The translations under genes and the position numbers were made by a program. This document shows positions 1 to 64,000 of a DNA stretch of 64,000 nucleotides, in pieces. The stretch spans positions 3,534,001 to 3,598,000 of the forward strand of contig NW_027362946.1 in NCBI RefSeq assembly GCF_046119375.1, read 5' to 3'. Source of the stretch: Phyllobates terribilis (taxonomy: Eukaryota). The first letter of the stretch is position 1; every line of letters begins with the position of its first letter. The notes beneath the pieces are model-generated. The model did no database searches, had not been told where the DNA came from, and was given only the letters and a program-made list of their open reading frames with translations.

Positions 1-1870
1 GAAGTCCTTCATCTTCACTTTTCTCCTTCATCCAGCACAGATCACCATCACTTCTTCCAGCCAGGACTTGTCTTTGAATAAAATAACACAGTTATGTAGA
101 GCATATTCCCCAACTTCTACATTACACAGCTGAATACAGACGTGCACCCACCATTAATATATAATTAGTCATTATGCAACCCACCATTCCAAACATAATT
201 GTAATCCATCCCTGCGCCCCAAATAACTGTAAATAGCCACTTTCCCCACCTAATAAATATGTCAATTAATTAGAGCCTGTACTCTTTCCCAGAATTTATT
301 ACCAGTCACACTCCTGCATCCGCAACACCCCCCACTCTGTACCTCCTGCTCCCCAATTCATTATATTTACATGCACCCTCTGCCCCAATTCATTATTTCC
401 TGCTCTCCCCACCCCCACCCTCTAGTCATCATTTACTCTCCCTCATCCCCCATTCACCATTTGCTTTCCCCACCCCACTCCCAATTCATCATGTGCTTTC
501 CCCACTCCCATTTTTCAATCCACCATTTGCTCTCCCCACCCCTAATTCACCGTTCGCTCTTCCCACCCACCACTCCCAATCCACCATGCGCTCATCCTCC
601 CCCCACTCTCAATCCTCCATGTGCAGCTCACCCCTCCACTCCCAATTCCCCATGTGCAGCTCACCCCCCCCACTGCTAATTCCCCATGTGCAGTTCATTC
701 TCCTCACCACTCCCAACATTCCCCCCACTTCCAACTCATCATTATGTGCAGCTCATCCACCCCCCACTGGCAATTCCCCATCACGTGCAGCTCATCCTCC
801 CCTACTGCCAATTCCCCATCACGTGCAGCTCATCCTACCCACACTGCTAATTCCCCATGTGCAGCTCATCCTCCCCCACTGCCAATTCCCCATGTGCAGC
901 TCATCCTCCCCCACTGATAATTCCCCATGTGCAGCTCATCCTCCCCCACTGCCAATTCCCCATGTGCAGCTCATCCTCCCCCACTGCTAATTCCCCATGT
1001 GCAGCTCATCCTCCCCCACTCCAAATTCCCCATCATGTGCAGCTCATCCTCTCCCCACTCCCAATTCCCCATCACGTGCAGCTCATCCTCCCCCACTGAT
1101 AATTCCACATGTGCAGCTCATCCTTCCCCACTGCCAATTCCCCATGTGCAGCTCATCCTCCTCCCACTCCAAATTCCACATCATGTGCAGCTCATCCTCT
1201 CCCCCCTCCCAATTCCCCATCACGTGCAGCTCATCCTCCCCCCACTGCTAATTCCCCATGTGCAGCTCATCCTCCCCCACTGCCAATTCCCCATGTGCAG
1301 TTCATCCTCCTCCCACTCCAAATTCCCCATGATGTGCAGCTCATCCTCCCCCACTGCTAATTCCCCATGTGCAGCTCATCCTCCCCCACTGTCAATTCCC
1401 CATGTGCAGCTCATCCTCCTCCCACTCCAAATTCCCCACCATGTGCAGCTCATCCTCCCTCCACTCCCAATTCCCCATCATGTGCAGCTCATCCTCCCCC
1501 CACTCCATTTAATTTTTTTTTAAAAAATAAAATTGTCATACTTACCCCACATACGATCCCTGCAGCATCCTGGCGCTCCTGTTGCGACGAGGAGATGCAC
1601 GCCGCCACCGGGTCCTCCTGACTCCTGAAGTATGAAGGAGCTGCTGCAGCGGCGCAGCTTCAGTAAGGAACTCGGTGCCAATATGTGCGCCGTCTAAGGC
1701 GGTGTGCGCCCCAGTGCTCGGCACTTTATTACAGCATGGAGTGCCGTGCATGGAGCGCCGTGAGCATACGCACAAGAGGGGGGCCCTGACTAGACCCGGC
1801 CCCTCTCTGTACTGCTGCTCACGGGGCCCCAAACAGCAGTAAGGGCAGTGATGCCCTGATGGCGGCCCTG
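1..1870. mobile_element. Right part of a non-autonomous hAT-like DNA transposon (full copy at 31571-36147)
   Basis: Ends in cctgatggcggccctg, followed by tctgcagg, the same terminus and flank as 36132-36155. Confidence 0.8.
620..1505. repeat. 35/38-bp minisatellite (ccccatgtgcagctcatcctcccccactgccaatt)
   Basis: Tandem units read directly; they account for the Pro/His/Ser-rich ORFs in all three + frames. Confidence 0.95.
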
Positions 1871-4587
1871 TCTGCAGGTGGAGGTATGTGGAGATTCCCC
1901 ATTATTGTCTCTCAGAATTTGCCATTATTCACACTATGCGTCTATTTTGTGTCTGTTTTTTTTGCATGGTGAAATAAATCATCCCTCTGATTGACCGCTG
2001 GCTGCTGGCAGGAAGGCAGCAGGGAGGCAGCTGACAATCAGTGTGATGTCGTCAGTCACGTCCCATCAAGAAAGCAGAGCCAAAGAGAAGCCGCTGCTCC
2101 GTCTACGTGACTCATTAGAAGCCGCAGAGTCACTGGCAGGAGCAGTCCGTGACCGCTCTGTTCCCGCAGACATTGAGGAAGGGCAGGCAGGCAGTTAGGA
2201 ACTATCTGCCTTTTACTTCTTCTGCCCATAGTTATAAAAATAATATAGTCCTGGATAAACTCTTTAACACACAGATATCATCCGTGGACAGGCTGTTCTT
2301 TTTCGTGGACCTATTCACTTGAATAAGCAAGTTTAGGGCAGGACAAGAAAATATCCCTAAATAATCTACTATGTCCGTGTTCACACCACGAGTGCAGCGT
2401 TCAGGCCAAACCTCCTCCGGTCCTCAAAGCGAAGCTCATTAATGGCCGCCATAAAAATCCACTTCTTCTTCCGGCATCATCCAGGATCAGATCCACAGAT
2501 TACTGCTTTATACCGGAATCAGTGATTGTATTATTACATAGAATTATTGGTGACGTTACATCTTCTCATCTTCTTCTCATTCAGGTCTCTACAATATCGG
2601 ATCCTCTCAGTGAAGATCTTCTATATAAGAGAAGTTTCCTGTCAAAGGTTGATAGGGAGCGAGACAAGATGGCGGAGAGGATATTCCACCTCACCCTAGA
2701 GATCCTCTTCCGGCTTACTGGAGAGGTGAGAGATTCTGATGACGTCACATTACATCATTCTTATCTATGGGAATAACAGATGGACAGAACTGGAGAGGTG
2801 AGGACTCTGGAAATGTCTGGAGGGAGATTTATTAATGTGTCTCTCCATAACCAGGATTACATAGTAGTGAAGAAGACCTCTAGTGAGCGCTGTCAGAACC
2901 CTGTGTCTGAGGGATGGGGAAGACCCCTGAGCCCAATCACAGGGCCTCCACCTCACCCCCTGATACATGAGGACATCAATGACCAAAAGATCCTAGAACT
3001 CGCCTACAAGATGATTGAGCTGCTGACTGGAGAGGTGACACTGCTGGGACATTATACAGTAATGCTATGAAGGGATCTGGGGGATGACGGTATCATTGTA
3101 TGTGTCAGGTTCCTCTAAGGTGTCAGGATGTCGCTGTCTATTTCTCCATGGAGGAGTGGGAGTATTTAGAAGGACACAAAGATCTGTACAAGGACATCAT
3201 GATGGAGGTTCCCCAGCCCCTCACATCACCAGGTAATAGACAGGACTGAATACACACGGCCTATAATTATCTGTATGTAAAGAATGAATTCAGTCCCTGT
3301 ATGTGTTTCCTCCAGATATATCCAGTAAGAGGACAACACCAGAGAGATGTCCCCGTCCTCTTCTTCCACAGGACTGTAAACAAGAAGATCCCAATGTTCC
3401 TCAGGATCATCAGGTAGATGGAGAGAAGGTTTCATGAGATCTCCCCTATGATGTGTAGACGGCTGTGAAAGTCTTGTGTTCAGTCTTGTTTTATCCACCA
3501 GTATTATATGTTTTCTACTTGTGTAGAATGGTGGAGATGGCAGGATTAGAGCTGATCATAGATGGGACTTCTCCATCTGTCTGTGACTTTTACAATATTT
3601 GTTTCAGGGTGAAGATCTGACCCATATTAATACTACAGAGACATATGGGAAGGGGTGATGAGCGGTGTAAAGAGGAGACTCCTACATATGACCACCCAGG
3701 TGAGTAATGACCACTAAATGCAGAGAAGTCACAGATCCTGTGGTCATTATATTATGAGTTTGATCACACAAGTAATTGACGTGCATTTTACTTGCAGATA
3801 GATTTGATGCATAACAAAAAAAGCTTTTCTTTTTTACACCTTTTTTGATTAACGCGTTTTGGTAGCAAAGTTGCATTGGTTAAATGGGATTTTATTTGCT
3901 GCAGAAAGGCGCCATGTCTCCAATTGTAATGTAGTTGTGAGTTGCCAGATTACAGCTGAATGTCAAGAAGAGAGCCGGGTCACACACAGAAGTCAGGCAG
4001 GTGGACTCTAAGCTGGAGAAGCCAAGGTCAATATCTAGCAGCAGTACACGTCCCGGAAGGGCAGTCAAGTGAGAAGCCAAACCATTCTGCGGTCAACAAG
4101 AAGTATGTAGGCAGATCAGAAAAGGGTTTAGAAGTAGGGTCAGGTAATAATCTGGTCAAGGTCCAGTTTTGATTCTCCATTGAACATTTCACTAGAAAAG
4201 ATCAGTGACAATACACACAAAGGAAATAAACGTGTCTATAACAAAACAGGTGTAATTGCAATAATGTTCTAGGAGAAATACTTCATTTTCTGGAACAATT
4301 TTAAGGGCGTCAACTATTTCAACCATGACTGTGTATAGAGAAATGTGAGACAATATAGAGATTAAAAATACAATTTATTAGATCGGAGTTGAAAACACAT
4401 AAAAATACAAAAAGCCATTTAAGAGGGATAAATGTAATCACAAAAAACAATGGAATGAGGCATCTGAATGAGTCCTGGATAAGTCCTAAGCATACAGCCT
4501 TGAAGGGGTATTCCCATCTCCAAAATCCTATCCCAAAATATAGTAGGTGTGATAATAATAATAGAAAATACCTCCAATTAGAAATGT

Positions 4588-4957
4588 ACTCCGAGTGTCC
4601 TGGGATCACCACGCTGACGTACCGACCCCCATCCCCTTACAGCAGAAGCACAAGGTGGCAGAGATAACATTCGTGACTGTTCCGCACACCGGATTGTTAT
4701 TGTCGGGGAAGTTCCGAATTCGGACCTCGGCCCCCATCAGTCTCCAGGTTGGTGTGGGTGCACAAGTCACTATTGAAGTCGGTGTCTTTGTTCTCATCGA
4801 TGGCATTCTTAGCCAATATGCTCCTGGTGGCATACGGATAGTCCGACACCTGGGAGGCCACTCTGGTCCTTGCTATGTTTGTGGCTGCAGGTGCAGGAGC
4901 AAATCCCAGAGCCAGAACCACAGATCCCAGTAGAATCAGAGAAGATACAAGATTCAT
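4588..4957 (-). pseudogene. Inverted, internally deleted F-type lectin copy
   Basis: ATG at 4957 gives [19 protein letters not shown]...[12 protein letters not shown]...CTHT. An 89-bp deletion (equivalent to 5296-5384) removes WWKLDL and the RxD motif and shifts the frame. The copy is 3'-truncated at 4588. Confidence 0.9.
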
Positions 4958-5079
4958 CCAGATTGTGCAGGAGCAGCTCCTGTGAGTACAGACTGCAGGG
5001 AATAGTCACTGATTACCAGGGAACCAGCATTTATCAGATGTGGAGATTACACAGGACCTTCACTTACATCTCCTGCAGG

Positions 5080-5583
5080 ATGAATCTTGTATCTTCTCTG
5101 ATTCTACTGGGATCTGTGGTTCTGGCTCTGGGATGTGCTCCTGCACCTGGAGCCACAAATATAGCAAGGACCAGAGTGGCCTCCCAGGTGTCGGACTATC
5201 CGTATGCCACCAGGAGGATATTGGCTAAGAATGCCATCGATGGGAACAAAGACACCGACTTCAATAGTGACTTCTGCACCCACACCAACCTGGAGAAGGA
5301 TCCCTGGTGGAAGCTGGACCTGGGCCAGAGCTACAAGATATCCAGCGTCGCCATAACCAACAGGATTGACTGTGGTCTGGAGCGACTGATGGGGGCCGAG
5401 GTCCGAATCGGGAACTCCCCCGACAATAACATTCCAGTGTGCGGCACAGTCACGAATGTGGTCTCTGCCACCTTGTAGCGACCCTCCATCCCCTTACAGC
5501 AGAAGGACGTCAGCGTGGTGATCCCATGACACTCGGAGTACCTGTCGATGTATGAGGTCGAGGTTTATTCAGACTCCAATTAG
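5080..5583 (+). pseudogene. F-type lectin (fucolectin-like) copy with signal peptide, broken by a 30-bp micro-inversion
   Basis: Signal-like N-terminus, AIDGN and H-x26-R-x-D-x4-R motifs are present. 5477-5506 is the reverse complement of the B-copy sequence and creates TAG at 5476-5478. The remaining [14 protein letters not shown]-type tail runs to TAG at 5581-5583. Confidence 0.92.
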
Positions 5584-8235
5584 AAATGTGGTATAGTTCT
5601 CCTGATTCTTTGTCACTTACCCCATGTGCAGAGCATTTCAGTAGCTTAGGTATCCATAGTTATGACCACTAGCAACTAACTTGCAATGCCCTGAACATGG
5701 GGTAAGCAACATAGCGAATCAGAAGAACTATACATTTCTAATTGGAGATATTTGCTAATCTTATTTTTATTACACCTACTACATATTGGGATAGTTTCTC
5801 GGAGATGGGAATACCCCATCTTACATGTTTTGGCGTGTATTTTTATCTGTAGATTGTAATGTAATAAACCTTATTTTTAATCCTCCCTTTATTGTCTCAA
5901 ACGTTTCTGCCTGTATGTATTATGTTTGTCGATGTTTGTATATTAGGGGTTGAGTACCATGGGATTTGTGAACAGGTGGCTCACCACTGTCATAGGTCAT
6001 AGTTTCATTATACTTTGATTTGTAAAGAATTATGTATAGAGAAATGTTATAAAATATAAGGCATTGATATTAAAAAATAATAAAATCAGATTTATTCTTG
6101 GCAGATGACTGTGGTGTCAAACCAGATACCTATGAAAAGCGTGCCATTATTCCAGCTATACCTCCAGCCCTTCAGAGCAGAAATCAATCATCTGAGCCTT
6201 TTCAATCCGTCATCTACTTGGATTCATCACAGACTGTTAAGCAAAATGAAAGCCAGAGAAGGGATGTCGAACATCAAATAATTCCCACAGGGAAGAAACC
6301 ATTTTCCTGTTCAGAATGTGAGAAATGTTTTAAAACTAAATATAAATTGCTTACACATCAGAGAAGTCACACAGGAGAAAAGCCGTTTTCATGTTCAGAA
6401 TGTGGGAAATGTTTCAGCGATAAGTCATATTTGCTTAAACATTACAGAAGTCATACAGGAGAGAAGCCATATTCATGTTCAGAATGTGGGAAATGTTTTA
6501 TCCAGAAACGAGATCTTCATAAACATCAACAATTTCACATAGGAGAGAAGCCATATTCATGTTCAGAATGTGGGAAATGTTTTATCCAGAAACGAGATCT
6601 TCATAAACATCAACAATTTCACATAGGAGAGAAGCCATATTCATGTTCAGAATGTGGGAAATGTTTTATCCAGAAACCAGATCTTCATAAACATCAAAGA
6701 ATTCACACTGGAGAAAAGCCATATTCATGTCAAGAATGTGGGAAATGTTTTGAACATAAATCTAAATTGCTTATGCATCAAAAAAGTCACACAGGAGAAA
6801 AGCCATTTTCATGTTCAGAATGTGCGAAATGTTTCAGCAATAAGTCAGATTTGCTTAAACATTACAGAAGTCATACAGGAGAGAAGCCATATTCATGTTC
6901 AGAATGTGGGAAATGTTTCACCCAGGGTTCATGTTTAATACAGCATATACAGTTACACAAAATAAAAAGGGATTAATAGAAGGACTTACTAGACCGATCG
7001 CAGAGACGATTCAGTTTAGCTGGAGGGAAGCACTCAAACGAACCGTTATGGAACAGGACCCCCGCTTACACAAATATGTATAACCCAGCATGAGTATAGA
7101 TCAATATTCGGCCTGATCTTTTATGCCGACGGGGGCGCTGCCCACACACTCCCCTGTGATGACCTCACGTGGGCTGGTCTCCACCCTTCTTGGTTTTATT
7201 CAATCTCTAATTTTCTGCGATAACTCCTCACTGGTTGATCGCAGAAGTTAGCAAGTGATGCCATCTTTTTTATTGCAAATTTACCTGTGATGGATCAACC
7301 CCGTACTCCAAGATTTTGCCACATGGGGGTTGTCGTAGCGCCTATGCAGCTAATGGGACATAATGTTACAAAGTGGGGCGAATATTGTGGATCACATATT
7401 GTTGGACATTTTGTGATGTGACCAAAGCACTCCTGGCCCCCACCTTCCTGTGCTCACTTAGCAGGGGCAAACAGACAATGTGCTGATTAATGGGTTGTTG
7501 CCTAACTGCTGTCTGGGAGCCTACTGTGGGTATTATCTGGTGAGAACAATGGGTGCTAAAAATAGCCTGTGTGATTCTCTATAAAACCTGCTTGTAAGAA
7601 TAAAAGTTTTAGTCCATCTTGGAGACACACTGCGATAGTCATATTTTATATATCCCAGTGTAAGAAAAGCCTTTCCATGTCAGGGGCCGGCAGAAGAAGA
7701 TTGGACATCTGCGGATGGGGTAACTAGCTCCCGTCACACTACCTTTACTTAGAGACCACACATTACATGACTGCTGTCTGTTATTTTCATTTTCAGAAAG
7801 GCTCTAACTTGCTTCTTTAAGAGTGGTCTTGGCCAGTTTTGGATTGCATCTACTTTACTGATCTGGGGTTTGATCTCGCCTCTACCTACTACATATCCTA
7901 GTTATTTGGCCTCTTTATTTCCCATGGCAAAATGTTTTCAGATTTATAGAAAACCCTGCCTTCCTGAGAGGATCAAACACCGACCGGACCTTTTGCAGGT
8001 GACATCTCCAATCTGGGCTGAAGATTACGATATATAAAGTATGATGCAGTGTAATTCTTACGGATTGCGAGGATCCAGCCCATGGCACTCTGGAAGGTGG
8101 CCAGGGCTCCCTGCAGACAAAACAGCATCCGGACATATTGGAAACATCCGTTGGGCATAGAGAAGGCAGTCTTCTCCTTGGCTTCTTGTGACATAGGGAT
8201 TTGCCAATATTTCTTAGTTAAATCCAAGGTGGTTA

Positions 8236-9596
8236 TGTGGCGCCCCTGAGAGTTCAGTCGCCACAGAGGTACTGCACTTCATGGAACGAGGTGTGGTATC
8301 TCCTCTCCGAGGTAAGGATGGAGCACCACACAGGGCCCCACCACACATCCAACACTACACACTCCCATTCTGAAGGGGGTTTAGAGCACAATGTGGTACC
8401 CCAGTCCTGAATGGAGGAGTAAGGGCGGGACCAAAAGTAGGGGGAACCTTGTAGTGAGTAGGGTGGATGAAGCACTTTACGGTTATACTAATACATCCAT
8501 ATAAATATGGATGCCATCTTTAATACCGGGTCTTTTGTCGCAGTTCCCTGGAGGTGACAGTTAGTACAAGCTGCAGCTGCCTCAGGAGGCTGTGATTCCC
8601 GGTCTCAGGCCTTGAGATTGGGGGCTGGGGCAGAGTTGAGTTACAGCTGGCTGTGTCCTATGTCTTAGTCCACACCAGAAGGCCTAGGAGGGGAGCAGAG
8701 GAGAAGAGCTCCACAGGCGAAAGGATCTCAGGGGATGTGGACGGAGCAGAGTTGCCACCTGCTACCCTTATTCTGGCCCCGCCAGAGAGACTCCTGCCGC
8801 AAGAGGGGGTACCGGTCCCCGATTATCTGACTTTGTACTCCAAGTCTCTGTCAGAAAAGTCCGAAGGCTGAAGTGGATCCCAGGGGGAATATGGATGGAG
8901 CGGAGTCGCCACCTGTATCCCCTTAATCTGCGTCTATCCAGAGGGACCCCAGCCTTATGCCACGTTTACACCCCAGTCACCAATAAGGGACCTAGGCGGT
9001 CCGGGGGCTACAAGCCACCTTCAGCGGACATTGCGGTACCCGTACGGGACTTAGTAGGGGCACGAGGCGGTTCTAGTACAGCAAGTGAGAGGAACACACT
9101 GGTGGAGGGGTTTTGTCTGGTGCACCCGAGCTACCCGGAGTGAGCTGAACCCCATCCTGGTGGCCGCAGCGCGCCGTGAGGAACAAAGAGAAGCTTTGTG
9201 GCTGAAAACAAGTCTACCGTGAGTAAAACCTGGATGACTTCATACACCGCCTCTTCTCTCTCATTTCTGCGCGGCACCGCACCCACCATTCCTCTGCACT
9301 GCACTTCTTCTACTCTGCCCTGAGGCCTGGCTCCACCTGCGGGGAGCTATTCCATCCCAAGCTGCTAGAACACCGGCCTCAGAGGACTGGCGCAGCGCTG
9401 GTGGTCCTCAGCAGAAACCACAGGTGGCGTAGCCGACAAATAACCACTCATCCACTACCCCATATTTTTAATGTGTGCGCCCTGGCCACGGACTGAGCCA
9501 AGGCCACCACTGCATCCCCCTCTACCACCGGCCCGCAGTCCGAGTACACCTTTCCCAGGGAGGGCTAACGCTACCTGAGTAGTAGTGGGTCACAAA
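8236..9596. mobile_element. Solo-LTR-like element inserted in the Gmr1 RT
   Basis: Starts tgtggcgcccc and ends near gggtcaca. Flanked by GTTA at 8232-8235 and 9597-9600. The RT frame (YITTLDLTK) is split exactly here. Its left end is near reverse-complementary to the right end of 54395-55612. Confidence 0.8.
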
Positions 9597-10077
9597 GTTA
9601 TATACTTTGCCAGCCCACGTCTCGCGATCAGGTCATCGACACACGGCATCTGATATGCGTTGAACTTGGACTTCATTCAGCTTCCTATAATCGTTACAGA
9701 ACCTCCATTCGCCATCAGGTTTTGGAACCAGGACAATAGGGCTACACCACCCTCTCTGATTCCTCAAATACTCAGAGATTCCTTGGAGAATAGCTCTCGC
9801 CAGGCCTCAGGAATTAGATAGGGCTTCAAGTTCACCCGCACATGGGATTAAATCAGAACCTCACGTTCTATGACCTTTGTACAAAATAGCAAATCTAAGA
9901 ACAGGTCCCTGTTCTGCTGCAACAACTCCCACACTGCTATTTTTGAGCTTTCAACGGCATCTTTGCTATTATGACTCTTTCAACATCTGCTTCAGGCTTG
10001 TCCAGAAAACACGGAGCTTCAACTGGCTCCCTATCTTGCCACATATGTACACTTTGTACAGTTTTAGTCTTCTTGGT

Positions 10078-11115
10078 TATTATTATTAATTAATATAGCG
10101 CCATTAATTCCATGGCGCTTTACATGTGAAAAAGGGGTATACATAGCAGAAAACAAGCACAATAGTTTAAACAAAAACAAGTCACCGACTGGCACAGGAG
10201 GCGAGAGGACACTGCCCGTGAGGGCTCACAGTGTAGAAGGGGGGGTGAGGATACCGTAGGTGAGGGTACAGCTGGTCATGCAGTGATGGTTACTGCAGGT
10301 TGTAGGCTTGTCGGAAGAGGTCGGTCTTCAGGTTCCTTTTGAAGGTTTCCACGGTAGGCGCGAGTCTGTCGTGTTGGAGTAGAGAGTTCCAGAGTAGGGG
10401 GGATGCATGGGAGAAATCTTGTATGCAATTGTGGGAAGAGGAGAAAGGAGCAGAGTAGAGAAGGTGGTCCTGTGAGGATCGAAGGTTGCATGCAAGTAGG
10501 TACCGGGAGACTAGATCATAGATATATAGAGGAGACAGGCTATGGATGGTTTTGTATGCCAAGGTTAGGGTCTTGAACTTGAGTCTCTGGGCAATGGGGA
10601 GCCAGTGCAGGGATTGGCAGCGGGAAGAGACAGGAGAATAGCGGGGGGACAGGTGCATTAGTTGGGCAGCAGGGTTTAGGATAGATTGCAGGGGTGCGAG
10701 AGTGTTAGAAGAGAGACCACAGAGCAGGAGGTTGCAGTAGTCGAGGAGAGAGATGATGAGGGCACGCACTAGTGTTTTTGCAGATTCATGGTTGAGGAAT
10801 GTGCGGATCCGGGAAATATTTTTGAATTGGAGTCGGCATGAAGTGGAAAGGCCTTGGATATGAGGTTTGAAGGAGAGATTAGAGTCAAGTGCTACCCAGA
10901 GGCAGCGAGACTGGGGAGAGTGGGGAGAGTGGGTGGCCATTGACTTTGATAGATAGGTCAGGAGGGGGGTTGAGTGAGATGGTGGAAATATGATGAATTT
11001 GGTTTTATCCATATTAAGTTTTAGGAATCTAGCAGAGAAGAAAGATGAAATAGCAGACAGACATTGTGGTATTCTGGTTAGTAAGGAGTTGATATTGAGT
11101 ACAGAGAGGTAGATC
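10078..11115 (-). mobile_element. L2/CR1-clade LINE, 5'-truncated 3' end
   Basis: ORF 11012-10290 has L2 RT C-terminal motifs (LDYCN, LHWLP, FKRNLKTDLF) and is followed by a (TAA)n tail at 10078-10090. Confidence 0.88.
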
Positions 11116-13751
11116 TGTGATGGACTTTGTAGTTCCCTTCACCAAGCTTCTCTACCACCTCATAGGGGTCTTACCATTTGGCCAAAAACTCTCCACTGTG
11201 GGAATTAGTACAAGGACTCTGTCCCCGGGGCTGAACTGCCTCACCCTGGCTGACCAGTTGTAGACCCTAGATTGAGCCCCTTGTGCCTGGAGGAAATGTC
11301 CTTTTATGACGGGCATCACCTTCGCAATCAACTCCTACATTTTAGTGACATCCTCAATGATGCTCCGATTGGGGCGTAACCTCGGCTTCCCAGGAATCCT
11401 TCGCTATATCAAGGAGACCCATTGCATGTCGACCATATAGAAGTTCAAATGGAGAGAATCCGGTTGAGGCTTGTGGAACCTCCCGGATAGAAAACAACAG
11501 ATACGGGAGGAGACAGTCCCAGTCTTGACCGTCCTTCTATATGACCTATTTAAGCATACTCTTCAATGTTTTATTTAACCTTTCCACAAGGCCATCCATC
11601 TGGGATGGTACATGGATGTCTTCAGTTGTGTAATTTGTAGGGCCTTACACAGTTCCCTCATCACCTTACTCATAAAGGCTTTTCCTTGGTCGGTAAGTAT
11701 CTCCCCCGTTAATCCGGTCCAGGAAAAAATGTGTACCAACTCGTGTGCTTTACTTACCACAGAGGAGTTTCTCAGTGGAACTGCTTCAGGGCACCACGTA
11801 GCATAGTCAAGGATGAACAATATGTATTGATGCCCACAAGCAGATTTAACCAGGTGATGGACCCAGTCCATGGCAATTCGTTCAAACGGCACTTCTATGA
11901 TGGGTAATGGTACGAGGGGACGTCGAAAGTGAGAGGAGGGGTGATTATCTGGCAGGTGGGACAGGACCTGCAATACTTTAAGATTTCCTGGTGATATCCA
12001 GGCCAATAGAACCTCCGCACAACCACTTATCCACTTTTATCCACATCCAAATGGTCAAGACATGTAAATGGACCATGTCCATCATCCTTCATCTACATGG
12101 TCAGGGTACCAACAATTGCTCCACTATTTCCTCTCTGACCTTAATAACGCTGTACAATAACTCCCCACTCAACATAAAATAGGGAAACCTGGTGTCAGCC
12201 CCTGGCTCTTGCGCTATACTGTTTAAGACAGTTACATTATGTAATGTCTCCTTTAGCATTAGCTCCCTATCACGGGCGGACCTAACATTTTCACCGGTCA
12301 CCCCTACATCAGGTATGTTGGCCCCAAGGGACACTACCTTGTCATCCCCCACAAGGACACAGAAGGGAAACCCGTCAGACTCTGAGTGTGGTAACAGTTC
12401 TTTAGGGGTGACCCGTCTCTTAATCGAGCACTGTCGCCCTCCTCCAAAAGTCCCAAAACAAACAAAAGTCCTGGCCTATAATAATGGGGTGCAGTAAGTC
12501 CTAGACCACGCCAATCTCGTGGGACTCAGTACCTTGGCCCATTCCAATGTCCACTCTGGCCACTGGATAGCCTTTAGCATCCTCGTGAAAGCAATTGACG
12601 TCAACCTTCTTTCCAGGGATCAGCTGGAGAGGAAATGTGGCCCTCACTAGGGTCAACAAACTTTCTAAGACTAGCAGTCCAGTCACTTGCTGACCATTCC
12701 CCATTACGGGACAAGCTTGTGGCCCCTTATTGCATGGAAAGATCGCACTGCAAACTGGATACACATAGTATGAACAGTGGCAACCCAGGCTACAGTCCAT
12801 CTGCTCGGAAGTCAGGGGACAATGCGGTGCTATATGGCCTGGGCCGTGATATTTCCAGCATATGTTGACAGCTGGAACCTTTGGTATAACCTCCCCTGAG
12901 CCTTTTGATCTTGGACGACCCACCCCTTTTTGGGTGTCCCCAAGGAACCATCGACCCCGTGATATCTTTCGAACAGTCTGACCAGGTCATCCGTATTCCG
13001 GGGATCCCCCTGGGCAACCCAAGTCTGTATTGGCCTCGGAAAGGAGTGCACAAACCGGTACATTACCACTCGCTCTACCATCTGCACAGGGGTAGAGGTC
13101 TTTGCCTGCAACCATTTTTGAACGTGGTTCAGCAAATCAAACATTTGGTAGGGAGGGGGTTTGTCACAGTGATATGCCAAGCGGTGGACACGTTGTACCC
13201 TGACAGTCATTGTCACTCCTAAGCGCATCTTTTAAGGCTAAGTCAGAGTAGGCCTTCTGGAGCTCCCCCGTTAAGTATGGCATCAGCACATTGCCCTGGT
13301 GAGAGTTTCTCCCTCTCGTCGAATCTTTCAAAAATGGCCTCTGTGTCGTCACCCTTGGTCATTTTCTGCAGGGCTCTCCTTACTGCCTTCTGGATGGAGA
13401 CATCATCAGCTGACGTTGGAGTCGAATCTACCGCCATGCCACGAACCTCTGTCGCATAAGCAGCTTATTTGGCTCCTGTTGCGCCAGCTGTTGTCGGTTC
13501 TGCTGCTACAGCTGGGCTTGTACCAGGTGTTTCACTAGGTTCTCCATGCTATCTGATGTTATTTGCTGGCTTATGGCTGCCTTCGTCCAGGGCATGCAGT
13601 ACCTCTGTAGCAGTCACACGTGTTCCCTGGGAACTCTGCCCGTATTTCTAACACCCATTGTGGGAATGCTACTCACTTGGGTGCGTGGTGAGGTAACACG
13701 GGAACCGTTTCCATTTATATGTCCTTGCTGGGTTATTGGTTCTTCATAAAC

Positions 13752-15299
13752 CGATGCGGCACATAGACCCCGTAATGATCGCGGCTCTCTCCAGCAGCCG
13801 CCGATATCAGCGCTGTATTGCAGTGTATTGCCGTGCAGAGACCGTCTATCTGCACAGCAATATCAGTGCCAGCCACCGGCCTATCAGAGGCCAGCAGCTG
13901 ACCTCTGCGTCCCAGCGCGGCGACGTGTGACGTCACTGCCATGTACAGATGTCAGCTGCTGGCCTCTGATAGGTCGGTGGCTGGCACTGGTATTGCTGTG
14001 CAGAGAGCCGGTCTCTGCGCGGCAATACACTGCACTACAGCGCTGATATTGGCGGCTGCTGGAGAAAGCCGCGATCGTTACGGGGTCTGTGCCTGCGGGC
14101 CACAGGTGCAGAAAGGACGCCGAGGGAACGGAGGACAGGTGAGAATATATATATATTTTTTTCTCTGTCATGTCAAATACAGCACAGGGGACCTGTGCTC
14201 AGTATAGGGAGGGGAGCACCGTGTGCAGTATGGGGGGACGGGGACCCTGAGCGCAGTATAGGGGGACGGGGACCATGAGCGCAGTATGGGGGGGGACCCT
14301 GAGTGCAGTATGGGGGGACGGGGACCATGAGCGCTGTATGGCGGGGGACGGGGACCCTGAGCGCAGTATGGGGGGGGACGAGGATCCTGAGCGCTGTATG
14401 GGGTGGGCTGGGACCCTGAGCGCTGTATGGGGGGGGGCGGGGACCCTGAGTGCAGTATGGGGGGATGGGGACCCTGAGTGCAATATGGGGGGACGGGGAC
14501 CCTGTGCGCAGTATGGGGGGGGGCGGCCATGTGCGCAGTATGGGGGGGACACCTGGATGGGGGACATGTCTGCAACATGGGGACCTGGATGGGGGACATG
14601 TCTGCAACATAAGGACCAGGATGGGGGACCATGTCTGTAATATGGGGGACCATGTCTGCAATATGGGGGACCTGGATGGGGGACCATGTCTGCAATATGG
14701 GGGGACCTGGATGGGGGACCATGTCTGCAATATGAAGGCCATGTCTGCGATATGGGGGACCTGGATGGGGGACCATGTCTGCAATATGGGGACCATGTCT
14801 GCAATATGAAGGCCATGTCTGCAATATGGGGGACCTGGATGGGGGACCATGTCGGCAATATGGGGGACCATGTCTGCAATATGGAGGACCTGGATGGGAG
14901 ACCATGTCTGCTGGATGGGGGACCTGGATGGGGGACCATGTCTGCAATATGAAGGCCACGTCTGCAATATGGGGGACCATGTTGGCAATATGGAGGACCT
15001 GGATGGGAGACCATGTCTGCTGGATGGGGGACCTGGATGGGGGACCATGTCTGCAATATGGGGGACCTGGAGGGGAGACCATGTCTGCAATATGGCGGAC
15101 CTGGAGGGGAGACCATGTCTGCAATATGGGGGACCTGGAGGGGAGACCATGTCTGCAAGATGAGGACCAGTTCAAAAGGTGTATAGAAAATAAAATGGTA
15201 TCACTAAAAATGTCACTTTGTCATGCAAATAATGCGGCCCCCCAAATTAAATGTTTTTCCATGTGCGGCCCATATGCCCAGCTGAGTTTGAGACCCCTG
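13752..15299. mobile_element. Non-autonomous hAT (Charlie-like) element, left TIR deleted in copy A
   Basis: Right end gtttgagacccctg followed by gtctagga. The intact counterpart is 47160-48783. Contains an internal inverted repeat (about 13775-14080) and minisatellites. Confidence 0.75.
14225..15160. repeat. Two adjacent G-rich minisatellites (about 27-bp gggggacggggaccctgagcgcagtat; about 32-bp ggggacctggatgggggaccatgtctgcaatat)
   Basis: Tandem units read directly; a shorter version is at 47665-48645. Confidence 0.9.
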
Positions 15300-15549
15300 G
15301 TCTAGGACAACCACCTCTGTGATATATACCTCCCATCAACTGTGTGTCCGAAAGCCACCTTACATCATCTTAGACCGAACAAGGAGTTAATGGCTGAAAT
15401 ACATACAAACATGTATACAGCCATAGTGAAGTAAGTGAAGGTGCATAGAAACTGACAGCTTCCTTCATGCACATACACTCCCATCATCATTCATCTTAGT
15501 GACGCAGAACTCGCTCTATTCAGAGGGTGCAGATAGATAAATAGGGATA

Positions 15550-17230
15550 CTCCTCTCCGTACACCTCGTACACACGTGGCCCCGCTCCGTACACCTCGTA
15601 CACACGCGGCTCCGCTCCGTACACCTCGCACACACGCGGCTCCGCTCCGCACACCTCGTACACACGCGGCTCCGCTCCGTACACCTCGTACACACGCGGC
15701 TCCGCTCCGAACATCTCGCACACACGCGGCTCTGCTTCGTACGCCTCGTACACACGCGGCTTTGCTCCGTACGCCTCGTACACACGCAGCTCTGCTCCGT
15801 ACGCCTCGTACACACGTGGCCCCGCTGCGTACACCTCGTGCACACGCGGCTCCGCTCTGTACGCCTCGCACACACGCAGCTCCGCTCTGTACGCCTCGCA
15901 CACACGCGGCTCCGCTCCGTACGCCTCGTACACACGCGGCTTTGCTCTGTACGCCTCGTACACACGCGGCTCTGCTCCGTACACCTCGTACACACGTGGC
16001 CCCGCTCCGTACGCCTCGTACACGCGCGGCTCCGCTCCGTACGCCTCGCACACGCGCGGCTCCGCTCCGTACGGCTCGTACACGCGTGGCTCCGCTCCGT
16101 ACGGCTCGTACACACGCGGCTCTGCTCCGTACACCTCGTACACACACGGCTCTGCTCCGTACACCTCGTACACGTGCGGTTCCGCTCCGTACACAAGCGG
16201 CTCCGCTCCGTACGCCTCGCACACACGCGGCTCCGCTCCGTACGCCTCGCACACATGCGGCTTTGCTCCGTACGCCTCGTACACGCGCGGCTCCACTCCG
16301 TACACCTCGTACACAAGCGGCTCCGCTCCGTACGCCTCGCACACACGCGGCTCCGCTCCGTACGCCTCGCACACATGCGGCTTTGCTCCGTACGCCTCGT
16401 ACACGCGCGGCTCCGCTACGTACACCTCGTACACACGCGGCTCCGCTCCGTACACCTCGTACACACGCGGCTCAGCGCCGTACACCTCGTACACACACGG
16501 CTCTGCTCCGTACACCTCGTACACGTGCGGTTCCGCTCCGTACACCTCGTACACACACGGCTCTGCTCCGTACACCTCGTACACACGCGGCTCCGCTCCG
16601 TACACCTCGTACACGCGCGGCTCTGCTCCGTACACCTCGTACACACTCGGCTCCGCTCCGTACACCTCGTACACACGCGGCTCTGCTCCGTACACCTCGT
16701 ACACACACGGCTCTGCTCCGTACACCTCGTACACACGCGGCTCCGCTCCGTACGCCTCGTACACACTCGGCTCCGCTCCGTACACCTCGTACACACGCGG
16801 CTCTGCTCCGTACACCTCGTACACACACGGCTCTGCTCCGTACACCTCGTACACACGCGGCTCTGCTCCGTACACCTCGTACACACGCGGCTCTGCTCCG
16901 TACACCTCGTACACACGTGGCTCCGCTCCGTACACCTCGTACACACGCGGCTCTGCTCCGTACACCTCGCACACACACGGCTCTGCTCCGTACACCTCGT
17001 ACACACACGGCTCTGCTCCGTACACCTCGTACACGCGCAGCTCCGCTCCGTACACCTCGTACACACGCGGCTCTGCTCCGTACACCTCGTACACACGCGG
17101 CTCTGCTCCGTACACCTCGTACACGCACGGCTCTGCTCCGTACACCTCGTACACACGCGGCTCTGCTCCGTACACCTCGTACACACGCGGCTCTGCTCCG
17201 TACACCTCGTACACACACGGCTCTGCTACA
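15550..17230. repeat. 30-bp CpG-rich minisatellite, about 56 units (acacctcgtacacacgcggctccgctccgt)
   Basis: 30-bp periodicity is visible in line-to-line registration of the sequence. Confidence 0.97.
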
Positions 17231-17405
17231 TCCACACTGTAAACCCCTCCTGACCCCACACATAAACTTCAGCTCATCCAGCACCATGACAACCAGCACA
17301 GCAGAGTCCTGCATCCACTGAGGCCCCTGATCATGTGACCCCTGACTCCTCCCCTCCTGTGACCTCATCACAGCTCCTGGGCGCACAGAGCAGCCATCTT
17401 CCTTC
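17222..17405. promoter_or_regulatory. Conserved about 180-bp module upstream of zinc-finger gene A2 (putative promoter)
   Basis: Near-identical copies at 31340-31520 and 49202-49385, each following the 30-bp array and preceding a ZNF gene. Contains YY1-like gcagccatcttcc, E-box-like catgtgac and a ctcctcccctcc box. Function is inferred. Confidence 0.5.
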
Positions 17406-17574
17406 CATTTAGGATCCTGTAGATTCAGTCGTTCTCATCATTATCTTCCATCTTCTAGAAAATTTACCTTACACCTTAGTGGATGGAGAAGGAGAAGAAG
17501 AAGATGGCGGAGAGGATATTCCACCTCACCCTAGAGATCCTCTTCCGGCTTACTGGAGAGGTGAGAGATTCTGA

Positions 17575-19929
17575 CAGGGGCGGACACAGACTGTAGTGGG
17601 CCCCTGTGCAAGAAATTTTTGGGGGCCCCCCTGCCCTTCATAAGGTAACAAAGTTATGTAAACATAACCCCCCCATGTGCAGCTCTCACCCCCCCTCACG
17701 TGTGCAGCTCTCACCCCCCCTCACGTGTGCAGCTCTCACCCCCCCTCACGTGTGCAGCTCTCACCCCCCCTCACGTGTGCAGCTCTCACCCCCCCTCACG
17801 TGTGCAGCTCTCACCCCCCCTCACGTGTGCAGCTCTCACCCCCCCTCACGTGTGCAGCTCTCACCCCCCCTCACGTGTGCAGCTCTCACCCCCCCCTCAC
17901 GTGTGCAGCTCTCACCCCCCCTCACGTGTGCAGCTCTCACCCCCCCTCACGTGTGCAGCTCTCACCCCCCCCTCATTTGTGCAGCTCTCACCCCCCCTCA
18001 CGTGTGCAGCTCTCACCCCCCCTCACGTGGGCAGCTCTCGCCCCCCCCTCACGTGGGCAGCTCTCGCCCCCCCTCACGTGGGCAGCTCTCGCCCCCCCCT
18101 CACGTGGGCAGCTCTCGCCCCCCCCTCACGTGGGCAGCTCTCGCCCCCCCCTCACGTGGGCAGCTCTCGCCCCCCCCTCACGTGGGCAGCTCTCGCCCCC
18201 CCCTCACGTGGGCAGCTCTCGCCCCCCCCTCACGTGGGCAGCTCTCGCCCCCCCCTCACGTGGGCAGCTCTCGCCCCCCCCTCACGTGGGCAGCTCTCGC
18301 CCCCCCCTCACGTGGGCAGCTCTCGCCCCCCCCTCACGTGGGCAGCTCTCGCCCCCCCCTCACGTGGGCAGCTCTCGCCCCCCCCTCACGTGGGCAGCTC
18401 TCGCCCCCCCCTCACGTGGGCAGCTCTCGCCCCCCCCTCACGTGGGCAGCTCTCGCCCCCCCCTCACGTGGGCAGCTCTCGCCCCCCCCTCACGTGGGCA
18501 GCTCTCGCCCCCCCCTCACGTGGGCAGCTCTCGCCCCCCCCTCACGTGGGCAGCTCTCGCCCCCCCCTCACGTGGGCAGCTCTCGCCCCCCCCTCACGTG
18601 GGCAGCTCTCGCCCCCCCCTCACGTGGGCAGCTCTCGCCCCCCCCTCACGTGGGCAGCTCTCGCCCCCCCCTCACGTGGGCAGCTCTCGCCCCCCCCTCA
18701 CGTGGGCAGCTCTCGCCCCCCCCTCACGTGGGCAGCTCTCGCCCCCCCCTCACGTGGGCAGCTCTCGCCCCCCCCTCACGTGGGCAGCTCTCGCCCCCCC
18801 CCTCACGTGGGCAGCTCTCGCCCCCCCCTCACGTGGGCAGCTCTCGCCCCCCCCTCACGTGGGCAGCTCTCGCCCCCCCCCTCACGTGGGCAGCTCTCGC
18901 CCCCCCCTCACGTGGGCAGCTCTCGCCCCCCCCCTCACGTGGGCAGCTCTCGCCCCCCCCCTCACGTGGGCAGCTCTCGCCCCCCCCCTCACGTGGGCAG
19001 CTCTCGCCCCCCCCCTCACGTGGGCAGCTCTCGCCCCCCCCTCACGTGGGCAGCTCTCGCCCCCCCCTCACGTGGGCAGCTCTCGCCCCCCCCCTCACGT
19101 GGGCAGCTCTCGCCCCCCCCCTCACGTGGGCAGCTCTCGCCCCCCCCCTCACGTGGGCAGCTCTCGCCCCCCCCTCACGTGGGCAGCTCTCGCCCCCCCC
19201 TCACGTGGGCAGCTCTCGCCCCCCCCCTCACGTGGGCAGCTCTCGCCCCCCCCCTCACGTGGGCAGCTCTCGCCCCCCCCTCACGTGGGCAGCTCTCGCC
19301 CCCCCCCTCACGTGGGCAGCTCTCGCCCCCCCCCTCACGTGGGCAGCTCTCGCCCCCCCCCTCACGTGGGCAGCTCTCGCCCCCCCCCTCACGTGGGCAG
19401 CTCTCGCCCCCCCCCTCACGTGGGCAGCTCTCGCCCCCCCCCTCACGTGGGCAGCTCTCGCCCCCCCCCCCACGTGGGCAGCTCTCACCCCCCCCCCCAC
19501 GTGGGCAGCTCTCATCTCCCCCCACTCCTAGTTAATTGTATTTTAAAAAAAAATAAAACTTGTTATACTTACCCCCATGCGATCCTTGCAGAATCCTGGC
19601 GCTCGTCCAAATCGCTGACACCAGGTTCTCCTGACTTCCGGCCATGTGACGGCGCCTTCACATGACCGGAAGTCAGGGGAATCATGAAGGCGCAGCAGCG
19701 CAGCGCTCATATGTCCCGGACCCGGCGCTTAGCATGGGGCTGGGGGCCCCATGAGAGAGATGCACAAGAGGGGGGCCCCCCAACGGGGCTCCGAGGGGGC
19801 CCCTACCAGCTGGGCCCCATACTGGAGTCAGGGCAGTCATGCCCTGATGGCGGCCCTGCTGGAGGGGCCCCCTCTCCCTCGGGGCCCCCGTTCAATGAAC
19901 GGGCTGCACGGGCAGTAGTTCCGCCCCTG
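17575..19929. mobile_element. Non-autonomous hAT element in intron 1 of A2 (absent from copy B)
   Basis: TIRs caggggcgga / tccgcccctg. Perfect 8-bp TSD gattctga at 17567-17574 and 19930-19937. The empty site in copy B is at about 49556-49563. Confidence 0.93.
17672..19520. repeat. 25-27-bp minisatellite, about 70 units (C7-9-tcacgtgggcagctctcg)
   Basis: Tandem units read directly; they differ mainly in C-run length. Confidence 0.96.
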
Positions 19930-20699
19930 GATTCTGATGGCGTCACATTACATCATTCTTATCTATGGGAATAACAGATGGATAGAACTGGAGAGTTGAG
20001 GACTCTGGAAATGTCTGTAGTGAGATTTATTAATGTGTCTCTCCATAACCAGGATTACACAGTAGTGAAGAAGACCTCTAGTGGGCGCTGTCAGGACCCT
20101 GTGTCTGAGGGATGGGGAAGACCCCTGAGCCCAATCACGGGGCCTCCACCTCACCCCCTGATACATGAGGACATCAATGACCAGAAGATCCTAGAACTCA
20201 CCTACAAGATGATTGAGCTGCTGACTGGAGAGGTGACACTGCTGGGAATGCTGGGACATTATACAGTAACGCTATGGAGGGATCGGGGGGATGACGGTAT
20301 CATTGTATGTGTCAGGTTCCTATAAGATGTCAGGATGTCGCTGTCTATTTCTCCATGGAGGAGTGGGAGTATTTAGAAGGACACAAAGATCTGTACAAGG
20401 ACATCATGATGGAGGTTCCCCAGCCCCTCACATCACCAGGTAATAGACAGGGCTAAAACCACACGGCCTATAATTATCTGTATGTAAAGAATGAATTCAG
20501 TCCCTGTATGTGTTTCCTCCAGATCTATCCAGTAAGAGGACAACACCAGAGAGATGTCCCCGTCCTCTTCTTCCACAGGACTGTAAACAAGAAGACCCCA
20601 ATGTTCCTCAGGATCATCAGGTAGATGGAGAGAAGGTGTCATGAGATCTCCCCTATGATGTGTAGACGGCTGTGATGGTCTTGTGGTCAGTCTTGTTTT

Positions 20700-23600
20700 T
20701 CCCCTTCTCCCATGACAGCACCACCTGAGAGAGAGGGTATCCACTAATCAAGGACAGGAAACCTACTGAACAAAAGGGTGGTACCTCTCCTTTTCATCAA
20801 TATGGTTTCCGGTCCTTGAAGGAACCTAGAGAGTAAAGTAACGGTACAATTGAACTTACCCAAGTCTGGTTGGTGTCTGCAAGGATCTGGGATGCTGACA
20901 GATCTGGAGACACTACCGCTGGCCAGGACGTTGGGGTGTGCAGTTGCATGACCACTTTGTTGAACGTGGTTGGCGTACCCCGTGTTGAGTGCGCTGGAGT
21001 TATGGCAACCAAGATCTGCGCAAGCGCGAGGCGCACTAGTGGGATATCTAGCGCGCCCTGCTGAGGAAGTGTGCCAGAAAGCAATGCGGCAGTAAAATGC
21101 AGGGGCTGTTTATGAACAGGGCTCGCCGGTATGCTCCCTTCACACCGCTCGCTGGAAGGAAAAGTCTGACCCGGAAATAATGCGAGATTTCTGGGGGGAG
21201 GTCGGCAGCAGACGCTGGAGCTGTGGCGTCCGTCCGGTATATAGTGGACGGTTGACCACCAGATGGTGGAGGCCGGCAGCTTTCCTCTTGATAGCAGAAA
21301 ACTTCGGCACTCCATACATGAATATATAAGAAATACAGTATCTAGACTAATGTCACTTTGAAAAATGAAGGTTCTTTGCGCATAATTTGGCCAATTTATG
21401 TGTGCCCATCAACCGTGACAAGGTCACCTTCGTATGATGGGTAACTATACTACGCTACCACTGGATATGCCACTCTTGGGCTGCAAGCCTGCATGGACAA
21501 TATGTCTCTGCTGGGCTTTTAACCTACAATGTATGGGCTGGTAGAGCTAGTTAAAACCACCTGTGACTGAATGGGAGGGACACATGGTCAGAAAAAAGGC
21601 TATCAAACTTCTAATAGTGTGAACACGTACCTGCTGCAATGCTCCAGGAGCGGGATCCCAAAATTGATTAATAGAAAAGAAAGGGGTCGCTCACTGGTCT
21701 ATTCGGGTGCTCTGAAGAAAAACATAATCTAAATAGCAGAAAACTTCGGCACTCCATACATGAATATATAAGAAATATAGTATCTAGACTAATGTCACTT
21801 TGAAAAATGAAGGTTCTTTGCGCATAATTTGGCCAATTTATGTGTGCCCATCAACTGCGACAAGGTCACCTTCATATGATGGGTAACTATACTACGCTAG
21901 ATTTCCTCTTGATGCCATGGATATGCTGGAGGCGTAGCAGCAGCCACAGCCACCACGGCAGCTGCGTTATCGTCAGAGACGCAGCAGTGACAGCTGTACA
22001 AGTGACAGATTAACCAGAAGAACAAGGCAGTTTGTGAGTCGACCACGTCCAGGGGAGAACGGTCATGTGAACTGATCCAGCCTCCATCTCCGGTACCCTA
22101 GACTGAACGGCAGAGTGGTGAGTGATCTTCGTATATGTTCATCATGTTGAATAGGTCCTTTTCTCTCTGTGTTCTTTGCTAGGAGGGGCCTAAGAGGTGT
22201 AGCGCCAAGCTAAAAGATAAAGAATGTGCGGCGATAACTTACCCAGCACATATATGAAGAGATTCTTGTATTCTGAAGACCACCTCTGAAGAAACCCCCC
22301 AACTTTGCCATGGATTTAAAATCCATAATTAGGATAGAAGTTACAGACTCCATTAATTCACTGATTCAGCAGGAAAGTGGTAAAAGGGAGAAAAGACCCA
22401 AACAGCAGGCCGCTGATTCAGAAGAGTCTGTAATATCTGAGGATAGAGACGAATCGGACTCCTCTTCTTCCTCATCCTCTGATAGTGATACAGGGGGGAG
22501 GCCGTGTTTTCCTACAGAAGACACAGATAAGTTGGTAAAGAACTACTATGGGCATGTCAGATACTAAAACCCCAAGAACAGTCCAGGACATTATGTTTCG
22601 GGGGTTTGGTATAAAAGAAAAATTGCATATTTCCGGTTAGTGAAAGAATTGAAATGCTCATTAATAGGGAATGAAGGAAGCCTGAGAAAAAGGATCCACT
22701 GCCGTCGTCATCCAAAAGGAGGTGTCTGTTTGATGAGGAAGAAGCAGCCATGTGGGACAAAACCCCTAAAATAGACATGGCGGTGGCCAAGTCAACCAAA
22801 AGATCTACCCTGCCCTTTGAAGATCCTCTTGATAAAAAAGTGGATGTGTATCTGAAGCAGATATGGAAGTCTTCAGAAGGGGCAATAAAACCAGCAGTTT
22901 GGGCAACCTGCATGGCCAGATCCATGATGATTTGGTTACAGCAGTTAGAGGATAAGCTTAAGAACAACGTCCCTAAGGATATAATTCAAGGAGCAGCTAC
23001 TTTCCTCGCAAACGCCTCGACAGACTCAGTGATGTTTGCAAACAGATCGGCAAACCTATAAAAAGCTGCACTTAGAGCACTATGGCTCAAGAGCTGGCCG
23101 GGAGATGTTCAGTCCAAGGTCAAGCTATGCCCAATTCCATGCGAAGGAGAATTTCTCTTTGGACGGGTACTAGATGATATACTGGACTAGGCAGGAGATA
23201 AGAGAATTTCCCGGAGGTGCCAGTGCAGGAGCAGGGGAAGGGATTCTATTCCCCCTGTTCCTAATAAAAAAAAAACAGATGGCACCTTCAGGACCATAGT
23301 GAACTTGAAAGAAAGGGGTGAACAAATTTCTAGTCTACTGGCCCTTCAAAATGGAGACCATAAAATGCTATTTCCAGAGTGTTTTATATGAGATTGCTAG
23401 ATGTGAAGGATGCCTATGAACACATCCCAATCTATATGGAAGAACAGAAATTCTTGAGGGTGGCCTTGTATATAAACGAACAAGTCGGGCACTTCTAGTA
23501 CAGAGCGCTACCCTTTGGCCTATCTATGGCTCTGAGGGTATTTACAAAAATTATATAGAAGTCGCAGTGCATCTCCGGTAGCAGAATACCCTAATAAATC

Positions 23601-23800
23601 CTCTACTTGGACGATATTCTAGTGGTAGGCAGGTCAATAGAGCACTGCAGTTGTCAACTGATAACAATCAGAACCATTCTGACCAGGCTGGGATGACTGC
23701 TAAACCTATAAAAATCAAAACTGGAACGACAGAGGGTTCAGTCATTCTTAGGACTTGAGTGCAAAAAAGCAGACTTGTCTACTGCAGGAAAAAAAGGACG
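20700..23800 (+). mobile_element. Truncated DIRS1-like retrotransposon (left ITR, gag, part of RT)
   Basis: Starts next to a T-run with cccatgacagcacca and a caaggacaggaaacc hairpin. Broken gag-like frames at 22310-23061. RT motifs GKGFYSP, FKMETIK and ALPFGLS at about 23235-23530. No tyrosine recombinase segment is seen. Confidence 0.8.
21293..21901. mobile_element. 609-bp insertion with 167-bp direct repeats (Penelope-like, tentative)
   Basis: 12-bp flanking duplication tttcctcttgat (21281-21292, 21902-21913). Direct repeats at 21291-21457 and 21733-21899. The family call is inference. Confidence 0.55.
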
Positions 23801-23933
23801 ACAAGGTCATGGTTAGTCTTGAGCCAATTTGTTCGGCATGTGAAATTCGGGTTCGTATTCGGGGTTCCGACTTGTTCGCGCCAAAAAAATCGGCTCTGCC
23901 CACGAACATCCCTGATTTTCCATGCTGTCACGC

Positions 23934-26931
23934 AGATGTTATCTCCGGTGGGGCGTGATCTCGGCCTCCCAGGTTTCCTTGGAGATGTCTAGGAGACCCC
24001 TTGGATGCCGGCCATATAGAAGCTCGAATGGAGAGAAGCCAGTGAAGGCTTGGGGAACTTCTCTGACGGAGAAAAGTAGAAACGGAAGCAAGTAGTCCCA
24101 GTCTCAACCATCCTTCTCAATGACCTTTTTGAGCATCGCTTTCAGGGTCTTATTGAAGCGCTCCACCAGGCCATCAGTTTGCAGATGGCAAACGCAGGTT
24201 CGCAGCTGAGTAATCTAAAGCACTTTGCACAGCTCCTTCATCACCTTGCTCATGAATGGGGTTCCTTGGTCCGTCAGGATTTCCTTCAGCAGGCCGGTCC
24301 TAGCAAAGATGTTGACAAGTTCCCGAGCTAAGTTCCGTAAGGGTACCCCTTCGGGGTACCGGGTCGCATAGTCCATGACGACCAAGATGTATTGATGGCC
24401 CTGGGCCGATTTAATTAAGGGACCCACGAGGTACATGGCAATCTTCTCAAAGAGAACTTCTATCACAGGTAGTGGAACTAAGGGACTACGGACTTGGGAG
24501 GTGGACTCGGTTATCTGGCAGGTGGGGCAGGACCTACAATAGTTTAAGATCTCCCGGTAGCATCCTGGCCAATAAAACCTCCTCACTATTCGCTCCTGAG
24601 TTTTTTCAACCCCTAGGTGTCCCCCCCCCCCCCCCCTAGAATATGTGAGTGGGCCATATCTAATACCCTCCGACGGTATGGCCCAGGAACTAACAGCTGT
24701 TCCACTACCTCTTCACCTTTGTTTGGTTACCTGGTACCCCCTGAATTGCAAAGTGTGGGTACCGCCCCCGACTCTTGAGCAACACCATTACAAACCGTAA
24801 CATTGTCCCACGCCCCTTTCAAGGTCAAGTCCCGAACTTGAGCTGCCCCAAAGTTCTCTCCGGGCACCTCTAACTCAGGGAGGTCGGCCTCCTCAGTCAC
24901 AGTCTCGTCCTCACCGACAAGGACACACAGTGGAAACCGATCCACTTCCAATGTCGACCGAGGTATTTCTAGGGTCCTGGCTTTTGTCTCCGTGATGGAG
25001 TCTGGATCCCTTCCCCCACAAATCCCAGAACAAGGGAAAATCGTGCCCCAATATGACGGAATGTATCAGGTCCTTGACCAACCCGACCTCGTGGGATTGG
25101 GCGCCACAGTCTGTTTCGACTGTCACTCTGGCCACCGGGTAGTTCTTGGCATCCCCATGTATGGAGCGGATGCCCAAAGATCTGGCGGGTATCAGCTGGT
25201 GGGGAAGGGTGGCACTGATCGAGGTCACTAGGTTCATCACTCCTTTAACGGACACGGCACACACCTGCGGCCCCTCGCCGGGTTGACAGTCCACACTGCA
25301 GGCTGGGTAAGCATAGTATGAACATCGTCTCCCTAGACTGCAGTCCATTGGCTCAGCAGACGTATGACACTGGGTGGCTACGTGTTCCGGATTGCGACAT
25401 CGCCAACAGGTCACATCCTTCACAACAGACCTTGCAGCCCCTTCAGTGGAAGTGGAATGCCCCCAGTTGTGGCTCTTAACCCCTTCCGTGGTGAACCCAC
25501 TCCCTTTTGGGCACTCCAGTAAGGGGAGCTGGCTATCTCGGGTATCCCCAGGGATTTTTCAACCACTTGGAATCTCTCTACAAGACCTATGAGGTCGTCT
25601 GCATTCCGACGGTCGCCCTGGGCAACCCAGTTCTGCACCGGCCTGGGTAGGGAATGGATGAACCTGTCCATTACCACACGCTCAACCATCTGGGCAGGAG
25701 AGGAAGACTCTGGCTGCAGCCATTTCTGGACAAGATGTAACAAGTCAAACATTTGTGAGCGTGGAGGTCTGTCGCCAGCATACGCCCAGTGGTGGACCCT
25801 TTGTGCTCTGACAGACATAGTCACTCCTGAGCGTGCCAATATTTTGGTTTTTAATTTGGCATATTCCTTTGCGTCCTGTAATGTCAAATTGTAATAAGCC
25901 TTCTGCGGGTCCCCAGTCAAATATGGCGCCAGAACCTCCACCCACTGCTCCAGCGGCAATTTCTCCCGTTCCGCTACCCTCTCAAAAACAGTCAGGAACA
26001 CCTCAATATCATGCCCCGGGGTCATCTTCTGTAACGCTTTCCTTACCGTCTTCCTGATGTATGCATCATCACTTGGACTTGACGGAAGCCGTCGCCTTGC
26101 CACGGATCGCCTCTAAAAGTAACTCGATCTGCTGTTATTGGTGATGCTGATCCTGTTGCTGCGGTTTCTGGAGCTGAACTTGTTGTATCAGCAGCTTAGT
26201 GGTCTCTTGTTGCTGCTGTAGCTGCTCACGGTGCTGCTGTTGCATTCTCTGCTGCATGCTCTGCAACTGCTGCTACTGCATGGTCTGCTGGCTCTGCACC
26301 AGGTGCTTAATTAGCTCTTCCATGGTGCCGGACGTCTCCTGCTGGCTGGCAGCCTTCACCCAAGAAATCCACCGGTCTCTGTAGCAGGTACACGTGTTCC
26401 TGGAATCTTGCCCGCATTCTCCACCAGCTGTGGTAAGATAAAACGCCTCACTTGGTCGCTTCCGGAAGTAGACTCAGGAACCGTGTTTTCTCTGCAGCCT
26501 TTATTTAGTGCCATAAATCTCCGCAGCTCCAGCAAAACTAAACACAGCCTTACTGGCAAAACAACAAAACAAAAGATAAACGAAAGCACAGTCCATAGCA
26601 GTGTGGAATTAGCCACACAGGTTGTAGTCCCAGCATTCAGCTCCTCTCTGAGCTGTGGTCTTCCAGTCTGGAGTCTTTGCCACTCCAAACTCACAACAGA
26701 GAAAAAAAACCAGGACTGAACATTTAAACATTGTTCAGCCACACCCTGAGGTGGAGGTATGGGGAATGACATCCCTCCCATCTCTGTCATTCCGATAAAA
26801 CCACGCTTTTTAAGAGTTAACCCCCAGCATATAAAATGCTGGCAGAAAGTTTATTGGTTCTAGTTCACATAGGCTAGCAACCAGTGTGACACATACCTCC
26901 CTTCATATACCATACCAGTGACTCTGGCACA
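23934..26931 (-). mobile_element. Second Gmr1-like Gypsy element, 3'-truncated (5' LTR 26429-26931, gag, PR, INT)
   Basis: gag ORF 26103-25420 with SCAN-like segment, knuckle CWRCRNPEHVATQC, protease region to 24911, integrase 24586-24215 and about 24110-23950. LTR has TG..CA ends. Confidence 0.85.
26410..26426 (-). other. Primer-binding site complementary to the tRNA-Ala 3' end
   Basis: TGGTGGAGAATGCGGGC on the minus strand, 2 nt from the LTR; complementary to ...GCCCGCAUUCUCCACCA. Confidence 0.75.
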
Positions 26932-27459
26932 ATAGTTAGATCTTTGTCTCAACACTGCTCCAAGTCTCACGCTATGGGAGGAACTTGTCAATCACTGGGA
27001 AAGTCCTGGGCCAAATCTTCTTTTTTTTTGGGGGGGGGGGGGGGGGGTGAAGACATGAGGGTCTGTGGGTGGTCTCGTTCACAGCCCCGCTGTCTTTAGA
27101 TAGACCGCATCGGCCAGGACTCATCCCATTGAATTCCCACACTCCTTCCCCATGGGCATAATATTACTGAAACAGCATAGGGTGAGGGTAAAACAGTGTG
27201 GCACTACTTTATTGAACCACCAAACAGACAATAATAAATAGGACAGTCCCAGCAAATACACAAGATGGTGCAAAAGACAGAGTCTCACCCTTCCGCTGGC
27301 GCGCCGGAATTAGAGCAGCTGTGACTTCAGGGCATCCAATGCCTACTACCCCAACCAGTAGCACCCAGCTTTTGGCGGGCACCCACAGAGAGGAGGTAGT
27401 GGCAAGTTTAGGAAGCTAACCGAGTGCAGTGAGGTATGTGGCCAGGTGACCTGATTGTC

Positions 27460-27674
27460 AAAAAAAATCACAGAAAAAGAAAAAAACAGCCTTACCAACA
27501 CCAGGTCAGATCACCAAAGCACAAGCCGGACGCGGCAGACCCCATGATAAAGGCGGGGGCCGCACAGGTGCAAAACACCGCCTCCATGAATTGTCAGATA
27601 TGTGAGTGGCTGTGTAGCATCAACATTGCACACAAATGCTGCCTTTGGTGATCTGACCTGGTTTTGGTAAGGCT
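27460..27674. mobile_element. 215-bp hairpin insertion with 14-bp target duplication
   Basis: gtgacctgattgtc at 27446-27459 and 27675-27688. Inverted repeats of about 33 bp at 27487-27520 and 27643-27675. A-rich left end. Confidence 0.65.
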
Positions 27675-28828
27675 GTGACCTGATTGTCCCAACCTGGATT
27701 CTTCAAAACGTTTTTGAGGGTTAGGTGATGGTCAATTGAGCAGATCTGAATTCTTCCAGCTAGGACTGTGGTCCCTTAAGCTGGCGTCCTGTAGATTCTC
27801 TGTCTGGGGAACAGAGGCAGATTCCCCCCCCCCCACCCCCCTTCAATAGGTCACAACTATTCTTCAGGCCATCATCCACAGGTCCGGGGGAAGGTGAGAT
27901 GTGGTCAACTCTCATTGTTTGAGTATTTAATCAAACTGCATAGTTTGTCCTTCCCTGCTAGCAAGTAAACAAGTTGCCTGGACTGATACAATGGTAGCAA
28001 CATATTAGCAAAAATCAATTGTTCAATGACCTGCGTTCCTGTCATCCACGGATAGCAAGACAATATGCTGAAACAAACGTCAACTCAAGAGTCAACGTTA
28101 AGGCTCATATAACAATGGCCTATGTTTCTTGACCCACCAAAGAAGCACGTCTGGCTTAATCAAGAACAAATGCTGTGTCGTCACATTGGGGAATATGAGA
28201 AAATCACTGATGTTTAAAAGTTGTACAAGAGCTCAGGAGCGAAAGTGCGATAGGGACTTATCCGGTATGAAATAAAATATTTTTAACAGGGTTCTGCTAA
28301 CCTGGTATGGCTGTGTTCACAAAACAGTTATCAAGACGTAGGTAATCAGCTGCTGCAGATCCACAGGTTGTCAGACCAAACCAAAGTAGATGGAGGAAAA
28401 ACATGGATGGTCCACGCTGCTGGTAGATTGATGAAAGGATCAGGATACACAGAACTGTATTAATTGTCGTTTTATTATCGACACCTTTCGAAGTTGACAC
28501 TTCTTAAGGATATAACCACATGTAGACACATATAACAGTCAGACAGCTTTATAAGAGGGGCATTCAAATAATGGCGCCAAAGAGGCCCATGATGTGTCAA
28601 AGTTCACCTTTTACCGTTATGACAACTCTGAAAAACCAAACGCTGATGAAAATCTGATCCAAAACACTGAGGAAAATAAGACTGGATTGTTAAGTATGAG
28701 AAAAATCACTGACGTCTGAATGAGGCCCTACATTGAAAAACCTGTGAGCTTTTACAAAGCCTACCTGAGATAAAATGGAGGATGCTCGGTTTTCATCGGG
28801 TACAATGGAAGATGTGCTCTATTTCAGT

Positions 28829-30222
28829 GTACCTCAGGTAAAATGGAGGAGGCTCTCCAGGCGTACCTCAGGTAAAATGGAGGAGGCTCTCCCGGTGTAC
28901 CTCAGGTAAAATGGAGGAGGCTCTCCAGGTGTACCTCAGGTAAAATGGAAGAGGCTCTCCAGGTGTACCTCAGGTAAAATGGAAGAGGCTCTCCAGGTGT
29001 ACCTCAGGTAAAATGGAAGAGGCTCTCCAGGTGTACCTCAGGTAAAATGGAAGAGGCTCTCCCGGTGTACCTCAGGTAAAATGGAAGAGGCTCTCCCGGT
29101 GTACCTCAGGTAAAATAGAAGAGGCTCTCCCGGTGTACCTCAGGTAAAATGTCGGAGGCTCTCCAGGCGTACCTCAGGTAAAATGTCGGAGGCTCTCCAG
29201 GCGTACCTCAGGTAAAATGTCGGAGGCTCTCCAGGCGTACCTCAGGTAAAATGTCGGAGGCTCTCCAGGCGTACCTCAGGTAAAATGTCGGAGGCTCTCC
29301 AGGCGTACCTCAGGTAAAATGGAGGAGGCTCTCCCGGTGTACCTCAGGTAAAATGGAGGAGGCTCTCCAGGTGTACCTCAGGTAAAATGGAAGAGGCTCT
29401 CCAGGTGTACCTCAGGTAAAATGGAAGAGGCTCTCCAGGTGTACCTCAGGTAAAATGGAAGAGGCTCTCCAGGTGTACCTCAGGTAAAATGGAAGAGGCT
29501 CTCCCGGTGTACCTCAGGTAAAATGGAAGAGGCTCTCCCGGTGTACCTCAGGTAAAATAGAAGAGGCTCTCCCGGTGTACCTCAGGTAAAATGTCGGAGG
29601 CTCTCCAGGCGTACCTCAGGTAAAATGTCGGAGGCTCTCCAGGCGTACCTCAGGTAAAATGTCGGAGGCTCTCCAGGCGTACCTCAGGTAAAATGTCGGA
29701 GGCTCTCCAGGCGTACCTCAGGTAAAATGTCGGAGGCTCTCCAGGCGTACCTCAGGTAAAATGTCGGAGGCTCTCCAGGCGTACCTCAGGTAAAATGTCG
29801 GAGGCTCTCCAGGCGTACCTCAGGTAAAATGTCGGAGGCTCTCCAGGCGTACCTCAGGTAAAATGTCGGAGGCTCTCCCGGCGTACCTCAGGTAAAATGG
29901 AAGAGGCTCTCCCGGCGTACCTCAGGTAAAATGGAAGAGGCTCTCCCGGCGTACCTCAGGTAAAATGGAAGAGGCTCTCCCGGCGTACCTCAGGTAAAAT
30001 GGAAGAGGCTCTCCCGGTGTACCTCAGGTAAAATGGAGGAGGCTCTCCAGGTATATCTCAGGTAAAATGGAAGAGGCCCTCCCGGTGTACCTCAGGTAAA
30101 ATGGAGGAGGCTCTCCAGGTGTACCTCAAATAAAATGGAGTAGGCGCTCCCTGTGTACCTCAGATAAAATGGAGGAGGCTCTCTTAGTGTACCTTAGATA
30201 TAATGGAGGAGGCTCTCCTGGT
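28829..30222. repeat. 34-bp minisatellite, about 40 units (gtacctcaggtaaaatggaagaggctctccaggt)
   Basis: Tandem units read directly. Confidence 0.96.
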
Positions 30223-30357
30223 GTAAAACCAGCTCACCATAAAAGCCAGTAAAGTAAATAATATAATTAAGTGGAGGAGGCTCTCTTTCTTTCTTTGAGC
30301 ACCTCAAAGAAAATCTCTCTGTTTCCAATTGAAAGAAAGAAGGAGGCGACGTAACTT

Positions 30358-31345
30358 AGCTCCGCTCCGTCCGCCTCGTACACGCGCGGCTCGGCTCCGT
30401 CCGCCTCGTACACGCGCGGCTCGGCTCCGTCCGCCTCGTACACGCGCGGCTCGGCTCCGTCCGCCTCGTACACGCGCGGCTCGGCTCCGTCCGCCTCGTA
30501 CACGCGCGGCTCGGCTCCGTCCGCCTCGTACACGCGCGGCTCGGCTCCGTCCGCCTCGTACACGCGCGGCTCGGCTCCGTCCGCCTCGTACACGCGCGGC
30601 TCGGCTCCGTCCGCCTCGTACACGCGCGGCTCGGCTCCGTCCGCCTCGTACACGCGCGGCTCGGCTCCGTCCGCCTCGTACACGCGCGGCTCGGCTCCGT
30701 CCGCCTCGTACACGCGCGGCTCGGCTCCGTCCGCCTCGTACACGCGCGGCTCGGCTCCGTCCGCCTCGTACACGCGCGGCTCGGCTCCGTCCGCCTCGTA
30801 CACGCGCGGCTGCGCTCCGCACGCCTCGTACACGCGCGGCTGCGCTCCGCACGCCTCGTACACGCGCGGCTGCGCTCCGCACGCCTCGTACACGCGCGGC
30901 TGCGCTCCGCACGCCTCGTACACGCGCGGCTGCGCTCCGCACGCCTCGTACACGCGCGGCTGCGCTCCGCACGCCTCGTACACGCGCGGCTGCGCTCCGC
31001 ACGCCTCGTACACGCGCGGCTGCGCTCCGCACGCCTCGTACACGCGCGGCTCCGCTCCGCACGCCTCGTACACGCGCGGCTCCGCTCCGCACGCCTCGTA
31101 CACGCGCGGCTCCGCTCCGCACGCCTCGTACACGCGCGGCTCCGCTCCGCACGCCTCGTACACGCGCGGCTCCGCTCCGCACGCCTCGTACACGCGCGGC
31201 TCCGCTCCGCACGCCTCGTACACGCGCGGCTCCGCACGCCTCGTACACGCGCGGCTCCGCTCCGCACGCCTCGTACACGCGCGGCTCCGCTCCGCACGCC
31301 TCGTACACGCGCGGCTCCGCTCCGTACGCCTCGTACACGCGGCTC
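30358..31345. repeat. 30-bp CpG-rich minisatellite, about 33 units, same family as 15550-17230
   Basis: Units tcggctccgtccgcctcgtacacgcgcggc and variants, arranged in homogeneous blocks. Confidence 0.97.
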
Positions 31346-31520
31346 TGCTACATCCACACTGTAAACCCCTCCTGACCCCACACATAAACTTCAGCTCATC
31401 CAGCACCATGACAACCAGCACAGCAGAGTCCTGCATCCACTGAGGCCCCTGATCATGTGACCCCTGACTCCTCCCCTCCTGTGACCTCATCACAGCTCCT
31501 GTGCGCACAGAACAGCCATA
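31340..31520. promoter_or_regulatory. Conserved upstream module, copy preceding gene B1
   Basis: Near-identical to 17222-17395 up to cagccat; separated from B1 by the hAT insertion at 31571-36147. Confidence 0.45.
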
Positions 31521-31763
31521 TATGTGGTGGCGGCTCTGCAGGTGGAGGTATGTGGTGGCGGCTCTGCAGTCAGGGCTGCCACCAGGAATTTCGGGGCCCC
31601 ATACTGTCAAAATTTTCAGGCTCCCTTGAGACTCTGCCCAGGCTCCACCTCCATCCCTCGAACCTTCTACAGTCCCACCGCCTACTCTTGGAAAAACTCC
31701 ACTTCTGCACCCCGTCCTCAACAGTCACACATTAACAGTTCCCAGTGATCACCAGATCACATA

Positions 31764-33292
<1,529 letters not shown>

Positions 33293-34589
33293 TACATAGC
33301 CAGCAGCTTTTGTTTTGGCCAAAAGATTTTTAAAACCACCACCACGATAAGTTAGACTCTTCTGGCCGGGCCCTACTCTATTCTAACCTATTAAAATTTT
33401 CTTAAAGTACCCAATACTCTTTTTAGGTATATTTTTATTTATTTTTCTTTAAGGGAATGTGTCATACACATTTTTTAAAATGACCAATAATACCACATAC
33501 AAGGATCAAATACCACCACACCATGACCGGACCACATATTACCACCACATAGTGACCGAATAATACCACATACAAGGAATACCGCTGCACCATGACCAGA
33601 CCACATATTACCACCACATAGTGACCGAATAATACCACACAGAAGGGACAAAAAATGCCACACCATGACCAGACCACATGTTACCACCACATTGTCACCT
33701 TATTACAATACTGATCATTAATAAAAAACCATAATACTAATATTACCATAAGTGCCATTATACACCGGAGCTCTGTACATGGTATACAGTGTATAATGTA
33801 AGTGTACAGGTAATATAGTGATCATCAGTGACATTATACACTGGAGCTCTGTATATAGTGTCAGTGTACAGGTAATACAGTGATCACCAGTGACATTATA
33901 CACAGGAGCCCTGTACATAGTATATAGTGTCATTGTACATGTAATACACTGACTCACCAGTGACGTCTCTAGTTGAAGTCCTTCATCTTCACTTTTCTCC
34001 TTCATCCAGCACAGACCACCATCACTTCTTCCAGCCAGGACTTGTCTTTGAATAAAATAACACAGTTATGTAGAGCATATTCCCCAACTTCTACATTACA
34101 CAGCTGAATACAGATGTGCACCCACCATTAATATATAATTAGTCATTATGCAACCCACCATTCCAAATATAATTGTAATCCATCCCTGCGCCCCAAATAA
34201 CTGTAAATAGCCACTTTCCCCACCTAATAAATATGTAAATTAATTAGAGCCTGTACTCTTTCCCAGAATTTATTACCAGTCACACTCCTGCATCCGCAAT
34301 GCCCCCCACTCTGTACCTCCTGCTCCCCCGATTCATTATATTTACATGACCCTCTGCCCCAATTCATTATTTCCTGCTCTCCCCACCCCCACCCTCTATT
34401 CATCATTTACTCTCCCTCATCCCCCATTCACCATTTGCTTTCCCCACCCCACTCCCAATTCATCATGTGCTTTCCCCACTCCCACTTTTCAATCCACCAT
34501 TTGCTCTCCCCACCCCTAATTCACCGTTCGCTCTTCCCACCCACCACTCCCAATCCACCATGCGCTCATCCTCCCCCCACTCTCAATCC

Positions 34590-35780
34590 TCCATGTGCAG
34601 CTCACCCCTCCACTCCCAATTCCCCATGTGCAGCTCACACCCCCCACTGCCAATTCCCCATGTGCAGTTCATTCTCCTCACCACTCCCAACATTCCCCCC
34701 ACTTCCAACTCATCATTATGTGCAGCTCATCCACCCCCCACTGGCAATTCCCCATCACGTGCAGCTCATCCTCCCCCACTGCCAATTCCCCATCACGTGC
34801 AGCTCATCCTCCCCCTACTGCCAATTCCCCATGTGCAGTTCATCCTCCTCACCACACCCAACATTCCCCCCACTCCCAACTCATCATTATGTGCAGCTCA
34901 TCCACCCCCCACTGGCAATTCCCCATCACGTGCAGCTCATCCTCCCCCACTGCCAATTCCCCATCACGTGCAGCTCATCCTCCCCCCACTGCTAATTCCC
35001 CATGTGCAGCTAATCCTCCCCCACTGCCAACTCCCCATGTGCAGCTCATCCTCCCCCACTGATAATTCCCCATGTGCAGCTCATCCTCCCCCACTGCCAA
35101 TTTCCCATGTGCAGCTAATTCCCCATGTGCAGCTCATCCTCCCCCACTGCCAATTCCCCATATGCAGCTCATCCTCCTCCCACTCCAAATTCCCCATCAT
35201 GTGCAGCTCATCCTCTCCCCACTCCCAATTCCCCATCACGTGCAGCTCATCCTCTCCCCACTGATAATTCCCCATGTGCAGCTCATCCTCCCCCACTGCC
35301 AATTCCCCATGTGCAGCTCATCCTCCTCCCACTCCAAATTCCACATCATGTGCAGCTCATCCTCTCCCCACTCCCAATTCCCCATCACGTGCAGCTCATC
35401 ATCCCCCACTGATAATTCCCGATGTGCAGCTCATCCTCCCCCACTGCCAATTCCCCATGTGCAGCTCATCCTCCTCCCACTCCAAATTCCACATCATGTG
35501 CAGCTCATCCTCTCCCCCCTCCCAATTTCCCATCACGTGCAGCTCATCCTTCCCCACTGCCAATTCCCCATGTGCAGTTCATCCTCCTCCCACTCCAAAT
35601 TCCCCATGATGTGCAGCTCATCCTCCCCCAACTGCTAATTCCCATGTGCAGCTCATCCTCCCCCACTGTCAATTCCCCATGTGCAGCTCATCCTCCTCCC
35701 ACTCCAAATTCCCCACCATGTGCAGCTCATCCTCCCTCCACTCCCAATTCCCCATCATGTGCAGCTCATCCTCCCCCCAC
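34590..35780. repeat. 35/38-bp minisatellite, expanded relative to copy A
   Basis: Same units as 620-1505, about 300 bp longer. Confidence 0.94.
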
Positions 35781-36930
35781 TCCATTTAATTTTTTAAAAA
35801 AAAATTAAATTGTCATACTTACCCCACATACGATCCCTGCAGCATCCTGGCGCTCCTGTTGCGATGAGGAGGTGCACGCCGCCACCGGGTGCTCCTGACT
35901 CCTGAAGTATGAAGGAGCTGCTGCACCGGCGCAGCTTCAGTAAGGAACTCGGTGCCAATATGTGCGCCATCTAAGGCGGTGTGCGCCCCAGTGCTCGGCA
36001 CTTTATTGCAGCATGGAGTGCCGTGCATGGAGCGCCGTGAGCAGACGCACAAGAGGGGGGCCCTGACTAGACCCGGCCCCTCTCTGTACTGCTGCTCACG
36101 GGGCCCCAAACAGCAGTAAGGGCAGTGATGCCCTGATGGCGGCCCTGTCTGCAGGTGGAGGTATGTGGAGATTCCCCATTATTGTCTCTCAGAATTTGCC
36201 GTTATTCACACTATGCGTCTATTTTGTGTCTGTTTTTTTTGCATGGTGAAATAAATCATCCCTCTGATTGACCGCTGGCTGCTCGCAGGGAGGCAGCAGG
36301 GAGGCAGCTGACAATCAGTGTGATGTCGTCAGTCACGTCCCATCAAGAAAGCAGAGCCAAAGAGAAGCCGCTGCTCCGTCTACGTGACTCATTAGAAGCC
36401 GCAGAGTCACTGGCAGGAGCAGTCCGTGACCGCTCTGTTCCCGCAGACATTGAGGCAGGGCAGGCAGGCAGTTAGGAACTATCTGCCTTTTACTTCTTCT
36501 GCCCATAGTTATAAAAATAATATAGTCCTGGATAAACTCTTTAACACACAGCTATCATCCGTGGACAGGCTGTTCTTTTTCGTGGACCTATTCACTTGAA
36601 TAAGCAAGTTTAGGGCAGGACAAGAAAATATCCCTAAATAATCTACTATGTCCGTGTTCACACCACGAGTGCAGCGTTCAGGCCAAACCTCCTCCGGTCC
36701 TCAAAGCGAAGCTCATTAACGGCCGCCATAAAAATCCACTTCTTCTTCCGGCATCATCCAGGATCAGATCCACAGATTACTGCTTTATACCGGAATCAGT
36801 GATTGTATTATTACATAGAATTATTGATGACGTTACATCTTCTCATCTTCTTCTCATTCAGGTCTCTACAATATCGGATCCTCTCAGTGAAGATCTTCTA
36901 TATAAGAGAAGTTTCCTGTCAAAGGTTGAT

Positions 36931-39900
36931 ATGGACAGAGACAAGATGGCGGAGAGGATATTCCACCTCACCCTAGAGATCCTCTTCCGGCTTACTGGAG
37001 AGGTGAGAGATACTGATGACGTCACATTACATCATTCTTATCTATGGGAATAACAGATGGACAGAACTGGAGAGGTGAGGACTCTGGAAATGTCTGGAGG
37101 GAGATTTATTAATGTGTCTCTCCATAACCAGGATTACATAGTAGTGAAGAAGACCTCTAGTGAGCGGTGTCAGAACCCTGTGTCTGAGGGATGGGGAAGA
37201 CCCCTGAGCCCAATCACGGGGCCTCCACCTCACCCCCTGATACATGAGGACATCAAAGACCAGAAGATCCTAGAACTCACCTACAAGATGATTGAGCTGC
37301 TGACTGGAGAGGTGACACTGCTGGGAATGCTGGGACATTATACAGTAACGCTATGGAGGGATCGGGGGGATGACGGTATCATTGTATGTGTCAGGTTCCT
37401 ATAAGATGTCAGGATGTCGCTGTCTATTTCTCCATGGAGGAGTGGGAATATTTAGAAGAACACAAAGATCTGTACAAGGACTTCATGATGGAGGTTCCCC
37501 AGTCCCTCACATCACCAGGTAATAGGACTAATTACACACGGCCTATAATTATCTGTATGTAAAGAATGAATTCAGTCCCTGTATGTGTTTCCTCCAGATC
37601 TATCCAGTAAGAGGACAACACCAGAGAGATGTCCCCGTCCTCTTCTTCCACAGGACTGTAAACAAGAAGACCCCAATGTTCCTCAGGATCATCAGGTAGA
37701 TGGAGAGAAGGTGTCATGAGATCTCCCCTATGATGTGTAGACAGCTGTGAGGGTCTTGTGCTCAGTCTTGTTTTATCCACCAGTATTATATGTTTTATAC
37801 TTGTGTAATGAGAGCGGTGGAGATGGCAGGATTAGAGCTGATCATAGATGGGACTTCTCCATCTGTCTGTGACTTTTACAATATTTGTTTCAGGGTGAAG
37901 ATCTGACCCATATTAATACTACAGAGACATATGTGAGGGGTGATGAGCGGTGTAAAGAGGAGATTCCTACATATGACCACCCAGGTGAGTAGTGACCACT
38001 AAATGCAGAGAAGTCACAGATCCTGTGGTCATTATATTATGAGTTTGATCACACAAGTAATTGACGTGCATTTTACTTGCAGATAGATTTGATGCATAAC
38101 AAAAAAAGCTTTTTTTTGCACCTTTTTTGATTAACGCATTTTGGCAGCAAAGTTTCATTGGTTAAATGGGATTTTATTTGCTGCAGAAAGGCGCCATGTC
38201 TCCAATTGTAATGTAGTTGTGAGTTGCCAGATTACAGCTGAATGTCAAGAAGAGAGCCGGGCCACACACAGAAGTCAGGCAGGTGAACATCTAAGCTGGA
38301 GAAGCCAAGGTCAATATCTAGCAGCAGTACACGTCCCGGAAGGACAGTCAAGTGAGAAGCCAAACCATTCTGCGGTCAACAAGAAGTATGTAGGCAGATC
38401 AGAAAAGGGTTTAGAAGTAGGGTCAGGTAATAATCTGGTCAAGGTCCAGTTTTGATTCTCCATTGAACATTTCACTAGAAAAGATCAGTGACAATACACA
38501 CAAAGGAAATAAACGTGTCTATAACAAAACAGGTGTAATTGCAATAATGTTCTAGGAGAAATACTTCATTTTCTGGAACAATTTTAAGGGCGTCAACTAT
38601 TTCAACCATGACTGTGTACAGAGAAATGTGAGACAATATAGAGATTAAAAATACAATTTATTAGATCGCAGTTGAAAACACATAAAAATACAAAAAGCCA
38701 TTTAAGAGGGATAAACGTAATCACAAAAAACAATGGAATGAGGCATCTGGATGAGTCCTGGATAAGTCCTAAGCATACAGCCTTGAAGGGGTATTCTCAC
38801 CTCCAAAATCCTATCCCAAAATATAGTAGGTAGGATAATAATAATAGAAAATGCCTCCAATTAGAAATGTACTCCGAGTGTCCTGGGATCACCACGCTGA
38901 CGTACCGACCCCCATCTTCTCTGATTCTACTGGGATCTGTGGTTCTGGCTCTGGGATGCGCTCCGGCACCTGTAGCCACAAACATAGCAAGGACCAGAGT
39001 GGCCTCCCAGGTGTCGGACTATCCGTATGCCACCAGGAGCATATTGGCTAAGAACGCCATCGATGGGAACAAAGACACCGACTTCAGTAGTGGCTTCTGC
39101 ACCCACACCAACCTGGAGAAGGATCCCTGGTGGAAGCTGGACCTGGGCCAGAGCTACAAGATATCCAGCATCGCCATAACTAACAGGATGGACTGTGGTC
39201 TGGAGCGACTGATGGGGGCCGAGGTCCGAATCGGGAACTCCCCTGACAATAACATTCCAGTGTGCGGCACAGTCACAAATGTGGTCTCTGCCACCATGTC
39301 CTTTTGCTGTAAGGGGATGGAGGGTCGCTACGTCAGCGTGGTGATCCCAGGACACTCGGAGTACCTGTCGATGTGTGAGGTCGAGGTTTATTCAGACTCC
39401 AATTAGAAATGTGGTATAGTTCTCCTGATTCTTTGTCACTTATCCCATGTGCAGAGCATTGCAGTAGCTTAGGTATCCATAGTTATGACCACTAGCAACT
39501 AACTTGCAATGCCCTGAACATGGGGTAAGCGACATAGCGAATCAAAAGAACTATACTACATTTGTAATTGGAGATATTTGCTAATCTTATTTTTATTATA
39601 CCTACTACATATTGGTATAGTTTCTCAGAGATGGGAATACCCCATCTTCATTGTTTTTATGGCGTGTATTTTTCTCTGTTGCTTTAGATTGTAATGTAAT
39701 AAAGCTTATTTTTAATCCTCCCTTTATTGCCTCAAAAGTTTCTGCGTATATGTATTATGTTCGTCGATGGTACGTTAGGGGTTCAGTACCATGGGATTTG
39801 TGCACAGGTGGCTCACCACTGTCTTAGGTCATAGTTTCATTATACTTTGATTTGTATAGAATTATGTATAGAGAAATGTTATAAAATATAAGGCATTGAT

Positions 39901-41144
39901 ATTAAAAAATAATAAAATCAGATTTATTCTTGGCAGATGACTGTGGTGTCAAACCAGATACCTATGAAAAGCGTGCCATTATTCCAGCTATACCTCCAGC
40001 CCTTCAGAGCAGAAATCAATCATCTGAGCCTTTTCAATCTGTCATCTACTTGGATTCATCACAGACTGTTAAGCAAAATGAAAGCCAGAGAAGGGATGTC
40101 GAACATCAAATAATTCCCACAGGGAAGAAACCATTTTCCTGTTCAGAATGTGGGAAATGTTTTAAAACTAAATATAAATTGCTTTCACATCAGAGAAGTC
40201 ACACAGGAGAAAAGCCGTTTTCATGTTCAGAATGTGGGAAATGTTTCAGCGATAAGTCATATTTGCTTAAACATTACAGAAGTCATACAGGAGAGAAGCC
40301 ATATTCATGTTCAGAATGTGGGAAATGTTTTATCCAGAAACGAGATCTTCATAAACATCAAACATTTCACACAGGAGAGAAGCCATATTCATGTTCAGAA
40401 TGTGGGAAATGTTTTATCCAGAAACCAGATCTTCATAAACATCAAAGAATTCACACTGGAGAAAAGCCATATTTATGTCAAGAATGTGGGGAATGTTTTG
40501 AACATAAATCTAAATTGCTTATGCATCAAAGAAGTCACACAGGAGAAAAGCCATTTTCATGTTCAGAATGTGCGAAATGTTTCAGCAATAAGTCAGATTT
40601 GCTTAAACATTACAGAAGTCATACAGGAGAGAAGCCATATTCATGTTCAGAATGTGGGAAATGTTTTCTCCAGAAATCAGATCTTCATAAACATCAAAGA
40701 ATTCACACAGGAGAGAAGCCATATTCATGTTCAGAATGTGGGAAATGTTTTATCCGGAAACCAGATCTTCAAAGACATCAAAGAATTCACACTGGAGAAA
40801 AGCCATATTTATGTCCAGAATGTGGTAAATGTTTTATCCAGAAACCAGATCTTCAAAAACATCAAAGAATTCACACTGGAGAAAAGCCATATTTATGTCC
40901 AGAATGTGGGAAATGTTTTACCCAGAAACCAGATCTTCATAAACATTACAGAAGTCATACAGGAGAGAAGCCATATTCATGTTCAGAATGTGGGAAATGT
41001 TTTATCCGGAAACCAGATCTTCAAAAACATCAAAGAATTAACACTGGAGAAAAGTCATATTCATGTCCAGAATGTGGGAAATGTTTCACCCAGGGTTCAT
41101 GTTTAATACAGCATATACAGTTACACAAAATAAAAAGGGATTAA
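36931..41144 (+). CDS. Intact KRAB-like C2H2 zinc-finger protein B1 (oocyte/gastrula XlCOF/XlCGF-like), 590 aa, 12 fingers. Exons 36931-37002, 37132-37311, 37395-37518, 37598-37695, 37894-37984, 39937-41144
   Basis: Exon lengths 72+180+124+98+91+1208 = 1773 nt, with consistent phases, GT-AG introns and no internal stop. Exon 3 is KRAB-A-like. Finger 11 is degenerate (last His to Asn). Confidence 0.92.
38787..39644. mobile_element. MITE carrying the lectin insertion, copy B
   Basis: Same arms as 4504-5818; 16-bp direct repeats at 38855-38870 and 39397-39412. Confidence 0.75.
38867..39406 (+). CDS. Uninterrupted 179-aa F-type lectin (fucolectin-like) ORF nested in the last intron of B1
   Basis: Complete domain: NIAR..ASQVS, AIDGN, H-x26-R-x-D-x4-R (HTNL...NRMDCGLER), [15 protein letters not shown], plus a hydrophobic [12 protein letters not shown] stretch. 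Homology is clear; expression is unknown. Confidence 0.7.
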   Translation: MYSECPGITTLTYRPPSSLILLGSVVLALGCAPAPVATNIARTRVASQVSDYPYATRSILAKNAIDGNKDTDFSSGFCTHTNLEKDPWWKLDLGQSYKISSIAITNRMDCGLERLMGAEVRIGNSPDNNIPVCGTVTNVVSATMSFCCKGMEGRYVSVVIPGHSEYLSMCEVEVYSDSN

Positions 41145-41673
41145 TAGAAGGACTTACTAGGCCGATCGCAGAGACCATTCAGTTTAGCTGGAGGGAAGCA
41201 CTCAAACGAACCGTTATGGAACAGGACCCCCGCTTACACAAATATGTATAACCCGGCATGAGTATAGATCAATATTCGGCCTGATCTTTTATGCCGACGG
41301 GGGCGCTGCCCACACACTCCCCTGTGATGACCTCACGTGGGCTGGTCTCCGCCCTTCTTGGTTTTATTCAATCTCTAATTTTCTGCGATAACTCCTCACT
41401 GGTTGATCGCAGAAGTTAGCAAGTGATGCCATCTTTTTTATTGCAAATTTACCTGTGATGGATCAACCCCGTACTCCAAGATTTTTCCACATGGGGGTTG
41501 TCGTAGCACCTATGCAGCTAATGGGACATAATGTTACAAAGTGGGGTGAATATTGTGGATCACATATTGTTGGACATTTTGTGATGTGACCAAAGCACTC
41601 CTGGCCCCCACCTTCCTGTGCTCACTTAGCAGGGGCAAACAGACAATGTGCTGATTAATGGGTTGTTGCCTAA

Positions 41674-42297
41674 GGGCCCCGTCACACTAAGCGATGCAGC
41701 AGCGATCCCGACAACGATACGACCTGTCAGGGATCGTTGCTGCATCGCTAATACATCGCTGGTGAGCTGTCAAACAGGCAGGCTCACCAGCGATCAGGGG
41801 AGCAGCGATATCGTGGAAAGAATCGTTCCACGATGTCCTGCTCCCGTTACCAGCCTGCTGCAAGCAGGAGCAGGCTGGTAACTATGGTAAACATCGGGTT
41901 ACTAAGTGCGCGTGTGCCCCTAGTAACCCGCTGTTTACCATGGATACCACTCTGCTACGGTGCGCGGGAGCCTCCGCGCACCGTAGCAGAGTGGTATCCA
42001 TGGTAAACAGCGGGTTACTAAGTGCGCGCGTGCCCCTAGTAACCCGATGTTTACCATAGTTACCAGCCAGATCGTTGGTCCCGCTGGTCACACACAGCGA
42101 TGTGTGCTGGCCAGCGGGAGGCCAACGACCAAAAAATGGTCCAGGACACTTTGCAACGATCAGCGACCTCACAGCAGGGGCCTGATCGTTGCAAAGTGTC
42201 ACACACAGCGACATCGCTGGTGAGGTCGCTGGTGAGTCACCAAAACCGTGACTCAGCAGCGATATCGCTAGCGATATCGCTATGTGAGACGGGGGCT
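41674..42297. mobile_element. PIF/Harbinger-type MITE (absent from copy A)
   Basis: TIRs gggccccgtcacac / gtgagacgggggct. Flanks taa / tca at an empty-site cc-TAA-ctgct (7501-7510 in copy A). Confidence 0.8.
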
Positions 42298-42709
42298 TCA
42301 CTGCTGTCTGGGAGCCTACTGTGGGTATTATCTGGTGAGAACAATGGGTGCTAAAAATAGCCTGTGTGATTCTCTTTAAAACCTGCTTGTAAGAATAAAA
42401 GTTTTAGTCCATCTTGGAGACACACTGCGATAGTCATATTTTATATATCCCAGTGTAAGAAAAGCTTTTCCATGTCAGGGGCAGGCAGAAGAAGATTGGA
42501 CATCTGCGGATGGGGTAACTAGCTCCCGTCACACTACCTTTACTTAGAGACCACACATTACATGACTGCTGTCCGTTATTTTCATTTTCAGAAAGGCTCT
42601 AACTTGCTTCTTTAAGAGTGGTCTTGGCCAGTTTTGGATTGCATCTACTTTACTGATCTGGGGTTTGATCTCGCCTCTACCTACTACATATCCTAGTTAT
42701 TCGGCCTCT

Positions 42710-45700
42710 TTATTTCCCATGGCAAAATGTTTTCAGATTTATAGAAAACCCTGCCTTCCTGAGAGGATCAAACACCGACTGGACCTTTTGCAGGTGACAT
42801 CTCCAATCTGGGCTGAAGATTACAATATATAAAGTATGATGCAGTGTAATTCTTATGGATTGCGAGGATCCAGTCCATGGCACTCTGGAAGGTGGCCAGG
42901 GCTCCCTTTTGACAAAACAGCATCCGGACATATTGGAAACATCCGTTGGGCATAGAGAAGGCAGTCTTCTCCTTGGCTTCTTGTGACATGGGGATTTGCC
43001 AATATTTCTTAGTTAAATCCAAGGTGGTTATGTGGCGCCCCTGAGAGTTCAGTCGCGACAGGGGTACTGCACTTCATGGAACGAGGTGTGGTATCTCCTC
43101 TCCGAGGTAAGGATGGAGCACCACACAGGGCCCCACCACACATCCAACACTACACACTCCCATTCTGAAGGGGGTTTAGAGCACAATGTGCTACCCCAGT
43201 CCTGAATGGAGGAGTAAGGGGGGGACCAAAAGTAGGGGGAACCTTGTAGTGAGTAGGGTGGAGGAAGCACTTTACGGTTACACTAATACATCCATATAAA
43301 TATGGATGCCATCTTTAATACCGGGTTTTTTGTCGCAGTTCCCTGGAGGTGACAGTTAGTACAAGCTGCATCTGCCTCAGGAGGCTGTGATTCCCGGTCT
43401 CAGGCCTTGAGATTGGGGGCTGGGGCAGAGTTGAGTTACAGCTGGCTGTGTCCTATGTCTTAGTCCACACCAGAAGGCCTAGGAGGGGAGCAGAGGAGAA
43501 GAGCTCCACAGGCGAAAGGATCTCAGGGGATGTGGACGGAGCAGAGTCGCCACCTGCTACCCTTATTCTGGCCCCGCCAGAGAGACTCCTGCCGCAAGAG
43601 GGGGTACCGGTCCCCGATTATCTGACTTTGTACTCCAGGTCTCTGTCAGAAAAGTCCGGAGGCTGAAGTGGTTCCCAGGGGGAATATGGATGGAGCGGAG
43701 TCGCCACCTGTATCCCCTTAATCTGCGTCTATCCAGAGGGACCCCAGCCTTACGCCACGTTTACACACCAGTCACCAATAAGGGACCTAGGCGGTCCGGG
43801 GGCTACAAGCCACCTTCAGCGGACATTGCGGTACCCGTACGGGACTTAGTAGGGGCACGAGGCGGTTCTAGTACAGCAAGTGAGAGGAACACACTGGTGG
43901 AGGGGTTTTGTCTGGTGCATCCGCGCTACCCGGAGTGAGCTGAACCCCATCCTGGTGGCCGCAGCGCGCCGTGAGGAACAAAGAGAAGCTTTGTGGCTGA
44001 AAACAAGTCTACCGTGAGTAAAACCTGGATGACTTCATACACCGCCTCTTCTCTCTCATTTCTGCGCGGCACCGCACCCACCATTCCTCTGCACTGCACT
44101 TCTTCTACTCTGCCCTGAGGCCTGGCTCCACCTGCGGGGAGCTATTCCATCCCAAGCTGCTAGAACACCGGCCTCAGAGGACTGGCGCAGCGCTGGTGGT
44201 CCTCAGCAGAAACCACAGGTGGCGTAGCCGACAAATAACCACTCATCCACTACCCCATATTTTTAATGTGTGCGCCCTGGCCACGGACTGGGCCAAGGCC
44301 ATCACTGCATCCCCCTCTACCACCGGCCCGCAGTCCGAGTACACCTTTCCCACGGAGGGCTAACGCTACCTGAGTAGTAGTGGGTCACAAAGTTATATAC
44401 TTTGCCAGCCCACGTCTCGCGATCAGGTCATCTACACACGGCATCTGATATGCGTTGAACTTGGACTTCATTCAGCTTCCTATAATCGTTACAGAACCTC
44501 CATTCGCCATCAGGTTTTGGAACCAGGACAATAGGGCTACACCACCCTCTCTGATTCCTCAAATACTCAGAGATTCCTTGGAGAATAGCTCTCGCCAGGC
44601 CTCAGGAATTAGATAGGGCTTCAAGTTCACCCGCACATGGGATTCCATCAGAACCTCATGTTCTATGACCTTTGTACAAAATAGCAAATCTAAGAACAGG
44701 TCCCTGTTCTGCTGCAACAACTCCCGCACTGCTATTTTTGAGCCTTCAACTGCATCTTTGCTATTATGACTCTTTCAACATCTGCTTCAGGCTTGTCCAG
44801 AAAACACGAAGTTTCAACTGGCTCCCTATCTTGCCACATATGTACACTTGGTACAGTTTTAGTCTTCTAGGTTATTATTATTAATTAATATAGCGCCATT
44901 AATTCCATGGCGCTTTACATGTGAAAAAGGGGTATACATAGCAGACAAGAAGTACAATAGTTTAAACAAAAACAAGTCACCGACTGGCACAGGAGGCGAG
45001 AGGACCCTGCCCGTGAGGGCTCACAGTGTAGAAGGGGGGTGAGGATACCGTAGGTGAGGGTACAGCTGGTCATGCAGTGAGGGTTACTGCAGTTTGTAGG
45101 CTTATCGGAAGAGGTCGGTCTTCAGGTTCCTTTTGAAGGTTTCCACAGTAGGCGAGAGTCTGACGTGTTGGAGTAGAGAGTTCCAGAGTAGGGGGGATGC
45201 ATGGGAGAAATCTTGTATGCAATTGTGGGAAGAGGAGAAAGGAGCAGAGTAGAGAAGGTGGTCCTGTGAGGATCGGAGGTTGCATGCAAGTAGGTACCGG
45301 GAGACTAGGTCATAGATATATGGAGGAGACAGGCTATGGATGGTTTTGTATGCCAAGGTTAGGGTATTGAACTTTAGTCTCTGGGCAATGGGGAGCCAGT
45401 GCAGGGATTGGCAGCGGGAAGAGACAGGAGAATATCGGGGGGACAGGTGCATTAGTTGGGCAGCAGAGTTTAGGATAGATTGCAGGGGTGCGAGAGTGTT
45501 AGAAGAGAGACCACAGAGCAGGAGGTTGCAGTAGTCGAGGAGAGAGATGATGAGGGCACGCACTAGTGTTTTTGCAGATTCATGGTTGAGGAATGTGCGG
45601 ATCCGGGAAATATTTTTGAATTGGAGTCGGCATGAAGTGGAAAGGCCTTGGATATGAGGTGACATCCAGGCCACTAGAACTTCCGCACAACCACTTATCC

Positions 45701-47150
45701 ACTTTTATCCACATCCAAATGGTCAAGACATGTAAATGGACCATGTCCATCATCCTTCGTCTACATGGTCAGGGTACCAACAATTGCTCCACTATTTCCT
45801 CTCTGACCTTAATAACGCTGTACAATATCTCCCCACTCAACATAAAATAGGGAAACCTGGTGTCAGCCCGTGGCTCTTGCGCTATACTGTTTAGGACAGC
45901 ATCCTCGTGAAAGCAATTGACGTCAACTTTCTTTCCAGGGATCAGCTGGAGAGGAAATGTGTACCTCACTAGGGTCAACAAACTTTCTAAGACTAGCAGT
46001 CCAGTCACTTGCCGACAATTCCCCATTACAGGACAAGCTTGTGGCCCCTTATTGCGTGGAAAGATCGCACTGCAAACTGGATACACATAGTATGAACAGT
46101 GGCAACCCAGGCTACAGTCCATCTGCTTGGAAGTCAGGGGACAATGGGGTGCTATATGGCCTGGGCCGTGATATTTCCAGCATATATTGCCAGCTGGAAC
46201 CTTTGGTATAACCTCCCCTGAGCCTTTTGATCTTGGACGACCCACCCCTTTTTGGGGGTCCCCAAGGAACCATCGACCACGTGATATCTTTCGAACAGTC
46301 TGACCAGGTCATCTGTATTCCGGGGATCCCCCTGGGCAACCCAAGTCTGTATTGGCCTCGGAAAGGAGTGCACAAACCGGTACATTACCACTCGCAATAC
46401 CATCTGCACAGGGGTAGAGGTCTCTGCCTGCAACCATTTTTGAATGTGGTTCAGCAAATCAAACATTTGGTAGGGAGGGGGTTTGTCACAGTGATATGCC
46501 AAGCGGTGGACACGTTGTACCCTGACAGTCATTGTCACTCCTAAGCGCATCTTTTAAGGCTAAGTCAGAGTAGGCCTTCTGGAGCTCCCCCGTTAAGTAT
46601 GGCATCAGCACATTGCCCTGGTGAGAGTTTCTCCCTCTCGTCGAATCTTTCAAAAATGGCCTCTGTGTCGTCACCCTTGGTCATTTTTTGCAGGGCTCTC
46701 CTTACTGCCTTCTGGATGGAGACATCATCAGCTGACCTTGGAGTCGAATCTACCACCATGCCACGAACCTCTGTTGCATAAGCAGCTTATTTGTCTTCTG
46801 TTGCGCCAGCTGTTGTCGGTACTGCTGCTACAGCTGGGCTTGTACCAGGTGTTTCACTAGGTTCTCCATGCTATCTGATGTTATTTGCTGGCTTATGGCC
46901 GCCTTCGTCCAGGGCATGCAGTACCTCTGTAGCAGTCACACGTGTTCCCTGGGAACTCTGCCCGTATTTCTAACACCCATTGTGGGAATGCTACTCACTT
47001 GGGTGCGTGGTGAGGTAACACGGGAACTGTTTCCATTTATATGTCCTTGCTGGGTTATTGGTTCTTCATAAACCACATCACAAGCAAAGGAAAATAAACG
47101 GCATTCAATGGAGGCAAAACAAAGTAAACAGTTCTAACAAGGGCACTTTA
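42710..47150 (-). mobile_element. Gmr1-like element, copy B, with nested solo LTR (43031-44391) and L2 (44872-45660)
   Basis: Collinear with 7915-13751, but lacks about 1.1 kb (A 10864-11988) and about 350 bp (A about 12230-12577). Confidence 0.85.
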
Positions 47151-47159
47151 GAGACAGTC

Positions 47160-48783
47160 TAGGGGTCTCAAACACGCGGCCCGATGCGGCCCCTCCGGCT
47201 GCTTCTTGCGGCCCGCAGGCACATAGACCCCATAATGATCGCGGCTCTCTCCAGCAGCCGCCGATATCAGTGCTGTAGTACAGTGTATTGCGGCGCAGAG
47301 ACCGTCTCTCTGCACAGCAATATCAGTGCCAGCCACCGGCCTGACCTCTGCGTCCCAGCGCGGCGGCGTATGACATCACTGCCATGTACAGATGTCAGCT
47401 GCTGGCCTCTGATAGGTTGGCGGCTGGCACTGGTATTGCTGTGCAGAGAGCCGGTCTCTGCGCGGCAATACACTGCAATACAGTGCTGATATCGGCGGCT
47501 GCTGGAGAAAGCCGCGATCGTTACGGGGTCTGTGCCTGCGGGCCACAGGTGCAGAAAGGACGCCGAGGGAACGGAGGACAGGTGAGAATATATATATTTT
47601 TTTTTCTCTGTCATGTGAAATACAGCACAGGGGACCTGTGCTCAGTATATGGAGGGGGGCACCGTGTGCAGTATGGGGGGACGGGGACCCTGAGCGCAGT
47701 ATGGGGGGACGAGGACCCTGAGCGCAGTATGGGGGGACGGGGACCATGAGCGCAGTATGTGGGGGGACCCTGAGTGCAGTATGGGGGGACGGGGACCATG
47801 AGCGCTCTATGGCGGGGGACGGGGACCCTGAGCGCAGTATGGGGGGGACTGGGATCCTGAGCGCTGTATGGGGTGGGCTGGGACCCTGAGCGCTGTATGG
47901 GGGGAGGGGGACCCTGAGTGCAATATGGGGGGACGGGGACCCTGTGCGCAGTATGGGGGGGGGGGGCGGCCCTGTGCACAGTATGGGGGGGACACCTGGA
48001 TGGGGGACATGTCTGCAACATGGGGACCTGTATGGGGGACATGTCTGCAACATAAGGACCAGGATGGGGGACCATGTCTGTAATATGGGGGACCATGTCT
48101 GCAATATGGGGTACCTGGATGGGGGATCATGTCTGCAATATGGGGGGACCTGGATGGGGGACCATGTCTGCAATATGAAGGCCATGTCTGCGATATGGGG
48201 GACCTGGATGGGAGACCATGTCTGCAATATGGGGACCATGTCTGCAATATGAAGGCCATGTCTGCAATAAGGGGGACCTGGATGGGGGACCATGTCTGCA
48301 ATATGGGGGACCATGTCGGCAATATGGGGGACCATGTCTGCAATATGGAGGACCTGGATGGAAGACCATGTCTGTTGGATGGGGGACCATGTCTGCAATA
48401 TGAAGGCCACGTCTGCAATATGGGGGACCTGGATGGGGGACCATGTCTGCAATATGGGGGACCATGTCGGCAATATGGAGGACCTGGATGGGAGACCATG
48501 TCTGCTGGATGGGGACCTGGATGGGGGACCATGTCTGCAATATGGGGGACCTGGAGGGGAGACCATGTCTGCAATATGGCGGACCTGGAGGGGAGACCAT
48601 GTCTGCAATATGGGGGACCTGGAGGGGAGACCATGTCTGCAAGATGAGGACCAGTTCAAAAGGTGTATAGAAAATAAAATGGTATCACTAAAAATGTCAC
48701 TTTGTCATGCAAATAATGCGGCCCCCCAAATTAAATGTTTTTCCATGTGCGGCTCATATGCCCAGCTGAGTTTGAGACCCCTG
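47160..48783. mobile_element. Non-autonomous hAT (Charlie-like) element, copy B
   Basis: TIRs (t)aggggtctcaaac / gtttgagacccctg. gtctag occurs at both junctions, consistent with an 8-bp TSD gtctagga and a 5-nt loss on the left. Confidence 0.78.
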
Positions 48784-49030
48784 GTCTAGGACAACCACCT
48801 CTGTGATATATACCTCCCATCAACTGTGTGTCCGAAAGCCACCTTACATCATCTTAGACCGAACAAGGAGTTAATGGCTGAAATACATACACACATGTAT
48901 ACAGCCATAGTGAGGTAAGTGAAGGTGCATAGAAACTGACAGCTTCATACACTCCCATCATCATTCATCTTAGTGACACAGAACTCGCTCTATTCAGATG
49001 GTGCAGATAGATAACTCGGGATACTCCTCT

Positions 49031-49210
49031 CCGTACACCTCGTACACACGCGGCTCCGCTCCGTACACCTCGTACACACGCGGCTCCGCTCTGTACACCT
49101 CGTACACACACGGCTCTGCTCCGTACACCTCGTACACACGCGGCTCCGCTCCGTACACCTCGTACACACGCGGCTCTGCTCCGTACACCTCGTACACACG
49201 CGGCTCTGCT
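49031..49210. repeat. 30-bp minisatellite, 6 units
   Basis: Same flanks as the 56-unit array at 15550-17230. Confidence 0.95.
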
Positions 49211-49385
49211 ACATCCACACTGTAAACCCCTCCTGACCCCACACATAAACTTCAGCTCATCCAGCACCATGACAACCAGCACAGCAGAGTCCTGCATCCA
49301 CTGAGGCCCCTGATCATGTGACCCCTGACTCCTCCCCTCCTGTGACCTCATCACAGCTCCTGTGCGCACCGAGCAGCCATCTTCC
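49202..49385. promoter_or_regulatory. Conserved upstream module preceding gene B2
   Basis: Near-identical to 17222-17405. Confidence 0.5.
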
Positions 49386-49465
49386 TTCCATTTAGGATCC
49401 TGTAGATTCAGTCGTTCTCATCATTATCTTCCATCTTCTAGAAAATTTACCTTAAACCTTAGTGG

Positions 49466-50538
49466 ATGGAGAAGGAGAAGGAGAAGAAGAAGATGGCCGA
49501 GAGGATATTCCACCTCACCCTAGAGATCCTCTTCCGGCTTACTGGAGAGGTGAGAGATTCTGATGACGTCACATTACATCATTCTTATCTATGGGAATAA
49601 CAGATGAACAGAACTGGAGAGGTGAGGACTCTGGAAATGTCTGTAGTGAGATTTATTAATGTGTCTCTCCATAACCAGGATTACATAGTAGTGAAGAAGA
49701 CCTCTAGTGAGCGCTGTCAGGTCCCTGTGTCTGAGGGATGGGGAAGACCCCTGAACCCAATCACAGAGCCTCCACCTCACCCCCTGATACATGAGGACAT
49801 CAATGAGCAGAAGATCCCAGAACTCACCTACAAGATGATTGAGCTGCTGACTGGAGAGGTAACACTGCTGTGAATGCTGGGACATTATACAGTAACGCTA
49901 TGAAGGGATCGGGGGGATGATGGTATCATTGTATGTGTCAGGTTCCTATAAGATGTCAGGATGTCGCTGTCTATTTCTCCATGGAGGAGTGGGAGTATTT
50001 AGAAGGACACAAAGATCTGTACAAGGACATCATGATGGAGGTTCCCCAGCCCCTCACATCACCAGGTAATAGACAGGACTAAATACACACGGCCTATAAT
50101 TATCTGTATGTAAAGAATGAATTCAGTCCTTGTATGTGTTTCCTCCAGATCTATCCAGTAAGAGGACAACACCAGAGAGATGTCCCCGTCCTCTTCTTCC
50201 ACAGGACTGTAAACAAGAAGACCCCAATGTTCCTCAGGATCATCAGGTAGATGGAGAGAAGGTGTCATGAGATCTCCCCTATGATGTGTAGACGGCTGTG
50301 AAGGTCTTGTGTTCAGTCTTGTTTTATCCACCAGTATTATATGTTTTATACTTGTGTAATGAGAACGGTGGAGATGGCAGGATTAGAGCTGATCATAGAT
50401 GGGACTTCTCCATCATCTGTCTGTGACTTTTACAATATTTGTTTCAGGGTGAAGATCTGACCCATATTAATACTACAGAGACATATGTGAGGGGTGATGA
50501 GTGGTGTAAAGATGAGATTCCTACATATGACTACCCAG
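49466..50538 (+). CDS. KRAB-like zinc-finger gene B2, exons 1-5 (49466-49549, 49679-49858, 49942-50065, 50149-50246, 50448-50538); finger exon not in window
   Basis: Five open, phase-consistent GT-AG exons (84, 180, 124, 98, 91 nt). Completeness cannot be judged from this window. Confidence 0.8.
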
Positions 50539-51957
50539 GTGAGTAGTAACCACTAAATGCAGAGAAGTCTCAGATTAAAAAAAAATGTATTACATGTAAT
50601 AATCTGTGTCCTGTCCGGATTTGTAATCTCTCTATTAATTGTTTATTAACCCCTTACTGACAATGTCAGTAATAGTACGTCCCTGTGCCCTGGGCCTTTT
50701 GGCTAACACCCGGTAATATGTGCCAGGAGCGATCCCACAGTGGCACATTAATCCCCAAAATGCTGCGATCGAAGTCGATTGCAGCATTCCGGGAGCAAGG
50801 GGACGTAACCCCTCTTACCTTGTATCCGGGATCCCGCGCTGTGTCTGCTGGGTCTGGTAGTTGCCATGATGACCTGATGTCGTCATGACGACATCCGGGT
50901 CACCAGGCATCAGCAAGTTAGTTAGATCGTTCTCAGTGCACGTTCTAACTAACTTGTGCCAGTGCAGGACTGACAGCCTGCATAGCATAGAGATGCTCCT
51001 GCATCTCTATGCTATGCAAGTGATCAGGCTGCAAAAAGTGAAAGTCCCATAGTGGGACAAAGGGTAAAAGTAATTAAAAAAGTGCCAGAAAGTGGGGAAA
51101 AATAAAATTAAAAATTGTAAAAATATATAAAAAAAAAATAAAAATAATGAAAAAATAAAAATATACTGCACTCATAAATAAATATTATTATAAAAAAACC
51201 ACCACATTAAAAGTACACACATTTGGTATCGCCACATCCGGAACGACCTGACCTATAAAACGGTCCCACTAGTTAACCCTTATAGTGAACACGGTAAAAA
51301 AATAAAAAACGAAGAAAAAAATGATGCTTCATCATCATACCGCCAAACAAAAAATGAAATAAAACGCGATAAAAAAGACGAATGTTATTAAAAATAGTAC
51401 CGCTGAAAACGTCATCTTGTCCTGCAAAAAACAAGCCGCCATACAGCTCCATCAGCCGAAAAATAAAAGTTATAGCCCTCAGAATAAAGCGATACAAAAA
51501 ATATTTTTTTCTATAAAATAGTTTTTATTGTATAAAAGCCCCAAACCATAAAAAACAATATAAATGTGGTACCGCTGTAAACGTACTAACCCGAAGAATA
51601 AATTTTACCACACGCGGAATGGCATAAAAAAAACAAAAAAACAAAAAGCAATTCCTGAATTGTTGGTTTTTGTTTATTCTGCCTCCCAAAAATCAGAATA
51701 GAAAGTGATCAGAAAATGTCATGTGCCCGAAAACGGAACCAAGAAAAGCGTCAACTTGTGCCGCAAAAAAACAAGCCCTTACATGACTCTTCAGCCGAAA
51801 TATGGAAAAAATATTTTTCTGCCCTTTAGGGTGTGACAGCTGCCAAATATAGAAACTCGATATGAATCTGGTATCGCTGTAATCGCACCGACCTGAAGAA
51901 TAAAGTTGTCTAATCACTTATACCGCACGAGGAACGGTGAAAAAAATAAACTCTAGA

Positions 51958-52264
51958 GTTAGGGTTGTGCTAGGGTTAAGGTTGTGCTAGGTTTAGGGTT
52001 GTACTAGGTTTAGGGTTGTGCTAGGGTTAGGGTTGTGCTAGGGTTAGGGTTGTGCTAGGGTTAGGGTTGTGCTAGGGTTAAGGTTGTGCTAGGGTTAGGG
52101 TTGTGCTAGGGTTAGGGTTGTGCTAGGGTTAGGGTTGTGCTAGGGTTAGGGTTGGGTTAGGGTTGTGCTAGGGTTAGGTTTGTGTTATGGTTAGGGTTGT
52201 GCTTGGACTGTGCTAGGCTTAGGGTTAGGGTTGTGTTAGGGTTGGGTAGGGTTGTGTTGGGGTT
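51958..52264 (+). repeat. Telomere-like 17-bp repeat (TTAGGGTTGTGCTAGGG), about 18 units
   Basis: Read directly. Confidence 0.9.
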
Positions 52265-52298
52265 ATGATTTTTTTAAAAATAAAGAAAAAAATGATGA

Positions 52299-52597
52299 CT
52301 AGTGTTGAGCACAAGTGCTCGCTACTTGAGTTTTCATCGGGTGCTCGAGTATACACCGAGTAAAGCGGGTGCTCTGGTGACATGCTCGAGTTTCTGCCCC
52401 ATATGCTTCGCGGCCAAAAAAAACTTGCGGGGATTGCCTGCCATGCACGAGCGATCCCCACATGTTTTTTTGGGTGTCTTAACAACAACCGTGAAACATG
52501 CGGGGCCTTGCACATGTTACTCGAGCACCCGCGATACATGGTGCATACCCGAGTACCCGATGCAAACTCAAGTAGCGAGCACTTGCACTCAAGACTA
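52299..52597. mobile_element. MITE with about 35-bp terminal inverted repeats
   Basis: tagtgttgagcacaagtgctcgctacttgagttt / aaactcaagtagcgagcacttgcactcaagacta. Confidence 0.75.
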
Positions 52598-54394
52598 ATG
52601 ACAACTTATTCAATATGATGACCTAATGTTATCAAATTCTGTGTCGTACGTCTGGGCTCAAAATGTTCACCATACCCCTTGATAAAATCCTTAAGAGGTC
52701 TAGTTTTCAAAATGGGGTCACTTGGGGGGTTTCCACTATATAGGCGCATCAGGGGTTCCCCAAACACTACATGGCGTCCCCTCTTGATTCTAGCCAATTT
52801 TGAGTTCAAAAAGTCACACAGTGCTCCTCTCCTTCTGAACCATGCCGTGCGCCCAGTGTACTTTCCCCATATATGTGGTATCTGCGTACTCAGAAGAAAT
52901 TGCATAACAGTTTTGGGGGTCAATTTTCTCCTCTTACCCCTGTGAAAATAAAAAAATTGGGGCTAAAAGATAATTTTTGCGGAAAAAGTTATTTTTTTTT
53001 TTATTTTCATGGCTCTACGTTATAAACTTCTGTGAAGCACCTGGGGGTTCAGAGTGCTCAGCACACATCTAGAGAGGTTCCTTGAGGGGTCTAGTTTCGA
53101 AAATAGGGTCCGTTGTGGGCAGTTTCCACTGTTTCGGCACTTCAGGGACTCTCCAAACGCGACATGGCATCTGATAATTATTTAAGCAAATTTTACATTC
53201 AAGAAGTCAAATGGCGCATCTTCCCTTCTTAAAACTGCAGTGCGCCCAAACAGTGGATTTCCCCCACATATGTGGTATCGGCGTGCTCAGGAAAAATTGC
53301 ACAACAAATTTTGCGGTCAATTTTTTCCAGTCAACCCTTGCGAAAATAAATAAATTTGGGTCTAAATTAACATTTTTGTGTAAAAAAAGTTAAATGTTCA
53401 TTGTTTTCTTCCACATTCCAAAAATTCCTGTGAAGCACCTGAAGGGTTAATAAACTTTTTGAATGTGGTTTTGAGCACCTTGAGGGGAACAGTTTTTAGA
53501 ATGGTGTCACTTTTAGGTATTTTCTGTCATAAAGACCCCTCAAAATCACTTCAAATGTGATGTGGTCCCTAAAAAAAAAATGGTTTTGTAAATTTTGTTG
53601 GAAAAATGAGAAATCGCTGGTCAACTATTAACCCTTATAACTTCCTAACAAAAAAAAAAATTTGGTTCCAAAATTGTGCTGATGTAAAGTAGACATGTGG
53701 TAAATATTATTTATTAACTATTTTGTGTAAAATATTTCTCTGATTTAAGGGCATGAAAATTCAAATTTAGAAAATTGCGAAATTTTCAAAATTTTCTGAC
53801 AAATTTTCAGATTTTTTTTTCACAAATAAACGCAAGTGATATCGAATAAATGTTGCCACTATCATGAAGTACAATATGTCATGAAAAAACAGTCTTGGTA
53901 TCAGTGGGATTCGCTGAAGAGTCCCAGAGTTATTACCTCATAAAGTGACACTGGGTCAGAACTGTAAAAATTTGCCTGTCATTAACGTGCAAACAGCCTT
54001 CGGGGGTAAAGGGGTTAAAGAATACTGCCACTTAAATGACTTTTATGTTACACCGACATGGATACTATTCTTGTGGCAAGTGCTGCAGGTCAAAAATATC
54101 TGGAATGAGTTGGTCAACTTAAAGCGCACCTGTCAGCAGGATTGTGCTCAGTAAAATACATACACTGTCTGGTGGGTGACATTACACTGGTTAATACGAT
54201 ACCTTGGTTGATGAAATCTTGTGGTTCTTGTGTAATCTTTACTTTCAGTTTGGAGATAATGATATGCTTCGGGGCGGCCTGTAAGAGGCGCTCTATCTGG
54301 TGCGCTGCTTACATATTCATCTGTATGCTCTTATGGCAGCTCACTGTGCCTTCACTGACCTGCCTCCTATTTTACCTAGGCCCGCACTACTAGA

Positions 54395-55612
54395 TGTGAC
54401 GCGCCCCCTGGGCCGTGGGGTACACGGTGCCGGGCCGGTCGTTGCTAGGGGAGATGTCACAGTGGCGGTGACCCGGTCCATGACCCAGGGCGGTTAATCA
54501 AAAGGGGAATATTTACAGGGAATATTTACAGGGGATTTATAGTTCTTAGATACAGTTTGTGACGCCACCTGTGGTATGCGGCTAAAGGGAGCCGCCGCTG
54601 CGGAGCAGGTCCTCTGGAGGTGTTGGTAATGCAGCAGAGTTGGTTCAGCTCTCCACAGGTAGAGCTTAGCTCCAGGGCAGTGTAGATGTTGCTGTTATGG
54701 TGTAGTGCAGAGGATGGCGCAGATAATGATCACAGAGACAGTAAGGTGCAGTCCTCAGGGTTTACTCACTGTTTCTTAGACTTCCAGTTACCAGTACTAA
54801 AGTAACTTCCCACGGCGTTCTGTGCTTACTCAGGGAGGGGTTCAGCAAGCTCCCAGGTCTCTCCGGAGTACGTAACGGGACCCCCTTCTGTGTGTTCCCT
54901 CTGGCCGTCTCCCTGCACCTCACACCCAGTGTCTCAGGCCAGTGGCCGTGGACCTTGCCGGGCGATGTCTTCTCTGTCCCCTGGGTCCTCTATGGCCACC
55001 TTTCTGGTGATTAGATGTGGCTTGTGGCTACAGTACCTGAAATACTGCAGCCTCCGGTTTCCTAGTTGAGGCTTAAAGAACTCTGCTAGTTTAGGGACCG
55101 GTCCTCTCTGTGCGACCTGACCCCTCCACCTCCTGGCAGATTCGGGCGTACGGGTGGCCTCCAGCACTACCCGTACCCCTGGGGTCCATTCCACATTCCT
55201 TTCCTGCTCCTCTCTCTCTCTCTCCAGCCTTGTGCTTCTCTGGCTAGGCCCTCCTCCAGAGCAGAGCTTCTACAGAGCTCCTGCTCCTCTCACTGTCCTC
55301 CTCTGACTGACCTGATCTCTTCAAGATGGTTTCTCTCTATATACTATCCCTAACAAGTGCTCCCCTGAACTTCTTCCTCCACCTACACCCACTACATGGT
55401 TCCCCCTCACTTTGGTTCCCCCCACTCCAGCCACGGACAGGGCTCAGCAGGAAGCGACGCATCATGCACCTCCTGCCGGTCTGGAGTAGTGTAGTGTTGG
55501 ATGGAGGTGTTAGGGTCCTGGGCAGTACTCCTTCCTTACCTGAGCGTGAGATACCACACCTCTGGGTGAGATGCAGTACCCCTGTGGCGACTGAACCCGC
55601 AGGGGCGCCACA
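54395..55612. mobile_element. Solo-LTR-like element, related to 8236-9596 in opposite orientation
   Basis: tgtgacgcgcccc ... ggggcgccaca termini. The last 60 nt or so are near reverse-complementary to the first 60 nt of 8236-9596. No clean TSD is seen. Confidence 0.72.
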
Positions 55613-55660
55613 GATGCATTATGTAAAATAAAATATAATTGATGAATTATATAAAATGAA

Positions 55661-58600
55661 TTTTATCGATCACCCATGACAGCACCACAAGAGGGGATTC
55701 GTCCTCCAAGGACAGGATACCCACAGGCTTAAAAGGGCAGCACCTCTCCCACAGATCAGTTGTTTTCCTGTCCTTGATGAGTGAACCTTTGTACCGGAAG
55801 ATCATTTCCCAGGCCCAGACGGACGGTTCAGGCAGCGGTATTTTCCCTGCCTTGGCCAGTCCAGGGTCCCTAGAAGCACCACAGTGGGTCCAGGAGGACT
55901 TTCACGGTTGTGTGCGGGCGCAGGTGAGCAGCATCCTGGGCGAGGATAGCGTGGCTCATCGGGTGTTGGCACGTGCCTGGAAGCGAGATACAGGGCAGCT
56001 GCATGTGCATTGCTTCCTTGGAATTCACGCCAGCTGGCGTTTTCCGGTCTGAAGGCGCGCCTCTCTGATGCGAAGAAGGCATGTTCGATGCCAGGATGCG
56101 CCTGAACAGCATTTTAGCAGCGGCCAGGGCATGACCAGATTGCACAACTGGGGCATGCCTGGATGAAGCGTGAGCCGCTTGACCGGAAGTGTGTGGGAAC
56201 CGGGGGTTCCGGAAGGGTCTGGAGAGGTGGGGAATAGCGTTTCTCCGGCATCTAAATGACGGCAGGAGCATGGATCGGTGCTTCCTTGCTCATTGTTCCC
56301 TCCAGAATAACGGATATCACTGAGCAGCAGCAGCCTGATAAGAAGCCCCAGAAGCAGGCGGAGCAGCGTCGACCCCGTAGCAGTAGTTTTGGTGGCAGTG
56401 TCTGTGAGAGACAGAGGTCTGCAGGCAGTGGCGAATCCAGACAGAGGAGCTCCAGGAAAGTAGACGCGTTTTCGGCCTCTAAAGATGGTCTTTTGGCTGA
56501 GGTGGGTTCCCCTCTAAATCTCGTACTATATGATTGCCTCACACTGGTAAGTGATCTTTGTGAAAGCTCACTCAGTGATGTAGCCTTTCCCTTTTTTGTC
56601 AGTTATTGCCAGGGAAAGAAGTGTACAGCAAAGTCTAAGCACAAGGAGTGTGCACTTTGCAGAAATCTACTGCCTGACTCCAACCAAAAAAAAACTTTGC
56701 CAGTATTGTATAGAGCAGACAGTAGCGGAGGAGACCACTAACTCTGCCACCGATTTAAGATCAATTATCATGGCGGAAGTCCCTTAAATCCCTTTCCCAG
56801 GAAGAGGTTCATAGAGGTAAGAAGAGTAAAAGGGCTAGCCAGTGGTCCCGGGGTTGCATGTGTCTAGCTTTTCAAATAATGATGACGAATCCTCCTCAGA
56901 CGGTAATGCTGGCCATCTTTGTTTTCCTATAGATGAGATGGACAAACTCGTAAAGGCAGTTTGGACCACAATGGGGATAGTCGAGTCCAAACTCGAGAAA
57001 TCAGTTCAGGACATTATGTTTGGAGGCTTGGAACAAAAAAAGCATAGGTCATTTCCTATGAATGAAAAAATAATTTAGAGGGAATGGAAAAGAGAGGCTC
57101 CCTTTCCCCATCAATTAAGAGGAGATATCTGTCACGCTGTCTCTGCGTACAGGAGGTCTGGGGCCTAAACTGACCCTAAGCTGGGGCCCTGACTAATCCC
57201 TCTACCTGGAGGTACTGTTAAAGGTACAGAGGTCCAGGCCGCCAGCGTAACCCCTACCTCCTGAGGATCCCTGCACCTCAGTAATCTAGTCCTGAGAAGG
57301 ACCCCGATCACAACAATAGGGAACAGGAAATAATATGCCAACACTCAGTACTTAGACGAACGAGACAGTACAAGGGTTAAAACAAAAACCACCTTGCATA
57401 CAAAAACTACACCACAACAACAGAGGGAACACCAACGGGAAAGGAGATAAATGATAAAGCGAGGAAGGGAAAAACCACACCAAATACACTTAGCTCAGAA
57501 CTCCAAAATACCACGATCCGCTCTGTTTGTCTGTATGAAATGCTTTCACCGACACTTCCCTAACAGACCGGCAGGCATTTGAAGGAGTCCCACTACTGCA
57601 GCATTGATTGCAGCTGGGCGAGGCTGGACCTCGTCTAGCACAGAGAGAGAGAGTTAACTCCCTCACTGCCGAAAAACACAAAACACCAAAAACTCAGCTG
57701 CGAGAAGTCAGGCTGTGTAATCGTGATGATCTTCGTGGCGACACACCCGTGACAGTACCCCCCCTTCTACGAGGGGCCTCCGGACCCTCAGGGCCAGGTT
57801 TATCCGGGTGAGTCGTGTGGAAGGCCCGAACTAATCGGTCTGCGTTAATATCCGACGCAGGAACCCACATCCTCTCCTCAGGACCATACCCCTTCCAATG
57901 AACCAGGTACTGAAGGGACCGGCGATTAAAGCGTGAATCGATGACCTTTGATACCTGGAACTCCAAGTTACCATTGACCACCACTGGAGGGGGAGGTAAA
58001 GGTGACGGTATCACCGGCGCCACATACCTCTTAAGCAACGATCTGTGGAACACATTGTGAATTTTAAACGTAGGGGGGAGGTCAAGATGGAATGCCACTG
58101 GATTAATTATAGAACTGATCCTGTATGGCCCGATGAACCTGGGACCCAGTTTCCAGGAGGAAACCTTAAGTTTTATATACCTGGTAGACAACCATACCCG
58201 ATCGTTCACACTTAGGTCCGGACCAGACACTCTCCTCCTATCAGCCATACGTTTGTATCGGTTCCCCATAGTATTCAGATTCTTCAGCACCCCTCTCCAT
58301 ACTGAAGTGAGTGATGAGGAAAATCGTTCCTCCTCAGGAACCCCCGAAGAGCCCCCCTACTGAAAGTACAAAACTGGGGGTGAAAACCATATGCCCCAAA
58401 AAACGGGGACTTACCAGTGGACTCGCTCCGCCTATTATTAAGAGCAAACTCTGCCAGAGGTAAGAAAGAAGCCCAGTCCTCCTGGTTCTCTGACACAAAA
58501 CACTGGAGATATGTCTCCAAACTCTGGTTCAGACGTTCCGTCTACCATTGGTCTGAGGATGAAAAGCCGATGAGAACGATAAATGCATCCCCCGCCGAGT

Positions 58601-61600
58601 ACAAAATGCCTTCCAGAACTTGGACACAAACTGAGACCCCCGATCCGACACCACATCGGAGGGTACCCCGTGAAGCCTCACAATCTCCCCAATGAACACC
58701 TGCGCAAGAGTTTTAGCATTTGGAAGAGCAGGAAGAGCGATAAAATGTGCCATCTTGCTGAACCTGTCTACTACAACGAGAATGACCGTTTTACCCGAAG
58801 ACGGCAGGAGGTCCGTAATAAAGTCCATAGACAGATGAGTCCAAGGACGCTCCGGGATCTTCAAAGGTAAGATGGCCCCAGACGGACGGGTATGTGGGGT
58901 CTTAGAGCGCGCACAAACCCCACAGGACGCAACAAAATTTACCACCTCTATATGTAAGTTAGGCCACCAAAACCGACGCGAGAGTAGATCCACAGTTGCT
59001 TTACTCCCTGGGTGTCTTGCCAAAGCTGAGTTATGGTGTGCCTCGATCACCTTTTGTCGTAACTGATCTGGAACAAACAGTCTCCCTGGAGGTCCAACAG
59101 GGGCATCCCCCTGAGCCTCCAATACCTCCTCCTCAAGCTCAGAGCATACTACCGACACCACCACCCCCTCTTGAAGGATAGGAACCGGGTCATCCGTATT
59201 CCCGGCCCCAGGGAAACTACGAGATAAGGCATCCGCCTTCACATTTTTTGACCCAGGACGATATGTAACGACAAAATTAAACCTGGTAAAAAACAACGAC
59301 CACCTGGCTTGTCTGGGATTCAGACGTTTTGCGGACTCCAGATATAGCAGGTTCTTGTGATCGGTGATGACGGTGACCGGATGGACTGCCCCCTCCAAAA
59401 AATGGCGCCACTCCTCAAAAGCTAGCTTAATGGCCAAGAGTTCCCTATTGCCGACATCGTAATTCCTCTCAGCGGACGACAATTTTTTAGAGAAAAAGGC
59501 GCACGGATGCCACTTACCAGGGGACGAACCTTGTGACAATACTGCTCCCACCCCTACTTCGGAAGCGTCTACCTCTACAATGAATGGCTGTGACGCATCA
59601 GGTTGAATGATTATGGGTGCCGAGGCAAAACTTTTTTCAAGGAGGAGAAAGCTTGACAAGCCTTGTCAGACCACCTAGAAAAATCCGTCCCCTTTTTTGT
59701 CATGTCTATGAGAGGTTTAACCATGGACGAGAAATTACGAATGAACTTCCGGTAATAATTAGCAAACCCCAGGAAACGTTGTAGTGCCTTAAGATTCTAT
59801 GGCAGATCCCACTCAAGAACTGCCCGCACTTTCCCAGGGTCCATACGAAAACCGGACGCTGAAACCAGGAAGCCTGGAGTTCCTGTACGGCGAACACACA
59901 CTTTTCCCATTTGGCATACAGTTTATTATCCCGCAAGATCTGTAACACCTGCCTAACGTGCTCCTGATGAGACACCAGATCCGGCGAGTAAATTAAGATA
60001 TCATCCAGATATATGACAACAAACTGTCCCACCAGGCGGCGAAAAATGTCATTAACAAAGTGTTGGAACACCGCCGGGGCATTAGTCAGACCGAATGGCA
60101 TGACAAGGTTCTCATAATGCCCCTCCGGAGTGTTAAACGCCGTCTTCCACTCATCCCCCTCCTTCATCCTAATCAGATTGTACGCCCCCCGAGATCCAAC
60201 TTAGAGAACCATTTGGCGCCCACGATCTGATTAAAGAGATCGGGAATAAGTGGGAGCAAATACGGATCTCGGACCTTAATCCGATTAAGTTCACCGAAAT
60301 CCAGGCAAGGGCGTAGGCCTCCATCTTTCTTCTTCACAAAGAAGAACCCCGCGGCCACCGGGGAAGATGAAGGTCTAATATGCCCCTTAGCCAGACTTTC
60401 AGAAATATAATCCTTCATGGCCTGCCTCTCAGGACCAGAAAGGTTATACAACCTAGCTTTAGGTAACTTGGCCTCAGGGAGCAGTTTTACAGAACAGTCA
60501 TACTCGCGATGAGGAGGTAGTTCCTGACACCCTTTCTCCGAGAGTACATCCTCAAAGTCCGCCAGAAATGGAGGTAAGACCCTAGGAGTAACCGCACCGA
60601 TGACCGTATTCATGCAGTTTTTATTACAGAATTTACTCCATTGGCTTATCTCTCTGGATTGCCAATTAATAACCGGGTTATGCATAATTAACCAAGGAAG
60701 GCCCAACACTATAGGAGTGGAAAGACCCTCCAATACGTAGCAAGACAACAGTTCTTTATGTATAGCCCCCACTTGAAGTTTTACGTTATGCACAGATTGC
60801 AAAAAACTTCCCTGACCGAGGGGCCTGGCATCAATCGAGAATATGGGGATGGGTTTAGCCAATTCACTCAATCACATACCTTGAACCCGGGCAAACCGAG
60901 CGTCCACCAGATTAGCCCCGGCACCACTATCCAGAAGAACAGATATCCTCTCAGTTCTCGTACCCACCACCACCTCCGCCGGTACGAGAAACTGAGATGA
61001 ACCTAGGGACGAAATACCTACTCCCAGATTGCCGTCCACCACACAACCTGGGATCAACAGTTTTCCGACGACTCTTCACTCTGCAAGGGACGGGATGGAC
61101 ACTCCCCAATAAAATGTCCCTTTCTCCCGCAGAAGAAACACCTTCCTGTCTTATGGCGCACCACCGGTCCCCTCCCCCGAAATGATGTCCCTCCTAATTG
61201 CATAGGCTCCTCTGGACTGACCAGGGAACCCTCCATATAAGGAACACCTGTAGAAGGTGGAGTCATCACAGAGGGTGGAGTTACCCCGCACCTCTCCCGA
61301 AGCCGTCTGTCAATGCGAATAGCAAGGGCCATAACGGCTTCCAGTGACGCGGGAGGGTCATACTGTGCCAAAACATCCTTTAATTTGTCGGATAAACCTT
61401 GACAAAACTGGCTCCTAAGAGCCGGGTCATTCCACTGGGTGTCCGTGGCCCACCTACGGAACTCCGAACAGAATTCCTCCGTCGGACGATCTCCCTGCTG
61501 GATCCTACGTAACTTAGATTCAGCAAGGGAGATCCGATCCGGGTCATCATATACGAGACCCAGAGCTGCAAAAAACCTATCCACTGACTGGAGAGCCGGG

Positions 61601-64000
61601 GAGCCCGGGGGAAGAGAGAATGCCCAAGATTGTGGGTCCCTTGTAGGAGCGAGATGACAATTCCCACCCTTTGTTCTTCACTCCCCGATGACCGAGGCCG
61701 CAGCCGAAAGTACAACTTGCATGCCTCCCGGAAAACAAAAAAACTTGTCCCGCCCCCCAGTGAACCTGTCAGGGAGAGCTACTTTAGGTTCTGGTCCTGC
61801 TTGCTCTTGGGGATACAAAACCTTGGACCTAACGTCCGCCAGCTCCATGGACAAACTCTGCAACTGCCGAGCTAGACCGGCTACTGGATCCATGGTAGCT
61901 GGAGAGCATCTTAGTGGGTCGGTGAAAATGTCACGCTGTCTCTGCGTACAGGAGGTCCTGAGAAGGACCCCGATCACAACAATAGGGAACAGGAAATAAT
62001 ATGCCAACACTCAGTACTTAGATGAACGAGACAGTACAAGGGTTAAACCAAAAACCACCTTGTATACAAAAACTACACCACAACAACAGAGGGAACACCA
62101 ACGGGAAAGGAGATAAATGATAAAGCGAGGAAGGGAAAAACCACACCAAATACACTTAGCTCAGAACTCCAAAATACCACGATCCGCTCTGTTTGTCTGT
62201 ATGAAATGCTTTCACCGACACTACCCTAACAGACCGGCAGGCATTTGAAGGAGTCCCACTACTGCAGCATTGATTGCAGCTGGGCGAGGCTGGACCTTGT
62301 CTAGCACAGAGAGAGAGAGTTAACTCTCTCACTGCCGAAAAACACAAAACACCAAAAACTCAGCTGCGAGAAGTCAGGCTGTGTAATCGTGACGATCTTC
62401 GTGGCGACACACCCGTGACAATATCCCTTGGATGAGCCTTCCTTGTCAAACAGGGACAAAGCCCCAAAACTGGATGCGGCCATAGTAAAGGCGGCTTAGA
62501 TGTACATTGGAGATGTTGACTGGTGCTCTAGAGCCAACAATGGCTGTTACATGTACAGCCAGATCCTTAATCATCTGGTTGGATCATCTGGAAACCCAGT
62601 TAAAAGACACAATGTCAAGACTATGTCAAGACACAATATCTTGGCCACTGTCCCACTTATGCGAGGGGCTGCAGCTTTTCTATCTTCGCTTCGGCTGATT
62701 CAAGTTTGTTTAGCGGCAAGGTCAGCAGACATTTCAAACACTTATGGTTAAAATGTTGGCCAGGGAAACTCCAGGCTAGAATGAGACTGTGTGCCATTCC
62801 GTGTGAGGGGGAACACCTGTTTGGCCCAGCTTTGGAAAAGGCTTGCAATGCTAAAAAGGGATATCCTAACTTGTCCATCCCAGCCTGCAAGCGATCCTTC
62901 CGGAAAAGAAGGTTGAATTGAAGGAAGACCTCCACAGATCAAGACAAATGGAAAGATCAAAGAAGAAAAGGTAGCAGCTTCATGTTCGGAACCTCTTCCC
63001 AGGATTCCAAAAAAGTCAGTGATTTCCAGCCCAGGTGGGGGGAGACTTTCGTCCTTCTTCCCGGCCTGGGAAAAAATATCGGGAAACAGTTGGATTCTCG
63101 GCCTGATAAAATCCGGTCTAGAAATGGAGTTCCGCTCAATCCCGCATGGAAGATTCGTGGTAATTCCCTCTAGGTCTTTGTCAGCAGGGCAACGGGCCCA
63201 GAGGCCAAAGTCTCAGCTGGTGCAGAAGGCTGTCCTATTAGAAGTTTCAGTGTCAGAAAGAGGGAAGGGATTTTAATCCCCTCTCTTTCTAATCAAGAAA
63301 CCAAACTGCTCTTTCAGGATGATAATACATTTGAAGGGCTTTATTAAATTCCTGAGAATCCTTTCATTCAAAATGGAATATGTAAAATCTGCAATAAAGT
63401 TACTCTTCCCAGAAGAGGTGATGGCCCGTCTCCGGGAGAAGAATGTATTGATTATCCTGTATTTGTATAATTTTCTGGTTGTAGGCAATTCGACCTGGCA
63501 TTGCACTAGTCAGTTACAGGAAGTGATATCCACCTAAGAATGTTTAGGTTGGCTATTGAACCTTAAAAAGTCAAAGATAGAGCCCCTAAAAATACAGTAA
63601 TATTTGGGGCTACTGCTGGACTCAGAGGTGCAGAAGTATCATTTCCCAGGCGATAAAAAAGAAAAGATCCGAGGCCAGATGTTAAGGGCCCTGAAATTCC
63701 CCATCCTGTCCCTTAGAAGCGCTATGTCCCTTCTAGGTTTCTAACTTTGTGCCTTCCGGCAGTCTTGTGAGCCCAGTTCCATACTAGAGCCTTGCAGTAG
63801 GATGTGTTAAGAAATTACATTTCCTTTAGAGGACACCTGGAAGGAAGGTTGATGCTATCCCCAATGTCAATGCAGTCCCTTCTTTGGTGGCTGAGTGTCA
63901 CTAATCTGTCCAGGTGGGCTCCGTAGTAGACGTAGTAAACCAGGGCTTTTGGACGGGGACAAGAGAGTTTTTTGTTCCTCAAACTTGAAGGAATTACTTG
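55661..64000 (+). mobile_element. Degenerate DIRS1-like retrotransposon, split by the Gypsy insertion and running off the window
   Basis: Left ITR cccatgacagcacca / caaggacagg. gag-like frames at 56600-57129 resume at 62426 (SIKRRY|PLDE). RT-region motifs VGGRL, GKGF and FKMEYVK at 63030-63400. Confidence 0.8.
57130..62420 (-). mobile_element. Full-length chromodomain Gypsy (Tf1/sushi-like) LTR retrotransposon with frameshifted ORFs. 5' LTR 61929-62420, 3' LTR 57130-57754
   Basis: TG..CA LTRs, TSD ATATC (57125-57129, 62421-62425) and PPT next to the 3' LTR. gag from ATG 61893 with CFFCGRKGHFIGEC; protease LLDSGA; RT YLDDILI; RNase H; integrase; chromodomain (YLVHWKGYGPEERMW). Confidence 0.96.

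What the first reader, a model, noticed from the sequence alone, without database searches (positions are those of the whole stretch)
4572..5589. Host lectin gene captured as an inverted pair inside a MITE arm, inside a zinc-finger gene intron
Seen: a 986-bp insert (4588-5573) lies between perfect 16-bp direct repeats CTCCAATTAGAAATGT (4572-4587, 5574-5589), which belong to the left arm of a MITE. The insert is a head-to-head pair of F-type lectin copies (minus from 4957, plus from 5080) around a 121-bp spacer. There is no poly(A) tail, and the left junction has only a 2-nt GT microhomology. Known: L1-type retrocopies normally carry poly(A) and lack introns; fold-back templated insertions arise in break repair. 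Inferred: a DNA-repair capture of a secreted fucose-binding lectin gene at a staggered break in a hairpin-forming MITE. It predates the segmental duplication, since copy B has the same repeats, and it might be mobilisable with the MITE (Pack-MITE-like).
Basis: partly seen in the sequence, partly recalled or inferred. Interest (0 to 1): 0.85.

Follow-up and report, generated by a model that had tools for sequence, protein, structure and literature searches.

The report
Palindromic fucolectin retrocopy inside a frog MITE
An intron-less, head-to-head double copy of a fucose-binding lectin message was pasted once, most likely by a reverse transcriptase that folded back on its own product, into a hairpin transposon in a zinc-finger gene intron of the golden poison frog; it then spread only because that zinc-finger gene was duplicated many times, so it is a decaying pseudogene of unusual shape and not a mobile captured gene.

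Summary
Perfect 16-bp direct repeats (4572-4587, 5574-5589) flank a 986-bp insert. The insert holds two head-to-head fragments of an F-type lectin coding sequence around a 118-nt spacer. It lies in the stem of a very abundant T2/Kolobok-type hairpin MITE, in an intron of a C2H2 zinc-finger gene of Phyllobates terribilis.

Contigs from what is probably an independent DNA sample reproduce the left junction and the whole head-to-head centre without a difference, so it is not an assembly fold-back. Uninterrupted MITE copies carry the 16-mer once, so it is a true target-site duplication.

The interpretation needs changing. The lectin arms have no introns, whereas the chromosomal fucolectin genes span 2.9-7.8 kb and DNA-versus-RNA contigs place an intron at about 5440/5441. 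The source was therefore spliced RNA, not genomic DNA. The best model is one reverse-transcriptase-mediated insertion with cDNA snap-back, or a twin-priming variant of it.

I found no sign of Pack-MITE mobility. The MITE arms are more than 1000 times deeper in reads than the insert. All 11 annotated lectin ORF loci that were looked up lie next to or inside gene models, and most of the protein families recorded for those models are KRAB or zinc-finger. Copy B (38855-39412) is the same insert with a 457-bp deletion.

First-stage notes on other pieces of this genome describe what looks like the same cassette. Interest is modest.

The parts
4505..4587 (+). Left arm of a T2/Kolobok-type hairpin MITE. 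The terminus reads AGGGGTATTCCC and is preceded by TTGA.
   Evidence: It is complementary to 5731-5820. Read depth is 9e4-1.5e5, against about 24 for single-copy sequence, and the family boundary lies at about 4503. The AGGRR + TTAA signature is described in PMC6004289.
4572..4587 (.). Left copy of the 16-bp target-site duplication.
   Evidence: It is a perfect repeat of 5574-5589. Uninterrupted family members run straight from ...AGAAATGT into GTATAGTTCT (loose ends and joints at 4588).
4588..4959 (-). Antisense lectin arm. It covers coding nt -2 to about 462, lacks 89 bp between CTGGAG repeats, and is frameshifted.
   Evidence: It retains the ancestral 'NNP' codons seen in the chromosomal lectin P0003.
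4960..5077 (.). 118-nt asymmetric spacer, the loop of the palindrome. It may be 5'UTR sequence of the template RNA.
   Evidence: It is only marginally self-complementary (p about 0.05). X6 contig 4945-5107 spans it with 0 differences. Its origin is not resolved.
5078..5573 (+). Sense lectin arm. The ATG is at 5080 and it covers coding nt 1-494 with no intron. It is disabled by the micro-inversion (TAG at 5476-5478) and by a TGA at 5527-5529.
5477..5506 (.). 30-bp micro-inversion that is specific to copy A.
   Evidence: It equals the reverse complement of copy B 39300-39329 at 29 of 30 positions. Other family copies read [12 protein letters not shown] normally. X6 contigs cover it only at depth 0-6, so an independent sample does not confirm it.
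5574..5589 (.). Right copy of the target-site duplication.
   Evidence: In other family members the sequence before 5574 reads like the left arm (loose end at 5574).
5590..5817 (+). Centre and right arm of the MITE.
   Evidence: Depth is 8e4-3e5 and the family boundary is at 5817, followed by consensus TTTAA.
38855..39412 (+). Copy B: the same target-site duplication and the same insert with a 457-bp deletion (equivalent to 4634-5090, ATC microhomology). This leaves a 179-codon ORF, 38867-39406, whose ATG and TAG lie in the two repeat copies.
   Evidence: RNA contigs carry the joint 4630->5091 at the same depth as the flanking intron.
6104..6976 (+). C2H2 zinc-finger exon of the host gene, downstream of the MITE.
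   Evidence: A 292-aa ORF with an 84-nt finger periodicity.

Best explanation
A spliced fucolectin mRNA was reverse-transcribed directly into a staggered break (14-16 nt) in the stem of a T2/Kolobok-type MITE, inside an intron of a zinc-finger gene. Synthesis was primed inside the coding sequence at nt 494, with no poly(A), and ran towards the 5' end of the RNA. The 3' end of the new cDNA then folded back and copied the cDNA itself (snap-back), which made an antisense arm. That arm ends 32 nt short of the first priming site and was joined to the other target end through a 2-nt overlap. Fill-in of the stagger produced the 16-bp duplication. A twin-priming variant, in which each target end primes its own cDNA on the same RNA region, would give the same final structure. 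The palindrome was born non-functional because it is 3'-truncated. It has since decayed through an 89-bp deletion, a 30-bp micro-inversion, stop codons, and a 457-bp deletion in copy B. It multiplied only as a passenger of the tandemly duplicating zinc-finger gene. Shown here: the structure, the target duplication, the absence of introns, the passive spread and the decay. Inferred: the identity of the enzyme and the order of the steps.
For: The target duplication is real. The 16-mer is unique in the family consensus, as shown by loose ends at 4588 and 5574 and by joints 4588->5616 with MITE sequence between them; chance expectation is 0. The duplication encloses both arms, so the inverted pair arrived in one event. 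There is no intron between the ATG and nt 494 in either arm. By contrast, P0003, P0127 and P0015 on the 817-Mb chromosome span 7.8, 2.9 and 6.2 kb for 174-179 aa. DNA contigs of a paralogue stop aligning at 5440/5441: X6 shows this with the same variants as the RNA, and X15 record 10 (847 nt) aligns only over 5295-5440. RNA contigs at depth about 225 run through to 5568. An intron in mid-domain is described for fish and oyster F-lectin genes (PMC5712786). The antisense arm ends inside the span of the sense arm (4588 corresponds to 5541, before 5573), and the sense side may carry the extra 118 nt, which is what snap-back predicts. At sites where the arms differ, copy B usually agrees with one of the two, so the pattern fits one source sequence followed by later drift. 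cDNA snap-back that gives antisense sequence at the upstream target junction is documented for non-LTR target-primed reverse transcription (PMC11371274). A 14-16 bp duplication lies in the usual range for LINE insertions (my own knowledge).
Against: There is no poly(A) or other LINE 3' tail. Neither possible nick site (AATAC|CTCC or AAATGT|GGTA) resembles the L1 TT|AAAA consensus. I could not read the DNA of the parent gene. Its exon junctions, its 5'UTR (is the spacer really UTR, and of which arm?) and the supposed CUCC microhomology at the priming site are therefore untested. The intron evidence is indirect: it rests on gene spans and on the ends of contig alignments in a diverged paralogue. 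One earlier first-stage note (s1-204902) calls another copy of the cassette 'intron-containing'; I could not examine that copy. X6 record 18 shows a paralogous copy in which similarity stops exactly at 5079. This hints that the spacer may belong to the minus arm, which fits simple snap-back less well.
Confidence: 0.6

Rival explanations
1. The lectin DNA was reverse-transcribed elsewhere and captured passively. A free, self-primed hairpin cDNA, or a double-stranded cDNA, was ligated by end joining into a staggered break that arose in the cruciform-prone MITE, with no target-primed synthesis.
For: There is no poly(A), the target sequence is not L1-like, and the junction overlap is only 2 nt. 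The empty MITE is a -89.7 kcal/mol hairpin with the insertion site in a perfectly paired stretch of stem. X6 record 18 suggests the spacer may belong to the minus arm, which this model tolerates.
Against: A spontaneous break with a 14-16 nt stagger is unusual. This duplication length is typical of LINE endonuclease insertions. The antisense arm stops inside the span of the sense arm, as expected if the sense arm was anchored first.
Confidence: 0.2
2. One reading: a fold-back templated insertion copied from genomic lectin DNA during break repair, with no RNA intermediate.
For: No poly(A), short microhomologies, inverted architecture, and a palindromic target. The sequence just upstream of the plus-arm ATG (...tctcctgcag|G) looks like a splice acceptor, so it could be intron sequence.
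Against: Both arms are intron-less across a region where the family has an intron. The only single-exon lectin models found in the genome are these zinc-finger-embedded copies themselves.
Confidence: 0.12
3. A two-step origin: an ordinary retrocopy inserted first, and a later local inverted duplication created the second arm.
For: The arms differ by 4-9%, and palindromic rearrangements (deletion, micro-inversion) clearly continued at this locus.
Against: The target duplication abuts the outer end of each arm. A later duplication would therefore have had to land exactly between the left repeat and the retrocopy's 5' end. The divergence between arms is explained by age.
Confidence: 0.05
4. A Pack-MITE: the MITE carrying the lectin transposes as a unit.
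For: The cassette lies between intact-looking terminal inverted repeats of a very successful family.
Against: Depth of the insert is about 1e-3 or less of the MITE arms and is comparable to the unique intron flank. Every annotated copy looked up lies beside or inside neighbouring gene models, and where protein families are recorded for those models most are KRAB or zinc-finger. The window's two copies lie in a 16-kb duplicated unit.
Confidence: 0.02

Closest known systems
cDNA snap-back junctions in non-LTR (R2) target-primed reverse transcription (PRINT experiments, PMC11371274)
   Same: An antisense copy of the inserted sequence sits next to the upstream target junction, joined head-to-head to the sense copy. 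It is attributed to the cDNA 3' end priming on the cDNA itself before the 5' junction forms.
   Different: Those are engineered templates at the rDNA site in cultured human cells, with a defined 3' module. Here the event is a germline-fixed insertion of a host mRNA fragment in a frog, at a non-specific site, with a 16-bp duplication, no 3' module and no poly(A).
L1 twin priming / 5'-inverted retrocopies (Ostertag and Kazazian model, recalled from my own knowledge; discussed in PMC2837659 and PMC2912911, which came up but which I did not open)
   Same: A target duplication, an inverted 5' part, a direct 3' part, and microhomology at the junctions.
   Different: In twin priming the two parts are adjacent, essentially non-overlapping stretches of the RNA. 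Here both arms cover the same roughly 460 nt. There is also no poly(A) and no TT|AAAA target.
Processed pseudogenes / retrocopies
   Same: An intron-less copy of a multi-exon gene, flanked by a target duplication, dead on arrival and then decaying.
   Different: It is 3'-truncated inside the coding sequence, lacks poly(A), and is palindromic.
Pack-MULE / Pack-MITE gene capture
   Same: A host gene fragment lies between the terminal inverted repeats of a non-autonomous DNA transposon.
   Different: The fragment has its own 16-bp duplication, so it is an insertion into the MITE and not an acquisition by it. There is no evidence that the composite ever moved.
T2-MITE / Kolobok non-autonomous elements of Xenopus (PMC6004289)
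   Same: A TTAA target and an AGGRR terminus (here AGGGG), very high copy number, and a long hairpin shape.
   Different: This is a dendrobatid family. I did not establish sequence relationship to any named Xenopus subfamily.
Inverted-repeat pseudogenes that give hairpin RNAs and endo-siRNAs in mouse oocytes (my own knowledge, not checked here)
   Same: An inverted duplicate of a coding sequence that would fold into a long dsRNA if transcribed.
   Different: No small-RNA or editing evidence is available here, and copy A is barely seen in the RNA contigs.

Membership tests
Processed retrocopy (RT-mediated copy of a spliced mRNA) | Lacks the introns of the parent gene | tested here: met
   Both arms are continuous from the ATG to nt 462 or 494. 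The chromosomal paralogues span 2.9-7.8 kb. DNA contigs break at 5440/5441 where RNA contigs continue. The evidence is indirect, because the parent's DNA could not be read.
Processed retrocopy (RT-mediated copy of a spliced mRNA) | Flanking target-site duplication | tested here: met
   A 16-bp perfect repeat that occurs once in uninterrupted MITE copies.
Processed retrocopy (RT-mediated copy of a spliced mRNA) | 3' poly(A) tail | tested here: not met
   The plus arm ends ...TTATTCAGA directly against the repeat, with no A-run at either end.
L1-type endonuclease insertion | First-strand nick at a TT|AAAA-like site | tested here: not met
   The candidate nick sites are AATAC|CTCC and AAATGT|GGTA. 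The consensus is recalled from my own knowledge.
Twin priming (5' inversion) | Inverted and direct segments are adjacent, non-overlapping parts of one RNA | tested here: not met
   Both arms cover coding nt 1 to about 462.
cDNA snap-back during target-primed reverse transcription | An antisense copy at the upstream junction that is contained within the span of the sense copy, with a loop at the RNA 5' side | tested here: met
   The minus arm's outer end corresponds to 5541, inside the plus arm, which ends at 5573. There is a 118-nt asymmetric spacer between the arms. Whether the spacer is the 5'UTR of the plus arm was not testable.
Pack-MITE / Pack-MULE | The composite element occurs at unrelated loci, each with the transposon's own target duplication | tested here: not met
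   The 11 annotated lectin ORF loci looked up lie beside or inside neighbouring gene models; KRAB or zinc-finger families are recorded at four of the seven loci and none at the other three. Insert depth is similar to unique-flank depth and far below MITE depth.
T2-MITE / Kolobok non-autonomous element | TTAA target and terminal AGGRR | tested here: met
   The terminus is AGGGGTATTCCC on both ends. The family consensus flank after 5817 reads TTTAA. This particular copy has the degenerate flanks TTGA and ATCT.
F-type lectin (fucolectin) domain | Sequence match to the domain family and to annotated fucolectins | tested here: met
   Pfam PF22633 at E 3e-23 and PF00754 at E 6e-14. Identity is 82-84% to the chromosomal P. 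terribilis fucolectin-6-like protein.
Functional lectin gene | Complete open reading frame with signal peptide and C-terminus | tested here: not met
   In copy A both arms are broken: a frameshift in one, and an inversion with a stop plus a TGA in the other. All copies lack the last 11 or so codons of the parent.

The most novel reading that the evidence does not exclude
When the host zinc-finger gene is transcribed, the roughly 370-bp near-perfect lectin hairpin in its intron (MFE -752 kcal/mol, z -49) may be processed into endo-siRNAs or heavily A-to-I edited. A rapidly duplicating zinc-finger gene family would then carry a trans-acting silencer of secreted fucolectin genes. The multiple retained palindromic (A-type) copies would in that case be maintained rather than simply decaying.
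Probability: 0.06. Interest if true: 0.7.

Novelty: new variant of a known kind. Interest (0 to 1): 0.33.

Why it matters
It looks like a natural, germline-fixed example of a retrocopy whose shape matches the snap-back by-product seen so far in engineered R2 insertions. It occurs in an amphibian, where poly(A)-independent retroposition of host mRNAs is poorly documented. It also has a practical consequence. At least eleven NCBI gene models named 'fucolectin-like', 'fucolectin-1-like' or 'pentraxin fusion protein-like' in Phyllobates terribilis are fragments of this one dead retrocopy, carried along by zinc-finger gene duplication, and they inflate the apparent size of the lectin family. Beyond that it is a decaying pseudogene. 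Nothing indicates a function or mobility.

Tried and rejected
1. Fetching genomic DNA of the parent-like genes and of the other cassette copies with the look-up of encoding contigs. Every look-up (P0001, P0003, P0005, P0121, P0122, P0127, P0015) returned gene tables but no DNA, because the sample file is too large. Exon junctions, the 5'UTR and the codons after nt 494 could therefore not be read.

2. Testing whether the spacer is a degenerate palindrome, that is, 5'UTR in both arms. Local alignment of its two halves is only marginal (p about 0.05), so I do not claim this.

3. Testing whether the spacer is the 5'UTR of the highly expressed lectin mRNA. That mRNA (depth about 225) aligns only from about 5080 onwards. 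It is a diverged, P0015-like paralogue, so the result is uninformative.

4. Assembly fold-back artefact. Rejected, because X6 contigs span 4571-4680 and 4945-5107 exactly.

5. Pack-MITE. Rejected on depth and on genomic context.

6. Different paralogous sources for the two arms. Not needed, because the three-way comparison with copy B fits one source plus drift.

7. Literature search for natural snap-back retrocopies. I found only experimental R2 snap-backs and L1-associated chromosomal foldbacks. PMC12016303 has no mention of foldback or hairpin insertions.


Full report
**What is there**

The window comes from Phyllobates terribilis. The ORF at 38867-39406 is found residue for residue in NCBI assembly GCA_046119375.1.

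At 4572-4587 and 5574-5589 there are two perfect copies of CTCCAATTAGAAATGT. Shuffled sequence gives none. Between them lie 986 bp (4588-5573), made of three parts:
- an antisense lectin fragment (4588-4959, ATG at 4957-4955 on the minus strand);
- a 118-nt spacer (4960-5077);
- a sense lectin fragment (5078-5573, ATG at 5080).

The arms pair over 224 nt at 96% and over 93 nt at 91%. Both translate as an F-type lectin domain behind a signal peptide. Pfam gives PF22633 at E 3e-23. Identity to the chromosomal 'fucolectin-6-like' protein P0003 is 82-84%.

**The surrounding element**

The sequence 4505-4587 plus 5590-5817 is a single long hairpin, with DNA folding energy -89.7 kcal/mol. The 16-mer is fully base-paired in its stem.

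Its ends read AGGGGTATTCCC. Among thousands of family members, the consensus flank after 5817 is TTTAA. This is the TTAA + AGGRR signature of the T2-MITE family, which is attributed to Kolobok transposons in Xenopus (PMC6004289).

A C2H2 zinc-finger exon begins near 6104.

**Is it real, and is the repeat a target duplication?**

I laid Logan contigs of four runs on 4300-6100.

DNA run X6 comes from a different sample and study from the best-matching runs. It has contigs that match 4571-4680 and 4945-5107 with no difference, at single-copy depth (about 24). These cover the left junction and the entire head-to-head centre, so an assembly fold-back is excluded.

The MITE arms reach word depths of 9e4-3e5 in this species and 2.5e4-9e4 in a second species. 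The insert reaches only 5-180.

Contigs from other family members run from ...AGAAATGT straight into GTATAGTTCT... (loose ends at 4588; joints 4588->5616 with MITE sequence between). Contigs that enter 5574 from the left read like the left arm. The family therefore carries the 16-mer once. Its duplication here is a target-site duplication made by this insertion. Its true length is 14-16 nt, because GT at the left junction could come from either partner.

**RNA or DNA origin**

Neither arm contains an intron between the ATG and its outer end.

The three chromosomal fucolectin genes I could look up span 7.8, 2.9 and 6.2 kb for proteins of 174-179 residues.

In one search, RNA contigs of a strongly expressed paralogue (depth about 225) align continuously from 5391 to 5568. 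The DNA contig of X6 carrying the same variants stops at 5441. In the second species, an 847-nt DNA contig aligns only over 5295-5440, with unrelated sequence on both sides. That is the behaviour of an exon boundary at about coding nt 361.

A review of the family reports that the domain is split by an intron in mid-domain, near the Glu-Cys turn, in striped bass and in oyster (PMC5712786). This matches the position just upstream of the conserved PVCG.

I conclude, with moderate confidence, that the template was spliced mRNA. The inference is indirect, because no tool returned the parent's DNA.

**How the palindrome arose**

The duplication encloses both arms, so the inverted pair entered in one event. 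A later inverted duplication would have had to land exactly between the left repeat and the retrocopy.

The outer end of the antisense arm corresponds to 5541, which is 32 nt inside the sense arm's end at 5573. The 118-nt spacer is asymmetric.

This is the architecture expected if three things happened in turn:
- first-strand cDNA was primed at the right-hand target end, at coding nt 494;
- it ran to the 5' end of the RNA, folded back and copied itself;
- it was then joined to the left target end through the 2-nt overlap.

Exactly this class of junction, called 'snap-back', is described for R2 target-primed reverse transcription in human cells (PMC11371274). There, antisense insert sequence is fused to the upstream target.

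Classical twin priming does not fit, because its two parts are adjacent pieces of the RNA and not the same piece. A variant with strand displacement or two RNA molecules would give the same end product and cannot be excluded.

Several features are atypical for L1. There is no poly(A) and the copy is truncated inside the coding sequence. It lacks the last 11 or so codons; the parent continues ...YSDSVTNRNKVCS. The nick sites are not TT|AAAA. So the enzyme is unknown, and passive capture of a self-primed cDNA at a structure-induced break remains a serious alternative.

In a three-way comparison with copy B, each difference between the arms is usually private to one sequence. The antisense arm keeps ancestral codons (NNP), whereas all sense arms share NIP. 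This fits one source followed by drift.

**After insertion**

The window contains a duplicated unit of about 16 kb (1-15736 against 33975-49210, 92-98% identical).

Copy B (38855-39412) has the same repeats and the same outer junctions. It lacks the equivalent of 4634-5090, with an ATC overlap at the deletion joint. Copy A holds the native ATG and the spacer, which B lacks. A is therefore the older form, and B is a deletion derivative.

Copy A in turn has three lesions:
- an 89-bp deletion between CTGGAG repeats in the antisense arm;
- a 30-bp micro-inversion in the sense arm (5477-5506, the reverse complement of B 39300-39329), which creates a stop;
- a TGA at 5527.

NCBI annotates at least eleven loci of this cassette on unplaced scaffolds of 1.8-13 Mb. 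They are single-exon genes of 540 nt (B-type, 179 aa) or 450 nt (A-type, 149 aa). All that I looked up lie next to or inside other gene models, and most of the protein families recorded for those models are KRAB or zinc-finger. Together with the depth ratios, this shows passive amplification with the host gene family and gives no support for Pack-MITE movement.

**Expression**

RNA contigs carry the B-type deletion joint together with upstream intron sequence, at the same depth (about 9.5) as the flanking intron. This looks like read-through of the host pre-mRNA and not a lectin transcript.

Copy A is barely represented in the RNA contigs. If transcribed, the insert would fold into a hairpin of about 370 bp (MFE -752 kcal/mol, z -49). 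That keeps a hairpin-RNA role possible but untested.

**Earlier notes of this scan**

First-stage notes on other pieces of the same genome describe what looks like the same cassette. One calls a copy 'intron-containing'. I could not examine that copy; if it were correct it would weaken the RNA-origin argument.

**Verdict**

The interpretation needs correcting: this is a palindromic, poly(A)-less processed pseudogene that was inserted once into a MITE and spread by segmental duplication. It is not a captured gene and not a mobile Pack-MITE. It is a neat natural example of a known class of reverse-transcription by-product, and of modest interest.

Noticed in passing
window 38867-39406: In copy B the 457-bp deletion puts an ATG in the left target repeat in frame with the lectin, and a TAG in the right repeat ends it. 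The result is a 179-aa ORF that NCBI annotates as 'fucolectin-like'. The identical protein is annotated on four scaffolds, and near-identical ones at three further loci. A-plus versus B differences number about 9 non-synonymous to 7 synonymous, so there is no clear constraint. RNA depth equals that of the surrounding intron.
   Followed up: partly
window 5549-5563 and related loci: At one A-type locus an NCBI gene model of 795 aa starts 19 nt after the 149-aa lectin ORF. That corresponds to the ATG at 5549 inside the lectin tail, with GAG|GT motifs just downstream. The cassette may therefore be predicted, or used, as an alternative first exon of the zinc-finger gene.
   Followed up: no
window 744-1504 and 34866-35784: A 35-nt tandem repeat (ATGTGCAGCTCATCC...) forms long proline/serine-rich ORFs upstream of each zinc-finger unit. 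It is part of the duplicated unit.
   Followed up: no
window 15550-17227, 30359-31341, 49024-49210: A GC-rich 30-nt satellite (CTCCGCTCCGTACACCTCGTACACACGCGG) occurs in three places. Adjacent arrays are a 26-nt one (17679-19513, 98% matches) and a 34-nt one (28827-30225). Together they account for the window's high G+C of about 50%.
   Followed up: no
window 7915-8475, minus strand: ORFs with a reverse-transcriptase-like motif (...KTAFSMPNGCFQYVRMLFCLQGALATFQ...), typical of an LTR-type retrotransposon fragment, lie just downstream of the zinc-finger exon.
   Followed up: no
window 51953-52247: A 17-nt repeat containing TTAGGG-like units (CTAGGGTTAGGGTTGTG) forms an interstitial telomere-like array.
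   Followed up: no
window 4483-4604 and 5581-5824: The MITE family is also very abundant in RNA contigs (depth 1e4-7e4) and in a second species' DNA. It is therefore old, shared between species, and widely embedded in transcripts.
   Followed up: partly

Follow-up and report, generated by a model that had tools for sequence, protein, structure and literature searches.

Processed retrocopies are intronless where the parent gene, located elsewhere in the genome, has several exons; they are bracketed by a target-site duplication, they can lie in sense orientation within a host intron, and they can recruit start or stop codons from the flanking DNA. The lectin open reading frame (ORF) that we examined in the frog Phyllobates terribilis shares all of these features, but it differs from the usual pattern in having no poly(A), in being truncated at the 3' rather than the 5' end, and in having been inserted as a full inverted pair. 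In addition, one duplication provides both its start codon, in the left copy, and its stop codon, in the right copy, and the start came into play only through a deletion that followed the insertion. An inverted and a direct segment of one mRNA within a single target-site duplication are also known from L1 twin priming and fold-back cDNA. However, twin priming links separate regions of the RNA and retains the poly(A), whereas the arms at this locus cover nearly the same 450–490 nt. The encoded protein resembles the F-type lectins of fish and frogs (structures 3CQO and 1K12) in its domain, its His/Arg/Arg triad, and its AIDGN motif; unlike these lectins, copy B has its native start and first four residues replaced by 16 unrelated residues, carries Cys-Gly for Cys-Cys beside the binding arginines, and is missing the C-terminal Cys tail. 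The locus adds a new example to a known phenomenon, in which a retrocopy inside a host intron gives rise to a chimeric open frame. What sets it apart is the fold-back palindrome without poly(A), the start and stop from a single duplication and, probably, the reversal of a stop codon. The literature held nothing specific on fucolectin retrocopies or on fold-back processed pseudogenes, and no retrocopy hallmarks were seen in annotated proteins of other species.

All coordinates refer to the window, a 64,000-nt stretch of assembly GCF_046119375.1 (NW_027362946.1, positions 3,534,001–3,598,000; contig label C186), and the features are collected in Table 1. Self-comparison of the window shows that a long unit is present twice, as copy A at positions 1–17574 and as copy B at 33975–49563, with 92%–98% identity. 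Exons of the zinc-finger (ZNF) gene were placed by aligning the window with KRAB-ZNF proteins of dendrobatids, two in number. The preliminary description left open whether the ORF of copy B is a new nested gene or a neutral accident, and it is the latter that is better supported. We consider it likely that the ORF is a by-product of the decay of a palindromic processed pseudogene, and hence a neutral relic and not a working gene.

Table 1. Features of the lectin insertion and its host gene in the 64,000-nt window.
Feature	Positions	Strand	Evidence
Chimeric lectin ORF, copy B, 179 codons	38867–39406	+	ORF list, Pfam match, identical RefSeq protein
Left 16-bp target-site duplication copy, containing the ORF ATG (38867–38869)	38855–38870	+	16-mer single in six lectin-free paralogous sites
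Right target-site duplication copy, containing the stop TAG (39404–39406)	39397–39412	+	Same six lectin-free sites
Inverted-arm remnant of the palindrome, 46 nt, antisense lectin exon 4, codons 2–17	38871–38916	+	Alignment
Deletion junction 38916/38917 with ATC microhomology	38914–38919	+	A/B alignment
Forward arm of processed retrocopy: signal-peptide core and lectin domain, parent exons 2–4 fused without introns	38917–39400	+	
The insertion in copy A, made up of inverted arm, 5'UTR loop, and forward arm; has two stops and a 35-bp inversion (5478–5512)	4572–5589	+	
Codon 162: GGA in 8/10 B copies including the window; TGA in B on C85 and C200 and in every forward arm of A and C	39350–39352	+	
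Overlapping out-of-frame ORF, 66 codons; ATG 16 nt upstream of the lectin ATG, A at -3	38851–39051	+	
48-nt inverted repeat, 5' arm, 94% complementary, partner 39322–39369; encloses the start codon	38864–38911	+	
AATAAA hexamer	39698–39703	+	Chance level
Host MITE-like palindrome, left arm, partner 39557–39646; site of clustered A>G differences in run contigs	38785–38871	.	
Host MITE-like palindrome, remainder 3' of the insert	39413–39646	.	
KRAB zinc-finger gene B, upstream exons; last is 37894–37989, phase 1 end, followed by GTGAGT donor	36925–37989	+	
KRAB zinc-finger gene B, C2H2 finger exon	39936–41144	+	

The lectin sequence is an intronless, 3'-truncated retrocopy, and its parent is a fucolectin gene with four exons on chromosome 4. 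A search of the 10.6-Gb assembly gave exon-by-exon protein matches in a fucolectin cluster at 797.98–798.37 Mb of that chromosome, where the parent locus (L022) consists of a 5'UTR exon, a signal-peptide exon, and two domain exons with canonical GT-AG borders. All three of its introns are missing from the window copy, in which the exon borders are joined seamlessly, and the central spacer of copy A (4958–5080) corresponds to the parent 5'UTR exon; capture of a gene together with its introns is rejected on these grounds. The match to the parent extends as far as 39400, within exon 4 and right at the duplication, and no poly(A) tract is present at the 3' end of the retrocopy. The parent frame continues for about 10 more codons up to a conserved Cys, which indicates that the retrocopy was truncated at its 3' end and took its stop codon from the target site. 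Read on the bottom strand, the turn of the palindrome passes from antisense cDNA, reaching the 5' end of the mRNA, to sense sequence from the ATG, with 2–3 nt of microhomology. Arms that cover almost the same stretch and a turn at the 5'UTR with microhomology fit a self-primed cDNA, and the cDNA probably primed second-strand synthesis on itself. Twin priming was rejected as the origin, since the arms span the same part of the mRNA.

A genome search with the left flank recovered paralogous ZNF introns without the lectin, six of which hold a single 16-mer in an unbroken MITE-like palindrome. These unfilled sites establish the 16-bp repeat as a true target-site duplication, as had been supposed, and it follows that the ATG (38867) and the TAG (39404) of the ORF both derive from duplicated target DNA. 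The nesting of the ORF within a ZNF gene was likewise borne out, as the mapped exons place it in sense orientation in the last intron, ahead of the finger exon. Three families of the insertion, A, B, and C, could be distinguished. Because all of them terminate in the identical site, the comparison points to a single insertion, as a palindrome, into the MITE that this last intron of the KRAB-ZNF gene carries.

Each forward arm measures exactly 494 nt, with no indel and with the same end site in every family. Family C (contigs C136 and C86) has the whole palindrome, with arms of 451 and 493 nt, family A has lost 80 nt of the inverted arm and carries the 35-bp inversion in the forward arm, and family B is defined by a 460-bp deletion. 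Forward and inverted arms diverge by 5.5%–6.7%, while they differ from the nearest parent examined by 9%–10%. The alignment of A and B confirms the deletion as originally read: exactly 460 bp (A 4634–5093) are absent from B, and ATC stands at both borders. The native ATG is gone from B through this deletion, after which B has neither promoter nor 5'UTR. Every sequence statement about the frame also proved correct; it runs from the ATG of the left repeat through 46 nt of antisense lectin, the reverse complement of ORF nt about 455–500, to the TAG of the right repeat. The genome search found the B form in at least 10 copies (C36, C56 twice, C60, C85, C116, C119, C186, C200, and C391), although some near-identical contigs may be redundant haplotigs. 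An A form lies 31–34 kb from every B copy, which argues that A and B were amplified as one unit once the deletion had occurred. The frame is complete in seven of the 10 B copies and is interrupted by premature stops in the other three (W89* in one and G162* in two). A further B copy, on C36, carries R107W and has thereby lost a binding arginine, and the B copy on C85 has I65N inside AIDGN. The A and C forward arms all carry stops.

The ORF had been described as rescued by the deletion. The deletion did make the in-frame join, but opening the frame probably required the loss of a stop at codon 162 as well. ORF nt 484 (window position 39350) is T, giving TGA, in 7/7 A and 4/4 C forward arms and in the B copies on C85 and C200; it is G in the eight other B copies, in all inverted arms, and in the parent. 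In a flank-based tree read as rooted on A, the C85 copy adjoins the A clade and is the first-branching B copy; the tree was midpoint-rooted and distorted by the long C200 branch, which has a divergent left flank, and only the placement of C85 was used. In addition, C85 retains ancestral bases at six sites that are derived in the remaining B copies. As every A and C forward arm reads TGA, and so do two of the B copies, the earliest-branching one included, the open frame probably needed a second event. On balance, we favor a single origin of TGA on the forward arm, ahead of the split into families, with persistence through the deletion and loss in the B crown. Exchange among copies, evident from homoplasy at nt 304, 438, and 484, keeps our confidence in this order of events moderate. 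The 46-nt inverted remnant holds the complementary original base within the 48-nt, 94% match, and it would have been a ready template for a short conversion; a simple back mutation at codon 162 is equally possible.

We therefore propose the following course of events. The process would have begun with reverse transcription of a spliced mRNA of the fucolectin cluster on chromosome 4, and the cDNA may have folded back at the 5'UTR to give an inverted pair. This pair would have entered a MITE within the final intron of a KRAB zinc-finger gene, duplicating 16 bp of the target site, and segmental duplication of the intron with its cargo could then have produced families A, B, and C. In the ancestor of B, the microhomology deletion would have taken the palindrome center together with the native ATG, and the ATG of the left duplication may have been joined in frame to the signal-peptide core by chance, as expected for one frame in three. 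The forward arm probably already had TGA at codon 162, and a later T-to-G change, by back mutation or by short conversion from the remnant that kept the original base, would have opened the frame in most B copies. The A+B unit appears to have been amplified recently to at least 10 copies, in which the insert may now be transcribed passively with the ZNF intron, fold into double-stranded RNA, and change at the neutral rate, stops included.

Neutral decay is also what the variation among copies suggests. There are 23 variable sites within the ORF among the 10 B copies, and the proportion of segregating sites in the same copies is 4.26% in the ORF, 4.05% in the left intron, 2.32% in the right intron, and 0.91% in the ZNF finger exon. 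The ZNF exon, which is about four times less variable than the ORF, serves as a positive control for constraint; the lectin frame is as variable as the surrounding intron and shows no demonstrable purifying selection. On the B stem, six synonymous and five nonsynonymous changes separate the copies from the inferred ancestor (binomial P = 0.03, given 76% nonsynonymous sites). The ratio is 6 to 6 on the C forward arm, which bears a stop, and 8 to 25 on the inverted arms, and the B ratio does not differ significantly from that of the pooled other lineages (Fisher P = 0.18). The synonymous excess on forward arms could reflect past or weak constraint. Another plausible source is conversion from functional paralogues, as indicated by parent-matching bases: a four-change patch at ORF nt 331–336 of the C forward arm includes two bases equal to the parent, and two of the B "changes" are identical to the parent state. 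A dN/dS comparison with the parent (17 synonymous and 20 nonsynonymous differences) was rejected, as it mixes the parent's constrained lineage with differences between paralogues.

Translation of the ORF would face several obstacles. The out-of-frame ATG upstream of the lectin start has a good context, and the region is predicted to fold as nested duplexes (z = -14), with the TAG inside the MITE stem and the start codon inside the 48-nt repeat. Very stable stems at an initiation site block scanning. Transcription was assessed from four public runs, none on record as RNA and available as contigs only, in which level, strand, and transcript ends are not readable. The runs are RNA-like, as their exon bins are far deeper than their intron bins, and they contain GT..AG joints at ZNF exon borders (37000>37130, 37309>37393, 37514>37594, and 37691>37890). 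Summed over the four runs, depth across the ORF is 0–9 versus 10–24 in the unique intron upstream. Two contigs that span the deletion junction (X2 record 23 and X3 record 29) start in the MITE arm, 5' of the ATG. Coverage of the B junction, where the preliminary description had suggested looking for transcripts, is at trace level and continuous with the intron. The cluster of the RefSeq protein identical to the ORF product has no members from run assemblies. As contigs give neither level nor strand nor ends, this evidence is weak; the coverage may fit passive transcription, with no sign of a dedicated mRNA in the four runs. Taken together with premature stops in 3/10 copies, the R107W change, and intron-like variability, these features lead us to infer that the ORF is not translated.

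The run contigs also bear on the possibility that the cassette acts as RNA, either as edited intronic double-stranded RNA or, in the A and C forms, through small RNAs directed against parental fucolectins or through an effect on ZNF splicing. Several A>G differences on the plus strand (38799, 38805–38807, 38823, 38871, and 38877) are clustered in these contigs, and G at these positions is absent from about 31 genomic copies, which probably reflects A-to-I editing of plus-strand intronic double-stranded RNA. One run contig has a C116-specific base at 38798. Both the editing cluster and the predicted fold would suit a role as RNA. However, intronic inverted repeats are commonly edited as a mostly neutral consequence of their structure, most of the lectin hairpin has been lost in B, and the arms diverge freely, so that we regard an RNA function as unlikely.

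It is also improbable that copy B is a young lineage-specific retrogene, in which a dedicated transcript, or one derived from the ZNF gene, would be translated and the lengthened N-terminus would act as the signal peptide of a secreted, single-domain fucose-binding lectin produced from several amplified copies. Features of the protein speak for this explanation. Its F-type lectin domain (F5_F8_type_C_2) matches PF22633 over the full profile (1–91/91, E = 3e-23) as well as PF00754 (E = 6e-14), the closest solved relatives are striped-bass FBP32 (3CQO, E = 6e-68) and eel agglutinin (1K12, E = 2e-27), and identity to a chromosome 4 fucolectin-6-like protein of the same frog is 84%. A signal-peptide hydrophobic core is retained and begins at residue 18, after a 17-residue uncharged lead. 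The fucose-binding motif (H80, R107, D109, and R114; H-x26-R-x-D-x4-R) and AIDGN had been called intact, and their residues are indeed present in the translated window copy, but the Cys-Cys pair within x4 is lost (CCPE to CGLE), as is the conserved C-terminal Cys. The second domain of 3CQO is likewise without the pair, and therefore its loss need not abolish binding. Seven open copies and the synonymous excess on the B stem could be counted in favor of the retrogene as well, and the lack of indels in the 494 nt of every family likewise tells against a neutral relic. An identical 179-aa protein is present in RefSeq as "fucolectin-like [Phyllobates terribilis]", so the NCBI annotation pipeline already calls this frame a protein-coding gene.

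Against a working retrogene stand the interrupted copies, the loss of the arginine in a fourth copy, intron-level variability, the lack of a promoter and 5'UTR after the deletion, the upstream ATG and the duplex around the start codon, and trace coverage that is continuous with the intron. Across 27 frog fucolectins, 62 columns show conservation of at least 90%, and the protein deviates at eight of these; G36V adjoins the predicted signal-peptide cleavage site. The complete version of this scenario, in which B is a very young Phyllobates-specific lectin gene that arose by a fold-back retrocopy, a start-recruiting deletion, stop repair by conversion from the remnant, and amplification within the KRAB-ZNF amplicon, is very unlikely. 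If the ORF were functional, it would represent a tidy and fully traceable birth of a gene from a decaying palindromic retrocopy. As a neutral relic, it indicates that a chance deletion can yield a frame clean enough for protein-coding annotation at several P. terribilis RefSeq loci, and it documents an unusual retrocopy.

That the insert serves the KRAB zinc-finger gene as an alternative last exon is hardly credible: splicing to the AG at 38863–38864, in the left duplication copy, would enter the lectin frame because the preceding exon ends in phase 1, and this is the sole upstream AG with an open in-frame join, but a third of all acceptors are expected to be in phase by chance, the 22 nt preceding the AG form a poor pyrimidine tract (45%), no 37989–38865 joint is among the joints listed for the four runs, and a fusion of nuclear KRAB with a disulfide-dependent secreted domain, ending at the TAG, has no evident use. 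The AATAAA hexamer downstream of the ORF lies exactly where it had been reported, yet this motif occurs once per about 1250 nt on the same strand, and the hexamer at 39698 therefore carries no weight.

At the turn of the lectin palindrome in copy A, the ATG abuts the cDNA end directly, with 2-3 nt of microhomology. Because the two meet in this way, the sequence suggests that the palindrome arose from self-primed (fold-back) cDNA rather than from twin priming.

Around copy B, contigs from public sequencing runs (X2 record 23 and X3 record 29) carry seven A>G changes and one C>A change at 38798-38877 when compared with the window. None of the approximately 31 genomic copies compared has G at these A>G sites, and every site lies within a stem of the predicted fold. 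For both reasons, the cluster looks like the product of ADAR-type hyper-editing of the plus-strand intronic MITE/lectin hairpin.

In copy A, a 35-bp segment of the forward lectin arm (5478-5512) holds its position but runs in the opposite orientation to copy B and to the parent, and one of the stops of this copy is a product of that inversion. In the C family, whose copies (L011-L014, on C136 and C86) keep the full palindrome, the forward arm holds four clustered changes at ORF nt 331-336; two of the four are parent bases that regain the parental Cys-Cys-Pro, while the other two are found in this arm only. This patch resembles a gene conversion tract whose donor was a paralogue similar to the parent. 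RefSeq lists these stop-truncated copies, at 149 aa, under the names 'fucolectin-1-like' or 'pentraxin fusion protein-like'.

The KRAB-ZNF host gene belongs to a very large family related to Xenopus oocyte zinc-finger proteins. The only upstream acceptor that would link its phase-1 exon in frame to the lectin is the AG at 38863-38865, which falls within the left copy of the duplication. This AG has a weak pyrimidine tract, and the joints listed for the public runs include none that supports it. Over the 5' exons (36900-38065), summed contig depth in the runs compared reaches ~1e5 with many alternative joints, and this depth suggests strong expression of the family.

At least 10 unplaced contigs of multi-megabase size carry the ~34-kb unit containing copies A and B with its KRAB-ZNF genes, and these occurrences are 97.6-100% identical. 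Either the unit forms a large amplicon of recent origin, or the contigs are in part redundant haplotigs.

Repeat and palindrome features, with contigs of assembly G000 carrying the A+B unit
Feature	Location	Remark
Palindrome centre and turn	window 4958-5080 and 4940-4975 (copy A)	centre is the parent's 5'UTR exon
Long minisatellite array, period ~30 bp	window 15550-17227	between two ZNF units
Long minisatellite array, period ~26 bp	window 17668-19527	between two ZNF units
Long minisatellite array, period ~34 bp	window 28759-30225	between two ZNF units
Long minisatellite array, period ~30 bp	window 30359-31349	between two ZNF units
Recurring A+B unit	C36, C56, C60, C85, C116, C119, C186, C200, C391 (and C86, C136)	

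In the parental cluster, one gene (L024, C4:798360000-798369000) appears to code for three F-type lectin domains in tandem behind a signal peptide, with the coding sequence of each domain divided between two exons.
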